Part shown: positions 1 through 64,000 of the stretch, piece by piece | How the letters are laid out: the number at the start of each line of letters is the position of its first letter | Numbering within the stretch: the stretch's first letter is position 1 | Virus genome (UHGV): UHGV-0076294 | DNA: 64,000 nt | Direction: 5' to 3' (one strand) | Origin: a virus | Position numbers and translations under genes: made by a program | Notes under the pieces: generated by a model | The model's input: the letters and a program-made list of their open reading frames with translations, nothing else | Told to the model about the DNA's origin: nothing | Database searches by the model: none

Positions 1-168
1 GCAAAATTCCCTGGGTCAAAGAATCCTTATTTGCTGCTGGCTGTTATTGTTGCCCAGCAGAAACGTGCAGGCGAACGTTGGTTACCGAAAGAAGCGAAAG
101 AGTATATTCGTAAACATCCGAAGGCTTTCTATTCCGTAGGTCAATGGCGTAACCTCCCACTCTTTTAA
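1..168 (+). CDS. hypothetical protein, C-terminal fragment (gene truncated by window start)
   Basis: Frame +1 is open from base 1 to TAA at 166-168 (...YSVGQWRNLPLF*); co-oriented with downstream genes. Confidence 0.5.
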   Translation, partial: AKFPGSKNPYLLLAVIVAQQKRAGERWLPKEAKEYIRKHPKAFYSVGQWRNLPLF

Positions 169-221
169 CTTTTTTACAAAACCCTTAGTTGATTTGAATA
201 AACCTAAAGAGGACTATTAAA

Positions 222-1157
222 ATGACTTTTCCATCTGAAGTAATTTACGAACTGGCTAACACACTACGTCGTCACTATAGCGCCAAGATGATGCAAACCC
301 ATGTGGGTGCGACCGCTGACTTTTTGCGCGGCCATTTCCTGGGCAATAACCCGCCATCTATTACACAGGAAACGGTTTTCTCTATCGATCGTGCCTCCTT
401 AATTCTTCCAATCGACCACGCCATTGCGGTTCAAGAAGGGAATACGTTCAACTTCTCTATGGGAATGCGACGTTCGTCTATCGCCGTTAACTCAAACATG
501 GGAAATAACCCGTCTTTCGTACAGAACACGCACTCTGCAGAACACGGTAACTGGTTCGTTGTTGTAGAACAAGGCGTGAATCAGTATGACGTTGTTGCAG
601 CTCGCGATGAATCTTTCTTTGAGCTGGGACAGATTTCTCGCCGTCGTGAAATTGCGCTTGACCTACGTCAAGGTAATATCGGATTAAGTGGGACCAGTGT
701 CTATTTCATCCTGAGCAGTTGGGCACATGTAAGTTATGTGCTGAAAAATGCCAGTCCGACGTTCCACGCAACGACGGTAGAATTTCGTGGCCTTGAGATA
801 GAATATCGTGACGAAGAAGAAACGGTACCTGGCACAGAGGTCGCCATTTGTGAAAACTACGATGATCTGAAATCTGTGCTTGTTAAGCGTGATGTTTTCG
901 AATCGTTAAACTTGGATTTCCCCGGCGATGAAAATGAAATATCCGTAGCTGACCTGGTAGAAACATTGTGTCAGAAAGACCAAGCTAACGAAATTAGCGA
1001 CGAAGAAGCAGAACTCTTCCAAGTTCAACAACTCATCAGCAAGGTTATCGGCGGTCAGGAAATTGTTGACACCCTTATGGCTTTACCACCGAAGAAACGT
1101 ACTCAAAAGTACATTCGTGAACTGGTTCTTGAAAACCTGGGTCAAGCCAAAAAGTAA
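222..1157 (+). CDS. hypothetical protein (tandem paralog A1)
   Basis: 311-aa ORF with SD-like AAAGAGG upstream. N-terminus MTFPSEVIYELANTLRRH and block VYFILSSW align with the next ORF. Followed by a terminator. Confidence 0.85.
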   Translation: MTFPSEVIYELANTLRRHYSAKMMQTHVGATADFLRGHFLGNNPPSITQETVFSIDRASLILPIDHAIAVQEGNTFNFSMGMRRSSIAVNSNMGNNPSFVQNTHSAEHGNWFVVVEQGVNQYDVVAARDESFFELGQISRRREIALDLRQGNIGLSGTSVYFILSSWAHVSYVLKNASPTFHATTVEFRGLEIEYRDEEETVPGTEVAICENYDDLKSVLVKRDVFESLNLDFPGDENEISVADLVETLCQKDQANEISDEEAELFQVQQLISKVIGGQEIVDTLMALPPKKRTQKYIRELVLENLGQAKK

Positions 1158-1165
1158 TTTAAATC

Positions 1166-1199
1166 CCCTACTCCCGGAGGAGTAGGGTTAATTCTTTTT
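1166..1199 (+). terminator. rho-independent terminator, stem CCCTACTCC/GGAGTAGGG
   Basis: 9-bp stem, 4-nt loop, then TTAATTCTTTTT. Confidence 0.75.
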
Positions 1200-1218
1200 C
1201 CATCTTAGGAGTATTAAA

Positions 1219-1767
1219 ATGTTTCCATCATCTGAATATTTAACCCACCTGGCTTACGGTATTCGTCGAGGTTCTGTTTTCCGTACACGTTTAAAGGACG
1301 TAAATTTCCTGGCTAATTTCTTATTTAACCATTTGGGAGATGGAACTAACGTTTACAAAAAGATCACCACAACACAACTTTATTCCCTTATAGCGGCGTC
1401 TGAAATTGTACCTACAGATATTTGGCGATTCAAGCGTTATAACGGAGATATTACGATCAGTTTTCTTGATCATTCTCCTATTACCGTTGAAATCGTCGAA
1501 CGCGTTGATATTAATAGTGAAGTGTCTGGTTGGAAGATTCTGTTTGATTGTGGCAATCGTTATGCGGTACTTGGCTCCTCTGATGAACGTGACTTCCCAT
1601 TCGACAAACCCTACTACTACCTCAGCGAAGATGATTTCCCGGATAAAGAATCCAATATCTTTTTAAACGGGGATACCGTTTACTTCATTTTTCGTACTTG
1701 GAACGATGTTGCTGCTATGATTGCTCAAGGTGTCATCGATTACCGTAAACTAGAAGTCGACATTTAA
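1219..1767 (+). CDS. hypothetical protein (tandem paralog A2)
   Basis: 182-aa ORF, SD TAGGAG. MFPSSEYLTHLAYGIRRG and VYFIFRTW match the upstream paralog. Followed by a bidirectional terminator. Confidence 0.85.
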   Translation: MFPSSEYLTHLAYGIRRGSVFRTRLKDVNFLANFLFNHLGDGTNVYKKITTTQLYSLIAASEIVPTDIWRFKRYNGDITISFLDHSPITVEIVERVDINSEVSGWKILFDCGNRYAVLGSSDERDFPFDKPYYYLSEDDFPDKESNIFLNGDTVYFIFRTWNDVAAMIAQGVIDYRKLEVDI

Positions 1768-1776
1768 AATAAAAGC

Positions 1777-1813
1777 TACCCTACTCCTTTTCGGGAGTAG
1801 GGTAATTTCTTTT
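1777..1813. terminator. bidirectional terminator, stem TACCCTACTCC/GGAGTAGGGTA
   Basis: 11-bp stem between convergent genes; A-run upstream, T-run downstream. Confidence 0.8.
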
Positions 1814-2435
1814 AGTTAACTAACCCGTTAGCTTTAAGAATCTCTAACATCTGGTTGTTTAACTCTTTTAATTTTTTGTTTTCGTTTGTCAACGAAGTAA
1901 CTTGTTCTGACAACGGAATAGCCTCTCGAATTTTCCTTTTCCGAGCCGCTTCCATTTGCAGGTGTTGCTCCTCCGTCACTTTCCCTTCATACTCCATGGT
2001 CGTGATTTCGACTTTCGGGTCGATACCCAACGTACGGGTAAGAATATCCGAAACGTCTTTAGTCATCACCGACACATCTACATAATCCGGTACAAACGAT
2101 AAGTCCACCACCATCACATTACGCTGGTACGCGATTCCCGATAAACCGGGGCACGATTCTACGTAAGTGTCGGGGATATAAACGACTTGACCATCGCGTG
2201 ATTTAAACGTAAGTATTGACGCGTTAACAGTGGCATCAGCAAGATATTCTTCTCGCTCCAACCCAACGGGCTTGTAATACTCGTTGTAAACATCAATATT
2301 CTGACGTACTAAATCTGGGAAGGTACGTGATGCCTCCACCGTGAAGATAACCGTTTCGGCTAACGTAAACGGTGTTTTTACCTTAAATAAACCCGTTGTG
2401 TTAACGGGAACCAAAAGAGGTAAACGCGTAGCCAT
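1812..2435 (-). CDS. hypothetical protein with C-terminal coiled-coil-like tail (possible virion protein)
   Basis: 207-aa ORF starting 4 nt after the upstream minus-strand gene ends. Charged heptad-like C-terminus (EEQHLQMEAARKRKIRE...KKLKELNNQMLEILK). Confidence 0.8.
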   Translation of the reverse strand: MATRLPLLVPVNTTGLFKVKTPFTLAETVIFTVEASRTFPDLVRQNIDVYNEYYKPVGLEREEYLADATVNASILTFKSRDGQVVYIPDTYVESCPGLSGIAYQRNVMVVDLSFVPDYVDVSVMTKDVSDILTRTLGIDPKVEITTMEYEGKVTEEQHLQMEAARKRKIREAIPLSEQVTSLTNENKKLKELNNQMLEILKANGLVN

Positions 2436-2438
2436 TCA

Positions 2439-3812
2439 TTACTCCTCGTCGATTTCAGTGTACCATTTCGCTTTACGAGACAGTATGCGATATTCGACGT
2501 TATCGTATTCAAACACCCAGAAGTAGTTATCGGGATCAGCTTCATCAACGAGTTTCACGACATCCAGACTGGTCTGGTACGGATGGTATTCTTCCGCTGC
2601 TATTAGTGCCTGGAAGAACAATGCTAACCACTCGGTGGTGGATTTTGACATTCGTGCAATGTCTGGGTTCGTTGTTGCAATCAGTGCGTAGTCTGGTAAC
2701 GTCTCGTGTAAGGTATTCTTACGAGTGTCGTTCTCAGGGCCACTGATAACCACCATGTTCAGCGATTTATACACGGTAGGTAAATCGGTAACATCCGTTG
2801 TCGGTTTGCTTACCGTATTACTATTTCTTTCTGCAACAGACTGATCAGACCATTCCCCAAACTTTGTAATGGCTTTGACCCAGAAATCATATGGAAGGAT
2901 GGGGGAATAGAGAGCCGCCACGTCTTCCTCATTCGGTATACCACGGATTTTCCACCCCGGAACCATTGTGAATTTCGTAGTGGTAAAGATCTCAGGGAAT
3001 ACCTTCACCCCAATCGGAACCGTAAAGCTGGAGTTTGCAAGAATATGTTCACGCAACGCTTGCTTTATTTTCGTTGGGTTTTTTCCTGCACGTCCGTAAA
3101 TGATAACCGACATTGGAACAACCAGTGTTGACTCGTAGTTTTCTTGGTCATGCCAGGTGTAGTAGTTAGTTTGGATGGCAGTATACGGGAACCCTGCCAT
3201 TAACTCGTTGATTTTCTTATGGTGTTCGGTAAGGTTAAACCCTTCCATCGCTTTTTCAACGACTGACTTTGTGGCCAAGAATGTGTCGATTGGCTCAATC
3301 GGCATCTGTACTTCGATTTCAAAACCCGTGTAGTCCTGGTCGAAGTCTTCATCCGAGAACCAAACTATGATTTGGTTATCTACATCAGTGTCATCTTGTA
3401 CTTGATCTGCTGTTGCTTCATATTTCCAGCTCACCCAACGTGGGAACCAGTTACTGTTCGTCTGGATCATCGCACCGGACTGAACACCGGAAATGGTTGT
3501 TTGGAATTGACCTAATAATAGGCGCTGGAATTCAAGTTCGTCATTTCTCAGATTCCCCAAGATGGCTTGCTGGTAAATCCATTGAGAAACGGTTAGAATA
3601 TGATCAGAAAACTCGGCTGGAACAACAACCGTCTGTTTTTCTCGTTTAGACGTAAATGTCACCAACTGCACTTGCAGATTGGATTTAGTAAACGTCTGTT
3701 TACTCTTCGCGTACGAGAGGGTCAGATCAGACAGCTCACCTACCGGAGCGGTGACGCCGTCCTGATTGTCAAACAGAGCCGGTATCTGAATAAAACCTTG
3801 TAAGTCTAACAT
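2439..3812 (-). CDS. hypothetical protein
   Basis: The track ORF extends to 3872. The ATG at 3812 (MLDLQGF...) has GGAG 11 nt upstream and avoids overlap with the divergent gene at 3838. 457 aa. Confidence 0.75.
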   Translation of the reverse strand: MLDLQGFIQIPALFDNQDGVTAPVGELSDLTLSYAKSKQTFTKSNLQVQLVTFTSKREKQTVVVPAEFSDHILTVSQWIYQQAILGNLRNDELEFQRLLLGQFQTTISGVQSGAMIQTNSNWFPRWVSWKYEATADQVQDDTDVDNQIIVWFSDEDFDQDYTGFEIEVQMPIEPIDTFLATKSVVEKAMEGFNLTEHHKKINELMAGFPYTAIQTNYYTWHDQENYESTLVVPMSVIIYGRAGKNPTKIKQALREHILANSSFTVPIGVKVFPEIFTTTKFTMVPGWKIRGIPNEEDVAALYSPILPYDFWVKAITKFGEWSDQSVAERNSNTVSKPTTDVTDLPTVYKSLNMVVISGPENDTRKNTLHETLPDYALIATTNPDIARMSKSTTEWLALFFQALIAAEEYHPYQTSLDVVKLVDEADPDNYFWVFEYDNVEYRILSRKAKWYTEIDEE

Positions 3813-3837
3813 AATTAAAAATACTCCGAGGTGAGCA

Positions 3838-4341
3838 ATGGGTTCATTTCTTAAAGTGCTTCCGTTCTTCATTCAGATGTTGATGGAAGCATTTAAACCA
3901 GGAGAAGGAGAGAACGTATCAAGAGCAAACAAGATAATGACTTTAATCATCACGGTCTTGTTATCCTACTCGGCTTTCGTCTCCTATGCGTACGTAGTGC
4001 AGTTTCACAAGCTCGTTACAGTACAATCGCATGATCAATACATGTCGCAATCTTACCAAGAGATGAAGCAAGATCGTGACAAACTGAAAGATGATAATGG
4101 TAGATTATACGACAAGCTCTTTATTTGCCTCGGCCAGAAACCGCCATATGAAAGCGGGTACAGCTCGGTAAAAGAAGACGTCTCTGCCAAAGATTTAACA
4201 CCTAAGAAACCAGAAACTCCTGTTAGCCCAGCTTCAACACCAGAACAACGCAAAGAAGCTTCGGCACGACCTGTTGGTAGTCAAGACGCTAACAGTTTCC
4301 GTCAGGAGATCATAAAGACGTTATCGTCACCTAAGGAGTAA
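3838..4341 (+). CDS. membrane-anchored coiled-coil protein (i-spanin-like topology, function unproven)
   Basis: 167 aa with strong SD GAGGTGA 4 nt upstream. One hydrophobic helix (IMTLIITVLLSYSAFVSYAYVV), then a charged helical segment and a Pro/Ser-rich tail. Confidence 0.75.
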   Translation: MGSFLKVLPFFIQMLMEAFKPGEGENVSRANKIMTLIITVLLSYSAFVSYAYVVQFHKLVTVQSHDQYMSQSYQEMKQDRDKLKDDNGRLYDKLFICLGQKPPYESGYSSVKEDVSAKDLTPKKPETPVSPASTPEQRKEASARPVGSQDANSFRQEIIKTLSSPKE

Positions 4342-4344
4342 CTG

Positions 4345-4800
4345 ATGAAATCGCTGTTATTCATCATGATTTTGTGCGTGGGTTTGGTGAGTAATAGCTA
4401 TGGAGAACCCGGTAAACGGTCATCCTATACTGCGTTACAGCCTCCGCCAGCGCCACCTATCATGTTAAATTGGAAAATTGATAAAGACGCGATGCGGGAA
4501 TATGTTGCGGATGTGAATACATACGCTTATTACGTTTATCTCTACACACGAAACTTAAATCAGCAAGCAGTCAAACGCGGGTGGAATCCACCGATGTTAG
4601 CACCTATCTGCGAACGGTTTGAAATTCCTAAATTACATTCCGTTCCAGAAAAGATGCTATTAGACGAGAAAGCGTTAACGCCACAAGAAATCAGTCGGGA
4701 TTTATCACGTAAACTGAATTCGTTGTTGTGGAATTATCGCTCTGACCGGCAAGCTTTATTAGACGCCTACGATCAGTATCTGACAACGTGTTTGAACTGA
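4345..4800 (+). CDS. secreted/periplasmic protein with N-terminal signal peptide
   Basis: 151 aa, SD AAGGAG. Signal-like MKSLLFIMILCVGLVSNSYG then EPGK...PPPAPP. Followed by a UUCG-loop terminator. Confidence 0.75.
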   Translation: MKSLLFIMILCVGLVSNSYGEPGKRSSYTALQPPPAPPIMLNWKIDKDAMREYVADVNTYAYYVYLYTRNLNQQAVKRGWNPPMLAPICERFEIPKLHSVPEKMLLDEKALTPQEISRDLSRKLNSLLWNYRSDRQALLDAYDQYLTTCLN

Positions 4801-4805
4801 CAACG

Positions 4806-4845
4806 CCTCCTGTATCCTTCGGGGTACAGGAGGTATTTTCTTTTT
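4806..4845 (+). terminator. rho-independent terminator with UUCG loop
   Basis: CCTCCTGTAtCC ttcg GGgTACAGGAGG, then TATTTTCTTTTT. Confidence 0.8.
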
Positions 4846-4887
4846 AACGTTTAACCCCCTTCTAATGTATAGAGAAAGGAGCTTAAC

Positions 4888-5622
4888 ATGACATACCCGA
4901 AAACGATTCAACCCACCTTACCGACGCTGGTAATTGGTGCTGACGCAGAAACCAAATCACTGCGTCCTGATGCGTATTTGTTAACCACAGGCTTAGTTGC
5001 CTTTGACGTACCGACTTTAAAAATGGTAGGGTCGTCGTATATGCGTATTGATCCTAACGACCCTAAAGCAAAAGCTGTGTTCCACGAAGACCCGCAAACC
5101 GTGGGGTGGTGGGAAGGTAAAGGAGAACCTGAATACGCGCCGTCTCGTGAAGCCTACACGGAAGCATGGGGTGGTACAACTCCTATGCCGGAAGCGCTGT
5201 GGGCAATGCGGAAGTGGTTAGACGAAATCACCGGCAAACACAATTTCGTTATTACCATGCGTGGGCCAGATTTCGATTCTCCGATTTTCATGAACGCGTT
5301 CGCACAATGTGACGTCCCTCCAGGTAAGTTCCGTAAGTTTAGTGCGTTAGACAGCGACCGCACCGCAGAGCGTTTAGCGCTGGCGTTTGGTTTTGAGCCT
5401 GACTTGACCGTTGAGCAAGTTTACTGGACGCGGGGTAAACCGGCATTTGAACACCATGCTTTGTGGGATGCCGCGAAAGAAGCGTACACCACCGCACGTA
5501 TTTATCACCTTGCACTGATTACCCGCGAGTATGGGTACGAACGTGCTAAAACCTGTCACGAAGAACTGAAAACCGGTGAGTATATTCCACCACAGATTCG
5601 TGATCAGTTAACCAGGGATTAA
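4888..5622 (+). CDS. DnaQ-like DEDDh 3'-5' exonuclease
   Basis: 244 aa. Exo I VIGADAET, Exo II GPDFDSPIF and Exo III HHALWDAAKEA give the DEDDh signature. Confidence 0.75.
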   Translation: MTYPKTIQPTLPTLVIGADAETKSLRPDAYLLTTGLVAFDVPTLKMVGSSYMRIDPNDPKAKAVFHEDPQTVGWWEGKGEPEYAPSREAYTEAWGGTTPMPEALWAMRKWLDEITGKHNFVITMRGPDFDSPIFMNAFAQCDVPPGKFRKFSALDSDRTAERLALAFGFEPDLTVEQVYWTRGKPAFEHHALWDAAKEAYTTARIYHLALITREYGYERAKTCHEELKTGEYIPPQIRDQLTRD

Positions 5623-5624
5623 GA

Positions 5625-7136
5625 ATGAAGAACGTTGATGTTGCTGTACTTTATACCGACGGTAGCCATTTAACCTCACCGATGGGAACAGGCGGTGGGA
5701 TTCACGGCTACCTGTTTAACAAGGAAGAGATTGTTGACGGTGGCGTTTATCGCCACCCTACCATTCCCGAAGGGATTACGACCTCTGGTTATCGTCAGAT
5801 TAACAAAGAGGAAAAACTTCCTGCGTTACCAGACTCTGTTGAGTTCGTAGACTGTGTTATTCCGGTACCGAAACACCACCACTCTGATGTTGCAGAGATT
5901 GTTGCTTTTTTAACCGTTTTCGAAAAAGCACCGTTCGTTGCAAAAAACTACGTTATCTATATCGACGCGTCTTACGTTGTGAATACGTTTAACGATTGGA
6001 TTGACGGTTGGGCTAAGCGGGACTGGCGACGGGCTGATGGAACCCCTATCGCGAACCTTGAACTGGTTCAACGGATGTGGGAAATTAAGAAACGTCTGAA
6101 GAGAGAAGGGAAAGGGATTCGTGTTCTTAAAATCAAAGGACACTCTGGTCACTACGGTAACGAACGGGCTGACGGGCTGGCACGAAAGGGATCATCCATC
6201 TCTGCGCACGGAGAAGGTTTAGATTATCAGGCGTACTGGTCAGCAGACGAAATCCCGGAAGAACAGCAGGAAGAAATCGTCAGTGAAGGCGTTAACGTTG
6301 CCGCGTTTCCTGATATTTGCGTAACTAAGTTCTGTTACCCGATGGTAAATGAGCAACACCCTACGGTTAAAGTAAACGGTGAAAATCTCTATTACATGTT
6401 CGGGGGTAACCACGCAAAACAGAAGGACGATATTGTCTTCGTCGGAAAATACATCCCTGATGCGCAGTTTTGTGTGATGTTTACACGTGAACCGTGGACG
6501 AACGTTTACGATTTGGTTAACGCCCACGCTGCTAAAGCCTGGGAGGGCGTACCACGTTTGCGTCAGTTTGACCCTATCGCTGTTGTGTTCAACCTGTTCG
6601 TAAAACGTAAGAAGTTTGCGGAAGCAGCGGCTAACGGTATCCCGGTTGACAAAATGCACTTTAGCGAAGACAAAAACCTGTGGATGTACGAAGACTTGTC
6701 TATCAGTCGTATTCTGCGTCCCGCGTTATTGTCATACCGCTGCGTAACCATTCGTGATGAACTGGCAGAGTGGCTGCGTGACTGTTTGGAAGGCAAATCG
6801 AACGTTGTCTTAAATGACATTACCGATTTGCTTTATGACGAAAAAGGTAAACCCACCAAAGACTTTTACCGAAACGTGGATAAAGGGTTTGACGTTTCCA
6901 TTAAAATTCCTAACGGGAAGGTTGACGTTAAAACTATTCTGACGCGTGCTATCGACATACCGACACGTACGGAAATCAACCGTATCAAAGAACCAAACGG
7001 GAGATTCTACATTGCCGTACGACGTCCAGAACGTCAGTATATTGAATATGCGTTAGTGTATATCGGTGAGAAGTATCATGGTCTGTGGTGTGGTTATTAT
7101 TCAAACAAACGAATATTGACCGATAAGGAACTTTGA
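5625..7136 (+). CDS. RNase HI domain protein with ~310-aa C-terminal extension of unknown function
   Basis: 503 aa. The first ~190 aa carry RNase HI blocks YTDGS, AEIVAF, IDASYV and HSGHYGNERADGLARKG. The rest has no motif I recognise. Confidence 0.85.
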   Translation: MKNVDVAVLYTDGSHLTSPMGTGGGIHGYLFNKEEIVDGGVYRHPTIPEGITTSGYRQINKEEKLPALPDSVEFVDCVIPVPKHHHSDVAEIVAFLTVFEKAPFVAKNYVIYIDASYVVNTFNDWIDGWAKRDWRRADGTPIANLELVQRMWEIKKRLKREGKGIRVLKIKGHSGHYGNERADGLARKGSSISAHGEGLDYQAYWSADEIPEEQQEEIVSEGVNVAAFPDICVTKFCYPMVNEQHPTVKVNGENLYYMFGGNHAKQKDDIVFVGKYIPDAQFCVMFTREPWTNVYDLVNAHAAKAWEGVPRLRQFDPIAVVFNLFVKRKKFAEAAANGIPVDKMHFSEDKNLWMYEDLSISRILRPALLSYRCVTIRDELAEWLRDCLEGKSNVVLNDITDLLYDEKGKPTKDFYRNVDKGFDVSIKIPNGKVDVKTILTRAIDIPTRTEINRIKEPNGRFYIAVRRPERQYIEYALVYIGEKYHGLWCGYYSNKRILTDKEL

Positions 7137-7804
7137 TGCTGATTGTTTTTAGTCAAGCGTTATCGATGGCACCGAGTTATATCCAGATACGCTTTTCAGC
7201 AATTGCGCGTCAGCAGTGGGGCTTTAAAGCCCCCTATTCTGACGACCACTATACACTCGGTGAAGTAGCACTTGAACTTGCTTTACGTTCATTGTGGGAA
7301 ATCATTGCATTGTACAATGCAGGTTGTGATATACCGAAAGATTGTTTCCCACAGCGGGTGATTGCACAAGGCACTACGAACACTTACGGTAATCCGGCAT
7401 TGGTGGAAGAGTGCTTAGGCTACGCTAACCAGTCTGGGGAACTGCAACATAACTTTAATCTGGTGATTAACAAAGTCTGGAGTGAGCTGGAAAGCTACCC
7501 TGAAAAGATTATCTGGTTTGATCGTAACCAATTCGTTAAGGAGGTGGCCAGTAAACGACCCGTACGTTTAGTTGCCTTAAAGCCCACCGACCTTGATTTG
7601 AAACAAACCTATCCCTTCCCAGAGGAAATTCGACTTTCTCCAGAAACCGTAGGTCACACTATTTTCAAACAAGGTGACGCCTGGATACTTCCTCACGATC
7701 TAGACCGTTTCCTGCTCAACTCCGATCAGATTCACTCCGGCTATGATTCTCTCGTAAAAGAGTTTCACATCGATCCCTATTTCGCTAAAAACTTTCTTAG
7801 ATAG
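7136..7804 (+). CDS. hypothetical protein
   Basis: 222 aa from an ATG overlapping the upstream stop (TGATG). The track start at 7133 is TTG. Confidence 0.7.
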   Translation: MLIVFSQALSMAPSYIQIRFSAIARQQWGFKAPYSDDHYTLGEVALELALRSLWEIIALYNAGCDIPKDCFPQRVIAQGTTNTYGNPALVEECLGYANQSGELQHNFNLVINKVWSELESYPEKIIWFDRNQFVKEVASKRPVRLVALKPTDLDLKQTYPFPEEIRLSPETVGHTIFKQGDAWILPHDLDRFLLNSDQIHSGYDSLVKEFHIDPYFAKNFLR

Positions 7805-7821
7805 ATATTATTCAGGTGTAG
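7800..7821 (+). promoter_or_regulatory. promoter-like motif, copy 1: GATAGATATTATTCAGGTGTAG
   Basis: Shares GAYAGATATTAT + N4-6 + GTG(A/T)AG with three other sites. Lies 20 nt upstream of ATG 7842. Confidence 0.4.
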
Positions 7822-7841
7822 AACCCTCGGAGTTAATCACC

Positions 7842-8579
7842 ATGTTGAAAGTTTATGTCCCTCAATTACAACGTATTAATCCCTCGTTGTTCGAGGGATT
7901 CTTTTATAAAATTTGGCCACAATACTTCAATGAACACCTGAAAGACTCAAAATGGTCATCTGTCCAAGGAGAATTCTTTTACACCGCACAATCAGCCTGT
8001 ACAAATGTCTTTACCCACCTCATCTCTGAGGTTATTGACGCTGTCAACACCAACCGAAACTTTGACCTTCGTGACGTCATAATAGATCTCTCAGCGATCT
8101 TCGATAACTACGATTGCGATGACGCAGTATTCGAACATTTCTCCTCTGAAGATGTGTGGGAGGCCGTTTATCAATGGCTAGAATACTACGTGAATTTTCT
8201 ACTTTCCTCGAACATGTTAGAAAATTACAATAAAGCACTCTTTCCCATTTATAACGACTTAATGAACGTTAAACTGACAAAGAATCTCGTTGGTTTTTGG
8301 TATTCGACCTACGACGCTGAAAGCAGGTTGTGGGAAAAAGAAATGATCGCTTACGGCATCGAGCGCGGCGATTATGATGAATTATATCGATGTTATTGGC
8401 CATTCAATCATTACGAAAAAGGGTGTCAAGGCGATCCGTATTTGTGGTCTTTTTATTTCTGTAATCAGACTGGTGTTATTTATCTTGAAGACACCGGTGT
8501 ACGAATCCCTAACGGTACTGATGTAACATACTGCCAATTACGTAAAGACCGGGCTGACGCCATTTATCAGGATTATTAA
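7842..8579 (+). CDS. hypothetical protein
   Basis: 245-aa ORF, SD CGGAG upstream, co-oriented operon. Confidence 0.75.
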   Translation: MLKVYVPQLQRINPSLFEGFFYKIWPQYFNEHLKDSKWSSVQGEFFYTAQSACTNVFTHLISEVIDAVNTNRNFDLRDVIIDLSAIFDNYDCDDAVFEHFSSEDVWEAVYQWLEYYVNFLLSSNMLENYNKALFPIYNDLMNVKLTKNLVGFWYSTYDAESRLWEKEMIAYGIERGDYDELYRCYWPFNHYEKGCQGDPYLWSFYFCNQTGVIYLEDTGVRIPNGTDVTYCQLRKDRADAIYQDY

Positions 8580-8580
8580 C

Positions 8581-9123
8581 ATGAAATTACTTATCGATTT
8601 TTCTCTGAGTTCGTCACGCGACAGGCTAAATAAAATACTTACTGAAATGCGAAGTAAAGTGACGTTAGAATTGCACGATGCGATAGCGGTATACGAGAGA
8701 AAGCTAACGAAAGAGAACAACGGGGAGACCGTGGTGATCTTAGACGCTAAAGCGATGGTGGATTTTCTGGTAGACGTTTTAGAAAGACGGATACACGCAG
8801 TGATAGAACGACCCTACCTGGTTCGTGTGACCGACCCAGACACTACGGTAGATTCGATACTGGAAAAAGCATTCGTTGACGCAGCACACTATTTACAAAA
8901 TCATTCCCCAGACGATTTCGAAACGATTTACGTTGGTGTTATACAGCAACAGAATGCTGAAACCAACATAGTCGATACTGTGTGCTGGAGCGATATTCTT
9001 ACTAATGAAACCATGTCTCGCATTCGAGATATCTTTATTGAAAATTTGGCATTAGTAAAAAGGGTGTGTAGTTCCGAGATTATTTATTTATCATCGAAAT
9101 ACGAAAAACCTAAAGGGGTATAA
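8581..9123 (+). CDS. hypothetical protein
   Basis: 180-aa ORF starting 1 nt after the upstream stop. Confidence 0.75.
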   Translation: MKLLIDFSLSSSRDRLNKILTEMRSKVTLELHDAIAVYERKLTKENNGETVVILDAKAMVDFLVDVLERRIHAVIERPYLVRVTDPDTTVDSILEKAFVDAAHYLQNHSPDDFETIYVGVIQQQNAETNIVDTVCWSDILTNETMSRIRDIFIENLALVKRVCSSEIIYLSSKYEKPKGV

Positions 9124-9125
9124 CC

Positions 9126-9650
9126 ATGGATATTTTAATTCAGCTTCGTAAGAAAACAACCATTGCCACGCCGATAGCGTTAGAGGAGAAAATCTCTGGC
9201 GCGGTTGCACGCAAGCTCTGTGGTGCTCACGGCTTTAGCAGTCATCAGGAACAGGTCGTTACTGCCGCCACATTACACAACTTACGGCACACAGTACATT
9301 ACTGTTTAGCTGACAACGTCACCATCACTCTTGATGATGGCGCAGCAGCCGACCAACTGCGTCGTGAAATTGACCACAAGATCGGCGTTTATAAAAGACG
9401 TTTTGATCGTGCCTGTGCACGTTTAACCGATGACAAGGAATTATGGAAACGTTTGAAACTTGAAATTGAGTATGCGGCGCAGCGTTACGGGATTGGCGGT
9501 ACCGAACCGTTGCTGTCCGAACAAGAAATCATGTTAGCAATCGAAGTTTACATCACCGTTTGTATCGCCATCCTGAAAGAAACCGACTACGAAATTACAA
9601 AAGCGTTGTTAAACACCGCAGACAGACTCACCCCAATTTTAGGACAGTAA
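9126..9650 (+). CDS. hypothetical protein
   Basis: 174-aa ORF, SD AAAGGGG upstream, 2-nt spacer. Confidence 0.75.
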   Translation: MDILIQLRKKTTIATPIALEEKISGAVARKLCGAHGFSSHQEQVVTAATLHNLRHTVHYCLADNVTITLDDGAAADQLRREIDHKIGVYKRRFDRACARLTDDKELWKRLKLEIEYAAQRYGIGGTEPLLSEQEIMLAIEVYITVCIAILKETDYEITKALLNTADRLTPILGQ

Positions 9651-9651
9651 A

Positions 9652-10137
9652 ATGAACTTAAATGCAATTATCAATCTCTCTAATAGCGACATTGTCCACG
9701 AGTTTCTGAACCACTGCGATCGCACAGAACAGTCTATCCGTAACATGTTAGCTCCGAAAACAGTGGATGCCATTTGGATAGCTTCACAGGCAGCGGGCGT
9801 TATCGTTGCAAGATATCGCGCGACATTACTAATGAGTCTGGACATTTTCTTCGATCGACCAGGGCCTATTACATGGACTTCTATCGGACGTCGGCTTTAT
9901 GACATACGTATCGAAACCCTACGCTCGATAATTAATGGCTGGCACAACGGGTATATGCCTGACGTAATAGTACCCTACACTGTTCCCGAATGGCGACGCT
10001 TTTATAGTCAGATTTGGAGTAATGAAAGCGTTTATCATGAAATAGTGGCTCTTATCAGTGCTGACCAAAGCCAACTTGCATACCAGCTATGGGAGTGGCT
10101 AAAAGCTAATTATCCTGATTACGTCAAAATCGACTAA
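9652..10137 (+). CDS. hypothetical protein
   Basis: 161-aa ORF with a 1-nt spacer; followed by a terminator at 10143. Confidence 0.75.
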   Translation: MNLNAIINLSNSDIVHEFLNHCDRTEQSIRNMLAPKTVDAIWIASQAAGVIVARYRATLLMSLDIFFDRPGPITWTSIGRRLYDIRIETLRSIINGWHNGYMPDVIVPYTVPEWRRFYSQIWSNESVYHEIVALISADQSQLAYQLWEWLKANYPDYVKID

Positions 10138-10142
10138 TAGAC

Positions 10143-10174
10143 ACCCTAGCTTCGGCTAGGGTTACTTTATTTTT
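10143..10174 (+). terminator. rho-independent terminator with UUCG loop
   Basis: ACCCTAGC ttcg GCTAGGGT, then TACTTTATTTTT. Confidence 0.75.
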
Positions 10175-10196
10175 AACCATTTTAGGAGAATATACC

Positions 10197-11129
10197 ATGT
10201 ATTTGTACAAAAGTAAAAAAGTAAAAGGTATTAAAGACTGCCTTAGACAAATGGGGAGTCAGCATCTAGAAAATGTCATGGAAGAAAATCAAACAAAAGA
10301 AAATCCTGTCTCGAAATGGATAAAAAAGAATCGTAATCATCTAACCAATAGCTTTATACCGTATAATGAAGATTTAGGTCTCAAAGATCCACGTTCCCTT
10401 CACGCTCAAACATTGGCAATTGGATGGCTATACGGCGGGGCTTCCTTAATATCCGATCGAGCACTTAGAGAACTTGTTTTTGAGACTGAGATGCCCAGTA
10501 AATTCCCTGAAGAATGGTTGGACTTTATACCTACTTGGACTGTGGCAATCGATGTAGGTAAAGAGGATGAGACTTTCTTTCTCGGTTATCGAAAAAATGG
10601 GAAGAGAAGGTTTATTATAATTGCTACAAATACTGATTACGGGTTAACAGAAGGCGTTACCACGATTGCCACTTGTTCGTTAGAGCTTCGTAGTGCAGGA
10701 AACGGACTTGTGGAAATCGACTATGCCGACGGTGTGGAGAACGAACAAGAAAAGATGCTATGGTTATCTCTGGCCAAAGCCGCCACATCGATGATATTTC
10801 TGTGTACGCTAATCCCACCTAATCTCAAAACGTCTTACAATGACGTTAAGTTCAAAGAAATCAAAAAGAACGGCAGTATTAGCTACGAAGTCAAACCTCG
10901 TGAACGTGATGTTAAAGTGGATATCACACCAGGACAAGTAAAATATCTAAAAGGATTTAACACCGACTTGAAAGCCATGCAGGGTATCAAACACGCTAAA
11001 GCTGCGCACATTCGTCGTGCCCACTGGCGTAGATACTGGGTTGGTCCAAGAAACGGTGAAAGAAAAAGAAAACTTTGCTGGATTCCACCGACATTTGTTC
11101 GCGGCTACGTACCCCACACGCAAGACTAG
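10197..11129 (+). CDS. hypothetical protein (tandem paralog B1) with basic C-terminal motif AAHIRRAHWRRYWVGP...CWIPPTFVRGY
   Basis: 310 aa, SD TAGGAG. Blocks LGWLYGGASLISDRALRELV and the C-terminal 40 aa align with the next ORF. Confidence 0.85.
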   Translation: MYLYKSKKVKGIKDCLRQMGSQHLENVMEENQTKENPVSKWIKKNRNHLTNSFIPYNEDLGLKDPRSLHAQTLAIGWLYGGASLISDRALRELVFETEMPSKFPEEWLDFIPTWTVAIDVGKEDETFFLGYRKNGKRRFIIIATNTDYGLTEGVTTIATCSLELRSAGNGLVEIDYADGVENEQEKMLWLSLAKAATSMIFLCTLIPPNLKTSYNDVKFKEIKKNGSISYEVKPRERDVKVDITPGQVKYLKGFNTDLKAMQGIKHAKAAHIRRAHWRRYWVGPRNGERKRKLCWIPPTFVRGYVPHTQD

Positions 11130-11139
11130 GAGAATTATA

Positions 11140-12024
11140 ATGTTAAGACGCAGAATTTATGGAGACACGCTTCGACGTATTAGTGAAGCTATAGAGACTG
11201 CACACAAAGACTTGTTTGGTCTGAAGGAAGATCGTTTTCTAACGTTTGTCAGGGAACACAAGAGGCAACTTCCTGTAACCTTTCTGCCCGTTAACGACCC
11301 AACGTACCGTGTGTTCGGCACCACCAAACAGGTGCCGTATTCTATTCGCCAATCGTTAGGTTTGGGCTGGCAATACGCAGGTATTGAAATTATCTCTGAT
11401 AAAGAGTTGATGGGACTACTTGCAGACACAGAACGTTTAACGGATATTCCGTACGCGTGGATTGAAGCAATTCCTTCATTCACCTTTTCCGTGACTGTAA
11501 AGATTAACGAACTACCCGCTACGCTCTTTATCGGTCGTCGTAAATTCGAAGGTGAGGAAGTATTGTTCGTTTTACGATGGGTGGAGATAAATCAGCGGCA
11601 CTGTTGGTCAACCAAGATTTATCGGTTCAACAGAAAGGCAGATGACTTTGTTAGTTTAGAGCCTTACTTTGCTAACGAGTCAAAGGACGAGGAACTTCTG
11701 GATGAGGTACATATCGGTTTATATCTTTCCTCGCGGGTGAAGAAATCGGAACGCGAGAGACGGGAATACCGTGGTAGAACGACACGTTACGTACCTGATA
11801 CAGAAATCCTCCCACGCAGAGAACCTGTCGTCGTTGACGTAAGTCCAGTACAACGCGAAGACTTAGAAAAACAACGCAGGGAAGGCAGGAGAATCTGTTT
11901 AACGCCTCATCGCGCAGCACACATACGCAGGGCTCATTGGAAACGGGTCTGGTGTGGGCCAATGACAGGACCACGCTGGCAGGAGTGGCGATGGATTGCA
12001 CCCACCTTTATATCTGGTTTTTAA
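11140..12024 (+). CDS. hypothetical protein (tandem paralog B2) with C-terminal motif AAHIRRAHWKRVWCGP...RWIAPTFISGF
   Basis: 294 aa from ATG 11140 (SD TAGGAG 7 nt upstream). The track ORF from GTG 11017 overlaps the upstream gene and is probably an artefactual extension. Confidence 0.8.
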   Translation: MLRRRIYGDTLRRISEAIETAHKDLFGLKEDRFLTFVREHKRQLPVTFLPVNDPTYRVFGTTKQVPYSIRQSLGLGWQYAGIEIISDKELMGLLADTERLTDIPYAWIEAIPSFTFSVTVKINELPATLFIGRRKFEGEEVLFVLRWVEINQRHCWSTKIYRFNRKADDFVSLEPYFANESKDEELLDEVHIGLYLSSRVKKSERERREYRGRTTRYVPDTEILPRREPVVVDVSPVQREDLEKQRREGRRICLTPHRAAHIRRAHWKRVWCGPMTGPRWQEWRWIAPTFISGF

Positions 12025-12039
12025 TGTGAAAATAAAGAT

Positions 12040-12087
12040 TACCCCTAGACCACAAGGTCTAGGGGTAGCTTTTACTTTTTATTTTTT
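12040..12087. terminator. bidirectional terminator
   Basis: 12-bp stem TACCCCTAGACC acaa GGTCTAGGGGTA with flanking A- and T-runs, between convergent genes. Confidence 0.8.
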
Positions 12088-12834
12088 GTTTGCCTTCAGC
12101 GCTTTCAGGCGTTCAGCCGTCACGTTCAGACATTCAATCAATTCGTTCACCTGTTTCATGAACAAACCAAACAGTTCAACCCAATCGGATGCAAAGTCTA
12201 ACATCGCTGTCAGTTCTTTTGCCACGTTAGGATGAATGTTTTGTTCAGACAGAATCGTTGCAGAGGCTTTAATAGACTCGATGGATTTGTCGATGTTCGT
12301 ACGAAGTTTCTTCGTGATTTCAACGTTCAGTGCTTTTGCACGGTTAAACGCAATATCGATCTCCGTAGCACTGTGGTACGTTTTCTCAATCGGACGCTGG
12401 TCAATAACGTTGTTGATGTAAGACTTAGCCAACTGGTTAACCAGGTCTTTCGGATTCACGTTACGTAACGGAATGTTAACGTTTTTATAACGGAAACCGA
12501 TAGGTAATGACAGTACGCCCACATCATGTGTAAGGGCGGAAAGTTGCAACTCAACAGGTAAAAGGACACCGTCGTAGATCTTCTGTAATGAACTCCATAC
12601 CGATTCTAAGCGGTTAATGTGATCCATTACGTAGGTATTGAAGCCTGGCGGTACAATAACCAACATGCCTGCAAAGTGTAAGAATTTTTCCTGTTGCATC
12701 CACTTGGAAACGTCTGACATGTCGTCGTAAGTGGTTAATGCAATCTCTTGTTGAGGGCCACTGAACCCTTTGGGTAAGATTGCAGACGCTTTAGCGGCAA
12801 AGCTAGTTAACGCTGCAAGTGGATTTACGTTCAT
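12079..12834 (-). CDS. hypothetical protein
   Basis: 251 aa. Start context GAGGTTTTAAATG is shared with the minus gene at 16868. An isolated minus-strand gene between a bidirectional terminator and a divergent control region. Confidence 0.8.
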   Translation of the reverse strand: MNVNPLAALTSFAAKASAILPKGFSGPQQEIALTTYDDMSDVSKWMQQEKFLHFAGMLVIVPPGFNTYVMDHINRLESVWSSLQKIYDGVLLPVELQLSALTHDVGVLSLPIGFRYKNVNIPLRNVNPKDLVNQLAKSYINNVIDQRPIEKTYHSATEIDIAFNRAKALNVEITKKLRTNIDKSIESIKASATILSEQNIHPNVAKELTAMLDFASDWVELFGLFMKQVNELIECLNVTAERLKALKANKK

Positions 12835-12841
12835 TTAAAAC

Positions 12842-12907
12842 CTCGGATTATAAGTCAGGGTTACATAGTAAAGTCTTTTTACAGTTCATCCTGAACTTAT
12901 GACCGAG
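12842..12907. promoter_or_regulatory. imperfect 18-nt inverted repeat bracketing the divergent control region
   Basis: CTCGGATTATAAGTCAGG (12842-12859) versus CCTGAACTTATGACCGAG (12890-12907). About 16 pairs with one mismatch and two bulges. The left arm overlaps the SD of the minus gene. Confidence 0.45.
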
Positions 12908-12931
12908 ATTATCTCATAAAGGTAAAGCTCG

Positions 12932-13231
12932 ATGAAAATCAAATTACTGACTCGAAACACCACGCCTCGTCTGGAACCGGAAATCTATCTTACCCCGGTG
13001 AAAAAAGACAAAGAAGGTAAGCCTATTCAAGTAGGTAAGATTCTTAGCGTGACCTCTTTACCTAACGGTAAGCGCGTGATGGAATTAGAAATCGACGAGC
13101 GCAACAAACGTCGTTTCGAGTCTATTGAGAACCCCTATCCTGAAAAATCGGAAGAAGTCACCGAGTGGGTAGAGACCTACTTTGAATTCTGGCACAAACG
13201 CCGTCTTCTTCTTCCGACCAAGAATCGTTAA
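12932..13231 (+). CDS. hypothetical protein
   Basis: 99-aa ORF, SD AAAGG upstream, precedes the UvsX-like gene. Confidence 0.7.
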   Translation: MKIKLLTRNTTPRLEPEIYLTPVKKDKEGKPIQVGKILSVTSLPNGKRVMELEIDERNKRRFESIENPYPEKSEEVTEWVETYFEFWHKRRLLLPTKNR

Positions 13232-13246
13232 TTATTGGAGCGCTAA

Positions 13247-14743
13247 ATGGCAGGCCCAACTAAGCAAGTTATCGGTGAAGTAATTCGTCCTCGTTTTAAC
13301 GTTTATACCATCATGGACCACGCCTTAGGCAACTACGAAAGAGGCGAAGATGGTTTATACTACCTTAACGGTGGTTTTGCCCACATCATGGGTTTCGCGG
13401 GTCGTGGTAACACCTTCAAATCCACACTGTTGGATTTCTGTATCTTCCAAATCCTACAACGCTATAAAGCAGAGTGGGGTTCGAAATACGATACCGAAGT
13501 GTCTGCTGCCCTCGATCGCTTAGAGACCGGTTATATTTCTGCCATGCACGCCAACGGTATTGACGATGGAACTTCGGTACTGGAACTTATTCACGAAGGT
13601 CGTTATAACCTCGTTGGTTCTGACGTGATGCCAGGGGAACAATATTACAGTGACTATATTCGTGATGAAGTGGAAAAACGCTTCAAGCAGTATATGTCTG
13701 GTAAAACGCGTGTAACGCCGTTCCTCGACCCGGTTCGTCGTAAGCAAAAAGAAATCCTTGACCCGTGGCTGTATTCTATCGACTCCCTGTCGGAGTGGCA
13801 CTCGTCTTCTCTGGAAGACAAGCACGCTAAAACGGATATCGGTGATTCCGATCAGAACATCCTCAACGCCCACGACGCCTTACAGAAATCGAACATGATG
13901 AGCCGTTGGCCGTCTGCGTTTGCCCGTGGTGGTTTCTACATGGGCTTTGTTGCACAGATGGCCGATGACTCCGGTAAGGCGATGGCAGGCGGTCGTCAAG
14001 GACAGAAAGCAAATGCGAAACTGCTGGACGATGCGAACGACGATCTCAAATTCGCAGGGATTCCTCGTCGTCAGTTAAGCTTCCTGACTAACTCGTTTAT
14101 TGTTGCGACAAAATCAGGCGAGCTGAAAAAAGACCAGAGTTATAACGCCCAGACCGGTGTTAACGAAGAACTTTACCCAACCGCACGTTCAAAAGCCATG
14201 AACGCGTCGGTTAACGACCTGAAAGTTATCACCTTTACGCAGTACCGTGCTAAAGGCGGTCACACAGGCGTGAAGTTCCAGATGATCTTCTCGCAAGAGA
14301 TGGGTCTACTGTATCACCTGAGCCTGTGGCACTACCTGAGTGATACCCTGAAAAAATCCGAATTTGGATTTACATCCAGCGGTAGCGGTGGTTCCATTAA
14401 AGAACTCCAGATTCTGCCTGGTGTTAAATTCCAGCGTACGACGATTCGCGACATGATCGACGATAACCCGAAACTGCGTCGGGCATTAGAAATCACGGCC
14501 GCGATTGCGTACATGCAGAACAACTACCATCGTTTAGAGGTTAAATACCACCTCACGATGGAAGAAATCTACAAACTCATTGATGAAAAATGGGATTGGA
14601 ATGAGATTCTGGAGAACACCGTAGAATACTGGATGTTTAAAGACCAAGAAACGAAAGGTGGTAAACGTACGTTAACTGCCCGTACGATTCTGGGTATGGC
14701 CGTGGACGGCCTGGAACCGAAGTTCCTCACCAAAAAGAAATAA
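13247..14743 (+). CDS. UvsX/RecA-like recombination ATPase
   Basis: 498 aa. Walker A GFAGRGNTFKST resembles T4 UvsX LAGPSKSFKSN. Walker B LYSIDSLSEW resembles UvsX VFIDSLGNL. Confidence 0.65.
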   Translation: MAGPTKQVIGEVIRPRFNVYTIMDHALGNYERGEDGLYYLNGGFAHIMGFAGRGNTFKSTLLDFCIFQILQRYKAEWGSKYDTEVSAALDRLETGYISAMHANGIDDGTSVLELIHEGRYNLVGSDVMPGEQYYSDYIRDEVEKRFKQYMSGKTRVTPFLDPVRRKQKEILDPWLYSIDSLSEWHSSSLEDKHAKTDIGDSDQNILNAHDALQKSNMMSRWPSAFARGGFYMGFVAQMADDSGKAMAGGRQGQKANAKLLDDANDDLKFAGIPRRQLSFLTNSFIVATKSGELKKDQSYNAQTGVNEELYPTARSKAMNASVNDLKVITFTQYRAKGGHTGVKFQMIFSQEMGLLYHLSLWHYLSDTLKKSEFGFTSSGSGGSIKELQILPGVKFQRTTIRDMIDDNPKLRRALEITAAIAYMQNNYHRLEVKYHLTMEEIYKLIDEKWDWNEILENTVEYWMFKDQETKGGKRTLTARTILGMAVDGLEPKFLTKKK

Positions 14744-14749
14744 AGTCGT

Positions 14750-14774
14750 TAGGGTAGGGTAATCCCCTACCCTA
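14750..14774 (+). other. intergenic hairpin without U-tract (TAGGGTAGGG taatc CCCTACCCTA)
   Basis: 10-bp stem between the UvsX-like gene and the next SD. Confidence 0.5.
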
Positions 14775-14788
14775 GCTAAGGAGTCGTT

Positions 14789-15088
14789 ATGCGTTATCAA
14801 ACGGAGATTGTGGAGCGCTTAAGCGAAGGTTTAGCCAGCGTCAGTCTGGAAACAGCAGCGGCATTTCGTGAGACTTTCGCTACTTTCTTTCCCGATCGTG
14901 AATCTTTTTGTTTAAAGGTCGGTGAATATTATTCCAAGTTACTCGAACACTACGGTTACCCGCCGGTGAAATTCGACGTACCTGAAAACACCGACGACAT
15001 CAGTTATTGGATTGAAACCCTCGAAGCAGGGACACTTTCCAACTTGCGTAAGGCGGTAGAAAATGAGACTCGATCCAGCGCGGCGTAA
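14789..15088 (+). CDS. hypothetical protein
   Basis: 99-aa ORF, SD TAAGGAG; its 3' end overlaps the next gene by 26 nt. Confidence 0.7.
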   Translation: MRYQTEIVERLSEGLASVSLETAAAFRETFATFFPDRESFCLKVGEYYSKLLEHYGYPPVKFDVPENTDDISYWIETLEAGTLSNLRKAVENETRSSAA

Positions 15089-15731
15089 AAAAGCAGAAGC
15101 TTACGCCTTACAAATCTTAAACCTGGTTGACCCCTCTGGGATTAATGCAGAGGCAGCAAAGAAAGCTTTTGCTCGAATGACAGACGAACAGTTTAATCGT
15201 CTTCGTGAAGGGCTACCGATTTACAACCCGGTTGGCAGCAAAGTTAAAATAGACCACATGCGAAACGTTGAGCTATGTCGTGTTTTAGGTTTGAACCTGG
15301 AACAGCGGTTGTGGTTAACTGAGCCGAAAACGGGTGTTTTCCATCGTACCCGCTACCCACATCTGGTATTGCGCTTGCCTGCGCGTCGTCAAACGCAGAT
15401 GCAAGAAAAGAAAATGGCAGTAGCGAAGAACGACAAAGTTCGTGATAAACTCTCCGGTCAAGTTGTTGGTCCTTCTAAAGCATCTGGTGTATCTTTCCCA
15501 GAAGCGTACATCATGTACTCCGATGGTCACGACTGGACACTGAAAGAGTTTCTGTGGGCGCGTGGGGGTAACGAAGCTTTACAACGTGCGTTCTATCAAT
15601 CGTTACGTCAAACCGGTAAGGGACGTATTGACCTGCCGGGAGCAGAACGTACCAGTTCGAAAGCAACACGTACCTGGTCTGCGTATCTGAAAGCGATGCA
15701 CATTGGTAACAACATAGGCCATCCGTCATGA
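15063..15731 (+). CDS. RNA polymerase beta-subunit C-terminal module (split rpoB-like fragment)
   Basis: 222 aa. MTDEQFNRLREGLPIYNPV, RLWLTEPKTGVFHRTRYPHLVLRL, NDKVRDKLSG, SFPEAYIMYSDGHDWTLKEFL and SAYLKAMHIGNNI align by eye with E. coli RpoB ~1150-1342 ([91 protein letters not shown]). Confidence 0.65.
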   Translation: MRLDPARRKKAEAYALQILNLVDPSGINAEAAKKAFARMTDEQFNRLREGLPIYNPVGSKVKIDHMRNVELCRVLGLNLEQRLWLTEPKTGVFHRTRYPHLVLRLPARRQTQMQEKKMAVAKNDKVRDKLSGQVVGPSKASGVSFPEAYIMYSDGHDWTLKEFLWARGGNEALQRAFYQSLRQTGKGRIDLPGAERTSSKATRTWSAYLKAMHIGNNIGHPS

Positions 15732-16450
15732 GATTTTCTCGACGTTTTTTGATTGATATCGATGCGTTGTTTGACACCCGAATCGGTTGGGTCAAAGCCA
15801 TCAAACCTGAAAGATTGGAAATTATGGATTACGACGTTTATCGTCGTCGTTTTACGGAGGAATGGGCGACTGTCTTGGGGTTTGAGAATTGGAAAGAGGA
15901 ATATCAGAAACGTGATAAACGCGCGTTAATGAATGCGGAACCCACCGAACTGTTGTTGACGATGAAGAACGAGTTCGAATGTATGTTACTCGAAATCGAG
16001 ATGCATTCGCCTATCGAAAAACCGACGCTGACAATTAACACCTGGCCGTATACTGATCTTACTGACCAAGAAATGCAAACGTTCTTGCAGATGTTCCGTA
16101 TCTATTACGATATGGTGCAGGTTGAGTTAGTGTCGTGGCCGCATTCGGAACTTACGCCGGGTCGTTTAGCGACAGCTTGGGATTGTTGGATAATGTACGA
16201 TTGGTTCGCTTGGATTGAACTCAATGCGAAACATCTGAAAAAGCCTATCCCTAGCTTTACCATTACGCACCCTGCCCTGCTAACGCCGGAACTTACAAAA
16301 GAGACGGTAGAGCAGCTTAAACGCGATGGTGTGAATCCGTTCAAGGAACACATCCGGTTTATGGCAGAGTGGGTCGGTGTCGACCCACGTGATTCTGCGC
16401 TATTTAGTCTGGCTCGTCCGAAGAAGGACGCGCAAACGCCGCAGTCATAA
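15728..16450 (+). CDS. hypothetical protein
   Basis: 240-aa ORF with an ATGA start/stop overlap with the upstream gene. Confidence 0.75.
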   Translation: MRFSRRFLIDIDALFDTRIGWVKAIKPERLEIMDYDVYRRRFTEEWATVLGFENWKEEYQKRDKRALMNAEPTELLLTMKNEFECMLLEIEMHSPIEKPTLTINTWPYTDLTDQEMQTFLQMFRIYYDMVQVELVSWPHSELTPGRLATAWDCWIMYDWFAWIELNAKHLKKPIPSFTITHPALLTPELTKETVEQLKRDGVNPFKEHIRFMAEWVGVDPRDSALFSLARPKKDAQTPQS

Positions 16451-16868
16451 TGGACTTCACGTCAATTTGTTCGCCAACCGGAGCCAACTCCCCTTCCGAG
16501 ATTTCTACGTTAGGAATGTCTGGAAGGGTGGGTTGGTAACCATTATTTTCATCAAGTTCTTCATCGTGACGTTTTATTTTCACGTTACCGCGTTGCATCA
16601 GAATTGTATTCAGTGCGTTAGCCAAGTCTTGGTTCGCTTCACTGTTTTTCTGGGCAGCGGCAACACGACGTTTAGAAATGATCTGCTTATCTAGGTCGTT
16701 TAATAACGTCCCGATACGATCCACAGTCTTTAAGTCTTTGTGAGCATTAGGATCGTCTAAGATTAGATTGACGATTCTGACACGGGCTTGTTGCGTTTGG
16801 CGGAGAAGCGATTCTTCGTCGTCTACTTCACCATCTAACGCCTGGTATTTCACTTCTTCTTCAGCCAT
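16404..16868 (-). CDS. hypothetical acidic protein
   Basis: 154 aa. Start context GAGGTGGTTTTAAATG. Its 3' end overlaps the convergent gene by 47 nt. Confidence 0.7.
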   Translation of the reverse strand: MAEEEVKYQALDGEVDDEESLLRQTQQARVRIVNLILDDPNAHKDLKTVDRIGTLLNDLDKQIISKRRVAAAQKNSEANQDLANALNTILMQRGNVKIKRHDEELDENNGYQPTLPDIPNVEISEGELAPVGEQIDVKSIMTAAFARPSSDEPD

Positions 16869-16899
16869 TTAAAACCACCTCATTTTCAAAAAGAAGTCA

Positions 16900-16922
16900 G
16901 ACAGATATTATTTACGTGAGAC
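16900..16922 (+). promoter_or_regulatory. promoter-like motif, copy 2: GACAGATATTATTTACGTGAGAC
   Basis: In a divergent intergenic region, 20 nt upstream of ATG 16941. Confidence 0.45.
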
Positions 16923-16940
16923 ATTCTTTCGGAGTGAATT

Positions 16941-17489
16941 ATGTTTACAGGATTAATAACACGTTTTAAGAAACGTCTACAGCAAAAGCGTTTACAGGCT
17001 CTCAGAGAGTCTCTAAGGCAGGAGTTTCATAAGAACATCCATAACCCCTGCGCGAGAACGTTTAGCGGCTTACGGTTGCTTACGTTGCCTATAAACGTAG
17101 ATACCGAACCCTACCACCCCAGCTTACGTGGTAATCTCGAGTTACGTATCGCTAATCTCGATATTCTTTACCAACGTCTTGCTTTTTATATCAACGAATA
17201 CCAACGCACGATTAATGGAACCTCTATCGAGTGGTTATCATTGCCAGAGTCGTTAAGTAAACAAAAAGACTCATCGGAAAACCGCTGGTTAGACACTTAT
17301 TTTGGGACGTCCAATCCGGCGGTTGCCTATTATAAGCTAACGCAGTTACTCGAGCTTATCGAACCTTACGAAGATATTTTCTTAAAGCCCAAGACCGATG
17401 AAGATCGGGCATTGGTAAATCACTGTGCACATTTGTTTCGTGAAATGGAGGTACTCATCGAACACTACCTTTTAAACCGACCTGTTTAA
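16941..17489 (+). CDS. hypothetical protein
   Basis: 182-aa ORF, SD CGGAG; preceded by the promoter-like motif at 16900. Confidence 0.75.
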   Translation: MFTGLITRFKKRLQQKRLQALRESLRQEFHKNIHNPCARTFSGLRLLTLPINVDTEPYHPSLRGNLELRIANLDILYQRLAFYINEYQRTINGTSIEWLSLPESLSKQKDSSENRWLDTYFGTSNPAVAYYKLTQLLELIEPYEDIFLKPKTDEDRALVNHCAHLFREMEVLIEHYLLNRPV

Positions 17490-17522
17490 TAATCAGTTAA
17501 CCCCTTGTAACAAGGTGAAGTG

Positions 17523-18335
17523 ATGGATAACGAAGCAAAAGCAAAACTGCAACGAGACGAAGAAGAACGTGCGGGTAAACCGTTGCAAAAACTTTACTGG
17601 GAATATAAAACTCAGATTGGGTGGGAACCTAAAGATTATAAGCTTGCAGTTGCAAGACACATCCTGTCCCCTGATTTCCGCACACGTTCGAAGGCCGTTC
17701 TCGAAGATCGAGTACAACGCATCTCAACGAAACTTACCTCAGGTAACAACCGTGACTTACCAGTTGACCTCACGTGGCGAGGTTTCACGGAAGGGTTAGT
17801 GATTACCGGGGTGGAATCGTTGAGAATCTGTATAACGACTTACCGTGGACGTTTCCAGACAAAAACCATTTCTGAAGTCACCACACGAGTGCGTGACGAT
17901 CTTATCCGCTACGATTTTGAAGACTGTAACGAGAAACCGACGGCCAGTGCTAGTACGGAACTGAATCGTTTCTTCCGAGATTGTGCGGGGACAGCAAAGA
18001 CGATGGAGCACCCCCTTTCGAGACTCCTGTGGACAATCTTTGCGAATATCAAAATGACTTCGGATTGGTGGCATCGACTTTCAACGAACTATGTTAATAA
18101 TCCAGAGAACTGTCTTCCTATCGCTTCTAAACGCAATGACATGCGGCACAATATGCAGCACAACATGCGACTGAAAAAGAAGCTGTCTTGGAAATGGTTT
18201 ATGAGGATACTCAAGGCGATTGATGTGAAGAAATTCGATATTCTGTTGACGTTAAAACGCAAAAACGACAACAAGATTTACGAAGTCGTTCACACGGTTG
18301 ACCTCGAGGCTTATCAATTTCGGAGTACAGAATGA
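17523..18335 (+). CDS. hypothetical protein
   Basis: 270 aa from ATG 17523 (SD AAGGTGA 4-5 nt upstream). The track start at 17520 is GTG. Confidence 0.75.
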   Translation: MDNEAKAKLQRDEEERAGKPLQKLYWEYKTQIGWEPKDYKLAVARHILSPDFRTRSKAVLEDRVQRISTKLTSGNNRDLPVDLTWRGFTEGLVITGVESLRICITTYRGRFQTKTISEVTTRVRDDLIRYDFEDCNEKPTASASTELNRFFRDCAGTAKTMEHPLSRLLWTIFANIKMTSDWWHRLSTNYVNNPENCLPIASKRNDMRHNMQHNMRLKKKLSWKWFMRILKAIDVKKFDILLTLKRKNDNKIYEVVHTVDLEAYQFRSTE

Positions 18336-19606
18336 AACTCGATCAGATAACCGGCCAGATTAACAAAGGTCAATCGGCTATCGACAACTCGGTTAATACC
18401 GCGAAGAATGCGGTTAACCGAGTACAGTCTACGGTAGAGAACGCCGAACGTGGCATTCAGAATACCGTAGATAAAGTCAGCCAGCTTTCCGATCGTGCCG
18501 GTGAAACCTTTAACAAACTCATCAGCGGTGGAAGTGAACTGACCTCAAAAATCGGTAACCTATTCGGCGGTAGTGACATTGCCAGCGTGGGGGGTACCAA
18601 AACAGCAGGCAGCTCCACCTCCGGTGTTTCCCCAGGACAAAAAGTTCCTGGGTTTGCTTCTAACACTAAAGAGACACTACCTGTTCTCGATCCGCAGAAG
18701 CGTGATGTTTCAGAACCTTTCAAAAAGGTTAATGAGGAAGGGCTTAAAGCACTAGGGTATCTGTCACCCGGTGACTCAGGAAGTTTACTGGGCAAAGGTT
18801 GGGACAGCATTTCGTCGCTGAGTGATTCTCTTCTATCAGGAATTGGTACTGACTTCTCCTCCGTGAAGAAGCGTCTCGAAGGAACGCTGAATATCGCAGG
18901 TCAACTGGCTAAGCTTCCTTCAGAAATCAGTCATGAAGTCAACAACTTTATGTCTGAAGTCAACAGTATGCGTTACCAGATAACCTCGGTTATTGATGAC
19001 GTACAACACACGTTTGACAGCTATAAAGACCTTGACGATTTCTTAGCCATCGACAACTTGATTAACAGTTTCAAAGGCAGCGACAGTTTTTCAGCGTTAG
19101 ACATTAACACGTCGTCTGCTTTGATCTACGGTCTGTCTACGAAACTTAACAGTTACGGATTGCCTGCAAAAATCGACCCGATGATTCAGGCTATCAGTGA
19201 CGATCAAGCAAAAGAGGCGCTTTACGGGGAGCTGATGATTCAAGCTGCTGCTACCGGTAACTTGGACTCAACAGAATATTACCTGAACAAACTTCAGGAA
19301 GGTCAGGGCAAACAGATTGCGGAAACCGTGATTCAAAACATCATGGCTAACTTGCGTGTGGAAACCGGTACGAGTTTTAGTACGTACGGTACACGAATGT
19401 TAGCATTATTTAAAGCACTTGATGCCAAATGGGATAAAACGAAAAACGTTACTCCTGAAACTACCGAACTGAAACTTTATACTTACGCAGGCGCTAACGC
19501 GATACAAGCGCTGATGACCACCGAAAAACGTAACTACGTTTTAGCGGCAGGTAGTGTAAGTTATCAGTCTACCGATGAAATCGTGGAAGACTACTTTGCA
19601 ATCTAA
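18332..19606 (+). CDS. hypothetical protein, N-terminal amphipathic-helix repeats and Ser/Gly-rich linker (possible virion/internal protein)
   Basis: 424 aa with an ATGA overlap with the upstream gene. N-terminus NKGQSAIDNSVNTAKNAVNRVQSTVENAERGIQNTVDKV. Confidence 0.75.
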   Translation: MKLDQITGQINKGQSAIDNSVNTAKNAVNRVQSTVENAERGIQNTVDKVSQLSDRAGETFNKLISGGSELTSKIGNLFGGSDIASVGGTKTAGSSTSGVSPGQKVPGFASNTKETLPVLDPQKRDVSEPFKKVNEEGLKALGYLSPGDSGSLLGKGWDSISSLSDSLLSGIGTDFSSVKKRLEGTLNIAGQLAKLPSEISHEVNNFMSEVNSMRYQITSVIDDVQHTFDSYKDLDDFLAIDNLINSFKGSDSFSALDINTSSALIYGLSTKLNSYGLPAKIDPMIQAISDDQAKEALYGELMIQAAATGNLDSTEYYLNKLQEGQGKQIAETVIQNIMANLRVETGTSFSTYGTRMLALFKALDAKWDKTKNVTPETTELKLYTYAGANAIQALMTTEKRNYVLAAGSVSYQSTDEIVEDYFAI

Positions 19607-19616
19607 GAGGCCGGAT

Positions 19617-20438
19617 ATGTCCGAACCACAATTACTGCGCTCCGTATTAAAGAAAATCAAAAGTCAAAGTGAAGACATTCAATCACTGGCTTTAACGCTC
19701 GGTTATGCGCCGGGTGACTTACGTTCTAAATCCTACGTGAACGCGTCAAGCATTGTACTCACGCCTGATGAGCTCCTTGCTTATGTCCTATACCTGAGAC
19801 GGTTAGGCTATGTTTGTGCTTTACCTGAACAACTCCCGTTTACCGATGGGGTGAACCACATCAACTTTTACTCCAACGGTCGTACTACCGTGGGTAAGAT
19901 GATCAGTAACTTCTACGCGAAACCTGACGGGTCAAAATTCGACACGATACACGGTCAGTTCCTGACGTTAGAAGGTTACTATCACTACTTGCGTATCGTT
20001 GACTACATGTTACACATGGGTTACTCGATTAAAACGATGGGACGTCTGGAGACTGAATTTCCTGATATTCTTCGTTTACGTACGTTAACGGGTGCTGAGT
20101 GTATTCAGTTAGGTCGTCGATTAAAAGCGGCAATTTACGGGAAAACGGATTACCGTCCCGGTGAGTTTAGTAGCTACGCGACTGGCGCATTTAAGAATGC
20201 GCTGCTGCGTAAGTTGCACCTGTTGCAATACGACGGGTCTTGTTTAGGTAATACCCTGTCTTACTGCCATTCGATGAATCTTCCGTTCTTGCATTATTAC
20301 GTCATGAACGGTCGGGTGATTACACCACCACATTCTGAATGGCTTCCTAATCTGGTGGTTTCTATTGTTGAAAACATCGACTATAACGACTCGACGTTCG
20401 ATATTACGGACGTCAGTGAACGTATGGGATTAATCTAA
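19617..20438 (+). CDS. NADAR (YbiA/DUF1768-like) domain protein with N-terminal extension
   Basis: 273 aa from ATG 19617 (SD AAGAGG). HINFYSNGRTTVGKMISNFYAKPDG..IHGQFLTLEGYYHYLR aligns with E. coli YbiA INFYS..GDFSNFAAWPIKVDGKTWPTSEHYFQAQK. Downstream, QLGRRLK...AFKNALLRKL resembles ARMGRN..MRKALRAKF. Confidence 0.6.
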   Translation: MSEPQLLRSVLKKIKSQSEDIQSLALTLGYAPGDLRSKSYVNASSIVLTPDELLAYVLYLRRLGYVCALPEQLPFTDGVNHINFYSNGRTTVGKMISNFYAKPDGSKFDTIHGQFLTLEGYYHYLRIVDYMLHMGYSIKTMGRLETEFPDILRLRTLTGAECIQLGRRLKAAIYGKTDYRPGEFSSYATGAFKNALLRKLHLLQYDGSCLGNTLSYCHSMNLPFLHYYVMNGRVITPPHSEWLPNLVVSIVENIDYNDSTFDITDVSERMGLI

Positions 20439-21097
20439 TGGGATTGTTCGATACCCTAGCGCGGCTGGATAAAGCGCAGGAAGAAGAAATCATTCGTGTT
20501 GCTGGTGAGTCCATTAAACACGAAGTCGAAAAGGAATACTGCGTTTGGGTAAAACCTACGCAAGCGGGATGGGATTGGCTCCACGCACAAGAAGCCAAGA
20601 TGTTCATGGACATTCTCATGCCGATAGAAGGTGGGCGTCGTCGTATCCGTATTAAAGAAGACGGTACGGCACAGCTAACGCTTAAGCGTAAGTTCCAGGA
20701 CGGAAAGGTTGAAGAGAATTCGGATATCGGTATTAGTTCCGCACTCTCTTTTTACAAAGACGGTTATTTGGCACACCTGGTGAAACGTATTCACTTAGAG
20801 CCGGGTGAATTAGCCGAGAAAGGGGCTAAGCATTGGGATATTGATATTTTCACTATCACCACCGGACACCCTGCCATTGAAGTTTCAGCTGACTTTAACG
20901 ATCTCATCACCGAGATGCGTAGTAGCACCAGCGTTGGTGACTGGGTGAAAGTTGAACTGGAAGTCGAACGTTACGAGATTGCAGATGTGCTGTCTGTAAT
21001 TCCGTTTGAGTTTGACGGCCATATTCCGGCTACGCCGAAAGATCCTGAAGACCAAGAATATCTTCGTGATTACTGGGATTCAGTTACCCGTATGTAA
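20438..21097 (+). CDS. hypothetical protein; weak CYTH/triphosphate-tunnel-like pattern
   Basis: 219 aa with a TAATG overlap. HEVEKEY, RRRIRIKEDGTAQLTLKRK, VKRIHLEP..HWDIDIF and VKVELEVE follow the order of CYTH strand motifs (ExExK, RxR, T.K, K.R, D.f, ExE). The first motif is off-register. Confidence 0.3.
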   Translation: MGLFDTLARLDKAQEEEIIRVAGESIKHEVEKEYCVWVKPTQAGWDWLHAQEAKMFMDILMPIEGGRRRIRIKEDGTAQLTLKRKFQDGKVEENSDIGISSALSFYKDGYLAHLVKRIHLEPGELAEKGAKHWDIDIFTITTGHPAIEVSADFNDLITEMRSSTSVGDWVKVELEVERYEIADVLSVIPFEFDGHIPATPKDPEDQEYLRDYWDSVTRM

Positions 21098-21101
21098 CAC
21101 C

Positions 21102-21140
21102 TACCCTACTCCCAGACAGGAGTAGGGTATTTTCATTTTT
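21102..21140 (+). terminator. rho-independent terminator; stem identical to the one at 1777
   Basis: TACCCTACTCC cagaca GGAGTAGGGTA, then TTTTCATTTTT. Confidence 0.8.
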
Positions 21141-21160
21141 ACCCTAAAGGAGAATTTACC

Positions 21161-21529
21161 ATGCAAGCTCAGTTTTTTAATACCCCCAACGGGTTCGGTT
21201 TTAGATTCCCTGAATTTGTTTTACCAAAACAAGTTATTGAAGTACCCTTCCCCCGTTATGTGCTATTAGGACTGCGCACTGTACTTGCCAACTTTTCGGG
21301 AAAGACTGTGGAAATTCGTGTGTGGTCAGGTTCGGGAAGTCCTGGTGGTGTTTTGTTTGTCGATTACAATTGGATTAAAAGAACAGGTTTTCCGCTTGTA
21401 CGAAAAGTTGAAGCTGTACACGGATTATCCTTCCACACTCTACTAGGGGATTTATCGTTTCCTGAAACCGGCGATTATTCTTCTCCTGCGGATGACGAAT
21501 ACCAAATTCATCTTGTTTTGTTGAAATGA
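21161..21529 (+). CDS. hypothetical protein
   Basis: 122-aa ORF, SD AAAGGAG, directly after the terminator at 21102. Confidence 0.7.
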   Translation: MQAQFFNTPNGFGFRFPEFVLPKQVIEVPFPRYVLLGLRTVLANFSGKTVEIRVWSGSGSPGGVLFVDYNWIKRTGFPLVRKVEAVHGLSFHTLLGDLSFPETGDYSSPADDEYQIHLVLLK

Positions 21530-21589
21530 TTTTTACAGTTGGGAACAAACTTATGTCTCCCAAGACTGCGTTTAAGCGGAGAAACAATT

Positions 21590-22054
21590 ATGCGTGGATA
21601 TATTCTCGATCTTGCAATTTCTGTAGAAGAACTTGTGGAAAAACTCGGCGGTACCGGTCATGGGCTTCATGGGAAGACCAAAAGCATAGCTCATATTCTC
21701 GAACCAAAATACGAACGGAAACTCCACATGATTGCTTCCGTTCGCAACAAAGCCGCTCACAGGAGAATTCTTCCTGATCGCATAGACGACTATGAACAGG
21801 CTGTGGAAGAAACGAGGCTCTATTTAGAAGAGCTGATTGGGGAAGAAGAACGGAAACGTCGTTGTGAAGAGGAAATAAATCCCAGCTGTCTGGAACGCGA
21901 AGCGATGTGGAGAGAACGGGCAGACGAGGCCAAACGACGTAACGAAGAGAAAAGATGGGACGATATGAGTGTAATAGAAAAGATAGGTTGGGGTGCCGGT
22001 ATTGCAATCATGGGAGCTGCGGTTGCGTACCTTAAAATAAAGTCTCGTGACTAA
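21590..22054 (+). CDS. small HEPN/DUF4145-like protein (RNKAAH motif) with coiled-coil and C-terminal TM anchor
   Basis: 154 aa from ATG 21590 (SD GGAG 8 nt upstream). LHGKTKSIAHILEPKYERKLHMIASVRNKAAH fits the DUF4145/HEPN pattern and contains Rx4H (21743-21760). Charged EEERKRRCEEE region, then the hydrophobic helix IGWGAGIAIMGAAVAYL. Confidence 0.45.
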   Translation: MRGYILDLAISVEELVEKLGGTGHGLHGKTKSIAHILEPKYERKLHMIASVRNKAAHRRILPDRIDDYEQAVEETRLYLEELIGEEERKRRCEEEINPSCLEREAMWRERADEAKRRNEEKRWDDMSVIEKIGWGAGIAIMGAAVAYLKIKSRD

Positions 22055-22068
22055 ATCGGGTATCGGAA

Positions 22069-22614
22069 ATGAAACAAATACAGTTAACTGATCACGTTAA
22101 TGCGTTTAAACACTTTCTGGATAACGCGGGTATAAAACCTGGCGAACAGACAGACGCATGGACTGCACGTGTTTACGGAAGTATTGGCAAAGTCTGTGAG
22201 TCCACGACAACACAGGACGGGTTGTTTGTTGCTAAAGCAGTAGGTATTGCCTTGTGGGATATTGCTGCTTTGGTTTACGTGATGAATAACGGGGATTTAC
22301 GTCCCCTTGAAAAATCTTTACACCGACTACTGGCCATTAAGAAATGGAAAAATGAACATCCTGAGTCAATCGCGATTACGTTGATGCCAGAAGCGGTACT
22401 TGCTATCAAAGCGGTACGCAGTTGTACCGCCCGTGCACAAATGGAGCGTCGGTTACATCTCACGACGCTCTTTTATCAATTGGCCAGAATTGTAAAGATG
22501 AACGGCCTAATCTTCGACCGGGTTCTACAGAACGGACGTATAAGTTGGACAGAAGAACTAAGTAGTTCTCCGTTCTATACAAAACTGAAGCTTAAAGATA
22601 TTTTGAAGGATTAA
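22069..22614 (+). CDS. hypothetical protein
   Basis: 181-aa ORF, co-oriented, short spacers. Confidence 0.75.
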   Translation: MKQIQLTDHVNAFKHFLDNAGIKPGEQTDAWTARVYGSIGKVCESTTTQDGLFVAKAVGIALWDIAALVYVMNNGDLRPLEKSLHRLLAIKKWKNEHPESIAITLMPEAVLAIKAVRSCTARAQMERRLHLTTLFYQLARIVKMNGLIFDRVLQNGRISWTEELSSSPFYTKLKLKDILKD

Positions 22615-22615
22615 C

Positions 22616-22924
22616 ATGGAAAACTATTCGGGTTGGGCGATTTCGCAGTGCATTGGCTATTCTTTACGTTCTTTAGTGCGTACACTTTATAACAAAAACT
22701 CGGGTGAAGCTATTACACCGCAGTTATTGGGCAAACTGGAAGTCGAAGTTAACTATAAACTAAAACAGTTACTCGACAACCACGTAAGAACAATGCGTTG
22801 GGAGTTCTTGCTACGTGGTAAGAAGCCTTCAATTACCGTTGTAGCAGAAGGTAGTGAAATCGTACTGCAATCCAACGCAGACCTGTTTGAAATTTTAACT
22901 GAACTAGAAAAGGACAAAATCTAA
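22616..22924 (+). CDS. hypothetical protein
   Basis: 102-aa ORF; its stop overlaps the thyA start (TAATG). Confidence 0.7.
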
Positions 22925-23964
22925 TGAAACAGTATTTAGCGTTAATGCAAGACATTCTGGATAACGGCGTTGTCAAAAAAGACCGTACGGGCGTAGGGAC
23001 ACTTTCTGTATTTGGTCGCCAACTACGTTTTGACCTGAAAGAAGGTTTCCCATTAGTTACTACGAAAAAGGTTCACCTGAAAAGTATCATTCATGAACTG
23101 TTATGGTTCTTGAACGGTGACACTAACGTGAAGTACCTGCAAGAGAATGGGGTAAGAATCTGGAACGAGTGGGCGAATGAAGAAGGGGAATTAGGCCCTG
23201 TCTACGGACACCAGTGGCGAGAATGGATGGATACCAAACTGGTTTATCTTTGGGACGAGCGTAGCAAGGACGTATTGAGAAAACGAGGATATCGCTACGT
23301 TGGGACTATCGCAAAGGACGATCCTGAAGAAAGTATCGTTATTTATCGCAAATCTCACGACCAGATCAGCAAAGTTATCCAGCAACTTCGTGAAGACCCT
23401 GACTCCCGCCGTATTATCGTTAGTGCCTGGAACGTAGCCGACCTAGACGATATGGCACTTAACCCATGTCACAACTATTTCCAATTCTACACAACGGAAA
23501 TGACGTTGCCTGAACGACTGGATTGGTACGAAGTAAACGAACCGGAAAAATTTGCGAACGCACCACTTATTAATCACGAAGATATCGATAGCGAAGAACG
23601 ACTTCACGAAATTTTAGATCGTGAAGGTATCCCACGTCGTAAACTTTCGTGTTTTTACATGATGCGGAGCAACGATTACCTACTCGGCGCGCCGTTTAAC
23701 GTCGCTTCTTACGCGTTGTTAACCCACATGATTGCTCAACAACTCAATATGGTTCCAGACGAGTTAGTTTACAGTGGCGTGGACGTTCATCTGTACTCTA
23801 ACCATCTGGAGCAGGCAAAACTTCAACTTACTCGCGAACCTTACCCGCTACCTAAACTGGTTATCAAACGTAAACCTGATTCTATCTTCGATTACAAATA
23901 CGAAGACTTCGAATTGGTTGGATATCAATCGCACGACACAATTAAAGCTCCCATAGCTGTCTAA
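22924..23964 (+). CDS. thyA: thymidylate synthase (ThyA) with two insertions
   Basis: 346 aa, near-colinear with E. coli ThyA ([83 protein letters not shown]). Catalytic Cys (PCH) and the dUMP-specifying Asn (PFNVASY) are retained. Confidence 0.95.
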
Positions 23965-23971
23965 GGGGTAC

Positions 23972-24268
23972 ATGATGATTAATGAGAAATCGTACGCGGA
24001 GTTAACTTCTTTCGGTATTAGTCGATTAGCTGAACTAAAAACTATCACCGAGCGTGCCGGAATAGCATTGCAGGCCAAAGGTAAGTTTGATCAAGGCGAT
24101 ATCGAAATCTTAGAAAAGATTTCGGCAACGTTAAAAGACTTACGTGTATTGAATATTCTTGTTGGTAAATTGGGTGGCCTAAGTAACAAGAAATTGGCCG
24201 AAATACACGGAGTGACGCCAAGCCGAATATCTCAAATCATCAGCAAGGCCAAACGAGATTTTCAATAA
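23972..24268 (+). CDS. small HTH protein (sigma-70 region-4-like C-terminus)
   Basis: 98 aa. The C-terminal LSNKKLAEIHGVTPSRISQIISKAKRDF is a typical r4/LuxR-type helix-turn-helix. Confidence 0.55.
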   Translation: MMINEKSYAELTSFGISRLAELKTITERAGIALQAKGKFDQGDIEILEKISATLKDLRVLNILVGKLGGLSNKKLAEIHGVTPSRISQIISKAKRDFQ

Positions 24269-24302
24269 GGTTATTTCGCTTGTAGTTAAAAGGAACATTG
24301 AA

Positions 24303-24749
24303 ATGTCTAAAACTCATGTTAACTATAACATCGTAGTAGAAGAATTATCAAAAGGTTTAACCGACCTGGATTCTAAAGATAACCCATTTACCGATCGTTA
24401 TGGAGCCAAAGCTTTATCTGAGTTCCGTACTATCCGCTACGGTACAGGTAGACAGACAGGGCTTACAGACTTTGCTGTCGAGTTAGCTAAGAACCATAAA
24501 GGGAAGGTATTATTCGTTAATCCAAAAGGGTTCTTAGAGGACGATGTGCTATTCCGTTTGGGTCTCGAAGACTTACCGGAGAATATCACCCAAATCATTG
24601 GTTACCAAATGGGTACAGAAAAAGAAAAATACAGCCTTGTTATTGTAGACAACGCTGGGGTTTTCTTTAGCATTTTCCGTTACATGAAGTTCTTTCGCTT
24701 ACTGGCAAACTCAGTAACTAAAGACGTCGTAATACATTTAATGGGTTAA
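24303..24749 (+). CDS. hypothetical protein with degenerate P-loop (GTGRQTGLT) and Walker-B-like LVIVDNA
   Basis: 148-aa ORF, SD AAAGGA. The Walker A lysine position is Leu. Confidence 0.7.
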   Translation: MSKTHVNYNIVVEELSKGLTDLDSKDNPFTDRYGAKALSEFRTIRYGTGRQTGLTDFAVELAKNHKGKVLFVNPKGFLEDDVLFRLGLEDLPENITQIIGYQMGTEKEKYSLVIVDNAGVFFSIFRYMKFFRLLANSVTKDVVIHLMG

Positions 24750-24767
24750 TCAGTGGGGGTTAGTTCT

Positions 24768-24938
24768 ATGGAAGAATTAGAGGCGGTTCCCTGTTACATT
24801 CCTAGAAGAGGTGTTATAAAAGAATGTTTCATCGATCGTATTTTGATCTCTCGTATCAAGAAAGGTCCAAGAAAACATCAAACCAAGAAGGTATTTATTT
24901 ATAAATACTTCGAAAAGATTCTATTCCAACCTTACTGA
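24768..24938 (+). CDS. small basic protein, KGPxK family member 1
   Basis: 56 aa from ATG 24768 (G-rich SD 8 nt upstream; the track start GTG 24753 is the alternative). Motif RIKKGPRKHQTKKVFI. Confidence 0.6.
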   Translation: MEELEAVPCYIPRRGVIKECFIDRILISRIKKGPRKHQTKKVFIYKYFEKILFQPY

Positions 24939-24966
24939 CTAAATTAACTCAGGGAGTAAATTTGCT

Positions 24967-25164
24967 ATGTTAGACGATGTTCTTAATTTCACGATAATGT
25001 ATTTCGAACCGAAGAAGTTCCGTACTATCGCCACACGTTACTGTAAAGGGCCGAACAAAGGACGTAAACGTTTCCAAGTAATTCAACTTGATTATTCCAA
25101 GTTCCTTGTAGCTAATCCATTCGAGCGGAAACCTAATGAAGAAACTGGATTTGGTCAAAATTGA
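24967..25164 (+). CDS. small basic protein, KGPxK family member 2
   Basis: 65 aa, SD GGGAG. Motif RYCKGPNKGRKRFQVI. Confidence 0.6.
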   Translation: MLDDVLNFTIMYFEPKKFRTIATRYCKGPNKGRKRFQVIQLDYSKFLVANPFERKPNEETGFGQN

Positions 25165-25351
25165 TTATCTCGTTGGAGGGGTAATTTTTATCGGTTACGC
25201 GCATAAACGCAAAGGTCCTGGTAAATCCAGGACTCGCGGGTTCCGTATAGTGAAAAGAAACCATAATATTAATCCTCTAATAATGGTCTTAGGAAAGCTA
25301 ACCTTTTTAATTTCAAAACGTGTGCCATCTTTGGTAAAATTTGGAGAGTAA
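25136..25351 (+). CDS. small basic protein, KGPxK family member 3
   Basis: 71 aa, overlapping the upstream gene by 29 nt. Motif HKRKGPGKSRTRGFRIV. Confidence 0.55.
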   Translation: MKKLDLVKIDYLVGGVIFIGYAHKRKGPGKSRTRGFRIVKRNHNINPLIMVLGKLTFLISKRVPSLVKFGE

Positions 25352-25353
25352 AA

Positions 25354-25497
25354 ATGACTGAAGAAGTTAAAGTAGAAACCGTTAAAGAAACTGACGAATT
25401 TGCAATCCCTGGCTTAGACCCGGAAGCTACTGTAGAGAAGGGTGCTGACCCAACCACGGAAGACGATAACTGCTCAGGCGGGGCTTGCAAAATTTAA
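25354..25497 (+). CDS. 47-aa highly acidic peptide ending in CSGGACKI (below the ORF-track size cut-off)
   Basis: ATG 25354 with SD GGAGAG 5 nt upstream, 2 nt after the upstream stop. Translation: MTEEVKVETVKETDEFAIPGLDPEATVEKGADPTTEDDNCSGGACKI*. Followed by the hairpin at 25506. Confidence 0.55.
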   Translation: MTEEVKVETVKETDEFAIPGLDPEATVEKGADPTTEDDNCSGGACKI

Positions 25498-25505
25498 CAG
25501 TTCAC

Positions 25506-25542
25506 GGGGTGCTTATGTAGCACCCCTAATCCTTATTCTTTT
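25506..25542 (+). terminator. hairpin/terminator closing the small-gene islet
   Basis: GGGGTGCT tatgt AGCACCCC. The T-run (CTTTTTT) begins about 10 nt downstream, so efficiency is uncertain. Confidence 0.5.
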
Positions 25543-25565
25543 TTGTTAATCTAATGGAGTTTAAA

Positions 25566-26396
25566 ATGGGCGAACGTTTTGACATCAACGCTATCTACAA
25601 CATCGTAGTTAATCCTGGTCAACACCTGGAAGAAGTTAATGCACAACTGCGTGCTCTGAACGAGAAAGCGATTCAGTTTGATGCTATCTACACCATCGGC
25701 GTAAATCCTGGTACTAACCGTGTTCGTGTAGAAGGTAAACGCCACACCGGTAATCAGGAACTGGACATTGAAACGATCGAAGCCCCGATTAAACTTACCG
25801 ATGCCGAATATAACGGTACAGTAATGCACACCGTATCGGTTCCGGTCTACTCTATCGAGAACTGTGTAGAACGTGTTAAAGGTTGGTCTAAAGAACGTGG
25901 TATTCTCGACAACGGTAAACTGGAAACACAAATCACGAAGTTCTTTGAAGAGTTTGGTGAAATCGCAACAGGTATCAGCAAAAACAAACCTGAACTGATC
26001 ATGGACGGTATCGGCGATGCGTTAGTGGTTCTGGTGAACATTCTGGAACTGGGTAAAGAATACCATGACGAATACTTAACAACGGCCGATATTATTAGTA
26101 GCGGTTTAACTATGCAACTTCGTGATGTTGCAAATGTTGAAGCTTGTGCAAACGATCATAAATTCCCACATCGAAAATACCTGGAAGCAACTAATTCTTT
26201 TTCCACGTCTTTCTTAAATACTAACAAAGACGATAACCTGTTCGATCATGGTTTGTATTGCCTTGCTTGTCTCGCGCTGTATTACAAACTGGACATTCGC
26301 CATTGCTTCTCTTTAGCCTGGCACGAAATCAAAGACCGTAAAGGTTACCTGAACGCCGACGGCATCTTTGTAAAAGATGCAGACTTGGCGAAATAA
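25566..26396 (+). CDS. MazG-like nucleoside triphosphate pyrophosphohydrolase with repeat-containing N-terminal domain
   Basis: ATG 25566 has GGAG 5 nt upstream; the track start 25554 lacks an SD. MazG blocks FFEEFGEIATG and DGIGDALVVLVNILE. N-terminal duplicated FD..AIY.I.VNPG. Confidence 0.65.
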   Translation: MGERFDINAIYNIVVNPGQHLEEVNAQLRALNEKAIQFDAIYTIGVNPGTNRVRVEGKRHTGNQELDIETIEAPIKLTDAEYNGTVMHTVSVPVYSIENCVERVKGWSKERGILDNGKLETQITKFFEEFGEIATGISKNKPELIMDGIGDALVVLVNILELGKEYHDEYLTTADIISSGLTMQLRDVANVEACANDHKFPHRKYLEATNSFSTSFLNTNKDDNLFDHGLYCLACLALYYKLDIRHCFSLAWHEIKDRKGYLNADGIFVKDADLAK

Positions 26397-26404
26397 ATAA
26401 AAGT

Positions 26405-26450
26405 ACCTACCTCCTTTCGGAGGTAGGTTAACTTTCTTATTTTTTCTTTT
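26405..26450. terminator. bidirectional terminator, stem ACCTACCTCC/GGAGGTAGGT
   Basis: 10-bp stem, UUUC loop, T-rich tail, A-rich 5' flank, between convergent genes. Confidence 0.8.
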
Positions 26451-27014
26451 TTAAGCGCCAGGAACAATTCCAGAAGAGATATACGTCAAACCGTCAAGTT
26501 CGGTGACTTTAATCAACTTCGAAATGTCCTTACCGTCAGACGGCAGCTCTGTTAAGTACACCTCCAGCCGACCTGTCCACGCCAAAGATCTCCCATTCAT
26601 GATAATGATGGTTTTATCTTTGCTGTCTGGTGCAGCTGTTGGGTTCTCAACTTCGTCGTCGGTAATCTGTAAATTGTACTTATTGCGGAAAAGTTGTAGT
26701 ACCTCAGATACCGTAGTCGCATTAACACCCGCAACAGAAACTACAAAGTCACCTAAGAGGTGCTCTAAATCCAATCGACGATAAATAACGTCGATTTTAC
26801 CAAATGTTTTCTGCTCGATGATACCCTGGACGCTAAGTTGAGTATTTAATCGTGTAAATTGAGTTTCTGGTGTTTCTACCGCAGGAATATGTGACGGCGT
26901 GCCAAAATCCAACTTATCGATTGTAATACCTTTATCTACCAAACCTGGATTCTTTTTTACTAATAACTCATAAACCAGTTGTTTTCCTGATTTACCTAAT
27001 AGCGTATTAGCCAT
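26451..27014 (-). CDS. hypothetical protein (last gene of the minus-strand virion operon)
   Basis: 187-aa ORF, SD GAGGGAAGG; followed by a bidirectional terminator. Confidence 0.75.
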   Translation of the reverse strand: MANTLLGKSGKQLVYELLVKKNPGLVDKGITIDKLDFGTPSHIPAVETPETQFTRLNTQLSVQGIIEQKTFGKIDVIYRRLDLEHLLGDFVVSVAGVNATTVSEVLQLFRNKYNLQITDDEVENPTAAPDSKDKTIIIMNGRSLAWTGRLEVYLTELPSDGKDISKLIKVTELDGLTYISSGIVPGA

Positions 27015-27039
27015 TGCCTTCCCTCAGACTTTAATAACG

Positions 27040-29241
27040 TTATCGCGCTTGCGGTAGGAAGATGTTCGCGATTTGTCGTGCCGGGATAACATCCAACGCA
27101 GCGTTGATGAAACTCCCCTGCGACCACGCAGATGCCCAGTTCTGCGCCCAGATAGAAGCGTTAATCTTAGCGCGGGCGATACCGTTAGTACGTTCGTACA
27201 ACGTAGCACCACCTAAACACGCCATAAACTCACTGAACTTGTTATCGTCATCCCAGACCTTAGTGTCGGTCACAATCGGCATGTACATGACGCGAGTCAA
27301 ATCACGAATAGTAACAGAAATATCGCAGGACAGTGGAACACTATCACCAGGACGCCAACCTAGACCACCTACACCGAACTGTAAGGACATCGACGTTACC
27401 ATTGCATTACGGAACGAGAAACGTCCTTGAGAGTAACACTCTAAGTAAAACGGATGGGTAAAGGTTTGTTTACCGGTTGCGATCGGACACACTGCTGCAA
27501 TCCAAAACGAGAGCGGGACTAACAAATCCTGGAAAATGTCCAGGTCGTTACCCGACCAACAACGTAAAGGAATGGTTAAAGTAATGTCATCTCCTGATGC
27601 GTCAGAACTATCCCAGACTTCTGGGAAGTCTATCACTGAGGAGTTGTACAACGACATTATCCCCGTCAAATGTAGGGTGTCTGCAACGCCTCGCATCGCT
27701 GACTTAATACCGGAAACTAAAGCATCGACCGCACTAAAACCGGTTTGACCGCCAGACAGGTTAACTTCCAGCGAACGTGCTTTTGCTGTTGCGGAGTTTA
27801 CCATCCCGGAAATTTCAGGTTCTTTCGTGGAGTTAGAGAACGAACGCGAAACGGTGTCTTTACCGTCAATACGCCAAGTAACCCACTGTGAACCGTTCTT
27901 AATCTCCGACAAGACGTTATCGCCAACGTCTGCAACCATATCGGTAAACTCTTTAAAGAACGTTCCTACTTTGGATTCATCTTTACCTTTGTTCATCCAA
28001 TCTTGAACTTCAGCAATATCTCCTTCGGTAAGATCTTCTGGATTCTTTTCATCCAACGTAGAGTTCAGCTGCTTAGCTGCCGCTGCACGTTTCTCCATAG
28101 CCTGACGGGTTTTCTCCTGCTCTGACTGAATCTCTGCTGCTCGCTGCTGTAATTCAGTAGCAGTCCCCCCGACCACCAAGCTATTACTCATCTGGCCAAT
28201 CAATTGGTCTTCCTGAGTATCAATGTCCTGTATAGAGGAGGCATACCCACCCTTTTCACTTCTGGCAACTTTCTCCAAGTCGTATAACGAAACTTCAAAT
28301 CCTTCTGCTTTCTGTCGTACACGATCGCTATAAGTAGCATTATAGTAAAACGCGCGCAAACGACTGGCAAACAACTCTTCATCGTCGCCGGATTCTACAC
28401 GAATCATATCGATGGTTTTAGCCTGATAGTTCGCCAAGGTCTGGTAACGGTTAATCATTCGGTAAATGTCAAACTCACCATTCGCTTTCCAGACTTCTGG
28501 TAAGGATTTATACCACTCTTCACGATCTTTATGGTAGCTATTTTCTTTGCTTTCGGTATCGTAACCCAACGCAAAAGTCCCTAACACACCCGTTGGCACT
28601 AAACGACGATAAATTAGCTGGGTGTTCAGGATGTTTTGCACAGCGCGTAAATACAGATGCATTGCGGGCTTAACGTAATAGTATCTTGACGTTTCTTTAT
28701 TCAGTGCTGCCGAAAGAATCCTCGGTGTAATCAGAATCACCGCGAATGCTACAGTACCAACCGTCGCCCAAATAGCGGCCGCACCGATATACGAAGCTGC
28801 TGTTCGAATAATTCCTGGATAGTCACCTGTACGTGCGAGGTATGCCAGGTTAGAATCGTACATGTTCGCAAAGAACGAAGCCATACCCAGATACTTCGGC
28901 TTACCGAAACGACAATGAACGTAAAATGAGTTTTGGCTAATGCTTTCGTAGTAATACGTCCCTAAACGATAAGACCCTGCGGCTGAGGAGTTATAAAAGG
29001 ATTCACTACCGCTCTTAGTCGCATCGGGTTGTGCAAACGCGCCTGTTGAGGAAGGGTCTGCAAAAAGTGTAAACTGGGGCGGACTATTAATCGCTTTACT
29101 GCCACCGACTGTGGTGTCTTCAAACGACAACATACCACCGGAATAGCGGCGCAAGGCCAGGAAACGTTCATCTCGACCATCGACTGCGCCATTAAATAGG
29201 TTTTTGACCCAGCTTGAGTCGTTAACTGTTCTAGCGTCCAC
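27040..29241 (-). CDS. virion-associated protein, putative (one internal hydrophobic segment)
   Basis: 733 aa, GTG start with SD AAGAGG. Immediately downstream of the giant lysin gene. Hydrophobic stretch AAIWATVGTVAFAVILITP. The function is inferred from position only. Confidence 0.6.
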   Translation of the reverse strand: MDARTVNDSSWVKNLFNGAVDGRDERFLALRRYSGGMLSFEDTTVGGSKAINSPPQFTLFADPSSTGAFAQPDATKSGSESFYNSSAAGSYRLGTYYYESISQNSFYVHCRFGKPKYLGMASFFANMYDSNLAYLARTGDYPGIIRTAASYIGAAAIWATVGTVAFAVILITPRILSAALNKETSRYYYVKPAMHLYLRAVQNILNTQLIYRRLVPTGVLGTFALGYDTESKENSYHKDREEWYKSLPEVWKANGEFDIYRMINRYQTLANYQAKTIDMIRVESGDDEELFASRLRAFYYNATYSDRVRQKAEGFEVSLYDLEKVARSEKGGYASSIQDIDTQEDQLIGQMSNSLVVGGTATELQQRAAEIQSEQEKTRQAMEKRAAAAKQLNSTLDEKNPEDLTEGDIAEVQDWMNKGKDESKVGTFFKEFTDMVADVGDNVLSEIKNGSQWVTWRIDGKDTVSRSFSNSTKEPEISGMVNSATAKARSLEVNLSGGQTGFSAVDALVSGIKSAMRGVADTLHLTGIMSLYNSSVIDFPEVWDSSDASGDDITLTIPLRCWSGNDLDIFQDLLVPLSFWIAAVCPIATGKQTFTHPFYLECYSQGRFSFRNAMVTSMSLQFGVGGLGWRPGDSVPLSCDISVTIRDLTRVMYMPIVTDTKVWDDDNKFSEFMACLGGATLYERTNGIARAKINASIWAQNWASAWSQGSFINAALDVIPARQIANIFLPQAR

Positions 29242-29259
29242 TTTCTACCTCTTTAAGAT

Positions 29260-29279
29260 GGGGGTGGTTTCCCACCCCC
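29260..29279 (-). other. G-rich hairpin without U-tract between the giant gene and the 733-aa gene (GGGGGTGG gaaa CCACCCCC on the mRNA strand)
   Basis: 8-bp GC stem with a GAAA loop, 8 nt after the stop; the SD of the next gene follows. Confidence 0.5.
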
Positions 29280-29286
29280 GTGTTTA

Positions 29287-32200
29287 TTAACCCGCACGTC
29301 TAACGTTAAGCTGTCGTGCTGGCTGTTCAACGGACATTTGTCGTGATGCTGAGCCTGCTGGTGCCATAGGTTGGGTCGATACGGTGTTTTGTACCGGCTG
29401 CGGACGTTGTTTAAGAATCGTGACAATCTCTCTGAGATACCCCGCCGATTCTTTCGCAACAGCCAACTGCTGGACACTAATCGGATCACCGCTACTGAGT
29501 GTAGGCCCGTTTTGTGCATCAGAAGTAACCGCAGGTGCCGGTTTACTCGTTGCTGCTACGCGCTGCACAGCGCCTTCTTTCACCTTCTCGACATCTTCTT
29601 CAGGCAACCCTTCGTTTCTAGCTCCAGCCGCAACGGTCTCCGCAATCGTAGAGGCGTCGCCGCCAGCACTACTACCGCCAGGTGACGGTACTGCCGGACC
29701 ACCACTGGTTGCAGCTTTGACATTGTCTGCACCCATCGCACCTTTCTCTGCTAACGCATCGTCACGACGCGCAGCATTCGATGCGGGCAAGTTATCCGTC
29801 GCTCCAGAAATTGATGGATCGTTAGCTGCTCCTGCTGCTACCGCTGGAGAGGAGGCAACCGCAGGCGTTAGCCCTTTCACCATGTCTTTCGTTGAAGCTG
29901 GGTTAGCCGCAATTTCGTTTGTCGCCACAGCACCCATACGGCGGTTCAGTTCATTAATAACTTCGCCAACAGTACGAATACGAACAATCTGTTCGCCTCG
30001 CATTTCGTAGAAGACTCCCTTATTACCTCTAAGGATTTGAGGAGTAATACCTTCTGCTTTGTCGGCTGGCATGTTCGGATTCTGCCGCCATGCATTAAGG
30101 AACTTCTTACCACCGCCTGGACCCAAGAAGTGATACAGATACGCAACAGCCGGGGGCGGTTCTACACCACCCAGGTCTTTCTGCGCCTGCATGATATTAT
30201 CACGAATAAACTGTACCCCGAGGATGGTATTTGCCCACGGGTCATACTGGTTTACTTGCGGAATACCGTACCGACGAGAATACCCCTTCATCATTCCAGA
30301 CCACGTACTGTCGATGAACTGGAACAACCCTGCTGCTGACGCACCTGGGTTCTTGACGCCGTATCTGAAACCAGATTCAGCTTTCGCCATCGCAATCGCA
30401 ATCGCAGGCGGAACACCTAAGGTATTTGCGACATCTGCAATCATTGCTTTAACGCCTTCTACGTTAGGTGTCTTACCACTACCCAGTTTACTGATTGGAT
30501 ATTTCTCAGCCAAGGTTTTGTAATCACCTTCTTTGACGTCCCCGAGTTTAATCCCGGATTGGCCCGTAGAGAACTTCGCGTAATTGCTGATCCCCATCTC
30601 ACCCACAACTTGAGATAAGTCACCCGGTGTACCGTAAGACGACCCACCGTTTGGCAAGTACCCATCGTTAGACGCTGTACCCCAATCAACGACACCTTTA
30701 AAGCGTTCTTTGCCATCTTCGTCGGTTTGGTACATTCTCGTCGCACGATCGGCTTTCTGCCACTTCGCACGTTTACCTGCTGCGGGAGTAGAGCGCAGGG
30801 TGTTACGAACAGCCAGGTCAGGTTCTTTTGACAGTTCTTTCAGGTTGGCAAGTTCAGTAGCAACAGAACCTGCATCAGTGTTTGCTTCCTCGCCTAGCGG
30901 GTTGAATGGAATCTCCCACACGGACTGTCGAATACCGCCCTTCATGTTGTAAGCGCCACGAATCATCAACGCCAATTCGTACATGAACCCACCGGATACT
31001 TTCAATTCGGTAGGGTCTGCTTGCGGAATGTAACGTTTCAGACCAACGACGTAGGTCATATACGCCGGTAAGAAACGGTTGTAGAACCAGTTCTTACAAC
31101 GCTCCTCTTTAGGACCACCTATCAAGTCAGGCGAGATAACCGCAATGGCTTCTTTCCAGTTGCCTTTATAGGTACAGTTCTTCACATCAATGTCTTTCAA
31201 CACGTTCTTCTCTAACAACGTGAAAAGATTACGCGTTGTTTGGTTGATAGTAACCGCACCGTAGGTTTTCCACCTGACCGATTCCAGGTCTTCCAAATCG
31301 CTTTTCTTCGGTAATGAATGCCAGTCAACTTGGATTTGAACCTGCTCAGTCCCGTCTTCCCATCCTTCAACCTTCGCAACTTTCTCGTTACGTTCAGCAT
31401 CCGCATTCGCCAATACCTGACTGGTTTCAGCAACGGACGCAATTTTGTGGCCTTCGACAGCGTCACGCATACCTGAACGTTGTTTCCGTTTGTCGTCAGT
31501 ACGCATGTTGATTGACCGCCACACACGTTCCTGTGCTTCGACAACCTCTTCCCCTGACAAGAACTCTGCCGGAGTAAAGGTAACGAAATCCCACGCTTTA
31601 GAGAACCAACCCTGGTTAACTTTACGCGGGTCAGTCAACGAACGGAATTCCGCAGAATCTTTACCCATCTTCATTTTGTTGTAGAGGGTAATCATATCCG
31701 CTTTCGACACTTTCTTCGGATCACCAACATCTGCCAAAGCGATATCGTTATCCATAGACTTCAGTGCTGAAATCCAACGGAGGTAAATCGGTGCGAAACG
31801 TTGTAGCATAAACGCAGTAAATGCTAACATCTCACCACGTTCTTCCAAGTTTACACCAAACCCTTCTGCGAGTTTCTTCACGTCTTCGGAAGACAAGCCA
31901 CGTAATTGTGCTTCACCCCCTTCGGTATACGAGACGTAAGGTTTCAAAGCGTCTTCTAAATAACGGGCTTTCATACCGTCTTCAGAAGACCACTGGTCGT
32001 AGTCACGGAAACCGTATTGTGCCAGACGCATATAGTCGAGGTACTGCGCTTTCACACGGGTAGCGCATTTATACGCCCAATAACCCAGACCAGCGGCAGT
32101 CGCACCGATCACAATTGCAGGCCAACCCACCGCAGCTACCACCGTAGATGCAGCTGAGGCTACCGCAGTCACCGCCGGAACCGCTAAACGCTGTACGGCA

Positions 32201-35200
32201 AACTTACCAACATTCCACGCTGCTTTACCGATGAACCCGGTAGGTTTAAAAATACCCCACTTCGCAACTTTACCCAGTATGGAACCCACCGTACCTAAGA
32301 TACTCACGATTGGTCCTACTAACGGTAGCCCTTTGAGGAAGTCCATCACCCCGCCTTTACGTCCTTTCTGTTCGGCGGATTTCTTGGCTTTCTCTTCTTC
32401 CTTAGAACGTCTACGACGACGGAAGAATTGGAAGTAGTCGCGTTTTTCATCATTGGCTGCCGGTTTGTTACGTTGTCCGAACTTACTGAACATCGTACGA
32501 ATCAAGCCATCAGGCGCACCAGCACGTTCCGCAGAGTCACGCATGGTGTTAAACCAGGACATTTCCTGGAGGTTAACCATCCGGTTCAAACGTTCCAGTA
32601 ATGCTGAACCAACACTCTTCGCTTTCTGCTTACCTTTGTTGATAACGCGCCCTGCGCTATCCGTTGCGGTTTCGAAATCCTCCTTCGCTGCGTTAATCAC
32701 GCGTGTTGGAGAAACCTTACCACGGGCGTATAAGTGTTGGCGGTAAAACTCAGCAACGTCATCGTCACGACCTGCTAAACGAGACTCCGCCCGATAACGT
32801 GTACCGATATCGTAGCGTGGATCACGGAAGCTATCCACCGTTTCGCCAAAGCGTCCACGGAAACGGTCAAACCACCCTTTACCCGCAGCACCCCAACGAG
32901 ACAGTCTATCGCCAACACCCTGACGGAAACGTGAGAATCGGTCACGTTGTCTGCCTCGCCAATCCCGGAAACTCTGGAAATAGTCTTTAAACCCATCGCG
33001 GAAATCCTTAACGCGGTTAAGCATCCCTTTGATAGATTTCGACCCAACGTTTTTCTCCAGTTGCTCCGTCCAGGATTCATCTTCAGGCTCACCATCTAAA
33101 CGACGGTTAAGGAGTTTATAGATACGAATCAGGATATGGTTGGTCTTACGGCCATTCGACCAGGAGAACATGCTGAAACCGCCACCAGAACCCCCGTCCT
33201 TACGATTCTGCCACCACCGGGTAAGCGGGTTGTCGGTCGCTAACTCTTTGAATTTCTCAAAGCCACGTTTTGCATTGTTCCACAAACGAGCAGGCATTCC
33301 GGTTACACGGGAAATCATGCTTTGTAAACGTGTTTTCTCACTGCCTTCAGGAATCTCGTTAAGCCACTCACGTGCTTTCTCAAAGATAGACGCTGCTCTT
33401 GGTGAAATTAGACCAATAAGTTTCTTCGGTAAGTTAACAGCTTTGTTTACCGCTGTACCTGCTTTACCGGAGATATACTGGAACAGGGCCTGGAGTTTAC
33501 CGCCTTTATAGAAGCGCAGTTTACCCGCAGCCGCTAAGTCCGCCGCTGCGAGAATCAAGTTCCCGGCTTCGTCAACAATATCACGACCCAGCTTAATGTC
33601 GTCTAACGAGCGGAGTTGTACCAGTTTGTTGGTTTTAGGGTCAGCCTGATAATACTCACCTGCCTCTAAACGGTTTCCTTGTAAAACAACATTGCCTTTC
33701 TCGTCGTAGATGTCTCGAACACCAAGAACGCCTTTCCCGAACGCTACTGCTGAATTCCAGCCTGTGGACAGCGTACCAGTAACTAAACCTTTCAGTCGTT
33801 CAAAAACACCTGGACCGTCAGAAGACCCACCGGAGAACTTCCCACGGATAAAACTGCCCAGTGACTGTAAACGCCCTTTTCCTCTCAGGAACATGTTCTT
33901 CGCAAAACGACCAGCGCCCGTACCGGTGTCCCAAAGTACGCCCGCCCAACGACGGAACAGCCCGCTTTCACCAAGCACAATGCGCTTACGTTTGCGTTTG
34001 TTGCCGGTACTACCCGCGTCTTCGGATGCGACACCCTCACCGTCACGACCACCACCTAAGCTTGCCAACAGAATACCTTCTTCATCCATGTTCTTGACAT
34101 GTTTCAGAATTTCCTGCACGGTGTTGGATTCGGATTTGTTACGGATAGCATCAACGATTCTATCAAACTGTTGCTCTAAACCCGCATTAGTGTCAGGCCG
34201 TTCGCTTAACAGTTCAACAAAGTTGGTGGATTTTTCACCGTAGAGGACAGCAGCGAGTTGTCGTGCTGACAGCCCACGGCCACCACGTCCACCTTTACCT
34301 CTAACGGTGTCGATAGTCGACTCATCACCGGTTACGGAAGCGTCTACACCTAAACGACGCAAATAGTCACCTAACGCAGAACCGTTTTTCAGTTTGCGCT
34401 GGATTTCTTGTTCACGCGTTAACGAACGACCAGAGCGAGTTTTCCCCATGGCCAGGTCGTTGTATAGCGTATACGGATCGTTAATGTCTTTATCTACATC
34501 AAACCGATCGTTCTTCGCATCGTACTTAAAGATACCTGCGTCACGTAACGCATTCTCACCGTAGATAATTGAAGCTTCGTCTACCGTGTTTTGACGTGCA
34601 CGAATTGTTGACTGAATAGCTGAAATCTTACCAGCAATCTCATTGCTAAGTTCATGATGCCCACCAACCAGTTCCGCAGAACGGGCTTCTAAGACCGCCT
34701 GAATCGCTTCTACCGCGTTTGCATTCATGTAACGATACATGTGCATCGGGTCTTTCAGCAGACTGCCTACGTCGAATGCCTTACCTTCAGACGCACGGGA
34801 TTCGATATAGTCCGCCAGCGCCTGGCGAGTTTTCGAATCCAGAGTTTTGTCTTTGTCGATAAAGTCAACGGTTTCGTTAATGTACTGCTGTAAACGTTTA
34901 CGCTGTTCGTCATTAGCAACTGCCTTACGTACGCGATTGCCAATAACTTTACGATCCACCATACCTCGCGTGGTCAGGTCATAAACCTGATCGTGGTGTT
35001 CGCCATATCCACGACGAATAGATTTGTTAATCTCCGTCAGCAAGGTCGGGATGACTTCCGTGATGCTAAGATATGCTTTACGGTCGAACTTCGCTGCTGC
35101 TGATAACGCCTCTGCTGAACGTTCTTCTAAAGCTAATCCCTCACGACGCAGCGGTGTCACTAACCCCATCTCGTGCATTAAACGGAAGACAGTGGCCAAT

Positions 35201-36420
35201 GGACCATCTATCTCACCAGCTATCGCTGAGTTAGAGATAGAAGATAAGTTACCGAACCCGTAGCGTGCCAACTGAAGCCGTTTCATGACTTCTGGGTTCT
35301 TTTCTAACTCACTGCGTGTCCAGTTCTGTAAACGTTCTACTTGCGGTTGTAAGAATCGTTTTGCTAACCAACCACCGGCAAACCCTGCGACTTTACCTCG
35401 GCTATTCGTACGACGACGTTCTGGCGACAGTGTAGAACTGTCTTCCATGTCGAAGTCGTCTTCCTGACCCATTGACAGAACTTGTTCTAATAACCCACGT
35501 CCGTCACTGAAGATATTCGAAATCTTTTTCTTCGCGTTCTCACGGATTTGTTCAATGAACGAATCTGCGTAACGTAAGGGGTTCATCCATTCAGCGGCTT
35601 TACGTTTTACGTTAGCCCAACGAATTTCAGAGAATTCCTCTTTTGCATAATCCGGCAACGCGGTGTTTTTAACAATCGCTTCAAGTGCCGGAGTGTTACG
35701 GCTAAACTCGTCCTGTTTAAGTTTAGCAATATCTTGCAATGCGAATAACGTACGGTATTGCAGCTCTAGCTGTTTACGCTGAACGTTAAGCATCACCCCG
35801 CGACTTAAACTGGTCGTCAGGTTAACGTCTTTCGCAATACCGATAACCGTCTGGAACAGCGCATCGGACTTCATGTCCTTGATGGTGTCACGAAGACGGT
35901 CTTCTACCATTCCTTCCTGAACTTCACGTTGTTGTTCAGGTGTTTGTGGGGTACCTGCAAAAACAGTGTCTAACTCACGATCCATTAACGCTTGTTTAGG
36001 ATCGTAATTCCCGTAATCGTACTGGTCGCTTTTCGCCCATTTATCGATCTTACGGGTTACGCTGTCAGGCAAATACCGTTTTAGGGTTGGGCCTAATTGA
36101 CGAGCTTGTGCCTTCACCACGCGGGAGGTCTTTTCAATCTCGTCTTTCGTATGGGCCAGAATGTCTTGACCTGCGGCTTTGACGTTCTTATAACCTTCAT
36201 AAGCGTCAGACGCCGGTTTTGGCATTCCTTTTAAAATGACCTGATCACGTTTATTTTCGGGCCAGATAGTCGACAATGCCGACTTACGGGCAGCACGAAA
36301 TGTGTCCATGACCGGGTTACGCGATTGGTCTTGTTGACGAGGGGGCTCATCAAAATCGTCCCAGTCGTCCATGTTATCAAGATCGATTTCATCGAAATCG
36401 TCTTTACCTTTTTTAGCCAT
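29287..36420 (-). CDS. giant virion protein with lytic transglycosylase (SLT) domain; tape-measure/cell-puncturing lysin candidate (phiKZ gp181-like)
   Basis: 2377 aa. Acidic N-terminus, central hydrophobic cluster, Arg/Phe-rich repeats, SLT block AMAKAESGFRYGV..AAGLFQFIDSTW..YDPWANTILGVQFI, and an Ala/Ser/Gly/Pro-rich tail. Confidence 0.85.
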   Translation of the reverse strand: MAKKGKDDFDEIDLDNMDDWDDFDEPPRQQDQSRNPVMDTFRAARKSALSTIWPENKRDQVILKGMPKPASDAYEGYKNVKAAGQDILAHTKDEIEKTSRVVKAQARQLGPTLKRYLPDSVTRKIDKWAKSDQYDYGNYDPKQALMDRELDTVFAGTPQTPEQQREVQEGMVEDRLRDTIKDMKSDALFQTVIGIAKDVNLTTSLSRGVMLNVQRKQLELQYRTLFALQDIAKLKQDEFSRNTPALEAIVKNTALPDYAKEEFSEIRWANVKRKAAEWMNPLRYADSFIEQIRENAKKKISNIFSDGRGLLEQVLSMGQEDDFDMEDSSTLSPERRRTNSRGKVAGFAGGWLAKRFLQPQVERLQNWTRSELEKNPEVMKRLQLARYGFGNLSSISNSAIAGEIDGPLATVFRLMHEMGLVTPLRREGLALEERSAEALSAAAKFDRKAYLSITEVIPTLLTEINKSIRRGYGEHHDQVYDLTTRGMVDRKVIGNRVRKAVANDEQRKRLQQYINETVDFIDKDKTLDSKTRQALADYIESRASEGKAFDVGSLLKDPMHMYRYMNANAVEAIQAVLEARSAELVGGHHELSNEIAGKISAIQSTIRARQNTVDEASIIYGENALRDAGIFKYDAKNDRFDVDKDINDPYTLYNDLAMGKTRSGRSLTREQEIQRKLKNGSALGDYLRRLGVDASVTGDESTIDTVRGKGGRGGRGLSARQLAAVLYGEKSTNFVELLSERPDTNAGLEQQFDRIVDAIRNKSESNTVQEILKHVKNMDEEGILLASLGGGRDGEGVASEDAGSTGNKRKRKRIVLGESGLFRRWAGVLWDTGTGAGRFAKNMFLRGKGRLQSLGSFIRGKFSGGSSDGPGVFERLKGLVTGTLSTGWNSAVAFGKGVLGVRDIYDEKGNVVLQGNRLEAGEYYQADPKTNKLVQLRSLDDIKLGRDIVDEAGNLILAAADLAAAGKLRFYKGGKLQALFQYISGKAGTAVNKAVNLPKKLIGLISPRAASIFEKAREWLNEIPEGSEKTRLQSMISRVTGMPARLWNNAKRGFEKFKELATDNPLTRWWQNRKDGGSGGGFSMFSWSNGRKTNHILIRIYKLLNRRLDGEPEDESWTEQLEKNVGSKSIKGMLNRVKDFRDGFKDYFQSFRDWRGRQRDRFSRFRQGVGDRLSRWGAAGKGWFDRFRGRFGETVDSFRDPRYDIGTRYRAESRLAGRDDDVAEFYRQHLYARGKVSPTRVINAAKEDFETATDSAGRVINKGKQKAKSVGSALLERLNRMVNLQEMSWFNTMRDSAERAGAPDGLIRTMFSKFGQRNKPAANDEKRDYFQFFRRRRRSKEEEKAKKSAEQKGRKGGVMDFLKGLPLVGPIVSILGTVGSILGKVAKWGIFKPTGFIGKAAWNVGKFAVQRLAVPAVTAVASAASTVVAAVGWPAIVIGATAAGLGYWAYKCATRVKAQYLDYMRLAQYGFRDYDQWSSEDGMKARYLEDALKPYVSYTEGGEAQLRGLSSEDVKKLAEGFGVNLEERGEMLAFTAFMLQRFAPIYLRWISALKSMDNDIALADVGDPKKVSKADMITLYNKMKMGKDSAEFRSLTDPRKVNQGWFSKAWDFVTFTPAEFLSGEEVVEAQERVWRSINMRTDDKRKQRSGMRDAVEGHKIASVAETSQVLANADAERNEKVAKVEGWEDGTEQVQIQVDWHSLPKKSDLEDLESVRWKTYGAVTINQTTRNLFTLLEKNVLKDIDVKNCTYKGNWKEAIAVISPDLIGGPKEERCKNWFYNRFLPAYMTYVVGLKRYIPQADPTELKVSGGFMYELALMIRGAYNMKGGIRQSVWEIPFNPLGEEANTDAGSVATELANLKELSKEPDLAVRNTLRSTPAAGKRAKWQKADRATRMYQTDEDGKERFKGVVDWGTASNDGYLPNGGSSYGTPGDLSQVVGEMGISNYAKFSTGQSGIKLGDVKEGDYKTLAEKYPISKLGSGKTPNVEGVKAMIADVANTLGVPPAIAIAMAKAESGFRYGVKNPGASAAGLFQFIDSTWSGMMKGYSRRYGIPQVNQYDPWANTILGVQFIRDNIMQAQKDLGGVEPPPAVAYLYHFLGPGGGKKFLNAWRQNPNMPADKAEGITPQILRGNKGVFYEMRGEQIVRIRTVGEVINELNRRMGAVATNEIAANPASTKDMVKGLTPAVASSPAVAAGAANDPSISGATDNLPASNAARRDDALAEKGAMGADNVKAATSGGPAVPSPGGSSAGGDASTIAETVAAGARNEGLPEEDVEKVKEGAVQRVAATSKPAPAVTSDAQNGPTLSSGDPISVQQLAVAKESAGYLREIVTILKQRPQPVQNTVSTQPMAPAGSASRQMSVEQPARQLNVRRAG
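30061..30423 (-). other. SLT (goose-type/Slt70-like) lytic transglycosylase domain inside the giant protein
   Basis: Catalytic Glu in AKAESGF is encoded at 30376-30378 (residue 2015). Followed by GLFQF and the Y..N motifs typical of the family. Confidence 0.8.
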
Positions 36421-36449
36421 AACGTTTAATCCGTATCAGGAGATTTAGC

Positions 36450-38075
36450 GTGAATAAACTTAATTGGGTTGACTTTTATCTGCTCAATGTAAACAAGTCT
36501 CTTGTGTCGCGATTACGACCCGTCACGACCACAGATACTTTTCAAGGGTTGACAAAAAACTTTCACCCTGAAGGGTTGTACTCCACGGAGATTTTCGGTC
36601 TTACGGGAAGTGAAGCCCGAGACTCAACGTTTTCTTACATTGATATTAAATTAGATATCATTTCGCCGACGGTGTGTTTGGCGTTATTCCAACTAAAACA
36701 ACTCTACGAAGAAATTTGTTCTGGAAAACGCTACGCAACCTGGAACGAAAAAGAAAAAGATTTTGAACCGGCTTTGCCTGGCGACGCTGGCGCAGATACC
36801 GGTTTTAACTTTTTCCTTAGTCACTACAACGACTTAAAACCCGGACGTAACGAATCGTTACAACGTGACGAAACGGTGGATTTCTTCGAGAAGTTCCGTC
36901 CCGTGAGTCTTAGCCGCTATGTTCTCGTATTACCCGCGGGTTTACGTGATTTGGTGGTTAGACAAGACGGTAGGGAACAGGAAGAGGAAATCGGTGGGTT
37001 ATATCGTCGTTTGATTTCTTTGGCCAGGGCGATTCCTGACCGTGCTACACGGGTTGAATTAACGAACCCTGTGCGATGGAAACTCCAACAAACCTTTAAC
37101 GAAATCTGGATGTACTTCTTTAACATCCAGGACGGTAAAGGAGGTTTCCAACGTCGTAAAGTGACGTCGCGTAAACTGATGAACGGGACACGTAACGTAT
37201 TGTCCTCATTCTCCACAGGCTCTAAATGCATGGGGCGTGAGGATGCGATTCGACCGACCGACACCAAAATTGGTTTGTATCAGGGTCTGAAAGCGTTGCT
37301 ACCTGTTGCGCAATACCAGATACGTGAACGTTACCTCGGTAACATTCGTGCTGGCGATGGCAACCTTTATGGCGTAAACACCAAAACGCTTAAACGCGAG
37401 TTCTTGGAGGTTGGGGGTCGTGTTTACGACACCTTTACCACAGACGACGGTATCGAAACATTAATTAACCGGATGGAAGCTCGCGAGCTTCGTCATCAAC
37501 CGTTAATGATTAACGATACCCATTACGTCGCACTGGTCTACCAAGACAACAAACATTTTAAGGTGTTCTACGATATCGATGAACTGCCTAAAACGTTTGA
37601 CCGTAAAAACGTCCACGGAATGACCCTGGTAGAATTACTCTACTTATCGGGTTACGAACTGTGGAACAACTATTTCGGTTTCGTTACGCGTTATCCCGTC
37701 ACCGGTCGAGGCTCGACGTACTCATCGACCATAAGATTGGAGACCACCACGTCATCTTTATACCTAAAAGAACTGGAAGATGACTGGGAGACTGAAAAGC
37801 CACACGGAGCTATCAGTTATCCTGACAGGTCGGTTCCAACCTTTGTTGAGTCGATGGCACCGCACCCGTCACGATTGGGTGGCTTAGGGGGTGACTACGA
37901 TGGTGACACCGGTTCACTTAACGCGCCTATGTCGCAAGAAGCACTCGAGGAAAACCGTAACTGGATACACTCGAAGAACTACTGGTTCGATTCTGACGGG
38001 AATTTCAAAATCAATCCTGTCAACAACGTGATTAAACGTGCGACGCAAGCGTTATTAAAGAATCCAAAAGGCTAA
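36450..38075 (+). CDS. multisubunit RNA polymerase beta' subunit, N-terminal fragment (phiKZ gp180-like)
   Basis: 541 aa, GTG start with SD AGGAG 7 nt upstream. VLVLPAGLRDLV, VTRYPVTGRGS and GGDYDGDTGSLNAPMSQEALEE align with RpoC VLPPDLRP, NRAPTLHRLG and [22 protein letters not shown]. Confidence 0.85.
   Translation: MNKLNWVDFYLLNVNKSLVSRLRPVTTTDTFQGLTKNFHPEGLYSTEIFGLTGSEARDSTFSYIDIKLDIISPTVCLALFQLKQLYEEICSGKRYATWNEKEKDFEPALPGDAGADTGFNFFLSHYNDLKPGRNESLQRDETVDFFEKFRPVSLSRYVLVLPAGLRDLVVRQDGREQEEEIGGLYRRLISLARAIPDRATRVELTNPVRWKLQQTFNEIWMYFFNIQDGKGGFQRRKVTSRKLMNGTRNVLSSFSTGSKCMGREDAIRPTDTKIGLYQGLKALLPVAQYQIRERYLGNIRAGDGNLYGVNTKTLKREFLEVGGRVYDTFTTDDGIETLINRMEARELRHQPLMINDTHYVALVYQDNKHFKVFYDIDELPKTFDRKNVHGMTLVELLYLSGYELWNNYFGFVTRYPVTGRGSTYSSTIRLETTTSSLYLKELEDDWETEKPHGAISYPDRSVPTFVESMAPHPSRLGGLGGDYDGDTGSLNAPMSQEALEENRNWIHSKNYWFDSDGNFKINPVNNVIKRATQALLKNPKG
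37893..37907 (+). other. catalytic metal-binding loop DYDGD of the beta'-like subunit
   Basis: Codons GAC TAC GAT GGT GAC, residues 482-486. Confidence 0.8.
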
Positions 38076-38078
38076 TCA

Positions 38079-41000
38079 ATGCTGCTCATTAAACAGTTTA
38101 ACCAACGCTTCTCTGTGCGTAAAACAGACGAGTTTGGTAATCCGAGGATTATCCCGCTCGAGAAGCTCCAGATACCACGAGGCTCTATACTGCACGTCGT
38201 GGATCTCGATCAGGTGGTCTTAGCGCCACCTGCTACGCTGGAAATCATCCAGCCGTTGGAAAAACCTGCACAAATTCGCCACCACTTTAAACTTCCCGAA
38301 GAAGGGATCAGTGGGCATCCACGTAACAAACCTGTGCAGGGGCAAGAACGTGCTATCTTTGCGTACCATCGCGCTAACCGTCCAATTCGTCGCCTGACTT
38401 CAGACGACCTGATTCGTAAAGACTTAAAAGTTCTCCTTATCGAGAACTACACACCGATGTTATCGCATTACTACTATCCAGACACTCAGTTAGCCTGGTA
38501 CGATAGACTGCGTAACATCCAGCTGTTAATGACTAACCAGTTCAAATACGACACGCAAGAATACATGCGTCAAAACTACTTCGTGATTGAGCTGGGGTCA
38601 ACGTTACCGTCTTTCCAGAAGTTCCAAACGACGTATAACGATCGTGTTAAAAGCAAGATTGAAAAGTTCCAGGACTTTAACCTGTTGTGGTTATTGGAAC
38701 TGTTCGCTTGGGCATACGGTAAACAGTCCGATTCTCTGTTTGCAGGAATGGACTTAACGCAACTGTCTCGAATGAACTTCATCTTCACCCACAACAGCGG
38801 CTTTACGTCGATGAACATGGGTGTCGTGGAGAAGATGCGTAAATCGTCCGGTGGTCGTTTAAGTGACGATCAAATGGCCAGGATGTTCTATCGTACGTTA
38901 GTGCGTGTAATGACACAAGCACCGTCTAATGCGTACGAAGCTGAATTCCTGACACCGGAAGGTGATGAACGTATCTTTGTTAAGGACATCGAAGAGGATA
39001 CCGTTGACGTCGTTGACGATACAGACGTTGTTAACGACGCTGTGGTTGAATCGGATAACGCTTTCGATGAAAAAGAAGACCTCGTTATTGAGGAGCCGAA
39101 AGAAGACGTTAAGCCGACGACTATCGTTATCGAAAAAACGATTGCTCACGATGACATTATCAAACAGGAAGCGCAGAAACTGGCTGAGGCGGGCCGCTTA
39201 AGCTCCAAAGCGTATCAGTTCCTGTCTGATTCGACCAAACGTTTCGTTCAGTTACCAAACCCGTACAACCCGAAAGAGACTTACGGCGAAGCATTAACCA
39301 TTCACGAAAAAGACATTGCCGTGAAAGCGGAACCGAAGAAAGTCCAGCGACTGGTTACGGATGAAGGTTGGGCAGAAAACGTCACCGACCAAATGGTGAA
39401 ACAATACAACCAGACCATGATGAGTAAAGACGTGCTGGCAGCAGTCGCCAGCTCGCAGCGTCTTGGTTTGGCTATTCACAACCACACGATCGAGAAAGAG
39501 ATTTCCGTTACGGGAACTATCGAACACCACACCCTGCGAGTTCAACCGATTGGTGGTGAACCGACGACAGTGCGTTTCTCTATCCCTGGTTTAACCGAAG
39601 ACGGTACCTGGGTAGCAAACGGTGTTGAATACACCATGCGTCGTCAGCGTGTAGACGTGCCGATTCGTAAGGTCGCCCCAGACACCGTAGCGTTAACTAC
39701 CGCTTACGGTAAAAACTTCGTACGTCGTAGTGACAAAGTCGCAAACGACTACGGCCGTTGGTTAACGAACGCGATTATCACGCGTGCCGTAGACCCGACC
39801 AACACGGAGATCACAGACGCACGACTCGCGAACGTTTTCGATCCTACTGAGAAACTTCCTCGTCAGTACACGGAGATTGCACGTCGTATCGCCAGCTTCA
39901 ATGCAGGCGGGTATATGTGGAACTTCGATTATAAAGAAGCGGTTAACTTCTTTAATGACGAACAACTTACTGACGCAAATAACGTTGAGATGTTGCCGGT
40001 TGCGAAACGTCCGCGCAGTGAAGTTATTGTGGTGATGGATACCAAGTCCATGCTCTATACCGTTAAAGGTAAAGAGTGTACACCACTGGGTACCATCTTG
40101 GAAGTGCTTGGTTTCAGTAGCCAGAAAGCGCCAAGAGAAATGACTGAGCTTTCACTGATGGGCAAATCGCTCTCACTGGGCTTCATCTTCTCGTTCTATT
40201 TAGGTCTGCAAGGGATGCTTAAACATTTCGGCATTCAGTACGAAATCGTCCCTGTTGGCCAACGTGTAGATAAGAGCACGTACGATTCTATTATTCGTCT
40301 CCAGGACAGTAAGTTCCTGGTAACGTGTGATAACGATCAGCAACGAATGATTCTACACGGTCTGGATAAGTACCTGAAACACCTGGTGGCTTATACCGAG
40401 TCCGAAGTCGACCGCGAAGACATTTACCTGAACTTAATACGTGATGCAGATGGGCTAACCCCACGCTACATCAACGAGCTGAAACAAATGCGGGCCGCGT
40501 TTGTTGATGACATGCACGCACGTATCCTCAGGAAAATGGGTGAACCGGAAACCTTTATCGGGCTATTGGAACGTTCTAACGAACTGTTACAAACCGACCA
40601 CTCTTTACCGGAGATTAACGGTGATGAGATGATGTTCTTAGGGAACCAACGTATTTCCTACCACATCTACACTGCGATGGTCAGGGCGATGCGTAACTAC
40701 AACAACGCACCGAACAGTAACCGTAAGTTCGAGCTTACTCAGGACATGATTTGGGGCGCAATTAACTCCGACCCGTCTGTTCTGTTAGCGCCGGGTGCTA
40801 ACCCTATCCAGTCGATTAAAGAGAAAGACGTTATCACCATGGGGGGTACGGGCGGCCGTAACCGTAAAACAATGGTTTATCACACGCGTGAGTTCCAACC
40901 GAGTGACCTGGGTATTGTTTCCGGTAACACGGTGGATAACGGTGATGTAGGTATTACTGCTTTCGCCACTAACAACCCACGTTTCGATACCGTTGACGGC

Positions 41001-42245
41001 ACAACCTATAAACGGGATGAAAAGAAACTGAAACCGAGCGACACTCTGTCATTTATTGACGGTCTCGTGCCGGATACCCTGATGGATGACGCTAAACGTC
41101 AAAACTTCGTTGGGATTCAGTTAGGTTCTGCCACCAGTTGCAACGGCGCTACCACTACCCCTTATCGTACCGAACAGGAGAAATTTGTCGCTCACCGTAC
41201 GTCGGTGAAACACGCACGCGTTATTGATAAAGCAGGTAAAATCACCGGTCTGTCTAAAGACCATATCGAAATTACGTACGAAGATGGAAGTAAAGAAGCC
41301 TTTCCTCTAGGGCGCTGGTTCGGCCCCCACGAAGGTACCTTCTATCCGCACACCCTGGTGACTCGCTGGAAAGCCGGTGACAAACTCCCGGCCGGGGCAG
41401 TCATCACTTATAACGAGCAACACTTTGAACCCGATATCTACGACCCTACTCAGGTTTCCTGGAAAAACGGGGTGCTGGCTACCGTCGCTTTAATCGAGGC
41501 TGAAGAAGTAATCGAAGACTCCAATGCTATTTCTGAACGGTTCGCGAAGAAAATGGTTGGGCAGGTTACTAAGCTGAAAGAAGTGGTGATTAACAGCAAC
41601 CAGATGCTCCTGGAAATCGTTAACGAAGGGGAACACGTTGACGTCGACACAATCCTATGCACATTTACTGACGACCTTACGGGGGATATGAGTACCTTTA
41701 GTAAGGAAGCAGCACAAACGTTGCAAAGTTTAAGTTCGTACGCACCTCGTGCTGGGGTTCGTGGTATCGTGGATAAAATCGAAGTCGTGTATCACGGTGA
41801 AACCGAAGACATGACGCCTTCACTGGCAGAACTGGTACGCAAATACGATCGTATTCGTCGTAAAGCAGCGTTGGCTGTTAATCGTGGCGATCCGGTATCA
41901 GGGAGTGTTAATGGGGATTACCGTGTAGAGGGTGTACCGTTAGCCTTTAACTCGCTTTGTGTTCGATTCTTTATTACGCACGAAGTTGAAATGGCCGCAG
42001 CGGATAAGATGGTTATTGCTAACCAGCTGAAAACCACTGTACAAGAAGTGATGTACGGGGAAAACAAAACAGAAGATGGCGACGACATTGACATTTTGTT
42101 CGGTCGTGATTCTGTCGACGCACGTATTGTAGGTTCTATCCAACGAATCGGTACCGCAAATGCTGTGGGTGAACAAGCAGGGATTCTTATCGGTCGTATT
42201 CTCGACGGCGAGTCCGTGCCTGAGTTACCAGCGACACTTAAATAA
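38079..42245 (+). CDS. multisubunit RNA polymerase beta subunit, large N-terminal fragment (phiKZ gp178-like)
   Basis: 1388 aa. HTREFQPSDLGIVSGNTVDNGDVGITAFA (cf. HYGR.CPIETPEGPNIGLI), AADKMVIANQLKTTV (cf. GDKMAGRHGNKGVIS) and DIDILFGRDSVDARIVGSI (cf. VDIVLNPLGVPSRMNIGQI). Ends where the 15063 module begins in the RpoB alignment. Confidence 0.75.
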   Translation: MLLIKQFNQRFSVRKTDEFGNPRIIPLEKLQIPRGSILHVVDLDQVVLAPPATLEIIQPLEKPAQIRHHFKLPEEGISGHPRNKPVQGQERAIFAYHRANRPIRRLTSDDLIRKDLKVLLIENYTPMLSHYYYPDTQLAWYDRLRNIQLLMTNQFKYDTQEYMRQNYFVIELGSTLPSFQKFQTTYNDRVKSKIEKFQDFNLLWLLELFAWAYGKQSDSLFAGMDLTQLSRMNFIFTHNSGFTSMNMGVVEKMRKSSGGRLSDDQMARMFYRTLVRVMTQAPSNAYEAEFLTPEGDERIFVKDIEEDTVDVVDDTDVVNDAVVESDNAFDEKEDLVIEEPKEDVKPTTIVIEKTIAHDDIIKQEAQKLAEAGRLSSKAYQFLSDSTKRFVQLPNPYNPKETYGEALTIHEKDIAVKAEPKKVQRLVTDEGWAENVTDQMVKQYNQTMMSKDVLAAVASSQRLGLAIHNHTIEKEISVTGTIEHHTLRVQPIGGEPTTVRFSIPGLTEDGTWVANGVEYTMRRQRVDVPIRKVAPDTVALTTAYGKNFVRRSDKVANDYGRWLTNAIITRAVDPTNTEITDARLANVFDPTEKLPRQYTEIARRIASFNAGGYMWNFDYKEAVNFFNDEQLTDANNVEMLPVAKRPRSEVIVVMDTKSMLYTVKGKECTPLGTILEVLGFSSQKAPREMTELSLMGKSLSLGFIFSFYLGLQGMLKHFGIQYEIVPVGQRVDKSTYDSIIRLQDSKFLVTCDNDQQRMILHGLDKYLKHLVAYTESEVDREDIYLNLIRDADGLTPRYINELKQMRAAFVDDMHARILRKMGEPETFIGLLERSNELLQTDHSLPEINGDEMMFLGNQRISYHIYTAMVRAMRNYNNAPNSNRKFELTQDMIWGAINSDPSVLLAPGANPIQSIKEKDVITMGGTGGRNRKTMVYHTREFQPSDLGIVSGNTVDNGDVGITAFATNNPRFDTVDGTTYKRDEKKLKPSDTLSFIDGLVPDTLMDDAKRQNFVGIQLGSATSCNGATTTPYRTEQEKFVAHRTSVKHARVIDKAGKITGLSKDHIEITYEDGSKEAFPLGRWFGPHEGTFYPHTLVTRWKAGDKLPAGAVITYNEQHFEPDIYDPTQVSWKNGVLATVALIEAEEVIEDSNAISERFAKKMVGQVTKLKEVVINSNQMLLEIVNEGEHVDVDTILCTFTDDLTGDMSTFSKEAAQTLQSLSSYAPRAGVRGIVDKIEVVYHGETEDMTPSLAELVRKYDRIRRKAALAVNRGDPVSGSVNGDYRVEGVPLAFNSLCVRFFITHEVEMAAADKMVIANQLKTTVQEVMYGENKTEDGDDIDILFGRDSVDARIVGSIQRIGTANAVGEQAGILIGRILDGESVPELPATLK

Positions 42246-42251
42246 TCTCAA

Positions 42252-42272
42252 GGGGTGGGTCGCTCCCACCCT
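42252..42272 (+). other. G-rich hairpin without U-tract after the RNAP beta gene (GGGTGGG tcgct CCCACCC)
   Basis: 7-8 bp stem, 7 nt after the stop. Confidence 0.5.
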
Positions 42273-42292
42273 GATAAACTCCGGAGTAGAGA

Positions 42293-42586
42293 ATGTCTAT
42301 TTTAGATAAAATCAAACAGCGACACGGTATTCCGACTGGGAAAAATATTACCCAGCAAAGCGTGGAAGGCTATAGCCCTATCCAACGTACTAACTACGTG
42401 TCTTTGGGTAACACGGTTGAACTGACGACCGAAATCGTGCACGGATTGATTCGTGGCAATTCTGGAATGTCTGACCGTATCGGCGATCAGAAACTGCTGA
42501 AACGCGATATCGCTGACCTGGTGGGAGCTCGTTTGTACACGAAGCTTCAGGACGCCATCACCACCAACAAAGAGGCTAAACAATGA
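42293..42586 (+). CDS. hypothetical protein
   Basis: 97-aa ORF, SD CCGGAG; ATGA overlap with the next gene. Confidence 0.65.
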   Translation: MSILDKIKQRHGIPTGKNITQQSVEGYSPIQRTNYVSLGNTVELTTEIVHGLIRGNSGMSDRIGDQKLLKRDIADLVGARLYTKLQDAITTNKEAKQ

Positions 42587-44043
42587 TCAGTTTATACTCG
42601 CTGAACGCGGTTACCAACGCCATGAAGCTGTGCAAACAGCACAACATTCAACTCGGCACCGACGTTGACTCTCCGGTTGACCTGTTAAACCGTGCGGTAG
42701 ACCCATCGCGTGTTTTCGATACCACCATTACTGACGAACAGTTCTTCCAAGAATTGCCAGCAATCACTCAGCTGAAACGTCCGACGGAGGCAACGTCAGA
42801 AGCATCCGTTATCCGTGACGGTGCCATTGAGCCAGAAGCGCTGCGTGTTGACGATCATGAAACTACGCTGTTCGAACTGAAGAACATGGCAATTCAACGC
42901 TGCAACGGGATGCTTGATTTCGCCCGTAACGTGGTACAGCCGTTCGTTCAGTTGGTTATTCAGAACAACGTTATCGACGAAGTTAAACCGTTGGTAGAAG
43001 ACTGGAACCTGATTCCGGTGGGTATCGACAGCTGTGTTGATTCTCCAGTTGTCCAGGCGCTGGTTCAGGAAATCGCTAACCCGATGGGTAACGGGACGAC
43101 TTACGACCCGATTAATTTCGACGTTCCAACCAACATCGAAATCCCAGAAACCGGTGTTAAGGCGTACGACGAATTAGTACGTAGCCTGCTTAACGATTTG
43201 GATATTAGTATTTACGATGCGGCTAAACTGATCCTGGCCGGTAACAACACCGTACCAGTTGCAAGCAACGCACCGATGATTCTGAAAGAGCGTGTGCTGG
43301 TTCTGCTGCTGTCTTCCTACTACATCGAACGTCCTTGGCCTGACTCAGGCGTTGACGCTCTGAAGTGGAAAGCAGAGATGGGTCGTGCTTACTACACCTC
43401 TATCGGTTGGGTTTACGGTTTCGAAAAAGAAATCCTGAACCGTGTCGCGACAGGTAACATCATCTACAGCTACGACACCGATAAGAAAGACGTGTACATC
43501 TGTCAGGAAACGATGGATGACTATCTGTCTAAAGGTGGTATCGTTGAAGGTCTGCTGGGTGCTATCTATCTGATGGACGAAGGCGACTATAACGTTTCTG
43601 CGCGCGTTCCTTCGCTGCTGGAAAACCAGAATACGTACGTCGACGCTTATAACCGTCGTGCGATTATTACGCAGAAGAAAAACGAGCAGGACTGGGTAAC
43701 ACGTAACCGTCAGTCACTGAAAACAGCATTCTCTCTGGCTATCGACCAGCTTGACCAGGGATACTTCGATAACGGAGAAGACCAGCGTACGCGTGAAGAT
43801 GTGAAGCGTTGGGTCATGGCAAGTTGCGACACCTTCTTTAGCAATGCTGATGACGACATCACGCTCTTTATTATCCAAACCGCGTGTAACGACGTGTTCC
43901 GCGTATGGGAAATTGGCCCACTGATGCGGACGATTCACCAGGCGATGGTGGATAATCAAGACCCGTCACAAGCAGCAACCAGTTGGATGATTGACTACGT
44001 TCTGGACTGGATTTCAGGTTCTGTGTTTGTTGACAAACTCTAA
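42583..44043 (+). CDS. hypothetical protein, possible head/virion protein (position-based)
   Basis: 486-aa ORF with biased codon usage, upstream of the prohead protease. Confidence 0.7.
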   Translation: MISLYSLNAVTNAMKLCKQHNIQLGTDVDSPVDLLNRAVDPSRVFDTTITDEQFFQELPAITQLKRPTEATSEASVIRDGAIEPEALRVDDHETTLFELKNMAIQRCNGMLDFARNVVQPFVQLVIQNNVIDEVKPLVEDWNLIPVGIDSCVDSPVVQALVQEIANPMGNGTTYDPINFDVPTNIEIPETGVKAYDELVRSLLNDLDISIYDAAKLILAGNNTVPVASNAPMILKERVLVLLLSSYYIERPWPDSGVDALKWKAEMGRAYYTSIGWVYGFEKEILNRVATGNIIYSYDTDKKDVYICQETMDDYLSKGGIVEGLLGAIYLMDEGDYNVSARVPSLLENQNTYVDAYNRRAIITQKKNEQDWVTRNRQSLKTAFSLAIDQLDQGYFDNGEDQRTREDVKRWVMASCDTFFSNADDDITLFIIQTACNDVFRVWEIGPLMRTIHQAMVDNQDPSQAATSWMIDYVLDWISGSVFVDKL

Positions 44044-44060
44044 TGCAATAGGAGGTGATC

Positions 44061-44789
44061 GTGAGTGCGATTGAAACAGCCCGTCGTGATCCCACTAAGA
44101 TTCATGCGGACTTGGTAAATAACGGCACGGTCACCACTACCAAAGGGGGATGTTACATTTACATCCCCGTTGGGTTTGTGGCGAAAGAGTTGGCGGTTAT
44201 TTCTTCTACGGTAACGATTGTAGGTATTTTTGCTATCTCAACGGACCGTAAAACTTACGGGGTTTCCAGTGTCACTACACTGATTGAGATTACCCCAACG
44301 GCGTTTGAAGAGATTGACGTCTTTGGCGTCCCTTATTACGAATTTCGTTTTGACCCCGGCACAGTGGTTTTCCCCAACTGCAATTTACAGGTGTTATCCG
44401 CACCGATATACAACATTGCGTCGTATATTTACGACTTTGGTAACCGTCCTTTCTGGTTTACCGCTTACGACGATGCTGAACTATTAGCACCGGATAAGGT
44501 AAAGCGATGGAACGGTTTTACTGTATTTGCCGATCAGATTACCGCTGACGTTTATGCTGCACACACGCAGCGTAAAGTGGGTGATCCAAAAACGTTTTTC
44601 CGTTACACCTTGAAAAAAGACAGTGACTTAAACAACCCTGTCCAATTCATCCCACTACGTAGTGGGTCTCTTAACAAAACGTCGAGACTGGCGAAGCTTG
44701 CAGACGTAGAACTGAAACGTGGTATTCGTTCTGCACTACAAGTTGACCCAGTACGTGCCGAACCGCTCGAAGATTTGTTTATGAGGTAA
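44061..44789 (+). CDS. hypothetical protein, possible head/virion protein (position-based)
   Basis: GTG 44061 lies 5 nt after SD GGAGG; the track start GTG 44055 overlaps the SD itself. 242 aa. Confidence 0.7.
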   Translation: MSAIETARRDPTKIHADLVNNGTVTTTKGGCYIYIPVGFVAKELAVISSTVTIVGIFAISTDRKTYGVSSVTTLIEITPTAFEEIDVFGVPYYEFRFDPGTVVFPNCNLQVLSAPIYNIASYIYDFGNRPFWFTAYDDAELLAPDKVKRWNGFTVFADQITADVYAAHTQRKVGDPKTFFRYTLKKDSDLNNPVQFIPLRSGSLNKTSRLAKLADVELKRGIRSALQVDPVRAEPLEDLFMR

Positions 44790-44820
44790 TTTACCTTTTT
44801 ACTTTCACTCGGGGAAAACA

Positions 44821-45624
44821 ATGGACAACTTGACCCTACGTTACAATTGCGTAGCGTTAGCCGGTGTTAATGCTCCAGCCACTCTGGAGAAAGACGCGGA
44901 TGGTTATTACCGCGTATTATTGGGTGCTCTGAATATTTTTAACTCGGAAGGGATTTTCTACGCCTATAACGAGTCTAAGCACGTATTCGAGCGCTCTAAC
45001 ATTTTCATGCGTAAAGTAAAAGCCGGTAACCTGTTCGGGGAAGAAGACCACCCTGCACCAGAACCGGGAATGACCGAAGCGCAGTGGATTGACCGTAACG
45101 AATGGATTGAGACGAAAAACGTCTGTATGCACATTCGTGAAGTCGAAGTTATTCCAACCGATCAGACCTGTAACGGTTTGCCAGTAATGGAAATCTGGGG
45201 CTGGATTAAACCGAACCGTGAACGTGGTCCGTATCTGGCAGAAGCGTTAGAGAATCCACATCAAAACGTTTGCTTCTCTCTGCGTGCTATCGTACGTGAA
45301 GGGTATGTTGGTGGGGTGAAAACGCGTCGTCTGGATCGTCTGGTCACCTTCGACTGGGTTATCGAAGATGGGCTTCAGATTTGCAACAAATACTCCGCGA
45401 TTCAGCGTGGTAGCAAAGTGGCTCAGGAATCTACCCGTGTCCTGCTGGACCGTCGTGTATCGCTTCAGGCGCTGGAAGACATCCTGCGTAATCCAAACAC
45501 CACTTCAACTATCGCAACGGAATCTCGTCGCGGTGAAGTCCGTGCTTTGGCTCAGGAGTATCTGGCAATTGCCAACAAACGCACTAACCTGCGTGTTATG
45601 GGCTTAGGGAACGGGAAGTGGTAA
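44821..45624 (+). CDS. prohead core protease (T4 gp21 / phiKZ gp175 type)
   Basis: 267 aa. NSEGIFY, LFGEEDHP (cf. T4 gp21 LGELNHP) and VCFSLRA (cf. GVSSRG) appear in the same order as in gp21. Confidence 0.65.
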   Translation: MDNLTLRYNCVALAGVNAPATLEKDADGYYRVLLGALNIFNSEGIFYAYNESKHVFERSNIFMRKVKAGNLFGEEDHPAPEPGMTEAQWIDRNEWIETKNVCMHIREVEVIPTDQTCNGLPVMEIWGWIKPNRERGPYLAEALENPHQNVCFSLRAIVREGYVGGVKTRRLDRLVTFDWVIEDGLQICNKYSAIQRGSKVAQESTRVLLDRRVSLQALEDILRNPNTTSTIATESRRGEVRALAQEYLAIANKRTNLRVMGLGNGKW

Positions 45625-46263
45625 ATGGCTGATAATGTCGAACCTTCGCTGGTAAAGTGGTTGGAGCAACAGTTGCCACGTACCGCGAAAAAAGTTTCGT
45701 TGAAAAAACTGGATACTGCTCCACTCCATATCAGCGATAAAAAAATCCCGGTCTTTACGCCCAGGATTCCTCATAGCGTTTACAGCGACGAAGACAAAAC
45801 GGTTCCCCGTATTTGTTGTTCTGTCGATTTAGAAAAATGTTTGCGCGGCGTTCGACGTTACTTCGTACCGAGTCCTTATGAGGACCTGAGACACCGTTAC
45901 TATCTTCATGCATTTGATGAGCGCGACGTTGTTCAACCATCGGTAGAACTCTCAAGTGAACCTTTCCGTGCGAACGAGGTTTGGATTGTTCCACATCGTT
46001 TATCGAACTGGGAAATTAAACCCACCGTTATCGGTGAGTTGCGTTTAGTTCGATTAGCAGATAACGGATATAAACACACACTCGCTGTTGCATTACACGA
46101 AGACGTTCGTTTAAACAGTAACCAGCTGTTAAAGGCAGGTAAGTTTTACGAAATCACGGTGACTATCTCTGAACGGGAACCGTTGATTGTTGTTAGTGAT
46201 GCGACAGAAATCTCGCGTGGTATTTTTGACGCTGCGTTAAACGAATACACTGTAACTCCATAA
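45625..46263 (+). CDS. hypothetical protein
   Basis: 212-aa ORF starting immediately after the protease stop. Confidence 0.75.
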   Translation: MADNVEPSLVKWLEQQLPRTAKKVSLKKLDTAPLHISDKKIPVFTPRIPHSVYSDEDKTVPRICCSVDLEKCLRGVRRYFVPSPYEDLRHRYYLHAFDERDVVQPSVELSSEPFRANEVWIVPHRLSNWEIKPTVIGELRLVRLADNGYKHTLAVALHEDVRLNSNQLLKAGKFYEITVTISEREPLIVVSDATEISRGIFDAALNEYTVTP

Positions 46264-46312
46264 TCGCCCAGTTCATGGTCTGCAACCCGAATTTGTCGAT
46301 TGTGAGGGAAGC

Positions 46313-46612
46313 ATGAAAGTGGTTAACATTGCCATACCTCCGACTTTGCAAACTTTAACGCCTGAGGAATTGAAAGCACTAACAATCTTTGCCGTCCAAG
46401 GACGTGCAGGAAAGGAGGTGCTTTCCGAAATACTCGCTGAACGTTTCGACACCAAACGTAAAGTAAACAACATTGTCGCAGGTATTTCACAACAAGATAT
46501 CGCAAAGTTTTATTGCGACGTCCGTAAAGCTGGAACCGAAATCGACTTTACGCGTACGTATCTCTTGTTAACTGAACCTTGTCGGTTCATTCTTTCGATT
46601 AAGCAGTCTTAA
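46313..46612 (+). CDS. hypothetical protein
   Basis: 99-aa ORF, SD GAGGGAAG. Confidence 0.65.
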   Translation: MKVVNIAIPPTLQTLTPEELKALTIFAVQGRAGKEVLSEILAERFDTKRKVNNIVAGISQQDIAKFYCDVRKAGTEIDFTRTYLLLTEPCRFILSIKQS

Positions 46613-46670
46613 TTTTTTACAATTTCTACCGTTTACTGTGTCGGAGGAAAATTACAAAGGATAACCAAAT

Positions 46671-47222
46671 ATGTTTAATTTAGACAGCGACGGCGTTTTC
46701 GCAAACTGGCGTGGTTACGTTTTGGAACACCACCTTAAAGGAATGAGTATAGAAGAATTTCACGGAATGCCAGAGTTGCATCGTCGTGCTTTGATGCGGG
46801 AAATCTATTTAAACGACCCGGATCTTTTTTATAAACTAGACCCGATACCCGAGGCCGTTAAAATCCTCGAAACAGTAGAAAGTCTGGGAGAATGTTGGGC
46901 GATTTTAACGTCAGGTTCAGAAGATCATTTCGACCACGACCGTGTTGTAGAAAGCAAAAAATTATTCTTCGAAAAACACTTCGGTGTCCCTGGCCATAAA
47001 GTCATCGTGACAACTTCCTCTGCGGAGAAAGCGACCTACGCGGAGAAGGGAAGATTGTTGGTTGACGATTATGGTCGTAATTGCCGTGAGTGGGTGTTAA
47101 AGGGCGGGACCGCAATTTATACGCGGACGAACGAACCTGAAGTCGATGCGATTTGCCGACAAATCAGGACGTTTGCAGAAAGTCCCTTAGAATACTCAGG
47201 TCAAATTTTGTGCGTGCAGTAA
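46671..47222 (+). CDS. HAD-family 5'(3')-deoxyribonucleotidase
   Basis: 183 aa. Motif I FNLDSDGVFANW, motif II AILTSG, motif III/IV K..(GRLLVDDYGRN), as in the NT5C-type phage/bacterial nucleotidases. Confidence 0.6.
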   Translation: MFNLDSDGVFANWRGYVLEHHLKGMSIEEFHGMPELHRRALMREIYLNDPDLFYKLDPIPEAVKILETVESLGECWAILTSGSEDHFDHDRVVESKKLFFEKHFGVPGHKVIVTTSSAEKATYAEKGRLLVDDYGRNCREWVLKGGTAIYTRTNEPEVDAICRQIRTFAESPLEYSGQILCVQ

Positions 47223-47229
47223 AACCTTT

Positions 47230-47270
47230 CGGGTAGTCTATCCAGTGGATAGACTACCCTACCTATTTTT
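47230..47270 (+). terminator. rho-independent terminator
   Basis: 13-bp stem GGGTAGTCTATCC agt GGATAGACTACCC, then TACCTATTTTT. Confidence 0.75.
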
Positions 47271-47290
47271 AACCCTATTGAAAAATATCT

Positions 47291-47315
47291 TAGATATATA
47301 TTACTTAGGTGAGCG
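47291..47315 (+). promoter_or_regulatory. promoter-like motif, copy 3 (variant): TAGATATATATTACTTAGGTGAGCG
   Basis: Just after the terminator at 47230, 50 nt upstream of ATG 47365. Confidence 0.4.
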
Positions 47316-47364
47316 TTGTAGAATTACACGCTATTCGACTTGTTAACCTAAAGGAGTATTAAAG

Positions 47365-47754
47365 ATGAAAAACGAATTATTCAAAGACCCGTTTGTTGTA
47401 TTACTGATTTCTACTCGTGCTATCATGCGTCCAGATGACCTGGAACGATTAATTACAGACGAAGCTTATCTGTGCGAGCAGCGTGACAAACTACTGAACA
47501 AAGAATGTCCAGATGAGTTAATCGAACCTTTTGTACGTATCATTCGCGATGAAGAATGGCGTAAAAAAAATCAACTGTCTGAAAACATCGCCGTATCAGT
47601 TGGATGTCTGTTTATGGTTTTTAAGTTCGACAAAGACATCTGGTACCTCTTTACTGACGAAGAACGCAAAGTCTTAATGGACGATCTTCAACTTGCCACA
47701 AAACGTGTTAACAAATTCGTCGCTAACCGTACGCAGGTAAATCTGGAAAGATAA
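47365..47754 (+). CDS. hypothetical protein (tandem paralog C1)
   Basis: 129 aa. FKDPFVVLLIS and FVRIIRDEEWRKKNQL align with the next ORF. Confidence 0.75.
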   Translation: MKNELFKDPFVVLLISTRAIMRPDDLERLITDEAYLCEQRDKLLNKECPDELIEPFVRIIRDEEWRKKNQLSENIAVSVGCLFMVFKFDKDIWYLFTDEERKVLMDDLQLATKRVNKFVANRTQVNLER

Positions 47755-47755
47755 A

Positions 47756-48145
47756 ATGGAATGGTCAAAAGAACTTATCGAGGTCTGTCGTGACCCGTTC
47801 ACACTGTGGTTACTGTGCAGCTTACGACGTGACGACAGATTCTATACTTTCGTCAAAGACCCACAAGCGTTAGCCAATCACGTAAAACGTGAGGAGACGC
47901 GTTTAGAGACGCTTAAAGAGGAAAGTAATACCCTAGAACCAGCTGATGCGTTTTATGTCCGTATGATGTCTCCTACGTGGCGTAGAACGCATCGGTTAAA
48001 GGCACCGACGTTAGCAGATATGGTACAAGAACTTGCCCGAGCGGTGAGTTCTGACCATCTGCTCTATCGGAATATCATTCAACAACCTGACAGTTGGCAC
48101 GACTTACGTCTGATGTTAATCCGCTGTCAGTTCACTTTCTCCTAA
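47756..48145 (+). CDS. hypothetical protein (tandem paralog C2)
   Basis: 129 aa. CRDPFTLWLLCS and FYVRMMSPTWRRTHRL. Same length as C1, 1-nt spacer. Confidence 0.75.
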   Translation: MEWSKELIEVCRDPFTLWLLCSLRRDDRFYTFVKDPQALANHVKREETRLETLKEESNTLEPADAFYVRMMSPTWRRTHRLKAPTLADMVQELARAVSSDHLLYRNIIQQPDSWHDLRLMLIRCQFTFS

Positions 48146-48166
48146 TCGACATGTAAGGTTTTATAA

Positions 48167-48838
48167 ATGGAAGCTATCGAAATTAACAAATTCTGGGAAC
48201 AAGTCATTGCTCAATTCCGCGATTTCTATCGCTACACAGACAGCGCCCACCGTATTGACCACATCCAGTCAGTGAAGTCTAATGCCATCCGCATTGCTTA
48301 TCTGCTGGGTGAGTCTAAGCACCTTAAAAATATCCTGGTCGCTGTTGCGGCACATGACATATTCTCAACTAAAGCCGATCGTGCTTCCCATCACATCAAA
48401 GCCTTCAACTACGTTCTGGATTCTGCGCCGATTCTAAAACGTCGCTTTAAGCTTACCTGTGATGACGTTACCGAGATAGCTTACGCGGTACTAGAACATC
48501 GCAGTTCACACAAAGGCGGGTACAACTCTATCGTATCCGAAATTGTCGCGGCTGCGGATCGTGGTATCCCTTCTATCGATGAAGTGAAAAATTACATGTA
48601 CCGCTCTTACTTATACGCACGTGACCATGGAAAATCCATTACCGATTCGAAGTTCCATGCGATTCGTCACGTACAAGAAAAGTTCGGTCGCAATGGCAAA
48701 TCTCGCGTTCCAGAATGGTACGAGAAACTCTTCGCGAAAGAGATTCTGGAACGTCAAGAGTACGTAGAGATGCTCGGCCTCGAGCACTTTACTTTTGAAA
48801 TCACCAACGACTTAGAAAGTCGTATCCAAAACCAGTAA
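48167..48838 (+). CDS. HD-domain phosphohydrolase
   Basis: 223 aa. H..H...(x27)..AAHDI metal-binding pattern (AHRIDHIQSV...VAVAAHDIFS), later LEHRSS and AAADRG. Confidence 0.55.
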   Translation: MEAIEINKFWEQVIAQFRDFYRYTDSAHRIDHIQSVKSNAIRIAYLLGESKHLKNILVAVAAHDIFSTKADRASHHIKAFNYVLDSAPILKRRFKLTCDDVTEIAYAVLEHRSSHKGGYNSIVSEIVAAADRGIPSIDEVKNYMYRSYLYARDHGKSITDSKFHAIRHVQEKFGRNGKSRVPEWYEKLFAKEILERQEYVEMLGLEHFTFEITNDLESRIQNQ

Positions 48839-48859
48839 TAACCTGAAGGAATAAAACTA

Positions 48860-49342
48860 ATGGCTAAAGTAACTTCTATCAAAGACCTGGCTGCAATGAT
48901 CGATGCACTGGAAACTCCGGCAATGACCATGAACGACGACCTGGTGGTCAACGCTGACCCGATGGTAAAAATTTATGAAGAAACGCTGCCGGTTATCAAA
49001 GTTAACGATACTGACTATCGCTTAACGCTGAAAGACGCCGACGCGGTTCGTCAACACGATGCTAACTTCCTGGAAGTGTACGGGAAAGTCGCTTCTGGTC
49101 TGATTGTGGAAAAAGCGAAAGCCGATGCTGAGATGGCCGCGATGAACATCACCACCGAAATCGGCAACGCATCGTTCTCCACGGTGTTCTCTCGCCCGAC
49201 CGGGGACACCATCAGCCAGAAAGAATGGGCTGCATCCATCGGTTTCGGTTACGGTGTGCCGAAGTCTAAAGCACTGGAAGGCAAACTTCGTAAGCAATTC
49301 GCTGCGGACATGATGGCTTCCGATGACGAAGACGACGAATAA
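48860..49342 (+). CDS. hypothetical abundant-looking protein with acidic C-terminal tail (SDDEDDE)
   Basis: 160 aa, SD GAAGGA, strongly biased codon choice. Followed by a 155-nt structured region and a strong terminator. Confidence 0.8.
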   Translation: MAKVTSIKDLAAMIDALETPAMTMNDDLVVNADPMVKIYEETLPVIKVNDTDYRLTLKDADAVRQHDANFLEVYGKVASGLIVEKAKADAEMAAMNITTEIGNASFSTVFSRPTGDTISQKEWAASIGFGYGVPKSKALEGKLRKQFAADMMASDDEDDE

Positions 49343-49528
49343 GGTTGCGATACTCGGAGGGAAGGTAAAACATACCTATATCCCTCCTACACCGATTAAC
49401 CCTACGGCCTGGCAGAATCCACTCTCCAGAACGCTAGGGTTACCTAAACCGATTGACGGTTTGGTGTATCTGTCGCATCGACGGAGAAAATAAAAGTTAA
49501 GGCGGTTTTATGACCGCCTTATTTTTTT
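49343..49528 (+). other. structured 3' region / candidate small RNA ending in an intrinsic terminator
   Basis: Hairpins at 49356-49387 (GGAGGGA AGGTA aaaca TACCT ata TCCCTCC), 49398-49441 (AACCCTA...TAGGGTT with inner CTGG/CCAG) and 49446-49462 (AAACCG attga CGGTTT). Direct repeat ACCGATTRAC at 49391 and 49448. Terminator at 49498-49528. Confidence 0.35.
49498..49528 (+). terminator. rho-independent terminator
   Basis: 9-bp stem TAAGGCGGT tttatg ACCGCCTTA followed by T7. Confidence 0.85.
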
Positions 49529-49546
49529 GATCTCAGGAGATATAAA

Positions 49547-50107
49547 ATGTCAAACCCTAACCTTTTTGGTGGGCCTGTTACGCCAGGACATCAGATTGTC
49601 GACGATGTAAAACCGTTACCTAACGTCATGACGCGTACTGAGGTTATTAATCGCCTAAACCAAATCGGTGAAGTTTTTACACTGTCAATGAAATCTGTGT
49701 TGGAAGATGCGTTCCCACACATTGCAGGCTGGCCTGCTGAAACCATCCCCCACACCATCAACGGGTACCAACGTTTCCTGACTGAAATCAGATCAACGGC
49801 TTCGGGTAACATTATCGCCGGTTTTGTTATTCGTTTCAAACAGTTACTGTTAATCGAATTCGGTAAAGACGTTATCGATTCCCTTGAACGTGAACTGGTT
49901 TCGTTACACGACAACGAAATCGTACGTAACGAAAAAGGTGAGGGTTCCAACGGATTAACACTGTGGAAACTCGCTTATCCTGACGATATCACCAACACCC
50001 CACCGACCACTTACGATTTAATTTCAACCTTCCTGTTGTTGATGCAGATGAAAAACTTAATCATCCGTGCATCCGCATCGAAAGTCCTAGGAACGGAAGA
50101 AAAATAA
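49547..50107 (+). CDS. hypothetical protein
   Basis: 186-aa ORF, SD CAGGAG; followed by a bidirectional terminator. Confidence 0.75.
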   Translation: MSNPNLFGGPVTPGHQIVDDVKPLPNVMTRTEVINRLNQIGEVFTLSMKSVLEDAFPHIAGWPAETIPHTINGYQRFLTEIRSTASGNIIAGFVIRFKQLLLIEFGKDVIDSLERELVSLHDNEIVRNEKGEGSNGLTLWKLAYPDDITNTPPTTYDLISTFLLLMQMKNLIIRASASKVLGTEEK

Positions 50108-50112
50108 AAAAG

Positions 50113-50153
50113 TACCTACCTCCATTACGGAGGTAGGTAAACTTATTTTTTTC
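50113..50153. terminator. bidirectional terminator; same stem family and same 5' flank (AAAAGTACCTACCTCC) as 26405
   Basis: TACCTACCTCC attac GGAGGTAGGTA, then AACTTATTTTTTT; between convergent genes. Confidence 0.8.
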
Positions 50154-51029
50154 TTAACGAAGCTGATTGGCCATCTGCTCGTCGGACACAGAACGATAAC
50201 CGCCAGCCGTAGCATCGACGTCTGGGTTGATACCGTCGGTCTGTTGAGACGGAGTGAGCCACAGTTTGCGCTCGTAAGGACGCAGACCGTACAGTTTCAT
50301 ACGTTCCAGTTCCTTCTGCGCTGCCTGCATCGGACCCCAACCTGTCCATTGCTGGGAGGTAAAGGTGATGGACAGTTCGTTAGTTTGCGGACCGGTGTTC
50401 GGGTCACGTTCACCGATATCCTGACCGTTAGACTCAGGAGCCATGTTGGTCAGCCACCATGCGTTCTGCGGTTTACGCTGATACGCATCCGGTTCGAAGT
50501 ACAGCACAGTCATGCTGTACATATCCGGCAGGTGGTCAGGAACGTTCGGGTTGATTGCCGCCAGACCAGGGTGGCCTGTGTGCGGGTCACAAACACCGTA
50601 TACCAGCCACGCCCAGAGCATGTTCTGATACACTTTACCCAGTTTATCCGGGGTAGTGTGCGTAACAGAAGACAGAGCTTCCGTTACCAGACCAGCTTCA
50701 TACTGGACGCGGTTGTTACGACCCTGTTGGGTCTGCACGTACTCAGCACTCAGGGATTTATCCAAACCGGTAATCGTGGTGTGAACCTCGATAAACGATT
50801 TGATTGCCTGACGCCACAATTGTGGGTTCGGCATGTAATCAACCCAGCGAGGGAATTCCATCACACGGGCGATTACGTTACGACGCAGACGGTGGGCGTT
50901 GGTAACAAACTTACCAACCTGTCCGACCGGACCGTTTTGACCCGAGCTGAACGGGTTGACCATGTCGTACTGACCACCGTCAACATGCAAGCCCTGGTCA
51001 GGTAAAATCATGCGTTCTTTGATGGACAT
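50154..51029 (-). CDS. putative tail tube protein (position and size as phiKZ gp30)
   Basis: 291 aa with very strong codon bias, 3 nt downstream of the 685-aa gene. The assignment rests on gene order and size only. Confidence 0.4.
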   Translation of the reverse strand: MSIKERMILPDQGLHVDGGQYDMVNPFSSGQNGPVGQVGKFVTNAHRLRRNVIARVMEFPRWVDYMPNPQLWRQAIKSFIEVHTTITGLDKSLSAEYVQTQQGRNNRVQYEAGLVTEALSSVTHTTPDKLGKVYQNMLWAWLVYGVCDPHTGHPGLAAINPNVPDHLPDMYSMTVLYFEPDAYQRKPQNAWWLTNMAPESNGQDIGERDPNTGPQTNELSITFTSQQWTGWGPMQAAQKELERMKLYGLRPYERKLWLTPSQQTDGINPDVDATAGGYRSVSDEQMANQLR

Positions 51030-51032
51030 CTA

Positions 51033-53090
51033 TTAGCTCTCCGTACTGTCGCGACGATAAACTTTGATCGTCGTGTTGAACTGCGTCAACAGTACACCGC
51101 CTTCAGCTTTAATGTCCAGCGTGATGGAATAGCCGTTAGCTTTGTCATCCGCTGTCATGTACGCACTCGGAGTAATGTTGGCAATACTATCCAGGCGACC
51201 TTCCAAACGCTCGGTGATTTTGTTCTCAATCATTTTCGCGCGTTCGTCGTCCGTCATACGGCTCTCACCGGACATATCTGCCCAAACTTGATCACTGACA
51301 CGATAAACGTAGGTCATGATGAAGTTAAACAGTGCGTTATTCAGCACTGAACGTTCTTCGCTATAGATGGACTGAAGTGCTGGGATGAACAAACGATAGT
51401 AGTCGCGGGAACGTGCAGTAACCAGTGACACATCCCAGTCGGATGCGTAAATCTCGTTACCTTTCCACGGCATACTCAGATCGTACAGATCTTCGATAAT
51501 CGTCTCTTCACCACGGCTGAAGCGATAAGCAGGTTTAGCGCGACCTTCACCGGAACCCAAATACTTCGAGAAGAAGTTCGCGATGCTGTAACACATCGGA
51601 ACCGGTTTCTTGTAAGAGGAGTTACGGATGTAAGCGTCCTGACCACAAATCATCCCACGGCACGCTGGGGTACCGTAATAAGACGATTCAGGTACAGACG
51701 TGATCATTTCGATCAGCGCTGTCTTCACGTTCTCTTCCGTTTGCAGATCGTTACGACCTTGATTGTAAACGTGGGTGCAAAGAGTCAGGAACGTGTTACG
51801 AGAACGACCGATGAAGTTCGTCAGGGCTTTCTTGGTATCCATGCTGAAGCCGGAGTCCCAGAAGCAACCCAGAGAGTATTTCAGTTCGTTATCGTAGCGG
51901 ACTTTACCGCCGTCCGGGAACAGAGACATTTCACGGCGAACCAGTTCGTCGTAAACATCGTTGTTCATGGTCCCGTTACTACCGCCTTGCAGGTAGTGGA
52001 TATTCGAAGCAGAGAAAACAATTTTACCTACTTCTTCAGACGGGTTAACTTGTAAACCGTCGTAGAGCTGACCGGTTAAGTCAACGCCACCGAAAATATC
52101 GACCATATACGGATCGGTAATTGCCGGTTTTGCGTTTTGAATCTTAGATTGGGCCAGTTTCAGCACCGTTTCCAGGTTTTCACGGTAGATGTAAAACTCT
52201 TCGAACGGGCCGTAATCCGGCAGACCACCGATATCCGGCATCGTCTGACGATACGCATCTGGAACGACGACTTCGAAGTCCAGCTGGGTGCTCATCGGCT
52301 GATAGTATGCATCGGGCTTGAAGCTAACATTGATGCTGCTAAGACCTTTGAGGGTCTTCCAAATCACCGGTGATGTTACCCCTGCTAAGGTCTCGAACCA
52401 TTGCAGTGCGTACATACGTCCGCCTACATTCGTCTGATAAGCAGACGCAATAGACGGGCTGGATTTTTCGTTCAGCGGAACCAGTTTGAAACCAAATCCG
52501 TTGACATCAGAACCCGCGTACGGACCTTTGATATCAAAAATCGGATAGAGTTTTGATTTCGCCTGAGTCTCGGTATCAGTCATCGTACCTTCGGTGACGG
52601 TGCCCGCTTTTACGTTGCTGACATCATCGATGACGGACAGTCGGAAGACGATTTTCAGACCGTCTACCTGTTCTTTGACTTTCGGCTTACCGCTTACGTC
52701 GTACTGAATCGCGCCGTTCTCACGCTCATAAGCGGGAACTTTCGTTTCCAGTACGTCAGCAACCAGACGGATAGCTGCGGTTTTCGCATCATCCGGTACC
52801 AGGCGCTGATACATGCAATCGTTACCGTTAGCGTTGAACATCGCCTGGAAAGGTGTGTTAAACGTCGCGTAATCGCCACGCAGGTCGAACAAATCGCGAC
52901 CAAGCAGAGACAATGCATTATCCCCGGATAACGGGAACGCCTCGTCGTCTACCCCGCGTGAAGCAAAGGTGAAGATCAGCGGCTTATGAATCGGATCACC
53001 CGTGGGGGTCCGAACAAGCTCAGGGACAGAATTGTCCTGCCACCCCTGCTTGTTATTCAACGGCGCGCCGTTTCGTGGAATAAAACTCAT
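51033..53090 (-). CDS. putative tail sheath protein (position and size as phiKZ gp29)
   Basis: 685 aa with very strong codon bias, SD GGAG 8 nt upstream. A major structural gene by expression signature. Sheath versus another major virion protein cannot be resolved by eye. Confidence 0.45.
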   Translation of the reverse strand: MSFIPRNGAPLNNKQGWQDNSVPELVRTPTGDPIHKPLIFTFASRGVDDEAFPLSGDNALSLLGRDLFDLRGDYATFNTPFQAMFNANGNDCMYQRLVPDDAKTAAIRLVADVLETKVPAYERENGAIQYDVSGKPKVKEQVDGLKIVFRLSVIDDVSNVKAGTVTEGTMTDTETQAKSKLYPIFDIKGPYAGSDVNGFGFKLVPLNEKSSPSIASAYQTNVGGRMYALQWFETLAGVTSPVIWKTLKGLSSINVSFKPDAYYQPMSTQLDFEVVVPDAYRQTMPDIGGLPDYGPFEEFYIYRENLETVLKLAQSKIQNAKPAITDPYMVDIFGGVDLTGQLYDGLQVNPSEEVGKIVFSASNIHYLQGGSNGTMNNDVYDELVRREMSLFPDGGKVRYDNELKYSLGCFWDSGFSMDTKKALTNFIGRSRNTFLTLCTHVYNQGRNDLQTEENVKTALIEMITSVPESSYYGTPACRGMICGQDAYIRNSSYKKPVPMCYSIANFFSKYLGSGEGRAKPAYRFSRGEETIIEDLYDLSMPWKGNEIYASDWDVSLVTARSRDYYRLFIPALQSIYSEERSVLNNALFNFIMTYVYRVSDQVWADMSGESRMTDDERAKMIENKITERLEGRLDSIANITPSAYMTADDKANGYSITLDIKAEGGVLLTQFNTTIKVYRRDSTES

Positions 53091-53152
53091 GGAACGTCTC
53101 CATATTCAGTCTTTAAGACCTTGAAAAAGGGTCATACTAAGGTATCATACTC

Positions 53153-54058
53153 ATGGCACTCAAAAACGCTTACAACGGCACTCCCTTTAATACCATAGAC
53201 CTTACCCGCTTACACGCGGACTTGGAATTGGCTCGTAAGGTTAACCAAACTGTTGCTCAGTCTGAAGAAGTCCATTACGTTATCGAAACAGCCGATGTAA
53301 AACCGTTCCCGTTACCTATCGTCATTGGTGATGACGTGTACGTTGACGCACGAACTTTTACGACGCTCGATAAAAACGGCGAGTTAAAAATTCGTAACCC
53401 CATTGAGCACCAATTACGTCTAGACGAAGCACGTTGGGAATTAGTGTGGAAACGGAACAATGATAAGCTCGGTGCGTTGATGGCCCGAATGTCTTATCAC
53501 CATGAGATCTTCAGCAGGTGGATTAGCGATGCGATTGAACACACCTATGCACTTGCTCCATATCAAAGCGGTCAAGTCAAGGCACTCGCAGCGCTGTTTT
53601 CCGTAGGACAGTTCTATAACAACTTCGAAGATGAAGTAAAAATGCTGCGTATGCAGCAGCAGTTGGAACGTGAACTGCGACTCTCGCCGCAGTTTTTCGA
53701 AACCGTCACCGGTAATACCGAGTTTCTGTTCCCGCGTAATATCGGTGAATTCGTTGAGATGGTTAAAGCAGCGGGTATCCCGCGTCTTAATGAACTGAGC
53801 GTGGTTAGCTTGCAGTCAATGCTGGCGACCAGCTTAGGCAGCTACATCAGCTACGACCGCCAGTTGGTAACGAGCGCCATCGAATATCCGCCATCACTGT
53901 TTGTGATTGTCCGCACCTGTTTAGAAAACTCGGTGTTCAACCGTTCACGTTTGGGTGGGCTGATTAAGAAATGTGACGTGGCAAAACGTAAAGATGCGTT
54001 TACTATCGCTTACGATACATTACTGAACCAGAATACCAAACCCTTAAATATCCAGTAA
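53153..54058 (+). CDS. hypothetical protein, possible virion/tail protein (position-based)
   Basis: 301-aa ORF divergent from the sheath-like gene. Confidence 0.7.
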   Translation: MALKNAYNGTPFNTIDLTRLHADLELARKVNQTVAQSEEVHYVIETADVKPFPLPIVIGDDVYVDARTFTTLDKNGELKIRNPIEHQLRLDEARWELVWKRNNDKLGALMARMSYHHEIFSRWISDAIEHTYALAPYQSGQVKALAALFSVGQFYNNFEDEVKMLRMQQQLERELRLSPQFFETVTGNTEFLFPRNIGEFVEMVKAAGIPRLNELSVVSLQSMLATSLGSYISYDRQLVTSAIEYPPSLFVIVRTCLENSVFNRSRLGGLIKKCDVAKRKDAFTIAYDTLLNQNTKPLNIQ

Positions 54059-54068
54059 GAGGTCCACT

Positions 54069-56585
54069 ATGGAGAACTGGCTGGTCGCCCACGCCATCCA
54101 AAAAGCGTGGCAGCGTCCATATCTCGACGGGGTGTTGAACATTGCACCCTTCCGTCTTTCACCCAAGACCGGGGCGATCGGCTTTTTCAAACACGGTCGG
54201 ACACCGGTAGCGCTACCGAAAGAAAATACCTGGTGGCACGCATTCGTTATTGATAAACTTCACGTAAACTGGGGGAACTTAGCCATTCCCCTAAACCGCT
54301 GGAAGAAACTTTCAACGTGTGTGAACGGCTTCAGTACCTGGATGCTGGTCTACAACGAGAACGGAGTTTCGATCCCCTCTGAGTATGTCTACTTTTACCG
54401 CACCAGCACTGGGATGGTTTACATGGCTATCCCACAATCCGATCGCTATAGCTGGTTAGAAGAAGACATCTGCTACCTGCGAATTTATCCGGGTTACAGT
54501 GGGGGTGAAAACGCGCCGTACATTAACCCAACCACCGTTGAGTATTTCTCACCGCCCAACCGCGAACAGGTTCAGAGAGTCGTCGATCGGTATAACCTAC
54601 TTAAGCAACAGAATAAAGGTTACGTTGAGTTCTGGTTAAACGGTGAATTAATCGACTCACCGAAAACGCAAGACATTAAAGTCTGGGACGATATCGACAT
54701 TCGTGTTGATGGACGTGTACGCCGCATCGTTGAATTCCGTTGTGGTGACTTACCGACGTTTATGTCTACGCTCGACAGCAAGCGTAAGTATTTGCTCCAC
54801 ATTCCGAAAAAAGACGGGATTTGGATTTTCAACAACGACGCCGAAATTCAGCTGTTCTGGAAAGGTCGCGGTCGTTATTACCACCGTCATCGTCACCAGG
54901 CGATGCGTCAGCTAACGTGGAACGATTTGGCTATCCCAACTGAACGCATTGCGAAATACCGTAACGTCTTTAACGAGTCTATCACCGATTTAGATGAACT
55001 GGTCATTCGTCTTATTATCCGTGACGACTATCTGGACATTACGCCGCTGTATAACTCGTCCCACGTCCACGATTTGTATCGTCTCACCGACGAACTGATT
55101 ATCGACGCGATGATTGGCGCTAACGCCAACGTAACGGAGTGGCAAGCGGCTAACTTAGAACAAGCTGCGTTTAACCGTTTGGCTGCGGCTAAGCTGGAAA
55201 ACATTAACCGTGACTTGTGTACTGACGCTTACGGTTATAACGCCGTTACGCGTTACGCAGCTGACACACCGCAGCGCCTGACCTTAACCGAAGGTGGTTA
55301 TCGTGCAACGCTCCCTGCGTTACTGGCGGTTAACTCCACCGTATACGAATACGACGGTGATGGTTTACTGTTAGAGGCGCATCAAAACACGGGCTACGAT
55401 GTTTACCAAGCTCGCAATACCAACGCTCGCATTATCGAAGCGATTGCGGGGACAAAAGACGACGCGGTGACCATTGTCGATAACGCTGACGACTTCGTGA
55501 TTAACGAAGGTGAAAACGTTAACCTCTGGTTACGTAAAGTCATTGACGATATTCCTCGTGACGAGTATATCGAAGCGGTAGAAGGGACGGACTACGAACG
55601 GGACGGGAACAAGATTACCTGGTCGGTAGACAGAACGCGTCGTCATCCAACGGTGATTTACGACGATCGTCATTTGTTCTTCGAAACCACCGTTGCGGTG
55701 CGGGAAGGGGAAATCCGTATTCCGATTATGGCACGTAACCAGGAAGGGAATCAGCGTACGCTGTGGATTCCGATGGAAACCGTTGAAGTGTGGTTAAATG
55801 GCCACCCGCTGGTACACGGCATTGACTACCACGTTATTTGGCCTGAAATCGTGGTGGTGTGTAAGTCCTGGGTAAGTGACGATGAAGACAACCACATCGC
55901 CGTAAGGTGTCGTGGGGTAACGGGGACACTGCGTATACCGAAACACGGGTTTGTCTCCAGCGGCTTACTGTCTAACAACAGTCAGTTCGATTGTCGTGAT
56001 GACAAAGTCATTCGTGTTGTGGCTGGCGGCTCTTTACTGCTGCGCGATGAAGTGGTGTTCCGTGAGGACAACACCGTTGGGGTCAATATCGTTGACGATG
56101 GTTATCCGTATTCAGTTGATGACCCGACCATTCCGTTACGGACGATGGTTACCGGTGACACCTACGAGCTGCGTGACGTTGCCCGGGACCTGGACACGCG
56201 TGTTGAGAATTACATGACACACTGGTTCCCAACACCACCGCCTGAAAACCCGGTACCGCTACCGCACTTATACCACCTGTATTCGCCGACACTGAACAAA
56301 ATCATGTGGGATTACCTAAACGGTATTTTAATCCTGCGAGAAGACGATCCTGACTACCGTATCTCAACGACTCAGTTGGATGAGATCATGGAACGTTACA
56401 AAGATCTGCTTCCCTTCGACCCGGCGTATATCGGCTACGATAAAGCGTTCGTCAAACTCCACCCACACGTCAAATACGAGACGGTGGAAATCAACGAACT
56501 CGGTTTTGCGTTCTTAGACCGCGTAAACGAACGGTACCTGAACGGTGAAGTTCAGCTGAACCAGTATCTGAAAATCAAGGGTTAA
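54069..56585 (+). CDS. hypothetical protein, possible virion/tail protein (position-based)
   Basis: 838-aa ORF, SD AAGAGG. Confidence 0.75.
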   Translation: MENWLVAHAIQKAWQRPYLDGVLNIAPFRLSPKTGAIGFFKHGRTPVALPKENTWWHAFVIDKLHVNWGNLAIPLNRWKKLSTCVNGFSTWMLVYNENGVSIPSEYVYFYRTSTGMVYMAIPQSDRYSWLEEDICYLRIYPGYSGGENAPYINPTTVEYFSPPNREQVQRVVDRYNLLKQQNKGYVEFWLNGELIDSPKTQDIKVWDDIDIRVDGRVRRIVEFRCGDLPTFMSTLDSKRKYLLHIPKKDGIWIFNNDAEIQLFWKGRGRYYHRHRHQAMRQLTWNDLAIPTERIAKYRNVFNESITDLDELVIRLIIRDDYLDITPLYNSSHVHDLYRLTDELIIDAMIGANANVTEWQAANLEQAAFNRLAAAKLENINRDLCTDAYGYNAVTRYAADTPQRLTLTEGGYRATLPALLAVNSTVYEYDGDGLLLEAHQNTGYDVYQARNTNARIIEAIAGTKDDAVTIVDNADDFVINEGENVNLWLRKVIDDIPRDEYIEAVEGTDYERDGNKITWSVDRTRRHPTVIYDDRHLFFETTVAVREGEIRIPIMARNQEGNQRTLWIPMETVEVWLNGHPLVHGIDYHVIWPEIVVVCKSWVSDDEDNHIAVRCRGVTGTLRIPKHGFVSSGLLSNNSQFDCRDDKVIRVVAGGSLLLRDEVVFREDNTVGVNIVDDGYPYSVDDPTIPLRTMVTGDTYELRDVARDLDTRVENYMTHWFPTPPPENPVPLPHLYHLYSPTLNKIMWDYLNGILILREDDPDYRISTTQLDEIMERYKDLLPFDPAYIGYDKAFVKLHPHVKYETVEINELGFAFLDRVNERYLNGEVQLNQYLKIKG

Positions 56586-56587
56586 TC

Positions 56588-58228
56588 ATGGCCTTAACAA
56601 CTGACATTATCAACAAGGATCGCGGTTTCCGTGTATGGCGTCCTGAGGAGCTTTACGCGGCGGAACGACCTACCGGTTACGTACCGAACCCGAAAGATCT
56701 GATCGTTAACGATATCACCTCTGGTTTTGATATCGTCGTAAGCGTTAACTACGCGAAACCCTCGTGGGAAACTGAACCGTGGGGTGGGGTGGGTGTTGCC
56801 AACCAGGACGGACGTCTGAACGGTCACTACCCGTTACGAAGTGACAAATACCGTGTCTACGTGGACAGTTCAAAACTGCCTGCAACGATGGTCTTGGATA
56901 ACGCGTTGACGTTTGAAGGGCCTGACGTAGACGGTGTACGTGTCTTCCGTGGGAGCACCGTAGATGACCACGCAGAAATCCTGTCGGGGTATTACAAAGA
57001 CGGTAAACTCAAATACACGTACCTGCCCGTACAGACCATCTCGGTGGAAGGCGCTGAACGTGTTGTTAAACAAACGCTACCTGGTGCGTGTTTAGCCGAC
57101 GTTGAGAACGGTGAAGCGTGTATGTTTGCCGTGTACTCGGACGTAGGTAACGTGGTACAAATCGGCCATGCCCACATCATCAAAACCAACCTGGTGATGG
57201 CACAGGAAACACCGGTTCGTACGGTATTGGGTATTAAGCTGGTTTCTCCGTTCTTGGTGGACAACGACGGTACCACTCTGACACTGCCTATCAACATGCC
57301 TATCGACTCTATTCCGTTGTGGTGTGATGTGATTTACAGTGACGGTACCAAACGTTTACCGATAGACCAGGCTCGTGTGAAATTCAACGGTTTACGCAAC
57401 GCCGGTTCTCACGACACCTTCTACATCGCGTCTAACGCCGGTAACAGTCTCCCTTGCGTACTAAGTTACAAGCTCTCGAAAGGGGAAACCTACGGTGGTA
57501 CGGATATCGTTGGTGACACCATCGTGAAGAACTACACCGCTGTCACCGAACAGGTCGATGGGGCTTACTCCATGAAGCTGTTTGTGGTACCGAGATGGTT
57601 GGATGCTACCCGTGGTTATCGTCTGGACTTCCTGTTGTATAACCTGACGCGTGGTAAGGTTTACGATGCGACAGCACACGTGAACTACACGACGGGCACC
57701 ACGTTTGACCCGCTATTGATGGGTGTGAAGCAGCGTCTAAACGTCCAGGTTGACATCAGCAAGGTAGACAGTAAGTTCCGTGCGTTTATCCAGTCGCAGT
57801 CCTTTGCGATTACACTGGTAAATCCGGGTAACGAACTGAACACCAACTTCATTCTGGAGTATCTGCCTGACGGTGAGAAATACGGTGAAAACGTATGGGC
57901 GGAGTTCAAATACTCCAACGTTAACTACTCGGAAATCGACGTCAGTAACAAAGTCAGCTCGAAAACAGAGTGGCTTAAACTGCTGTACGAACCGATTTAT
58001 CCGTTGTACGATCGCCGTAACGAATCGGAACCGCCTGAACCTACCCATTTCGAAATTCACGTTGGGGGTAAAGTTTACACCTACAGCGTGGACGAGTGGT
58101 TAGATAAGAAAGTTATCGATTACCGCGTCCCGTTAGACGCAGCGCTGGTGATTCGTTGGATTCGTCGTACTCCAACCGATACGCTTAACCTTGCAGCGTC
58201 ACCGATGCTTGCGCATCACATCGAATAA
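56588..58228 (+). CDS. hypothetical protein, possible virion/tail protein (position-based)
   Basis: 546-aa ORF, 2-nt spacer from the upstream gene. Confidence 0.75.
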   Translation: MALTTDIINKDRGFRVWRPEELYAAERPTGYVPNPKDLIVNDITSGFDIVVSVNYAKPSWETEPWGGVGVANQDGRLNGHYPLRSDKYRVYVDSSKLPATMVLDNALTFEGPDVDGVRVFRGSTVDDHAEILSGYYKDGKLKYTYLPVQTISVEGAERVVKQTLPGACLADVENGEACMFAVYSDVGNVVQIGHAHIIKTNLVMAQETPVRTVLGIKLVSPFLVDNDGTTLTLPINMPIDSIPLWCDVIYSDGTKRLPIDQARVKFNGLRNAGSHDTFYIASNAGNSLPCVLSYKLSKGETYGGTDIVGDTIVKNYTAVTEQVDGAYSMKLFVVPRWLDATRGYRLDFLLYNLTRGKVYDATAHVNYTTGTTFDPLLMGVKQRLNVQVDISKVDSKFRAFIQSQSFAITLVNPGNELNTNFILEYLPDGEKYGENVWAEFKYSNVNYSEIDVSNKVSSKTEWLKLLYEPIYPLYDRRNESEPPEPTHFEIHVGGKVYTYSVDEWLDKKVIDYRVPLDAALVIRWIRRTPTDTLNLAASPMLAHHIE

Positions 58229-58238
58229 AAAATAAAAG

Positions 58239-58264
58239 ACCTCCTACCCGCAAGGGTAGGAGGT
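58239..58264 (+). other. hairpin without U-tract just upstream of the terminase SD (ACCTCCTACCC gcaa GGGTAGGAGGT)
   Basis: 11-bp stem. Its 3' arm contains AGGAGG and abuts the TAGGAG SD of terL. Confidence 0.5.
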
Positions 58265-58275
58265 TAGGAGTCTGT

Positions 58276-60384
58276 ATGATACTACGTGAATCGGACTGGC
58301 GTTATTATCCAGGCGCTATTGTTGACGATAAAACAACAAACAAATCCTTTATCAAGTTTGCTAACTTACTGAAAAAATTGGGTGTAAAACACTGGTACAT
58401 TCACCTGGCGTTACATAACCCACTGTTGCAGGGCGTAGACCCGTTCGATGAAAACCTTTCAGAACAGATGAAGGCATACATCGCCATCGAATGTGCTGAG
58501 AACCCGTGGTACTGGTTCAGGGAATGTGTCAGGGTGCCTGCGGACGGTATGAAGTACGGTTCCCCGTTCCGTATCGACCGTGGTAACTTCTCGATGTACT
58601 GGATTTTCTTTAACAACATCGACGTTGCTGTAGAGTTCTTACGTCAGCACGGTAAAACCGTCGGGATGAGTGGCTTACTGCTGTGGTTGATTCGTTTCTT
58701 AGAAAACTCCCGAACAATTCTTATCACAAAAGGCCCGGCACTGCGTGAAGAAACTATCAACAAACTGAAACAACTTCGTAACGGTTTACCGAGTTACCTC
58801 TGGCCAGCGCATCCTGATGACCCAGATAACCGAGAAACCTTTGCGTGTTTAGCCCAGGGTAACAAACTGATTACAGGTATCGGCCAAAACGACCCAGAGT
58901 CCGCTAACGGTATCGGTCGTGGACTTACCGCTGGTCGTCTGTTCTCGGACGAAGGCCCCTTTACCAAAAACGTACACCACATTCTACCGGCAGCCCTGGC
59001 ATCCGGTACAGCGGCACGTCGTATTAACGAAGCGGAAGGTGTTCCTTACGGTAACGTATTCGCAACAACCCCTGGTGACTTAGCGACGGAAGAGGGCAAG
59101 TACATGTACGAGCTGATGACGTCAGGGATTATGTGGGATGAGCGCTATATCGACATTCCAACCCGTAAACAGCTCATTGACATCATCCGTTCTAACTCCA
59201 CGGCAGAAGTACCACGTATCATGTTCTACGTGAAGTACAACCACCGTCAGCTCGGTACCACCGATGAACAGTTAGCGGCAATGATTGCGAACGCCAAAGG
59301 TACCCCTGACCAGATCCGTCGTGACTTCGGTGGGGAATGGACAACCGGTGGTCTGAACAAGCCGTTCTCAGCGGAAGATGCAGATCGTATGAATGCTTCA
59401 CGAATGCGTGCAGTGTTCAAAGATATCTCACCACAAAACTACGTTACCGACTGGTACTACACCGAAGAAGAAATGATGATGAAACTCAAAGATCGTCATG
59501 TCATCGGTTTGGATACCTCCGAAGCCGTAGGTCGTGATGCGATCGCTATGTCCATCGTCAACGCGGTCACGGCCGAGTACGCCGGTAAGCTTACCGTTAA
59601 CGAATCCAACGTTATTTCGTTCGCGATCCATTTAGCGGATTTTATGGTGCGATATCCGAACACGGTACTGATTCTGGAACGACGCTCAACAGGCTCATCC
59701 GTTGCAGATGCGGTTATCCTGCAATTGCAATCACGGGTGTCCGATTTACACCGTCGTTTGTTTGTGCGAATCACCCAGGACTACTCGCGTACGGACGATC
59801 TCTACAAAGAGTATCACCGTGGCCCAGTGGGTAGCGCAGAGAAATTCTGGAATAAATTCCGCAAATACATCGGGTTCTCAACCGACCAGGAGAAACGTCG
59901 TAAACTGTACGGTGAGGTATTCACCACTGCGTTGCGCTTGTCTGCCGATAAACTCCGTTGTGGAGAGCTCATCGACCAAATTCTTAACCTCGTGGAGAAA
60001 AATGGTCGTATCGACCACAAAGCATCTGGTCACGATGACCTTGTGATTTCTTGGTTACTTGCAATGTGGTTATTGCTACTTGGGAATAACTTAGGGCATT
60101 ACGAGATCAACAACAGCCGTTTGATGATGCGTAATCGTAACTTGGCAGAAAACCGGGAAGGGGTGGACGAAGAGTTACAGCTTGAAGAGGAAGCGCGACA
60201 GCAAAAACTGATGGGGGAAATTGAGCAGTTAGTGAGAACGACCCACGGGTTACTCGACCCGGTCCAAGCAATGGCCGCTCGTAACCGACTTCAGGCCCTC
60301 ATCTCTCAACTTAACACTGATACACAAAACGTGGCGTCAATGGAAAGCTTGAGAGAGCTTCTCCAACGCCAGAGGATGAAGTGA
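58276..60384 (+). CDS. terL: terminase large subunit (T4 gp17-like)
   Basis: 702 aa. Walker A LRQHGKTV (cf. gp17 SRQLGKT), Walker B GRLFSDEGPF, nuclease Asp blocks VIGLDTSEAVGRD and SGHDDLVISWLLAMW. Confidence 0.85.
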   Translation: MILRESDWRYYPGAIVDDKTTNKSFIKFANLLKKLGVKHWYIHLALHNPLLQGVDPFDENLSEQMKAYIAIECAENPWYWFRECVRVPADGMKYGSPFRIDRGNFSMYWIFFNNIDVAVEFLRQHGKTVGMSGLLLWLIRFLENSRTILITKGPALREETINKLKQLRNGLPSYLWPAHPDDPDNRETFACLAQGNKLITGIGQNDPESANGIGRGLTAGRLFSDEGPFTKNVHHILPAALASGTAARRINEAEGVPYGNVFATTPGDLATEEGKYMYELMTSGIMWDERYIDIPTRKQLIDIIRSNSTAEVPRIMFYVKYNHRQLGTTDEQLAAMIANAKGTPDQIRRDFGGEWTTGGLNKPFSAEDADRMNASRMRAVFKDISPQNYVTDWYYTEEEMMMKLKDRHVIGLDTSEAVGRDAIAMSIVNAVTAEYAGKLTVNESNVISFAIHLADFMVRYPNTVLILERRSTGSSVADAVILQLQSRVSDLHRRLFVRITQDYSRTDDLYKEYHRGPVGSAEKFWNKFRKYIGFSTDQEKRRKLYGEVFTTALRLSADKLRCGELIDQILNLVEKNGRIDHKASGHDDLVISWLLAMWLLLLGNNLGHYEINNSRLMMRNRNLAENREGVDEELQLEEEARQQKLMGEIEQLVRTTHGLLDPVQAMAARNRLQALISQLNTDTQNVASMESLRELLQRQRMK

Positions 60385-60620
60385 TGGCTCCAATATACTA
60401 TTTGCTCGTGTTCTTTTCGTGGATCGCGACGTACAAAATGATTAGACACAGTTACCAATCGATAGAACGATACGGTGCATCGCACGGTGTGTGTCATCGT
60501 ACGACGCGGTATGCGCAGGCGGTAGCAGTATTCGGATTAATGGTGGCAGGGACATCAGCGACTTACGCTCTAAACTTGGTGTACACTATCCACTTATTAG
60601 CGGTATCCGGGGCCCATTGA
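60384..60620 (+). CDS. small membrane protein (two hydrophobic helices)
   Basis: 78 aa from an ATG overlapping the terminase stop (GTGATGG). Helices YYLLVFFSWIATY and AVAVFGLMVAGTSATYALNLV. Followed by a bidirectional terminator. Confidence 0.5.
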   Translation: MAPIYYLLVFFSWIATYKMIRHSYQSIERYGASHGVCHRTTRYAQAVAVFGLMVAGTSATYALNLVYTIHLLAVSGAH

Positions 60621-60637
60621 AGCCTTTTAAAATAAAC

Positions 60638-60679
60638 TAGCCTGAGACCCACCGGGGTCTCAGGCTAACTCTTTTTTTA
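60638..60679. terminator. bidirectional terminator
   Basis: 13-bp stem TAGCCTGAGACCC accg GGGTCTCAGGCTA, then ACTCTTTTTTT; A-run upstream. Confidence 0.85.
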
Positions 60680-62053
60680 TTTCTGTAACGAACGAATCAG
60701 AAAGTAAAGCAGTAACGCATTACGCAGTGCAGCTAACGCAGACTCGTGACGAATGTGGGTCTCTTTCGCTGCCAGTTTCTCAATGCGAGAACGCAACGAC
60801 AACACATACGGGTTAGGCGATTTCGACGCCTGGTACAACGCACGCATACGCTGTAATACCGTGACCGCATCGTTGAAGTTAATTCGGTTGGTAACGATTT
60901 CGTCAAAAGCGTGAGACAGCGTGTCTTCCATGATGCTGTTAACCTCATCGCGTTTCTTCCCGATAGGGAGTCCTGCGATATACGTCAGCAACGTTTTCAG
61001 TGCCGCAGGTGACGCTTTCGGCACCATCTCCAACACCACACGCGCCAACTCTTCTTTGTACAAATTGTTGATATCGTAAGACGCATCAAACAGGTTCTGT
61101 TTTGCGATTTCCAACGCACCAACTTTGTCACGAATCACCGACTGACCGTCTAACTCCACACGCGCAGACTGGCTGACCACACGAGCGTTCTCACGACGTA
61201 CGCGGTCAAGCACCGCGTAGTAGTCTTTCACGGTTTGTTTCGTACGGGTGTTCAGGTCAGTGATATAACGCAACACCATATCCGGTGCATCAAACCGTTT
61301 TACCGCATCGTAGTTAGGGTATTCCGGGGAGCAGAAATACGTTGCACGTTCTGCCATGTGCAGCCCCCAATTCCCTAAACGACGAATATCGAATTTCATC
61401 GACAGCATCGAGTACGCGGCTTCGGCAGCAGGTAAGTCTACCGGCTTCGGGAAGAAGTGGTAGTAAATACTCGAGTAAAATTTGAACTGAAGAATCGTCA
61501 CCAGGTCGATACCCGCAGCGAGAATCTCTTTGTCACCGAACTTCGGAATCATCAGGTGCAGTAAATACACGATGGTCAGGTTATACGTGTCACCCGCCAC
61601 CTGCCAATCGGTATTGATGGAATGCGACTCTTTAATCAGCTCTGACAGATAGTCTTCGTCGATGTTAATCACCTCATCGAACAGACGGTTACGGTCAGAA
61701 TCGAAAAAACGAATGCTGTGGACACCGAGGAGGTTCGACCCTAACCACTCCACGTTGCCTTCACGAGAGAGTATCCCGCTTACGTAGTGACGCAGCTTAG
61801 ACGCCAACTTGCGGTCAATCACGAGTTTGTTAAACACGCTGTCAAACGCTTTACGTAAACGGTCATCGTGACGGGCTTCGTGGGCGACGGAGAATCCCAT
61901 CGGCACGTAGCCGCCAAAACCGTAGTCGTAGTACAACCCCGGTGAGGTTTCCGCGTTGTCGAAGTACGGGTCGTGACCGAACGATTCCTGAGCAACGCGG
62001 GTTCCGGTGGTTTGATAACAACCGGAGGTAAAATCATAAACCAGTTCAGCCAT
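60677..62053 (-). CDS. hypothetical protein
   Basis: 458-aa ORF, SD GAGG 8 nt upstream. Confidence 0.8.
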   Translation of the reverse strand: MAELVYDFTSGCYQTTGTRVAQESFGHDPYFDNAETSPGLYYDYGFGGYVPMGFSVAHEARHDDRLRKAFDSVFNKLVIDRKLASKLRHYVSGILSREGNVEWLGSNLLGVHSIRFFDSDRNRLFDEVINIDEDYLSELIKESHSINTDWQVAGDTYNLTIVYLLHLMIPKFGDKEILAAGIDLVTILQFKFYSSIYYHFFPKPVDLPAAEAAYSMLSMKFDIRRLGNWGLHMAERATYFCSPEYPNYDAVKRFDAPDMVLRYITDLNTRTKQTVKDYYAVLDRVRRENARVVSQSARVELDGQSVIRDKVGALEIAKQNLFDASYDINNLYKEELARVVLEMVPKASPAALKTLLTYIAGLPIGKKRDEVNSIMEDTLSHAFDEIVTNRINFNDAVTVLQRMRALYQASKSPNPYVLSLRSRIEKLAAKETHIRHESALAALRNALLLYFLIRSLQK

Positions 62054-62075
62054 CAGTGAACCTCGAAATTATTAC

Positions 62076-62099
62076 GGATAGATATTATCCTAGTGAGAG
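62076..62099 (+). promoter_or_regulatory. promoter-like motif, copy 4: GGATAGATATTATCCTAGTGAGAG
   Basis: In a divergent intergenic region, 27 nt upstream of ATG 62126. Confidence 0.45.
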
Positions 62100-62125
62100 T
62101 CTTATTACCTAAAGGAGTTTTTACC

Positions 62126-63250
62126 ATGAGAAATTATCTGCGCAAACCCGCTTGGCACAAGATGTTGCGTGAAGGTACCATCGACCGCGAACAGCAAGTC
62201 AAGATGTGGGTGCTTCCTCACGGCGTAATTTGTGACCTGGTCAGAGTCGGTGGGATGGACATCCTGCGTAACGGTACCTACGACGCCGTCAACTCGTTCT
62301 TAGCACGAGAACTGGCGGAAGCAGGGTTACAAGGTGAGGTGTTATTTTACACCACCCGTGTTATCCCGCAAACATTGTCTAAGTGGTTAACGTACTGGCT
62401 GTCTAGTGACCCTGACGCATCAGACCCCGAACTCAGTTCGGTAACGATTACCACACTAGGCCAGTATCCCACGAAACCCTTACCATTTCAGGTGAACGTT
62501 GTTGAGCCGTTAATCGTAAAAGCCGGTGACGTGTTTGACATGATTAAAGTCAAATCCCGTAACCAAGCCGTTTCCCAGTTTATCATCGAAACGGGTGAAC
62601 ACACATTCCGATTAGAACCTGTCCGTAAAACCGATGCGACGCTGCTGGCCGTAACGGATTACGGAATCGTTTGTCGTTCTTCCGAAGGGCACACCTTCCT
62701 GTGCACGATACTCTCACGACGTATTCAGGCACAGTTAGAACACTACAAACTTTCCCTGGAAGACATCGTCGGTACGACGTTACGTATCGAATACACGATG
62801 TACACGGAAGGGAATCGGTTGTGTAATTACAAGTCCCCTATCGCATACCGAGCGTTAGCGCTGGACAACATGGGAGACTGGGTCTCAACGACATACGAAG
62901 GGCCTTCCCCGTTCAAAACCATCCCAACCCAACGACCGGCGTTGTTGACCGTCACCCGCTGTAACCGTGCCGAGATTTTCGAGGAAGAGGGTGTGATTTC
63001 CGGTTACGAACGTGAAACAGGATTAACGCTTTTCCGCTTCCGACGGGGTGCGGAGTACGGTCGCTATGCTGCCGTGTTCGAACGAGACGGTAAGCAAGAA
63101 ACCTGGCTTTTCGATTCGGATTTCTCCGTTGAGGTGATTGACCCTGAAGGCTTTGTGGCTTCAGTGGGGAGTCAGATTTTCTACGCCACGGGCTACAGCC
63201 TGCTGGACGTAAAACTGCACTACCCTCAGAAAGAACAGGTCTGTCCGTAA
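62126..63250 (+). CDS. hypothetical protein
   Basis: 374 aa from ATG 62126 (SD AAAGGAG 8 nt upstream). The track start GTG 62093 lies inside the promoter-like motif. Confidence 0.8.
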   Translation: MRNYLRKPAWHKMLREGTIDREQQVKMWVLPHGVICDLVRVGGMDILRNGTYDAVNSFLARELAEAGLQGEVLFYTTRVIPQTLSKWLTYWLSSDPDASDPELSSVTITTLGQYPTKPLPFQVNVVEPLIVKAGDVFDMIKVKSRNQAVSQFIIETGEHTFRLEPVRKTDATLLAVTDYGIVCRSSEGHTFLCTILSRRIQAQLEHYKLSLEDIVGTTLRIEYTMYTEGNRLCNYKSPIAYRALALDNMGDWVSTTYEGPSPFKTIPTQRPALLTVTRCNRAEIFEEEGVISGYERETGLTLFRFRRGAEYGRYAAVFERDGKQETWLFDSDFSVEVIDPEGFVASVGSQIFYATGYSLLDVKLHYPQKEQVCP

Positions 63251-63258
63251 AAAATTAT

Positions 63259-63298
63259 CGGGTGGCTTCGGCCACCTGTTTTTTTTTATTTTTTTTTG
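63259..63298. terminator. bidirectional terminator
   Basis: CGGGTGGC ttcg GCCACCTG followed by T9AT9; AAAAAA on the 5' side serves the opposite direction. Confidence 0.8.
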
Positions 63299-63752
63299 CC
63301 AAAAAACTTCGACCTCCTCAGAGCGATTCTAACGTATTTTTAGGTCGAGGTGGTACGTTCGTATACCCTGGGTGAGTTTTTCTCGTTAGAGAGCTTCTCA
63401 GGAAGAATTTGACGGGGTTTTATTCCCTGTCGAAGAATTTATTTTAACCCAAACCGCAACAAACCCCAAAACCGGGTGCTGGGATGTCTCTGGAAACCCT
63501 ATCCGGTTGGTGATTTTTTAACCGGATTTCGTAAAACGCTCTAGAAACGATTTTAACGCGGTTTTTACCCCTACCCAGTACACTTGGGTTACCTGATCCT
63601 GTTTAGCGCGATGTGGAGCGATTGAGAAAGCGTACGACCCATTGCCGAGGGTGGGTGAGACCCGACCCTGCCACCCGACGGCCAGCCGCCGCGCCGATCA
63701 AAAAAACATTCACGCTTCGCGTACTAACGGATCAAGTGATTGGATCAACGTT

Positions 63753-63779
63753 TTGAATCTTCACACACTGAAGATTCAA
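63753..63779. repeat. perfect 11-bp hairpin TTGAATCTTCA cacac TGAAGATTCAA
   Basis: Read directly from the sequence. Confidence 0.8.
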
Positions 63780-63816
63780 GTTGAGTAGTTATCTTGCTTG
63801 GTTTTTTAAATACTCA

Positions 63817-63837
63817 CGAGAGACCTCAAGTCTCTCG
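63817..63837. repeat. perfect 8-bp hairpin CGAGAGAC ctcaa GTCTCTCG
   Basis: Read directly from the sequence. Confidence 0.8.
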
Positions 63838-63892
63838 GATCGATCTTAAAAATTTAACTCTCTCAAAAAACCTGATCTCAAAATCTCTTCCT

Positions 63893-63920
63893 TATACGCG
63901 TGTGCGTGCGCACACGTATA
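63893..63920. repeat. 28-nt perfect alternating pyrimidine-purine tract (YR)14, also an imperfect palindrome
   Basis: TATACGCGTGTGCGTGCGCACACGTATA. TATACG/CGTATA and TGTGCG/CGCACA arms. Confidence 0.85.
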
Positions 63921-63922
63921 GT

Positions 63923-63950
63923 ATAATATATTTATTTATAAATATATTAT
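63923..63950. promoter_or_regulatory. perfect 12-bp AT-only inverted repeat (ATAATATATTTA ttta TAAATATATTAT) carrying outward-facing copies of the ATATTAT promoter-like core
   Basis: Plus strand reads AAATATATTATTCC (cf. copy 1 GATATTATTCA). Minus strand reads AAATATATTATACTATACGTGTG (cf. copy 2 GATATTATTTACGTGAG). Confidence 0.4.
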
Positions 63951-64000
63951 TCCTTTAGGATCAAAATAATAATACCTTTAGGTATTATTTAATTATATAT

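What the first reader, a model, noticed from the sequence alone, without database searches (positions are those of the whole stretch)
21161..22054. Phage-encoded minimal HEPN/DUF4145-like protein (RNKAAH) with coiled coil and C-terminal membrane anchor, in a two-gene cassette
Residues 26-57 (LHGKTKSIAHILEPKYERKLHMIASVRNKAAH) fit the DUF4145 pattern, and RNKAAH is an Rx4H HEPN motif (21743-21760). HEPN domains are typically RNases in toxin-antitoxin, abortive-infection and CRISPR accessory systems. Here the domain is followed by a highly charged helix and a single hydrophobic helix at the extreme C-terminus. That tail-anchored layout is one I do not associate with described HEPN families. The cassette starts right after the terminator at 21102 with an unrelated 122-aa ORF that could be a partner.
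Basis: partly seen in the sequence, partly recalled or inferred. Interest (0 to 1): 0.6.

Follow-up and report, generated by a model that had tools for sequence, protein, structure and literature searches.

The report
Membrane-anchored HEPN RNase-like phage gene
A giant phage that persists inside Salmonella, Shigella and E. coli isolates carries a small gene for a predicted RNA-cutting (HEPN) domain tethered to the cell membrane by a C-terminal anchor; it belongs to a widespread, unnamed and untested bacterial and prophage family that looks like a one-gene conflict or defence effector.

Summary

The tail-anchored layout is not unique. A profile search found 351 clusters. Of the best 147, 108 have a predicted membrane helix and 61 have it at the C-terminus. 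All but a few of the 59 ORFs read from 62 bacterial loci share the layout.

There is no conserved neighbour. Contexts include prophage lysis/integrase regions and NERD nucleases.

The 122-aa ORF exists only in this phage clade. With the HEPN gene it replaces the conserved gp226/gp227 pair of SPN3US-like phages. Partnership is unproven.

Most likely it is a membrane-tethered HEPN RNase acting as a phage-borne conflict effector, a new variant of a known kind. Biochemistry is untested.

The parts
21102..21139 (+). Intrinsic-terminator-like hairpin (TACCCTACTCC-loop-GGAGTAGGGTA, then TTTTCATTTT) ending the upstream structural-gene block
   Evidence: One search reports 11 pairs, 6 of them G-C. The stem is conserved and the loop varies in relatives L001, L002 and L074.
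21161..21529 (+). 122-aa ORF of unknown function, first gene of the slot (AGGAG at 21148-21152)
   Evidence: It has 11 homologues, all in this phage clade, and 61 invariant columns. It has no Pfam, PHROG, NCBIfam or PADLOC hit. It is not homologous to SPN3US gp226. The AF2 model is poor, pLDDT 50.
21590..22054 (+). 154-aa HEPN-spacer-TM protein (GGAG at 21578-21581; stop codon included)
21590..21847 (+). Minimal HEPN domain, residues 1-86. Helices 2-18, 25-32 and 39-57, and the start of helix 65-96.
21626..21628 (+). E13, the invariant acidic residue upstream of the motif (E14-x3-K18 next to it)
   Evidence: Invariant. It corresponds to the conserved acidic residue or Ex3[KR] element of active HEPN domains described in PMC3710099.
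21647..21685 (+). Family signature loop G20-G-T-G-H-G-L-H27-G-K-T-K-S32 (family consensus GAxGxGLHEKxxS), with near-invariant H27
   Evidence: It lies in the insert between the first and the motif-bearing helix.
21743..21760 (+). R52-N-K-A-A-H57, an Rx4H motif at the end of helix 39-57
   Evidence: It is invariant. It aligns with IRNKYAH of HepS, whose H105A mutant structure is 9oik.
21839..21964 (+). Charged spacer, residues 84-125 (27/42 D/E/K/R)
   Evidence: Its length varies from absent to about 60 residues longer within the clade. Bacterial relatives have a low-complexity Ser/Pro/Thr segment instead. pLDDT is 49-60.
21983..22039 (+). C-terminal Gly/Ala-rich hydrophobic helix, residues 132-150, followed by only KSRD
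   Evidence: Hydropathy is 1.68 over 17 residues, and 2.18 in the 136-aa subclade. G137, I138, A139, I140 and A144 are invariant. The same position is hydrophobic in 61 of 147 distant relatives and in most of the 59 ORFs read from 62 bacterial loci.

Best explanation
The gene encodes a tail-anchored, membrane-tethered HEPN ribonuclease.

Architecture. An 86-residue minimal HEPN domain stays in the cytoplasm, since it has no signal peptide and starts at residue 1. A variable spacer links it to one C-terminal helix inserted in the inner membrane. The catalytic set is R52/N53/H57, with E13 and possibly H27.

Mechanism (inferred). HEPN active sites are composite and need two domains. I therefore infer that monomers held on the membrane are inactive. 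Clustering or dimerisation, triggered by a membrane or infection signal, would switch on metal-independent RNA cleavage close to the membrane.

Role (inferred). The gene belongs to a large, unnamed single-gene family scattered through bacteria, prophages and temperate phages in the way conflict or abortive-infection effectors are. In this Seoul-like, probably nucleus-forming, persistent jumbo phage it most likely serves inter-phage competition, superinfection exclusion, or protection of the carrier cell. The phage's own DNA would be sheltered in the phage nucleus.

What is shown and what is not. Shown: fold, motif conservation, architecture, distribution and gene context. Inferred: RNase activity, membrane insertion, activation by clustering, and the biological role.
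For: Fold:
- The AF2 N-domain has pLDDT about 90.
- Foldseek also ranks HepT toxins first.

Motif:
- R52, N53, K54 and H57 are invariant in the phage clade.
- E13, G23, R52, N53 and H57 are invariant across 42 relatives of 18-49% identity.
- The motif sits at the end of the third helical element, a polar N follows R, and there is an upstream acidic residue. PMC3710099 describes exactly this for active HEPNs.

Profiles:
- Window protein against DUF4145: E 0.03.
- 9 of 19 homologues hit DUF4145 and 5 of 19 hit Abi_2.
- Family consensus: HEPN_RiboL-PSP 1.8e-4, DUF4145 1.2e-3, HEPN_Cthe2314 0.016.
- PADLOC: PD-T7-4/RAZR 5.8e-4 and Cas13d 1e-3.
- PDB: HepS 0.064, with RNKxxH aligned to its IRNKYAH.
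- DUF4145 of RAZR is a proven RNase needing its R and H (PMC13017515).

Architecture:
- 351 representative clusters at E <= 1e-3.
- 108 of 147 have a TM and 61 of 147 have it at the C-terminus.
- In the 62 bacterial loci, all but a few of the 59 ORFs read have HEPN at the N-terminus, a spacer and a TM.
- Tandem double-HEPN plus TM variants exist (P0059, P0060), as expected if a HEPN pair is the working unit. The L052 double-HEPN ORF has no predicted TM.

Conflict-gene context:
- No conserved neighbour.
- Neighbours include NERD nucleases (L017, L010).
- One member lies next to a prophage holin (L027).
- One lies between a holin-like gene and an integrase in a temperate phage (L069).

Phage:
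- It is SPN3US-like.
- Relatives occur as circular 222-kb replicons in E. coli and Enterobacter isolates, as described for persistent Seoul-like, chimallin-encoding phages (bioRxiv 10.1101/2024.12.31.630880).
Against: - No hit reaches a curated threshold.
- Foldseek E-values are not significant (0.3-2).
- The domain has only three long helices plus a short one, and the first 21 positions of the DUF4145 profile are unmatched. It may therefore lack canonical helix 1.
- The hydrophobic helix is short and only moderately hydrophobic (1.68) with low pLDDT. Three of the last four residues (K151, R153, D154) are charged, two of them basic, which is not ideal for translocation. Membrane insertion is a prediction.
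- No RNase, toxicity or localisation data exist for any member.
- A constitutively expressed RNase would also hit the phage's own cytoplasmic mRNAs.
- Many bacterial members sit among housekeeping genes, so a non-defence role is possible.
- Expression timing in the phage is unknown. No sigma-70-like promoter was found upstream of either gene, and the shared ATTTTTAC is not enriched.
Confidence: 0.55

Rival explanations
1. Csx28-like membrane effector. The HEPN fold would be a non-catalytic oligomerisation or sensing module. The protein would assemble, through its Gly/Ala-rich helix, into a pore that depolarises the membrane, for dormancy, lysis timing or exclusion, rather than cutting RNA.
For: Csx28 is a HEPN-fold membrane protein that forms an octameric pore. 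Its HEPN residues serve the protomer interface, not catalysis (bioRxiv 10.1101/2021.11.02.466367). The C-terminal helix here has small-xxx-small spacing (G133/G137, G135/A139/A143) with G137, A139 and A144 invariant. Two prophage members sit beside holin genes.
Against: The full catalytic signature (R, polar N, H and an upstream acidic residue) is invariant across a very divergent family. In Csx28 the motif is divergent and R is buried in a salt bridge. The TM sequences are not conserved across the family, and the spacer is disordered and variable, which fits an anchor better than a pore. In Csx28 the TM is N-terminal. Tandem double-HEPN variants fit a composite active site.
Confidence: 0.13
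2. Two-gene toxin-antitoxin or addiction module. The 122-aa protein would neutralise the HEPN-TM toxin. The pair would stabilise the episomal, persistent phage in dividing cells, or act as a triggered abortive-infection pair.
For: Both genes are confined to the same slot after a terminator, 60 bp apart, on the same strand, and always together in relatives. Together they replace the gp226/gp227 pair that is conserved in Seoulvirus and Erskinevirus. The phage clade is found as a replicon in bacterial isolates. Neither gene gave a tblastn match in 50,697 deposited phage records. HEPN toxins are often paired with small upstream antitoxins (HEPN-MNT; own knowledge and PMC3710099).
Against: The 122-aa family has no member outside this phage clade. 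None of the 62 bacterial HEPN-TM loci has a conserved neighbour, so the family works without it. It has no match to MNT/nucleotidyltransferase or any antitoxin family. Its structure model is uninformative. Co-occurrence within one clade is equally explained by linkage.
Confidence: 0.15
3. Phage housekeeping RNase. It would be a membrane-localised endoribonuclease used for host takeover or for processing and decay of particular host or phage transcripts (a RegB-like role), or a regulator of lysis timing, with no role in conflicts between mobile elements.
For: It lies between the structural block and nucleotide-metabolism genes (thyA at 22924-23964) of a virulent-type phiKZ-like phage. It is strongly conserved in the clade. 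Membrane-associated HEPNs were proposed to process RNAs at the membrane (PMC3710099).
Against: The closest sequenced relatives (SPN3US, Erskinevirus) do without it and carry unrelated genes in the slot. No deposited phage genome has a homologue, so it is accessory rather than core. The wider family is mostly bacterial or prophage-borne and sporadic.
Confidence: 0.14
4. Chance motif in a helical protein. It would not be a HEPN domain at all but a structural or coiled-coil membrane protein.
Against: Independent methods all put HEPN families first. The exact catalytic residues are the invariant ones in a family of 18-49% identity. The motif has the canonical structural position.
Confidence: 0.03

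Closest known systems
Pfam DUF4145 (PF13643) HEPN domains, including RAZR / PD-T7-4 and BxaP
   Same: The helix-loop-helix pattern is the same (E..L...G..L..K......L..hRN.aaH). Residues 12-74 align to profile positions 22-86 of 88. The family consensus hits DUF4145 (1.2e-3) and the RAZR model over its HEPN part (5.8e-4). RAZR's DUF4145 is an R/H-dependent ssRNA nuclease used in abortive infection.
   Different: Scores are below the gathering cut-off (14.8 and 19.3 against 23.1 bits). The first 21 profile positions are missing. There is no zinc finger, REase or helicase. The family has its own GAxGxGLHEK signature loop and a C-terminal membrane helix.
Membrane-associated HEPN groups of Anantharaman et al. 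2013 (PMC3710099)
   Same: A cytoplasmic HEPN domain with an intact Rx4-6H motif is joined to TM segments, and is predicted to cut RNA at the inner face of the membrane in response to a signal.
   Different: The three groups described are: an N-terminal WP-signature TM plus DUF4145; an N-terminal domain plus TM plus Abi2/SWT1 HEPN; and an N-terminal HEPN plus two TM plus a Zn-ribbon. The very short layout here, an N-terminal HEPN, a disordered spacer and a single tail anchor, is not one of them, although some relatives found here with two or more TMs may overlap the third group.
Csx28 (type VI-B CRISPR accessory protein)
   Same: A small protein combining a HEPN-type four-helix bundle with one membrane helix, used in antiviral conflict.
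   Different: In Csx28 the TM is N-terminal, the HEPN motif is divergent and non-catalytic, the protein forms an octameric pore and it needs Cas13b. Here the TM is C-terminal, the motif is canonical and invariant, and no CRISPR is nearby. No sequence match was seen.
HepS (Gifsy-1 prophage HEPN abortive-infection protein; PDB 9oij/9oik)
   Different: HepS is a soluble 212-aa protein with no TM. It is activated by binding a tail-tip protein (PDB title). The similarity is limited to the motif helix.
HEPN-MNT (HepT-MntA) toxin-antitoxin systems
   Different: The upstream 122-aa protein shows no nucleotidyltransferase signature by any profile. HepT is soluble.
'HEPN-TM' system of phage-inducible chromosomal islands (Fillol-Salom et al. 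2022, cited in PMC12948488)
   Same: A mobile-element-borne antiphage system that combines HEPN and a transmembrane element.
   Different: It could not be compared, because neither the paper nor the sequences are held. From memory (not tested), that system has separate HEPN and TM proteins rather than one chain.

Membership tests
HEPN superfamily (Pfam clan CL0291; Anantharaman et al. 2013) | All-alpha up-down helical bundle of the HEPN type | tested here: met
   [not shown]
HEPN superfamily (Pfam clan CL0291; Anantharaman et al. 2013) | Rx4-6H motif at the end of helix 3, before the loop to helix 4 | tested here: met
   R52-x4-H57 ends helix 39-57, followed by loop 58-64 and then helix 65-96. 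It is invariant.
HEPN superfamily (Pfam clan CL0291; Anantharaman et al. 2013) | Polar residue (N/D/H) right after R, and a conserved upstream acidic residue (often Ex3[KR]) | tested here: met
   N53 and E13 are invariant in all alignments. E14-x3-K18 is present in the window protein.
HEPN superfamily (Pfam clan CL0291; Anantharaman et al. 2013) | Significant profile match to a HEPN family | tested here: inconclusive
   The best matches are all HEPN families but all are below curated cut-offs: RiboL-PSP 21.9 against 28.4 bits, DUF4145 19.3 against 23.1, Cthe2314 15.7 against 27.1. HMM-HMM comparison (HHpred) against Pfam could not be run.
HEPN superfamily (Pfam clan CL0291; Anantharaman et al. 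2013) | Metal-independent RNase activity from a composite dimeric site | not testable with these tools
   No biochemistry is available. There is indirect support from tandem double-HEPN relatives.
Pfam DUF4145 (PF13643) | Score at or above the gathering cut-off (23.1 bits) | tested here: not met
   The window protein scores 14.8 bits. The best clade member has E 0.013. The family consensus scores 19.3 bits. Only 6 of 61 distant relatives reach E <= 1e-3.
HEPN-MNT toxin-antitoxin | Adjacent minimal nucleotidyltransferase antitoxin | tested here: not met
   The 122-aa neighbour has no Pfam, NCBIfam, PADLOC or PDB profile match. Bacterial relatives have no conserved neighbour.
Csx28 | N-terminal TM, divergent HEPN motif, linkage to cas13b | tested here: not met
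   The TM is C-terminal and the motif canonical. No Cas13b accessory hit to the window protein was found, and the neighbours are phage genes.
RAZR / PD-T7-4 | N-terminal Cys4 zinc-finger domain plus C-terminal DUF4145 | tested here: not met
   Only the HEPN part (model positions 108-164 of 211) matches weakly. HEPN is N-terminal here and there is no zinc finger.
Tail-anchored membrane protein | No signal peptide; single TM close to the C-terminus, with the functional domain N-terminal and cytoplasmic | tested here: inconclusive
   Hydropathy is 1.68 over 17 residues at 132-148, only 4-6 residues follow, and no other hydrophobic segment exists (best elsewhere 0.88). The same layout is seen across the family. 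There is no dedicated TM predictor here and no experiment.
PICI 'HEPN-TM' defence system | Homology to the system's HEPN and TM components | not testable with these tools
   Sequences and paper are not held. PADLOC v2 has no such model.

The most novel reading that the evidence does not exclude
The N-HEPN/spacer/tail-anchor proteins could be a new, widespread class of one-gene immune or exclusion effectors. The membrane anchor would be the switch: membrane perturbation or clustering at a phage entry or lysis site brings two HEPN domains together and fires an RNase. In this jumbo phage the gene, perhaps with the clade-specific 122-aa protein as its brake, would help the phage hold its carrier cell. 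It would exclude rivals or slow the cell, while the phage genome sits protected in its protein nucleus. That would make it a determinant of the recently reported persistent lifestyle of Seoul-like jumbo phages.
Probability: 0.2. Interest if true: 0.75.

Novelty: new variant of a known kind. Interest (0 to 1): 0.5.

Why it matters
HEPN RNases are the executioners of many bacterial immune systems (Cas13, Csm6, HepT, RAZR, HepS).

Here a compact version, about 110-190 aa, is shown to form a large family: at least 351 clusters at 50% identity across Planctomycetota, Proteobacteria, Verrucomicrobiota, prophages and a jumbo phage. Its constant feature is a membrane tether. The family has no name, no Pfam, PADLOC or NCBIfam model, and no experiment.

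If the tether controls activity, it would be a bacterial counterpart of Ire1-type activation by clustering, and a very small, portable effector.

Its presence in a clade of jumbo phages that persist in clinical Enterobacteriaceae isolates, and its absence from all deposited phage isolates, gives a concrete, testable candidate gene for studying how such phages coexist with and guard their hosts.

Tried and rejected
- Megablast of the region and tblastn of both proteins against 50,697 phage records found nothing.
- PHROGs, NCBIfam and PADLOC scans of the window protein gave no hit.
- Homology of the 122-aa ORF to the positional counterpart SPN3US gp226 was suspected from similar ends (MQ..FF.N / QI.L.L). 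It was rejected by BLASTP (E 0.5), two hhalign runs (probability below 1%) and a shuffle test (z = 0.1 and -0.5).
- A nucleotidyltransferase (MNT-like) reading of 'SGSGSPGGVLFVDYN' in the 122-aa ORF has no profile support, and the G is not conserved.
- The structure of the 122-aa ORF came out at pLDDT 50, so it was not searched.
- A Foldseek search of viral predicted structures gave no significant match. The AFDB library was unavailable.
- A shared promoter motif was considered because ATTTTTAC precedes both genes. It occurs 5 times in the window against 4.6 expected, so it was dropped.
- No sigma-70-like promoter lies upstream of either gene.
- GC content gives no sign of recent acquisition: 0.41-0.47, like the flanks.
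- Rfam found nothing in 20500-22500.
- A conserved partner gene in the 62 bacterial loci was sought. The only recurrent 'neighbours' are antisense shadow ORFs of the HEPN gene itself or lineage-level synteny.
- The first genome scan with a 33-sequence alignment failed for lack of a conserved stretch.
- The Fillol-Salom 2022 paper is not held.
Full report
1. The observation

The window carries two same-strand ORFs after a strong terminator-like hairpin at 21102-21139 (11 pairs plus a T-run). The first is a 122-aa ORF at 21161-21529. The second is listed mechanically as 21539-22054 (TTG start).

All homologues of the second ORF begin at the ATG at 21590 (MRGYIL...), which follows a GGAG at 21578-21581. 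The protein is therefore 154 aa.

- Residues 84-125 are 64% charged, 27 of 42.
- The only hydrophobic stretch is IGWGAGIAIMGAAVAYLKI (132-150). Its Kyte-Doolittle mean is 1.68 over 17 residues.
- Only four more residues follow it.

2. Is it a HEPN domain?

An Rx4H string by itself means little, so several independent tests were used.

(a) Conservation. There are 57 close homologues. In an alignment of 19, R52, N53, K54 and H57 are invariant. A profile of the first 86 residues, searched against 1.84 billion representative proteins, found 351 clusters at E <= 1e-3. In 42 of these relatives, at 18-49% identity, the only invariant positions are E13, G23, R52, N53 and H57. L16, G20, G25, H27, S32, A49 and K54 are near-invariant.

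- MtlR, Roquin, Csm6 and HepS further down

Foldseek also puts HepT toxins first, though without significant E-values.

(c) Profiles.
- The window protein hits DUF4145 at E 0.03, 14.8 bits against a 23.1 cut-off.
- 9 of 19 homologues hit DUF4145 and 5 of 19 hit Abi_2.
- The family consensus hits HEPN_RiboL-PSP (1.8e-4), DUF4145 (1.2e-3) and HEPN_Cthe2314 (0.016).
- In PADLOC it hits the HEPN part of PD-T7-4/RAZR (5.8e-4) and Cas13d (1e-3).
- The best PDB sequence match is the prophage HEPN protein HepS. The family's RNKavH aligns to HepS IRNKYAH (E 0.064).

(d) Canonical geometry. Anantharaman et al. place the motif at the end of helix 3. They expect a polar residue after R and an upstream acidic residue, often Ex3[KR]. 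All three are met: the motif ends helix 39-57, N53 follows R, and E13 is present with E14-x3-K18.

My conclusion is that this is a genuine, probably catalytic, HEPN-fold domain. It is not a Pfam DUF4145 member by Pfam's own threshold. It represents a separate family in the HEPN clan with its own signature, E..LL...GAxGxGLHEKxxS...L.....K.R.IAxxRNKxxHE. The DUF4145 match starts at profile position 22, and the model has three long helices plus a short one, so 'minimal' is apt.

3. The tail anchor is the rule, not the exception

Of the 147 best distant relatives, 108 have at least one predicted membrane helix. In 61 it lies within 12 residues of the C-terminus. The Rx4H motif is nearly always at residues 52-66.

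A scan of one genome per species with the pattern GAxGRGLHEK returned 62 loci. They come from Planctomycetota (Phycisphaerae, Thermoguttaceae, Brocadiaceae), Pseudomonas, Ferrimonas, Acinetobacter, Xanthomonas, Sulfurimonas, Verrucomicrobiota and others. An ORF could be read in 59 of them. All but a few read HEPN, then a low-complexity spacer, then a hydrophobic helix, and most end a few residues later.

The spacer is the variable part. It is absent in the 136-aa phage subclade, charged and helical here, up to about 60 residues longer in other phage variants, and Ser/Pro/Thr-rich in bacteria. TM sequences are not conserved across the family.

Tandem double-HEPN relatives with TM segments exist (P0059, P0060). 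L052 also has two HEPN copies but no predicted TM. Such tandem forms fit a working unit made of two HEPN domains.

4. Context

The phage. The neighbouring 219-aa protein is 59% identical to SPN3US gp225, and the gene order is that of SPN3US and Erskinevirus. The window also encodes a phiKZ gp29-type sheath protein and a 2377-aa SLT-domain protein.

At DNA level nothing in 50,697 phage records matches. However, 93-94% identical DNA is found as a circular 221,873-bp 'plasmid' of E. coli 98232 and a 222,441-bp 'plasmid' of Enterobacter ludwigii. The protein homologues come from 221-226 kb contigs of Salmonella, Shigella and E. coli isolates and gut metagenomes.

This fits the 'Seoul-like persistent jumbo phages' of bioRxiv 10.1101/2024.12.31.630880. 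That preprint reports them as chimallin-encoding Chimalliviridae found in bacterial assemblies.

The slot. SPN3US and the Erwinia phages carry a conserved pair between the gp225 homologue and the gp228/thyA genes:
- gp226-like, 44-56% identical between genera
- gp227-like, 48% identical

The window's clade has the 122-aa ORF and the HEPN-TM gene there instead. Neither is detectably related to gp226 or gp227. The pair always occurs together, and GC content is like the flanks.

The 122-aa protein. It has 11 homologues, all in this clade. It matches no family, and its model is poor.

The wider family. No neighbour is conserved across lineages. Sampled neighbours are:
- a NERD-helicase and a NERD protein (Xanthomonas, Ferrimonas)
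- housekeeping genes
- a lambda-S-type holin in a Pseudomonas prophage (L027)
- a temperate-phage contig where the gene lies between a holin-like gene and an integrase, with a large terminase subunit gene further along the contig (L069)
- another contig where it lies beside tail genes (L068)

This is the scattered, mobile-element-linked pattern typical of conflict genes, as with HepS in Gifsy-1.

5. Mechanism

Shown:
- a HEPN fold with the complete catalytic signature under strong purifying selection
- an N-terminal start without a signal peptide
- a C-terminal hydrophobic helix
- a spacer free to vary
- single-gene distribution
- tandem-HEPN variants

Inferred:
- The HEPN domain is cytoplasmic and tethered to the inner membrane.
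- HEPN sites are composite (PMC3710099), so activity requires two tethered domains to meet.
- The tether thus offers a simple control. Monomers diluted in two dimensions would be off, and clustering would switch them on. Anantharaman et al. proposed this logic for membrane HEPNs by analogy with Ire1.

For the phage, I favour a role in conflict with other phages or in guarding the carrier cell, for three reasons:
- The gene is accessory and absent from the closest isolates.
- The family behaves like a defence moron.
- The phage persists in cells, where exclusion functions pay off.

A nucleus-forming phage shelters its DNA, though its mRNAs would still be exposed. That is a weakness of the model unless activity is local or triggered.

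Rivals:
- a Csx28-like pore with a non-catalytic HEPN
- a toxin-antitoxin or addiction pair with the 122-aa protein
- a housekeeping RNase or lysis-timing function
- a chance motif

The evidence for and against each is given in the rival entries.

6. Comparison and novelty

Membrane-associated HEPN proteins are known as a concept (three groups in PMC3710099, and Csx28). DUF4145-type HEPNs are proven abortive-infection RNases (RAZR).

The following appear to be undescribed in the literature I could search:
- the compact N-HEPN/spacer/tail-anchor family as such
- its signature loop with a second near-invariant histidine (H27)
- its size and phyletic spread
- its presence in a persistent jumbo phage

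A review mentions a PICI 'HEPN-TM' system, but I could not obtain sequences to compare.

I therefore rate it a new variant of a known kind, of moderate interest. It is not a categorically new mechanism, but it is a well-defined, widespread, untested family with a clear experimental path.

Noticed in passing
whole window; L074 (NZ_CP173450.1), H32 (NZ_CP134650.1): The window's phage is an SPN3US-like jumbo phage with no megablast match among 50,697 phage records. DNA 93-94% identical to it is deposited as circular 'plasmids' of 221,873 bp (E. coli 98232, human urine) and 222,441 bp (Enterobacter ludwigii, gull cloaca). This matches the 'persistent Seoul-like jumbo phages' reported in bioRxiv 10.1101/2024.12.31.630880.
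   Followed up: partly
window 22069-22614 and 22616-22924: Two adjacent ORFs (181 and 102 aa) match the N- and C-terminal parts of one PHROG family (phrog_10269, 299 aa), equivalent to the single 289-aa SPN3US gp228. The gene is split, or has a stop or frameshift, in this clade, and the split is kept in relatives.
   Followed up: no
L074 5111-5431 versus window 22924: The E. coli 'plasmid' copy has an extra 106-aa ORF between the 102-aa gene and thyA that the window lacks. This is a second small variable spot next to the HEPN slot.
   Followed up: no
P0059, P0060 (Thermoguttaceae), L052 5977-6627: Some relatives carry two HEPN domains in tandem on one chain. P0059 and P0060 also have membrane helices, while the L052 ORF has none predicted. 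This is a single-chain version of the presumed dimer, reminiscent of the two HEPN domains of Cas13.
   Followed up: partly
[not shown]
   Followed up: no
L027 5384-5719 / 5914-6429; L069 4477-4848 / 4998-5399: In a Pseudomonas prophage and in a temperate-phage contig, the HEPN-TM homologue lies divergently next to a holin or holin-like gene. This could hint at a link with lysis or membrane-damage sensing, or simply mark a moron site.
   Followed up: partly
L010, L014, L034, L046 (Ferrimonas), L056 (Rubrivivax): In some bacteria the same HEPN-spacer-TM module continues into a long extracytoplasmic C-terminal region, giving proteins of 470-653 aa. This suggests that the anchor can be elaborated into a sensor.
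   Followed up: no
window 29287-36420 (-), 51033-53090 (-), 54069-56585 (+): These are a 2377-aa protein with an SLT lytic transglycosylase domain near residue 2000, a phiKZ gp29-type tail sheath homologue, and an 838-aa DUF7193 protein. They confirm the phiKZ-like virion module.
   Followed up: no
window 21135-21142 and 21529-21536: Both genes of the slot are preceded by ATTTTTAC, and the HEPN gene also by a conserved TTATGTCTCCC. The octamer is not enriched in the window (5 found, 4.6 expected), so no promoter claim is made.
   Followed up: yes

What the first reader, a model, noticed from the sequence alone, without database searches (positions are those of the whole stretch)
24768..25351. 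Three tandem 56-71 aa basic paralogs sharing a [KR]KGPxKxxx[KR]xF core
RIKKGPRKHQTKKVFI, RYCKGPNKGRKRFQVI and HKRKGPGKSRTRGFRIV occur at the same relative position in three consecutive ORFs. Each is preceded by a hydrophobic strand-like segment and followed by a Y/F-x-K-hydrophobic element and a Pro. Genes 2 and 3 overlap by 29 nt. Local triplication of a tiny, highly basic (probably nucleic-acid-binding) protein is unusual, and I do not recognise the family.
Basis: seen in the sequence. Interest (0 to 1): 0.55.

Follow-up and report, generated by a model that had tools for sequence, protein, structure and literature searches.

The report
Fast-evolving small basic phage gene triplet
Three adjacent tiny genes in a giant enterobacterial phage really do encode related, very basic proteins of an otherwise unknown, rapidly changing family. 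Their most telling feature is that they are translationally coupled, and in many relatives fused, to a small acidic peptide that copies the redox-active tail of the host's ribonucleotide reductase.

Summary
ORF1 (24768-24938), ORF2 (24967-25164) and ORF3 (25136-25351) share an R-x-x-K-G-P-x-K basic core at the same relative position, and ORF2 and ORF3 overlap by 29 nt.

The genes look real:
- pN/pS is 0.28-0.45 in the called frames and about 1 in the other frames.
- The ORFs stay open across strongly diverged alleles.
- Each has a Shine-Dalgarno-like site, and their starts and stops overlap.

Paralogy is supported only moderately (hhalign P of 7.6e-5, 1.6e-3 and 0.018).

The family is an orphan. 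A profile search of 1.84 billion proteins found it only in one clade of ~222-230 kb jumbo phages, probably the proposed genus 'Bapsvirus'. It matches no Pfam, PHROG, NCBIfam, PADLOC or PDB entry, and AlphaFold2 gave no confident fold.

The genes sit in a hypervariable insertion inside a nucleotide-metabolism operon. Copy number ranges from 1 to 3.

ORF3 is the constant copy. It is coupled to the next gene, and fused to it in about 29% of member sequences. That gene is a 47-aa acidic peptide ending DDNCSGGACKI, which matches the E. coli NrdA tail DDGCESGACKI.

My best reading is that these are basic partner modules of that tail mimic, amplified by tandem duplication. The biochemical function is untested. 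Interest is moderate.

The parts
24768..24938 (+). ORF1, 56 aa (alternative GTG start at 24753 gives 61 aa). This is the rarest copy of the KGP family. Core R29-K41 = 24852-24890.
   Evidence: GGGGG lies 8 nt upstream of the ATG. Present in only 3 of 16 loci compared (window, L003, L016; L007 duplicates the window and was not analysed). There are 5 allele clusters. pN/pS is 0.45 but from only 2 sequences. hhalign to the ORF2 family gives P = 7.6e-5.
24967..25164 (+). ORF2, 65 aa, KGP family. Core R24-F36 = 25036-25074. Its last 29 nt overlap ORF3.
   Evidence: AGGGAG lies 11 nt upstream. In the relatives compared: 7 distinct type-A alleles (pN/pS 0.39 in frame vs 1.06 and 1.17 out of frame) and 4 type-B alleles (0.28). 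The 57-aa alleles end in an ATGA stop/start overlap with ORF3.
25136..25351 (+). ORF3, 71 aa, the constant copy of the KGP family. Core H23-F36 = 25202-25243.
   Evidence: Present in every locus examined, with its core deleted only in L011. pN/pS is 0.33 (11 alleles) and 0.40. It is fused in frame to the downstream peptide in L006, L013, L019 and L030-L032, and in 8 protein clusters of 120-121 aa.
25354..25497 (+). 47-aa acidic peptide (pI 4.05) ending DDNCSGGACKI*. It is the functional neighbour, and in relatives the fusion partner, of ORF3. Its end copies the C-terminal Cys-x4-Cys tail of E. coli NrdA.
   Evidence: phrog_14561, 38753, 24014; ortholog of EC001 MGA_232 and ChrisDB gp256. The E. 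coli NrdA end reads ...IQDDGCESGACKI*. pN/pS is 0.09. The family is widespread.
24303..24749 (+). Conserved 148-aa gene (phrog_2586) that forms the upstream border of the insertion.
   Evidence: ortholog of EC001 MGA_231 and ChrisDB gp255. In those phages it directly abuts the tail-peptide gene. It is absent in L030-L032, where thyA is followed directly by ORF2 and the ORF3-tail fusion.
25506..25544 (+). GC-rich hairpin (GGGGTGC / GCACCCC) followed by a T-rich stretch after the tail-peptide gene. It probably marks the end of the transcription unit.
   Evidence: Read from the sequence. It is conserved in relatives. The terminator scan did not call it because the T-run starts more than 2 nt after the stem.

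Best explanation
The three ORFs are genuine, translated, rapidly evolving paralogous genes of an orphan family of small basic proteins. The predicted architecture is a short N-terminal beta-meander with an R-x-x-K-G-P-x-K-x-[RK]-x-[RK] basic loop.

The family exists only in one clade of enterobacterial nucleus-forming-type jumbo phages, probably the proposed genus 'Bapsvirus'. It occupies a hypervariable insertion in the thyA-MazG nucleotide-metabolism operon.

ORF3 is the original, constant copy. It is the N-terminal partner of the conserved acidic peptide that copies the redox-active Cys-x4-Cys C-terminal tail of host RNR subunit NrdA. The two are translationally coupled in the window and form a single 120-aa polypeptide in many relatives. 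ORF2 and ORF1 are tandem duplicates of that module.

Inferred mechanism: the basic KGP module acts together with the acidic tail mimic. It would serve as an electrostatic partner or targeting domain that binds a polyanion (RNA, DNA or an acidic protein surface). This would localise or regulate a peptide that engages the host thioredoxin/glutaredoxin-RNR redox relay during infection by a phage that has no RNR of its own.

Shown here: coding status, family limits, copy-number variation, coupling and fusion, and the tail similarity. Inferred only: binding activity, partnership in function, and any effect on RNR.
For: Coding:
- Frame-specific pN/pS is 0.28-0.45 against about 1 in the other frames.
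- The ORFs stay open across highly diverged alleles.
- Codon-usage scores are positive only in the called frames.
- Shine-Dalgarno-like sites are present.
- K-G-P is kept with synonymous third-base variation.

Paralogy:
- Alignments A3 and A4 and hhalign P of 7.6e-5, 1.6e-3 and 0.018.
- ORF1 and the ORF2 type-B alleles share a 7-residue insertion.

Orphan status:
- 61 clusters, those with long contigs being ~222-230 kb.
- 8 representatives among 1.84e9 proteins.
- This locus is the only one in a complete 221,873-bp relative genome.

Insertion and hypervariability:
- In Seoulvirus and Machinavirus the two flanking genes are adjacent.
- The window and E. coli p98232 are collinear at 86-97% nt identity (93-97% outside thyA) over 49 kb, except at a few islands that include 24750-25297.

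Link to the tail mimic:
- ATGA stop/start overlaps chain ORF2 to ORF3 to the tail peptide.
- In-frame ORF3-tail fusions occur in 8 clusters, 81 of 284 member sequences.
- The one-copy genome L019 has only the fusion.
- L030-L032 lack the 148-aa gene but keep ORF2 plus the fusion.
- The charges are complementary: +13 for ORF3 and -9 for the tail peptide.

Tail mimicry and absence of RNR.
Against: - There is no direct translation evidence. PGAP left the interval unannotated in two complete records.
- Codon usage is at or below the 5th percentile of bona fide genes.
- Similarity of ORF3 to the other two rests mostly on the short basic motif. Subfamily HMMs do not cross-hit significantly, with E of 0.26-6.5.
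- AlphaFold2 gives no confident fold and shows no contact between the KGP module and the tail.
- Tail-peptide homologs in other phages and in Neisseria work without any KGP module. Their N-terminal extensions are not homologous to it.
- ORF3 has lost its core in L011 while the tail gene is intact.
- Some fusions differ from the split form only by the length of an A-run. They could be neutral slippage products or homopolymer sequencing errors.
- Gene adjacency in a phage operon is weak evidence for joint function.
Confidence: 0.45

Rival explanations
1. These are independent accessory genes. The KGP proteins would be fast-evolving host-takeover or anti-defence factors, typical of hyperplastic regions of large phages. 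Their position next to the tail mimic would be incidental, and the fusions would be by-products of an unstable A-run at the gene junction.
For: - dN is about 8-fold higher than in the flanking genes (0.10-0.12 vs 0.012-0.014).
- Copy number varies from 1 to 3 and alleles are mosaic, for example P0048.
- The same site also accepts unrelated inserts: a 129-aa ORF in L011 and the 98-aa HTH ORF nearby.
- A mobile group I intron with a GIY-YIG endonuclease in thyA of relatives marks the region as a recombination hot spot.
- Fused and split alleles can differ only in A-run length.
Against: - There are no hits to PADLOC or to any annotated anti-defence PHROG.
- The stop/start coupling chain and the fusions recur across diverged alleles, including A4-type junctions with extra substitutions that are not simple homopolymer errors.
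- The module stays attached to the tail gene even where the upstream 148-aa gene is lost.
Confidence: 0.3
2. The peptide products are unimportant. The ORFs would be decaying duplicates, or upstream ORFs whose translation only delivers ribosomes to the tail-peptide gene by translational coupling.
For: - Constraint is relaxed (pN/pS 0.3-0.45) and codon usage is marginal.
- ORF1 and ORF2 are dispensable in many genomes, and the ORF3 core is deleted in L011.
- The C-terminal halves vary freely in length and sequence.
- PGAP does not call them.
Against: - pN/pS is clearly below 1 only in the called frame.
- R-x-x-K-G-P-x-K and the preceding hydrophobic strands are retained in about 60 allele clusters and three paralog lineages, despite heavy divergence elsewhere.
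- No allele has internal stops.
- A pure coupling device would not need a conserved peptide motif.
Confidence: 0.12
3. The repeated motif is a nucleic-acid element rather than a protein motif. Candidates are a repeated DNA site or structured RNA, or remnants of a mobile element such as a homing endonuclease or MITE.
For: - AAAGGNCC recurs three times (family D4).
- The region is an insertion next to an intron-bearing thyA.
Against: - No DNA repeat family extends beyond a 15-nt match, and there is no tandem repeat.
- Rfam gives no hit at E <= 1.
- The motif is in frame with a different ORF each time.
- The third codon positions of G and P vary while the amino acids are kept.
- Substitutions show codon periodicity.
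- There is no Pfam or PHROG hit to GIY-YIG, HNH or NUMOD.
- There is no tblastn similarity to the 255-277-aa genes of Seoulvirus or Machinavirus that might have decayed here.
Confidence: 0.04

Closest known systems
Small ORFan paralog families in hyperplastic (hypervariable) regions of large lytic phages, such as the T4-like plastic regions (from general knowledge)
   Same: - The genes are tiny, fast-evolving and vary in copy number.
- They sit between conserved core genes in otherwise collinear genomes.
- They lie near a mobile group I intron and homing endonuclease in thyA of relatives.
   Different: - The copies are paralogs of one another.
- They are chained by stop/start overlaps to a conserved downstream gene, and in many genomes fused to it.
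- No flanking promoter-stem-loop repeats were found.
C-terminal tail of bacterial ribosomal protein uS13 (...ARTRKGPRK...)
   Same: ORF2 alleles of relatives read T-R-x-R-K-G-P-R-K-G-R-K-R. This matches 8 of 13 positions of the uS13 tail, a basic RNA-contacting extension. uS13 is the only PDB sequence touched by the family profile.
   Different: - The hit is not significant (E = 4.3). It is not reproduced with single sequences or in the 1.84e9-protein search.
- There is no S13 domain.
- The motif is internal here rather than C-terminal.
- The window's own ORF2 reads CKGPNK.
- This is a lead for RNA binding and not evidence of membership.
Class Ia ribonucleotide reductase alpha subunit (NrdA) C-terminal redox tail. 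This concerns the neighbour and fusion partner, not the KGP proteins themselves.
   Same: The 47-aa peptide ends DDNCSGGACKI* and E. coli NrdA ends DDGCESGACKI*. Eight of the last 11 residues are identical, both Cys of the Cys-x4-Cys pair are included, and both lie at the extreme C-terminus.
   Different: - The peptide is free-standing or fused to a KGP module, and is not attached to an RNR catalytic barrel.
- A complete relative genome has no NrdA homolog and no annotated Trx or Grx.
- Redox activity is untested.
Small basic beta-sheet nucleic-acid binders with a basic hairpin loop (HU/IHF arms, Cren7/Sso7d type; recalled from memory)
   Same: The size is similar (55-75 aa) and the pI is high. 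Predicted beta-strands flank a basic Gly/Pro loop.
   Different: There is no sequence or profile match. The models are low-confidence, so no fold comparison was justified.

Membership tests
   hhalign of allele profiles gives P = 7.6e-5 (ORF1-ORF2), 1.6e-3 (ORF2-ORF3) and 0.018 (ORF1-ORF3). Smith-Waterman against shuffles gives p = 0.02, 0.06 and 0.0075. Support is moderate, and weakest for ORF3. Subfamily HMMs alone are not significant, and BLASTP finds nothing.
   pN/pS is 0.28-0.45 in frame and about 1 in the shifted frames. The ORFs are intact in the relatives' loci compared. Codon score is positive only in frame. ORF1 rests on only 2 DNA alleles.
   No ribosome profiling or proteomics is available. 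There are only Shine-Dalgarno-like sites and stop/start overlaps.
Ribosomal protein uS13 (PF00416), C-terminal tail motif | S13 domain present | tested here: not met
   There is no Pfam hit at E <= 1.
Ribosomal protein uS13 (PF00416), C-terminal tail motif | Significant match of the R-x-R-K-G-P-R-K tail | tested here: inconclusive
   The PDB profile hit to uS13 has E = 4.3. It is absent from the single-sequence searches.
HU/IHF-like DNA-binding proteins (PF00216) | Profile match or a confidently predicted beta-arm fold | tested here: not met
   There is no Pfam or PHROG hit. AlphaFold2 pLDDT is 56 and 47.5.
Homing endonuclease remnants (GIY-YIG / HNH / NUMOD) | Catalytic or NUMOD motifs detectable | tested here: not met
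   There are no Pfam or PHROG hits. A genuine GIY-YIG/NUMOD3-like ORF exists in the thyA intron of relative L015, but it shows no resemblance on reading.
Known anti-defence or defence proteins (PADLOC) and NCBIfam families | Profile match | tested here: not met
   There were zero hits at E <= 1.
Class Ia RNR NrdA C-terminal tail (neighbour and fusion partner) | Cys-x4-Cys within ...DDxCxxGACKI at the extreme C-terminus | tested here: met
   The window peptide ends DDNCSGGACKI*. E. coli NrdA ends DDGCESGACKI*. tblastn of NrdA on the relative genome hits only residues 747-761.
Class Ia RNR NrdA C-terminal tail (neighbour and fusion partner) | Part of an RNR alpha subunit | tested here: not met
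   It is a 47-aa free-standing gene. There is no NrdA homolog in the 221,873-bp relative genome.
Class Ia RNR NrdA C-terminal tail (neighbour and fusion partner) | Dithiol shuttle reduced by thioredoxin or glutaredoxin | not testable with these tools
   This needs biochemistry.

The most novel reading that the evidence does not exclude
The KGP module and the NrdA-tail-like peptide together would form a previously undescribed two-part host-mimicry device in an RNR-less jumbo phage. One part is a redox-active decoy or surrogate of the host RNR C-terminal tail, which would tap or redirect the thioredoxin/glutaredoxin-RNR electron relay. The other part is a rapidly diversifying basic, uS13-tail-like RNA- or polyanion-binding domain that targets or gates the decoy. 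Gene fission and fusion at an A-run, plus tandem amplification, would tune the dosage.
Probability: 0.12. Interest if true: 0.75.

Novelty: new variant of a known kind. Interest (0 to 1): 0.4.

Why it matters
Taken alone, the triplet is one more orphan family of small phage proteins, and its value is mainly for annotation. PGAP currently leaves these genes uncalled in complete E. coli and Enterobacter records.

What raises it above routine is the company it keeps. It is the variable N-terminal partner of a conserved, apparently undescribed free-standing copy of the host NrdA redox tail, in a phage that makes dTMP itself but has no RNR.

If the pair acts on the host RNR/thioredoxin system, it would be a new way for a virus to manipulate dNTP supply. 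The natural fused, split and 1-3-copy alleles would then serve as ready-made genetic variants for testing this.

Tried and rejected
- **Close phage relatives.** Megablast of 23900-26500 against 50,697 phage records found no match. The context came instead from tblastn with MazG.
- **Frameshifted pseudogene.** I asked whether the 600 bp is a decayed copy of the 255-277-aa gene found at the equivalent place in Seoulvirus and Machinavirus. tblastn gave no similarity, and the flanking genes are simply adjacent there.
- **DNA-level repeat or tandem duplication still visible in DNA.** Only 11-23-nt chance-like matches were found.
- **Structured RNA.** Rfam gave no hit at E <= 1.
- **Known protein families.** Pfam, PHROGs, NCBIfam and PADLOC gave nothing.
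- **Solved structures.** The PDB profile search touched only the uS13 tail at E = 4.3. One single-sequence search gave a non-significant STI-1 match at E = 0.19, and the other gave nothing.
- **Remote homologs.** A profile search of 1.84e9 proteins found only the same clade plus one spurious repeat protein, P0063.
- **Structure prediction.** AlphaFold2 with family alignments gave pLDDT 56.4 and 47.5, and the two models placed the strands inconsistently. I therefore did not run fold search, because matches to such models would be meaningless.
- **Common origin with other tail proteins.** I tested whether the KGP module is homologous to the N-terminal extensions of tail-peptide proteins in other phages (MSGKDLSxYLVxG..GRGLT). 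hhalign gave probability 0.1%, so I rejected this.
- **Extra paralogs elsewhere.** There are none in the window or in a complete relative genome.
- **GTDB representative genomes.** A scan with the 148-aa neighbour returned nothing.
- **Literature.** Searches for a free NrdA-tail peptide in phages found nothing relevant.
Full report
**1. What is in the sequence**

- ORF1 runs 24768-24938 and is 56 aa. A GTG at 24753 would give 61 aa.
- ORF2 runs 24967-25164 and is 65 aa.
- ORF3 runs 25136-25351 and is 71 aa.

ORF2 and ORF3 overlap by 29 nt, and each ORF is in a different frame. The quoted peptides are present, and K-G-P starts at residues 32, 27 and 26. The proteins are strongly basic, with pI 9.7, 9.7 and 11.2 and net charge +7, +5 and +13. 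Each start has a purine-rich Shine-Dalgarno-like site upstream.

**2. Is the similarity more than chance?**

The evidence points the same way but is moderate:
- K-G-P-x-K occurs only three times in all six frames of the 64 kb, and all three are here within 351 nt.
- Second-order Markov random windows average 0.37 occurrences. None of 300 had two within 400 nt. The motif was picked after inspection, so this test is generous.
- Pairwise Smith-Waterman scores beat shuffles at p = 0.02, 0.06 and 0.0075. BLASTP reports nothing.
- With allele profiles from relatives, hhalign gives P = 7.6e-5 (ORF1-ORF2), 1.6e-3 (ORF2-ORF3) and 0.018 (ORF1-ORF3).
- Subfamily HMMs do not cross-hit significantly (E of 0.26-6.5). 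The cross-hits still rank in the top 4-8 of 6,233 ORFs.
- ORF1 and the type-B alleles of ORF2 share a 7-residue insertion at the same place.

Given the tandem arrangement as well, paralogy is likely. It is firm for ORF1 and ORF2 and weaker for ORF3.

**3. Are they genes?**

Relatives were recovered from several sources:
- four IMG/VR contigs;
- nine metagenome or isolate-assembly contigs;
- a complete circular 221,873-bp 'plasmid' of E. coli 98232;
- a 222,441-bp 'plasmid' of Enterobacter ludwigii;
- three further assemblies.

In all of them the small ORFs stay open despite heavy divergence. Several lines of evidence support coding:
- pN/pS in the called frame is 0.45 (ORF1, only 2 alleles), 0.39 (ORF2 type A, 7 alleles), 0.28 (ORF2 type B), 0.33 (ORF3 main type, 11 alleles) and 0.40 (ORF3 window type).
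- The two shifted frames give about 1 for ORF2 and ORF3 (0.81-1.41). ORF1 gives 0.60 and 1.96. The flanking genes give 0.07 and 0.09.
- Codon-usage log-odds are positive only in the called frames (0.06-0.16). Out-of-frame values are -0.29 to -0.56. However, 0.06-0.16 lies at or below the 5th percentile of long genes, which average 0.34 with sd 0.11.
- The Gly and Pro codons of the motif vary synonymously among copies and alleles.

I conclude they are protein-coding, under real but relaxed constraint, and evolving about 8-fold faster at non-synonymous sites than their neighbours. PGAP annotated nothing in this interval in either complete record. No direct translation evidence exists.

**4. Genomic setting**

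By MazG similarity (about 42% aa) the window belongs to a jumbo phage distantly related to Seoulvirus (SPN3US) and to Erwinia Machinavirus-type phages, with conserved synteny. That assignment is an inference.

The local gene order is:
- thyA (22924-23964);
- a 98-aa HTH ORF;
- a 148-aa gene (phrog_2586);
- ORF1, ORF2 and ORF3;
- a 47-aa acidic peptide (25354-25497);
- a hairpin;
- MazG (25554-26396).

In Seoulvirus and Machinavirus the orthologs of the 148-aa gene and the acidic peptide are only 7-12 nt apart. The three ORFs therefore occupy a clade-specific insertion of about 600 bp.

The window and the E. coli 'plasmid' are collinear at 86-97% nt identity (93-97% outside thyA) over 49 kb. 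The exceptions are a few islands, one of which is 24750-25297.

**5. Variation of the array**

Across 16 loci the copy number is:
- three copies in the window, L003 and L016;
- two copies in most loci, which lack ORF1;
- one copy in L019.

ORF3 is always present, although its core is deleted in L011. Alleles are mosaic. P0048, for example, joins a type-A N-terminus to a type-B C-terminus.

The family HMM finds no other copy in the window or in the complete relative genome. A word-indexed search of 5.8e9 proteins returned 61 clusters, those with long contigs being ~222-230 kb. An exhaustive profile search of 1.84e9 representatives returned only 8 family members plus one spurious repeat protein. 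Nothing matches in Pfam, PHROGs, NCBIfam, PADLOC or PDB. It is a clade-restricted orphan family.

**6. The informative neighbour**

The 47-aa peptide ends ...DPTTEDDNCSGGACKI*. E. coli NrdA ends ...VPSIQDDGCESGACKI*. Eight of the last 11 residues are identical, including both cysteines of the C-terminal Cys-x4-Cys pair. From established RNR biochemistry, that pair shuttles electrons from thioredoxin or glutaredoxin to the active site.

The peptide family is conserved in Seoulvirus and many Erwinia jumbo phages. It also occurs in Neisseria chromosomes, where it lies downstream of a DUF3079 gene.

The complete relative genome encodes ThyA, DHFR, MazG and an NT5C nucleotidase. It has no NrdA homolog beyond this 15-residue tail, and no annotated thioredoxin or glutaredoxin. 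I found no description of such a free tail peptide in the searchable literature.

**7. Link between the KGP genes and that peptide**

- The genes are chained by stop/start overlaps. ORF2 to ORF3 uses ATGA, TGATG or the 29-nt overlap. ORF3 to the peptide uses ATGA or a 2-nt gap.
- In L006, L013, L019 and L030-L032, ORF3 and the peptide form one in-frame protein of 120-121 aa. The same is true in eight protein clusters, which hold 81 of 284 ORF3-type member sequences.
- Some fused and split alleles differ only in the length of an A-run at the junction. Others (GGAACTAAAATGTCT) carry additional substitutions, so they are not simple homopolymer errors.
- The single-copy genome has only the fusion.
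- L030-L032 have lost the 148-aa gene but keep ORF2 plus the fusion directly after thyA.
- The charges are complementary: +13 for ORF3 and -9 for the peptide.

This is a 'Rosetta-stone' type argument for joint function. It is suggestive and is not proof.

**8. Structure and mechanism**

AlphaFold2 with family alignments gave only low-confidence models (pLDDT 56.4 and 47.5). They show short beta-strands before and after the K-G-P loop and no contact between the module and the tail. I did not run fold searches on such models.

The only PDB sequence touched by the family profile is the C-terminal RNA-contacting tail of ribosomal protein uS13 (ARTRKGPRK), at a non-significant E of 4.3. I treat this as a lead.

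My committed reading has three parts:
- ORF3 is the basic N-terminal partner module of the NrdA-tail mimic.
- ORF2 and ORF1 are tandem duplicates of it.
- The module binds a polyanion (RNA, DNA or an acidic protein surface) and thereby localises or regulates a peptide that engages the host Trx/Grx-RNR relay.

Confidence is about 0.85 that these are real paralogous genes. It is about 0.45 for the partnership and about 0.3 for the binding mode.

**9. Rivals**

- Independent fast-evolving accessory or anti-defence genes in a recombination hot spot (0.3). In support, relatives carry a mobile group I intron in thyA (RF00028, 64.8 bits, L013). L015 has a GIY-YIG/NUMOD3-like intron ORF. thyA itself is only 82-98% identical among relatives, and unrelated inserts use the same site.
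- Products unimportant, either decaying duplicates or coupling uORFs (0.12).
- A nucleic-acid-level repeat or mobile-element remnant (0.04). This is contradicted by codon periodicity, synonymous variation in the motif, and the absence of Rfam hits and DNA repeats.

**10. Verdict**

The triplet alone is an ordinary kind of thing, a small orphan paralog family in a variable region of a large phage. Its recurrent coupling and fusion to a free-standing copy of the host RNR redox tail is the part worth an experiment.

Noticed in passing
window 25354-25497 (+): A 47-aa acidic peptide ends DDNCSGGACKI*. This is nearly identical to the extreme C-terminus of E. coli NrdA (DDGCESGACKI*), which holds the redox-shuttle Cys-x4-Cys tail. 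The family is conserved in Seoulvirus and Erwinia jumbo phages and also occurs as 43-52-aa genes in Neisseria chromosomes. A complete relative genome has no NrdA, thioredoxin or glutaredoxin. I found no description of it in the literature searched.
   Followed up: partly
L013 1392-1624; L015 345-1154; compare window thyA 22924-23964: thyA of some relatives is interrupted at about codon 250 by a group I intron (RF00028, 64.8 bits). In L015 the insertion is larger and encodes a 269-aa GIY-YIG protein with NUMOD3-like repeats. The window's thyA has no intron. ThyA is only 82-98% identical among relatives whose neighbouring genes are 95-100% identical, which suggests homing-associated gene conversion.
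   Followed up: partly
window 23972-24268 (+): A 98-aa ORF with a C-terminal sigma-70-region-4/HTH-like segment (weak Pfam hits) is present in the window, L003, L015, L016 and L019. It is absent from most other relatives, including the two complete 'plasmid' records.
   Followed up: partly
NZ_CP173450.1 (E. coli 98232, 221,873 bp, circular) and NZ_CP134650.1 (Enterobacter ludwigii, 222,441 bp): Near-complete relatives of this jumbo phage are deposited as plasmids of bacterial isolates. This is consistent with the 'bacterial assembly-associated phage' or carrier-state reports (PMC12768965). PGAP leaves the ~390-bp KGP interval unannotated in both records.
   Followed up: partly
junction of ORF3 and the tail gene: window 25340-25360; L005 ~3825-3842; L006 ~3825-3840; L017: The junction contains an A-run of variable length (A4, A6, A7 or longer). 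Its length decides whether ORF3 and the tail peptide are separate, overlapping (ATGA) or fused. This could be replication or transcription slippage, or in part homopolymer sequencing error.
   Followed up: no
L011 (CYGL01004059.1, 2.4 kb) vs L019 (CYGL01000001.1, 228 kb): Two contigs of the same assembly carry different versions of the locus. One has only the ORF3-tail fusion. The other has an extra unrelated 129-aa ORF, ORF2, and an ORF3 with its KGP core deleted. This suggests mixed phage variants within one sample.
   Followed up: no
P0055 (83 aa): This chimeric protein joins a fragment resembling the N-terminus of the 148-aa gene (MTKTHVSHNIAVEDL..DLDSKDNP) to a full ORF1. It is evidence of deletion or recombination between the upstream gene and ORF1 in some genome.
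   Followed up: no
window 24303-24749 (+): The 148-aa phrog_2586 protein contains sequences that look like a degenerate Walker A (YGTGRQTGLT) and Walker B (SLVIVDNAG) when read by eye. It is missing altogether from L030-L032.
   Followed up: no
window 9099-9988, 21888-21944 and 26059-26252: These are further short islands where the window and E. coli p98232 do not align, despite 93-97% identity around them. One of them lies inside the MazG gene.
   Followed up: no
L027 4585-4869 and 5001-5132 (Neisseria chromosome CP091510.1): The Neisseria homolog of the tail peptide lies about 130 nt downstream of a Cys-rich DUF3079 gene and not near nrdAB. The function of this pair is unknown.
   Followed up: no

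What the first reader, a model, noticed from the sequence alone, without database searches (positions are those of the whole stretch)
25354..25497. Untracked 47-aa, net -9 acidic peptide ending in CSGGACKI, translationally coupled to the mini-paralog array
ATG 25354 follows the upstream stop by 2 nt and has GGAGAG 5 nt upstream. The product MTEEVKVETVKETDEFAIPGLDPEATVEKGADPTTEDDNCSGGACKI has 13 acidic and 4 basic residues and no hydrophobic core. Its only two Cys form a CxxxC four residues from the C-terminus. The layout (long acidic leader-like part, short Cys-containing end) could fit a nucleic-acid mimic or inhibitor, a metal- or disulfide-loop peptide, or a modified-peptide precursor. No modifying enzyme is visible nearby.
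Basis: seen in the sequence. Interest (0 to 1): 0.6.

Follow-up and report, generated by a model that had tools for sequence, protein, structure and literature searches.

The report
Phage copy of ribonucleotide-reductase redox tail
This 47-residue phage peptide is a stand-alone copy of the flexible cysteine tail that bacterial ribonucleotide reductase uses to receive electrons from thioredoxin or glutaredoxin, and the three complete carrier genomes checked have no reductase, so it probably acts on the host's DNA-precursor supply.

Summary
The ORF at 25354-25497 (+) is real and conserved. Its two cysteines are spaced C-x4-C, not CxxxC, and the second lies two residues before the stop.

The last 15 residues (PTTEDDNCSGGACKI*) match the extreme C-terminus of class Ia ribonucleotide reductase alpha (E. 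coli NrdA ...PSIQDDGCESGACKI*). That is the disordered tail whose Cys754/Cys759 carry electrons from thioredoxin or glutaredoxin to the active site.

- A family profile searched against all PDB sequences finds only RNR-alpha C-termini (E = 6e-4).
- Some family members share 13 consecutive residues with true enterobacterial NrdA tails.
- The family has 59 clusters at 50% identity. Members are 39-120 aa, the N-terminus varies, and the tail is nearly invariant under purifying selection.
- It occurs in jumbo phages of Enterobacterales: SPN3US (original gp234), CR5, many Erwinia phages and others.
- It always sits among dNTP-metabolism genes (ThyA/ThyX, dUTPase, dCMP deaminase, MazG).
- Three complete carrier genomes encode no detectable class I or III RNR, thioredoxin or glutaredoxin.

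Best reading: a free tail mimic that plugs into the host thioredoxin/glutaredoxin-to-RNR relay. I favour a trans-acting electron shuttle, but an inhibitor or decoy is a serious rival. No paper describing it was found. Function is inferred, not shown.

The parts
25354..25497 (+). ORF of the 47-aa acidic peptide (free-standing RNR-alpha tail mimic), stop included
   Evidence: Homologues in phage records, IMG/VR loci and protein databases. PHROGs 14561/38753/24014.
25343..25348 (+). Shine-Dalgarno-like GGAGAG, 5 nt before the ATG. It overlaps the last two sense codons (G-E) of the upstream ORF, directly before its TAA stop at 25349-25351.
   Evidence: Close relatives have weaker GGAAAC/GGGAAC at the same place.
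25405..25449 (+). Family-specific conserved segment IPGLDPEATVEKGAD (IPGLDP...VEGGVD in relatives). It is not present in NrdA and its role is unknown; it may be a docking motif.
   Evidence: Alignment A3. In other lineages it is replaced by an LD-like acidic amphipathic motif followed by FDGVxVEGGVD.
25450..25494 (+). 15 codons, PTTEDDNCSGGACKI, homologous to NrdA residues 747-761 (PSIQDDGCESGACKI), the C-terminal redox tail
   Evidence: tblastn of full-length E. coli NrdA hits exactly 25450-25494, its best hit in the window. Profile against PDB gave E = 6e-4, RNR alphas only. Host tails.
25471..25488 (+). C40-S-G-G-A-C45: the C-x4-C pair that corresponds to NrdA Cys754/Cys759
   Evidence: Both Cys are invariant in A3. 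Codons vary (TGC/TGT) while the residues are kept.
25506..25526 (+). 8-bp G+C-rich hairpin followed by a U-rich run, between the peptide stop and mazG. Terminator-like.
   Evidence: strand folding: -16.3 kcal/mol, z = -3.97. Conserved in close relatives. Not called by the strict terminator scan.
22924..23964 (+). Context: thymidylate synthase (ThyA), the upstream anchor of the conserved dNTP-metabolism neighbourhood
   Evidence: (PF00303)
25554..26396 (+). Context: MazG-like nucleotide pyrophosphohydrolase directly downstream, syntenic in SPN3US-like phages
24303..24749 (+). Context: 148-aa protein of unknown function (PHROG 2586), the conserved immediate neighbour of the peptide in SPN3US-, Caitlin- and other Erwinia-phage lineages
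24753..25351 (+). Context: three small basic ORFs (61, 65 and 71 aa; the second and third overlap by 29 nt) that share a KGP motif. In some relatives the last one is fused in frame to the peptide.

Best explanation
The gene encodes an intrinsically disordered, acidic peptide. Its last ~15 residues are a free-standing copy of the C-terminal redox tail of class Ia ribonucleotide reductase alpha (NrdA).

Background on NrdA: the tail cysteines (Cys754/Cys759 in E. coli) are reduced by thioredoxin or glutaredoxin-1. The tail then swings into the active site, in the model cited for eukaryotic R1 that of the partner subunit, and re-reduces the disulfide left by each turnover.

The three complete carrier genomes checked have their own thymidylate and dNTP-handling genes but no RNR, thioredoxin or glutaredoxin. 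I therefore propose that the peptide works on the host relay. Host Trx/Grx1 reduce its C-x4-C pair. The peptide then enters the host NrdA active site in trans as an extra, diffusible electron shuttle. This would raise host RNR turnover, and so dNTP supply, for replication of a >220-kb genome.

Shown:
- the ORF and its conservation;
- the tail homology;
- purifying selection on the tail;
- the dNTP-gene neighbourhood;
- absence of RNR and redoxins in three complete carrier genomes.

Inferred:
- expression;
- reduction by Trx/Grx;
- access to the NrdA active site;
- the direction of the effect (boost rather than block).

I put about 0.8 on the tail being an NrdA-tail homologue or mimic, about 0.6 on it engaging the host Trx/Grx-RNR relay, and about 0.4 on the full shuttle/booster statement.
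For: Tail identity:
- E. coli NrdA ends ...DDLVPSIQDDGCESGACKI*. The peptide ends ...GADPTTEDDNCSGGACKI*.
- tblastn of full-length NrdA against the window, whole SPN3US and the CR5 locus hits only residues 747-761, and they land on this ORF's C-terminus.
- A profile of the last 30 residues of 13 members, searched against 177,635 PDB sequences, gives RNR alphas as its top 14 hits. These are E. coli NrdA 747-761 (E = 6e-4), 1QFN_B (the NrdA 25-mer solved in complex with glutaredoxin), 8VHP and 7MDI. All align end to end with both C-termini.
- NrdA tails of 80 Enterobacterales species read ...QDDGCESGACKI...QDDGCEGGACKI or ...AEDDGCAGGACKI. The last is identical over 13 residues to the peptides of L035-L039.

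Selection:
- G30, D32, C40, G43, A44, C45 and K46 are invariant, while the N-terminus varies from 0 to 70 residues.
- Across all pairs, the last 11 codons show 961 synonymous against 504 non-synonymous codon differences.
- In 59 clusters the match ends at the protein's own C-terminus in all but four.

Context:
- The gene lies between ThyA and MazG in SPN3US-like phages.
- It lies directly after dUTPase in L034.
- It lies among a dNMP kinase, ThyX, dUTPase and a dCMP deaminase in L039.
- It lies between a dCMP deaminase and ThyA in L028-L033.

No RNR:
- SPN3US (240,413 bp), CR5 (223,989 bp) and Snuvirus pEa_SNUABM_7 (265,635 bp) have no NrdA/B/E/F/D/G, TrxA, GrxA, NrdH or T4 NrdC by tblastn.
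- None is annotated either.
- A review reports RNR beta conserved in over half of jumbo phage genomes.

Mechanistic precedent:
- The tail of the second R1 polypeptide reduces the active site. Trx and Grx cannot reach the active site. Adding a second route of active-site reduction gives up to 3-fold more activity (PMC4078304).
- In P. aeruginosa the redox cysteines sit on a separate polypeptide, NrdJb, that works in trans (PMC4520616).
- The peptide is predicted to be disordered, like the native tail.
Against: - There is no expression, binding or activity data for any member.
- Host NrdA already carries two tethered tails at high local concentration. A free peptide would need high abundance or a docking site to matter.
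- The conserved upstream motifs (IPGLDP..VEGGVD, or an LD-like motif) are not part of NrdA and are unexplained. They hint at another partner.
- Tail variants do not track host tails exactly. Erwinia phages carry CTGGACKI, CEGGACKI and CESGACKL, while the Erwinia species sampled have CESGACKI.
- The same anatomy fits a competitive blocker equally well.
- Only 64 kb of this phage was examined. Absence of RNR in its other ~160 kb is inferred from collinear relatives.
- Class II RNR was excluded only by annotation.
Confidence: 0.4

Rival explanations
1. Competitive inhibitor or decoy. The peptide occupies the NrdA active-site channel, or soaks up reduced thioredoxin/glutaredoxin, and so blocks regeneration of host RNR. 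This would be functionally like yeast Sml1, which interferes with the R1 tail step. The effect could be to shut down host or competitor DNA synthesis while the phage lives on breakdown products of host DNA, processed by its own dCMP deaminase, ThyA and kinases.
For: - The tail homology is the same as for the main explanation.
- Extra conserved motifs could give higher affinity than the native tail.
- The phages carry a full salvage and thymidylate toolkit but no RNR.
- Small disordered proteins that inhibit RNR through the tail step exist (Sml1; from my own knowledge, not tested here).
Against: - A 220-265 kb genome multiplied by the burst size probably exceeds what host DNA can supply, so blocking the only RNR looks costly (inference).
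- Both cysteines are retained without exception, although one would be enough for a trap.
- No homology to Sml1 or Spd1: Pfam gave no hit.
Confidence: 0.25
2. Targeting or adaptor module. The tail serves as an address tag that docks whatever is attached to it onto host NrdA or Trx/Grx. The attached part could be the acidic LD-like motif and its binding partner, or a fused domain. One use would be to pull host RNR into a phage dNTP-synthesising assembly in the cytoplasm.
For: - The tail occurs as a C-terminal module on unrelated N-terminal parts. These are a basic 73-aa mini-protein (P0004-P0011, L015), a ~290-aa ORF (L021), a 170-aa unidentified domain (P0084) and an IscU fragment (P0080).
- The N-terminal half resembles LD-type docking motifs, though weakly (paxillin and Pex19, E = 0.13-0.3).
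- There is a conserved neighbour of unknown function at 24303-24749.
- Phage thymidylate enzymes stay in the cytoplasm of nucleus-forming phages (PMC12908238).
Against: - Most members are bare peptides of 39-70 aa.
- Some fusions may be gene-calling or assembly artefacts.
- No partner has been identified.
- The LD-motif match is not significant.
Confidence: 0.12
3. Precursor of a modified peptide (RiPP-like). An acidic leader precedes a Cys-containing core that is processed by the two radical-SAM proteins found elsewhere in SPN3US and CR5.
For: - The leader/core-like layout.
- SPN3US ACQ60_gp102/103 and CR5_153/154 are radical-SAM proteins.
Against: - The radical-SAM genes lie tens of kb away (about 32 kb in CR5, about 59 kb in SPN3US) and are not linked in any of the 25 loci.
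- No gene is annotated as radical SAM in pEa_SNUABM_7.
- The 'core' is residue-for-residue a genuine NrdA tail, which this model does not explain.
- The neighbours are dNTP enzymes.
Confidence: 0.05
4. A non-functional relic of a lost phage nrdA 3' end, or a chance resemblance.
For: - The match is short: the single-sequence tblastn E-value is only 0.7-3.
- The gene sits where nucleotide-metabolism genes cluster.
Against: - The profile E-value is 6e-4, with RNR alphas as the only significant hits.
- There are 59 clusters across unrelated jumbo-phage lineages, with an invariant tail and abundant synonymous change.
- The start codon and stop position are conserved.
Confidence: 0.03

Closest known systems
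C-terminal redox tail of class Ia ribonucleotide reductase alpha (E. coli NrdA residues ~737-761, Cys754/Cys759)
   Same: - Same terminal sequence pattern: P-x3-D-D-x-C-x-x-G-A-C-K-I-COOH.
- Same C-x4-C spacing and same distance to the C-terminus.
- Acidic stretch upstream, and disordered.
- Identity is 9/15 for the window peptide, 10/15 for SPN3US and CR5, and up to 13/13 for other members against enterobacterial NrdA tails.
   Different: - It is not attached to any RNR catalytic domain. It is a separate 39-120 aa gene product.
- It is encoded by phages that, in all three complete genomes checked, have no RNR.
- It carries extra conserved motifs that NrdA lacks (IPGLDP/VEGGVD, LD-like).
NrdJb of the split class II RNR of Pseudomonas aeruginosa
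   Same: The redox-active C-terminal cysteines sit on a polypeptide separate from the catalytic subunit. They supply thiol-disulfide exchange in trans (PMC4520616).
   Different: - NrdJb is encoded next to its own tail-less catalytic partner NrdJa in the same organism, and forms a tight complex with it.
- Here no catalytic partner is encoded, and the presumed target (host NrdA) keeps its own tail.
- No sequence relationship was tested or is claimed.
NrdA(737-761) 25-mer peptide used as a glutaredoxin-1 substrate (PDB 1QFN chain B)
   Same: It is a free peptide with the same tail. 1QFN is an entry in which this peptide was solved together with glutaredoxin, and the family profile hits it (E = 0.005).
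   Different: It is a laboratory construct with one Cys replaced (from my own knowledge). The phage peptides are natural genes with both Cys.
Small disordered RNR regulators (yeast Sml1, S. pombe Spd1)
   Same: These are small disordered proteins that act on the large subunit. Sml1 is reported to interfere with the tail-dependent regeneration step (from my own knowledge).
   Different: - No sequence similarity was detected (Pfam gave none).
- They are cellular proteins, not viral.
- They do not carry a copy of the tail itself.

Membership tests
Class Ia RNR alpha (NrdA) C-terminal redox tail | Two cysteines spaced C-x4-C, with the second two residues before the C-terminus | tested here: met
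   C40-SGGA-C45-K-I-stop. Same as NrdA C754-ESGA-C759-K-I-stop. Kept in all but one listed member: P0074 has C-x2-C.
Class Ia RNR alpha (NrdA) C-terminal redox tail | Sequence similarity to bona fide NrdA tails beyond chance | tested here: met
   Profile against PDB: the top 14 hits are all RNR-alpha C-termini, best E = 6e-4. NrdA's only hit in the window and in phage genomes is this ORF. 13-residue identity with Rosenbergiella NrdA tails.
Class Ia RNR alpha (NrdA) C-terminal redox tail | Covalently part of an RNR large subunit (catalytic barrel upstream) | tested here: not met
   The ORF is 47 aa. No NrdA body is present in the window, within +-10 kb in 25 loci, or anywhere in SPN3US, CR5 or pEa_SNUABM_7. 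It is therefore a tail homologue or mimic, not an RNR subunit.
Class Ia RNR alpha (NrdA) C-terminal redox tail | Reduced by thioredoxin/glutaredoxin, and reduces the active-site disulfide | not testable with these tools
   Needs enzymology. See the decisive next steps.
Split RNR redox subunit (NrdJb-like) | Encoded with a tail-less catalytic partner in the same genome | tested here: not met
   No RNR gene of class Ia, Ib or III by tblastn, and none annotated, in three complete carrier genomes.
Split RNR redox subunit (NrdJb-like) | Redox cysteine pair carried on a separate polypeptide | tested here: met
   Stand-alone ORF with its own start and SD.
PHROGs 14561 / 38753 / 24014 (phage proteins of unknown function) | Significant match to the family profile, reaching the profile's C-terminal end | tested here: met
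   E = 1.6e-15, 9.8e-15 and 2.4e-13. Residues 13-47 align to the last positions of each profile.
Sml1/Spd1-type disordered RNR inhibitors | Sequence membership (Pfam family match) | tested here: not met
   The Pfam scan of the peptide returned no family at E <= 1.
Sml1/Spd1-type disordered RNR inhibitors | Small, intrinsically disordered | tested here: met
   AlphaFold2: pLDDT 56, pTM 0.15, no secondary structure.
RiPP precursor peptide | A maturase or modifying enzyme encoded next to the precursor | tested here: not met
   The neighbours are ThyA, MazG, dUTPase, dCMP deaminase, a dNMP kinase and unknowns. The radical-SAM genes of SPN3US and CR5 lie about 59 kb and 32 kb away.

The most novel reading that the evidence does not exclude
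Jumbo phages that lack ribonucleotide reductase carry a tiny gene that is a detached copy of the host enzyme's electron-accepting tail. With it they directly re-wire the redox step of host dNTP synthesis. This would be a previously unrecognised way for a virus to control a host metabolic enzyme: supplying, or jamming, one mobile piece of its catalytic cycle. The tail would also act as a portable module that can be fused to other proteins.
Probability: 0.55. Interest if true: 0.85.

Novelty: new variant of a known kind. Interest (0 to 1): 0.72.

Why it matters
- RNR is the bottleneck of DNA-precursor supply. Re-reduction of its active site through the C-terminal tail is a slow, controllable step.
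- If a phage-encoded free tail feeds or blocks that step, it is a new mode of metabolic takeover. It would explain how large phages without RNR obtain enough dNTPs.
- It would give RNR enzymologists a natural trans-acting tail with which to probe tail access and Trx/Grx recognition.
- It would suggest peptide leads for modulating bacterial class Ia RNR.
- It assigns a testable function to three PHROG families and to a conserved 'hypothetical' gene (SPN3US gp234) that is widespread in jumbo phages of Salmonella, E. coli, Erwinia, Klebsiella, Cronobacter, Dickeya, Yersinia and Serratia.

Tried and rejected
1. megablast of 24300-26400 against the phage collection gave no match. The phage has no near relative in GenBank; relatives were reached by protein search.
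2. Single-sequence phmmer of the peptide against PDB found only an ankyrin-repeat artefact. The NrdA match needed the family profile.
3. Split-gene idea (a phage NrdA lacking its tail): rejected. There is no NrdA body in the window, in 25 loci, or in three complete genomes.
4. A phage-encoded redoxin partner: weak tblastn hits came up (NrdH against CR5_179, E = 0.004; GrxA/NrdH against SPN3US at 139.8-140.1 kb). Pfam finds no Trx/Grx domain there, so I treat these as noise.
5. The idea that the N-terminal half copies the NrdB C-terminal docking peptide (DDLSNFQL against D[DN]ALSxFDG): not supported. The profile of N-terminal halves hits paxillin LD motifs and Pex19 weakly, not NrdB.
6. My guess that P0084's N-terminal domain is a HAD 5'(3')-deoxyribonucleotidase: not confirmed by Pfam or by PDB sequence search.
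7. The strict intrinsic-terminator scan did not call the hairpin after the ORF. Folding shows a stable stem, but its function is unproven.
8. Nine full-text literature searches found no description of such a peptide. One was for the string CESGACKI, one for SPN3US gp234, and the rest for RNR-tail, jumbo-phage and host-RNR term combinations.
9. The rest of this phage's genome (~160 kb) could not be retrieved with the tools. Absence of RNR there is inferred from collinear SPN3US and CR5.

Full report
**1. The observation**

The + strand carries an ORF from ATG 25354 to TAA 25495-25497. It encodes MTEEVKVETVKETDEFAIPGLDPEATVEKGADPTTEDDNCSGGACKI.

- The upstream ORF (25136-25351) stops 2 nt before the ATG.
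- GGAGAG lies 5 nt upstream.
- The peptide has 13 acidic and 4 basic residues.
- One detail in the finding is wrong. The two cysteines are C40 and C45 (C-S-G-G-A-C), which is C-x4-C. The second Cys is followed only by K-I and the stop.
- AlphaFold2 with a 23-sequence alignment gives pLDDT 56, pTM 0.15 and no secondary structure. That fits a disordered peptide.
- An 8-bp G+C-rich hairpin follows the stop at 25506-25526 (-16.3 kcal/mol, z = -3.97), and then a U-rich run.

**2. The ORF is a conserved gene**

The window comes from a jumbo phage. It encodes phiKZ-type tail sheath, tube and vertex proteins.

- megablast finds no near relative in GenBank.
- tblastn with the peptide finds 81 phage records: SPN3US-like Salmonella and E. 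coli phages, Cronobacter CR5, Proteus phage 7 and many Erwinia phages. In the records examined the gene lies a short way upstream of a MazG-like gene.
- A divergent member used as query finds 72 record hits (overlap with the first 81 not checked): Erwinia Snuvirus, Klebsiella phage Miami, and Dickeya, Yersinia, Serratia, Stenotrophomonas and Raoultella phages.
- The peptide matches PHROGs 14561, 38753 and 24014, all of unknown function.
- In SPN3US it is RefSeq ACQ60_gp032. By the reversed numbering this is original gp234.
- An exhaustive HMMER scan of 1.84 billion representatives finds 59 clusters at 50% identity. Most are 39-120 aa, and the match ends at the protein's own C-terminus in all but four.
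- In the alignment the N-terminal part varies from 0 to about 70 residues. G30, D32, C40, G43, A44, C45 and K46 are invariant, and the last residue is I or L.
- Codons for the conserved Cys, Gly, Ala, Lys and Ile vary freely. Over all pairs, the last 11 codons show 961 synonymous against 504 non-synonymous codon differences. This is purifying selection on the + strand reading frame.
- Close metagenomic relatives keep the ORF while the small genes upstream of it come and go.

**3. What the conserved end is**

E. coli NrdA, the class Ia ribonucleotide reductase large subunit, ends ...DDLVPSIQDDGCESGACKI*. The window peptide ends ...GADPTTEDDNCSGGACKI*, and SPN3US gp234 ends ...GVDPSKDDDNCTGGACKI*.

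- tblastn of full-length NrdA against the window, the whole SPN3US genome and other loci gives one consistent hit in each. NrdA residues 747-761 land on the last 15 codons of this ORF (window 25450-25494; 60-67% identity). There is no hit to the catalytic body.
- A profile of the last 30 residues of 13 family members, searched against all 177,635 distinct PDB sequences, returns RNR alpha subunits as its top 14 hits. These are E. coli NrdA 747-761 (E = 6e-4), the NrdA 25-mer of PDB entry 1QFN (a glutaredoxin complex), 8VHP and 7MDI. Every alignment runs to both C-termini. The next hit has E = 1.5.
- I recovered NrdA tails of 80 Enterobacterales species. They read ...QDDGCESGACKI (most)...QDDGCEGGACKI (Brenneria, Pectobacterium) or ...AEDDGCAGGACKI (Rosenbergiella).
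- Phage variants fall inside this range...DDSGCEGGACKI...GGCESGACKL...AEDDGCAGGACKI. The last is identical over 13 residues to a genuine NrdA tail.
- The conserved Pro seven residues before the first Cys is shared as well.

I conclude that the peptide's end is a homologue, or a very close mimic, of the NrdA C-terminal redox tail.

**4. What that tail does**

This rests on established knowledge and on papers read here. After each turnover the RNR active-site cysteines form a disulfide. [quoted passage not shown] Thioredoxin or glutaredoxin then re-reduce that pair, because they cannot themselves reach the active site.

Giving the active site a second reductant route on top of the tail raises activity up to 3-fold. 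The reason is that the oxidised tail must leave and be re-reduced before it can act again (PMC4078304).

In Pseudomonas aeruginosa the redox cysteines of the class II enzyme sit on a separate polypeptide, NrdJb, which works in trans (PMC4520616).

**5. The phages have no reductase of their own**

I fetched three complete carrier genomes and searched them by tblastn with E. coli NrdA, NrdB, NrdE, NrdF, NrdD, NrdG, NrdH, NrdI, TrxA and GrxA, and with T4 NrdC.

| Genome | Length |
|---|---|
| SPN3US | 240,413 bp |
| CR5 | 223,989 bp |
| Snuvirus pEa_SNUABM_7 | 265,635 bp |

- Nothing credible was found, and nothing of the kind is annotated.
- Two weak redoxin-like hits did not hold up in Pfam.
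- None of 25 IMG/VR loci has such a gene within 10 kb.
- A review reports RNR beta conserved in over half of jumbo phage genomes.
- The Snuvirus genome has a different gene repertoire from the phiKZ-like phages: a sigma factor, UvsX, a clamp loader and topoisomerase II. The peptide has therefore spread across jumbo-phage lineages.
- For the phage in the window itself only 64 kb could be examined. The rest is inferred from collinearity with SPN3US and CR5.

**6. Genomic company**

In every lineage the gene sits among dNTP-metabolism genes.

| Lineage | Position of the peptide gene |
|---|---|
| SPN3US-like phages | between ThyA and MazG |
| L034 | directly after dUTPase |
| L039 | among a dNMP kinase, ThyX, dUTPase and a dCMP deaminase-like gene |
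| L028-L033 | between a dCMP deaminase and ThyA |

In nucleus-forming phages the thymidylate enzymes remain in the cytoplasm, where host RNR also is (PMC12908238).

**7. Mechanism**

The shown facts fit a peptide that enters the host thioredoxin/glutaredoxin-to-RNR electron relay.

My preferred reading is a trans-acting shuttle, at about 0.4 for the whole chain. Host Trx or Grx1 reduce the C-x4-C pair. The free tail then reduces the NrdA active-site disulfide alongside the tethered tails. That would raise turnover when a genome of more than 220 kb must be copied many times. Retention of both cysteines and of the exact C-terminal K-I argues for true redox cycling at the native site.

The main rival, at about 0.25, is a competitive blocker or Trx/Grx sink, in the spirit of yeast Sml1.

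A third reading, at about 0.12, is an address tag. The tail occurs fused to unrelated N-terminal parts:
- a basic mini-protein in P0004-P0011 and L015;
- a ~290-aa ORF in L021;
- P0084 and P0080.

Most lineages also keep a second motif that NrdA lacks, either IPGLDP...VEGGVD or an LD-like motif followed by FDGVxVEGGVD. I tested whether this motif copies the NrdB docking tail. It does not: the profile hits paxillin LD motifs and Pex19 only weakly.

A RiPP precursor and a dead relic are unlikely. No maturase is linked, the 'core' equals a real NrdA tail, and selection on it is strong.

**8. Comparison with known things, and novelty**

- The tail is a known functional element.
- A separately encoded redox tail is known once (NrdJb), but there it lies next to its own catalytic partner.
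- A free NrdA tail peptide is known as a laboratory substrate for glutaredoxin (1QFN).
- What is new is a natural, widespread viral gene for the detached tail, in genomes without any RNR.
- Nine full-text searches found no description of it.
- I class it as a new variant of a known kind.
- It fails the membership test for 'RNR subunit' because no catalytic domain is attached. It passes the tests for tail sequence and architecture.

**9. Verdict**

- Identity of the tail: high confidence (about 0.8).
- Action on the host RNR redox step: moderate (about 0.6).
- Direction of the effect: open.
- The decisive experiments are simple enzymology with synthetic peptide, plus a phage knockout.
- Interest: 0.72.

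Noticed in passing
window 24753-25351: There are three small basic ORFs (61, 65 and 71 aa), the second and third overlapping by 29 nt, that share little beyond a KGP motif (17-26% identity). Their number varies among near-identical relatives. In L015 and P0004-P0011 the last one is fused in frame to the acidic tail peptide, giving a 120-aa protein.
   Followed up: partly
window 24303-24749: This 148-aa protein has no Pfam match and no cysteine (PHROG 2586). It lies immediately upstream of the tail peptide in SPN3US, Caitlin-like and other Erwinia phages, and downstream of it in CR5. It may be a functional partner.
   Followed up: partly
L021 6508-8396 and 9023-10093 (IMGVR_UViG_3300011862_000001): ThyA matches in three separated pieces, which suggests an interrupted thyA (intron or homing element). 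In the same contig the redox tail is fused in frame to a ~290-aa upstream ORF, and the 148-aa neighbour is missing.
   Followed up: no
window 25506-25526: A stable 8-bp G+C-rich hairpin (-16.3 kcal/mol, z = -3.97) plus a U-rich run lies between the peptide stop and mazG. It is conserved in close relatives and looks like a terminator, but the strict scan did not call it.
   Followed up: partly
window 25554-26396: The MazG-like gene matches the Pfam MazG domain only at residues 124-178. The ~100 N-terminal residues have no family match, although the whole protein is conserved in PHROG 7855.
   Followed up: no
P0003; GenBank SPFM7/8/9/12 records (P0023, P0027, P0033, P0034): One metagenomic contig carries the ORF with a local duplication or frameshift after DDNCS. 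Several SPFM phage records carry scrambled versions of the gene. These look like assembly problems rather than biology.
   Followed up: no
P0084 (224 aa), P0080 (89 aa), P0076 (111 aa): The same LD-like motif, VEGGVD and C-x-GGACK[IL] tail occur as a C-terminal module on other N-terminal parts. These are an unidentified 170-aa domain, an IscU/NifU N-terminal fragment (Pfam NifU_N, E = 1.3e-18) and an unknown 65-aa part. Their genomic origin was not examined.
   Followed up: partly
SPN3US 140024-142139 (L012 40024-42139) and CR5 132830-134978: Both phiKZ-like genomes carry two adjacent radical-SAM proteins of unknown role. No gene is annotated as radical SAM in the Snuvirus genome.
   Followed up: no
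P0008: A 96%-identical 120-aa fused form is annotated as 'hypothetical protein GAP86_18515 [Salmonella enterica]' on a 223,835-bp contig. The phage in the window is therefore probably a Salmonella jumbo phage of about 224 kb that is not in the GenBank phage collection.
   Followed up: no
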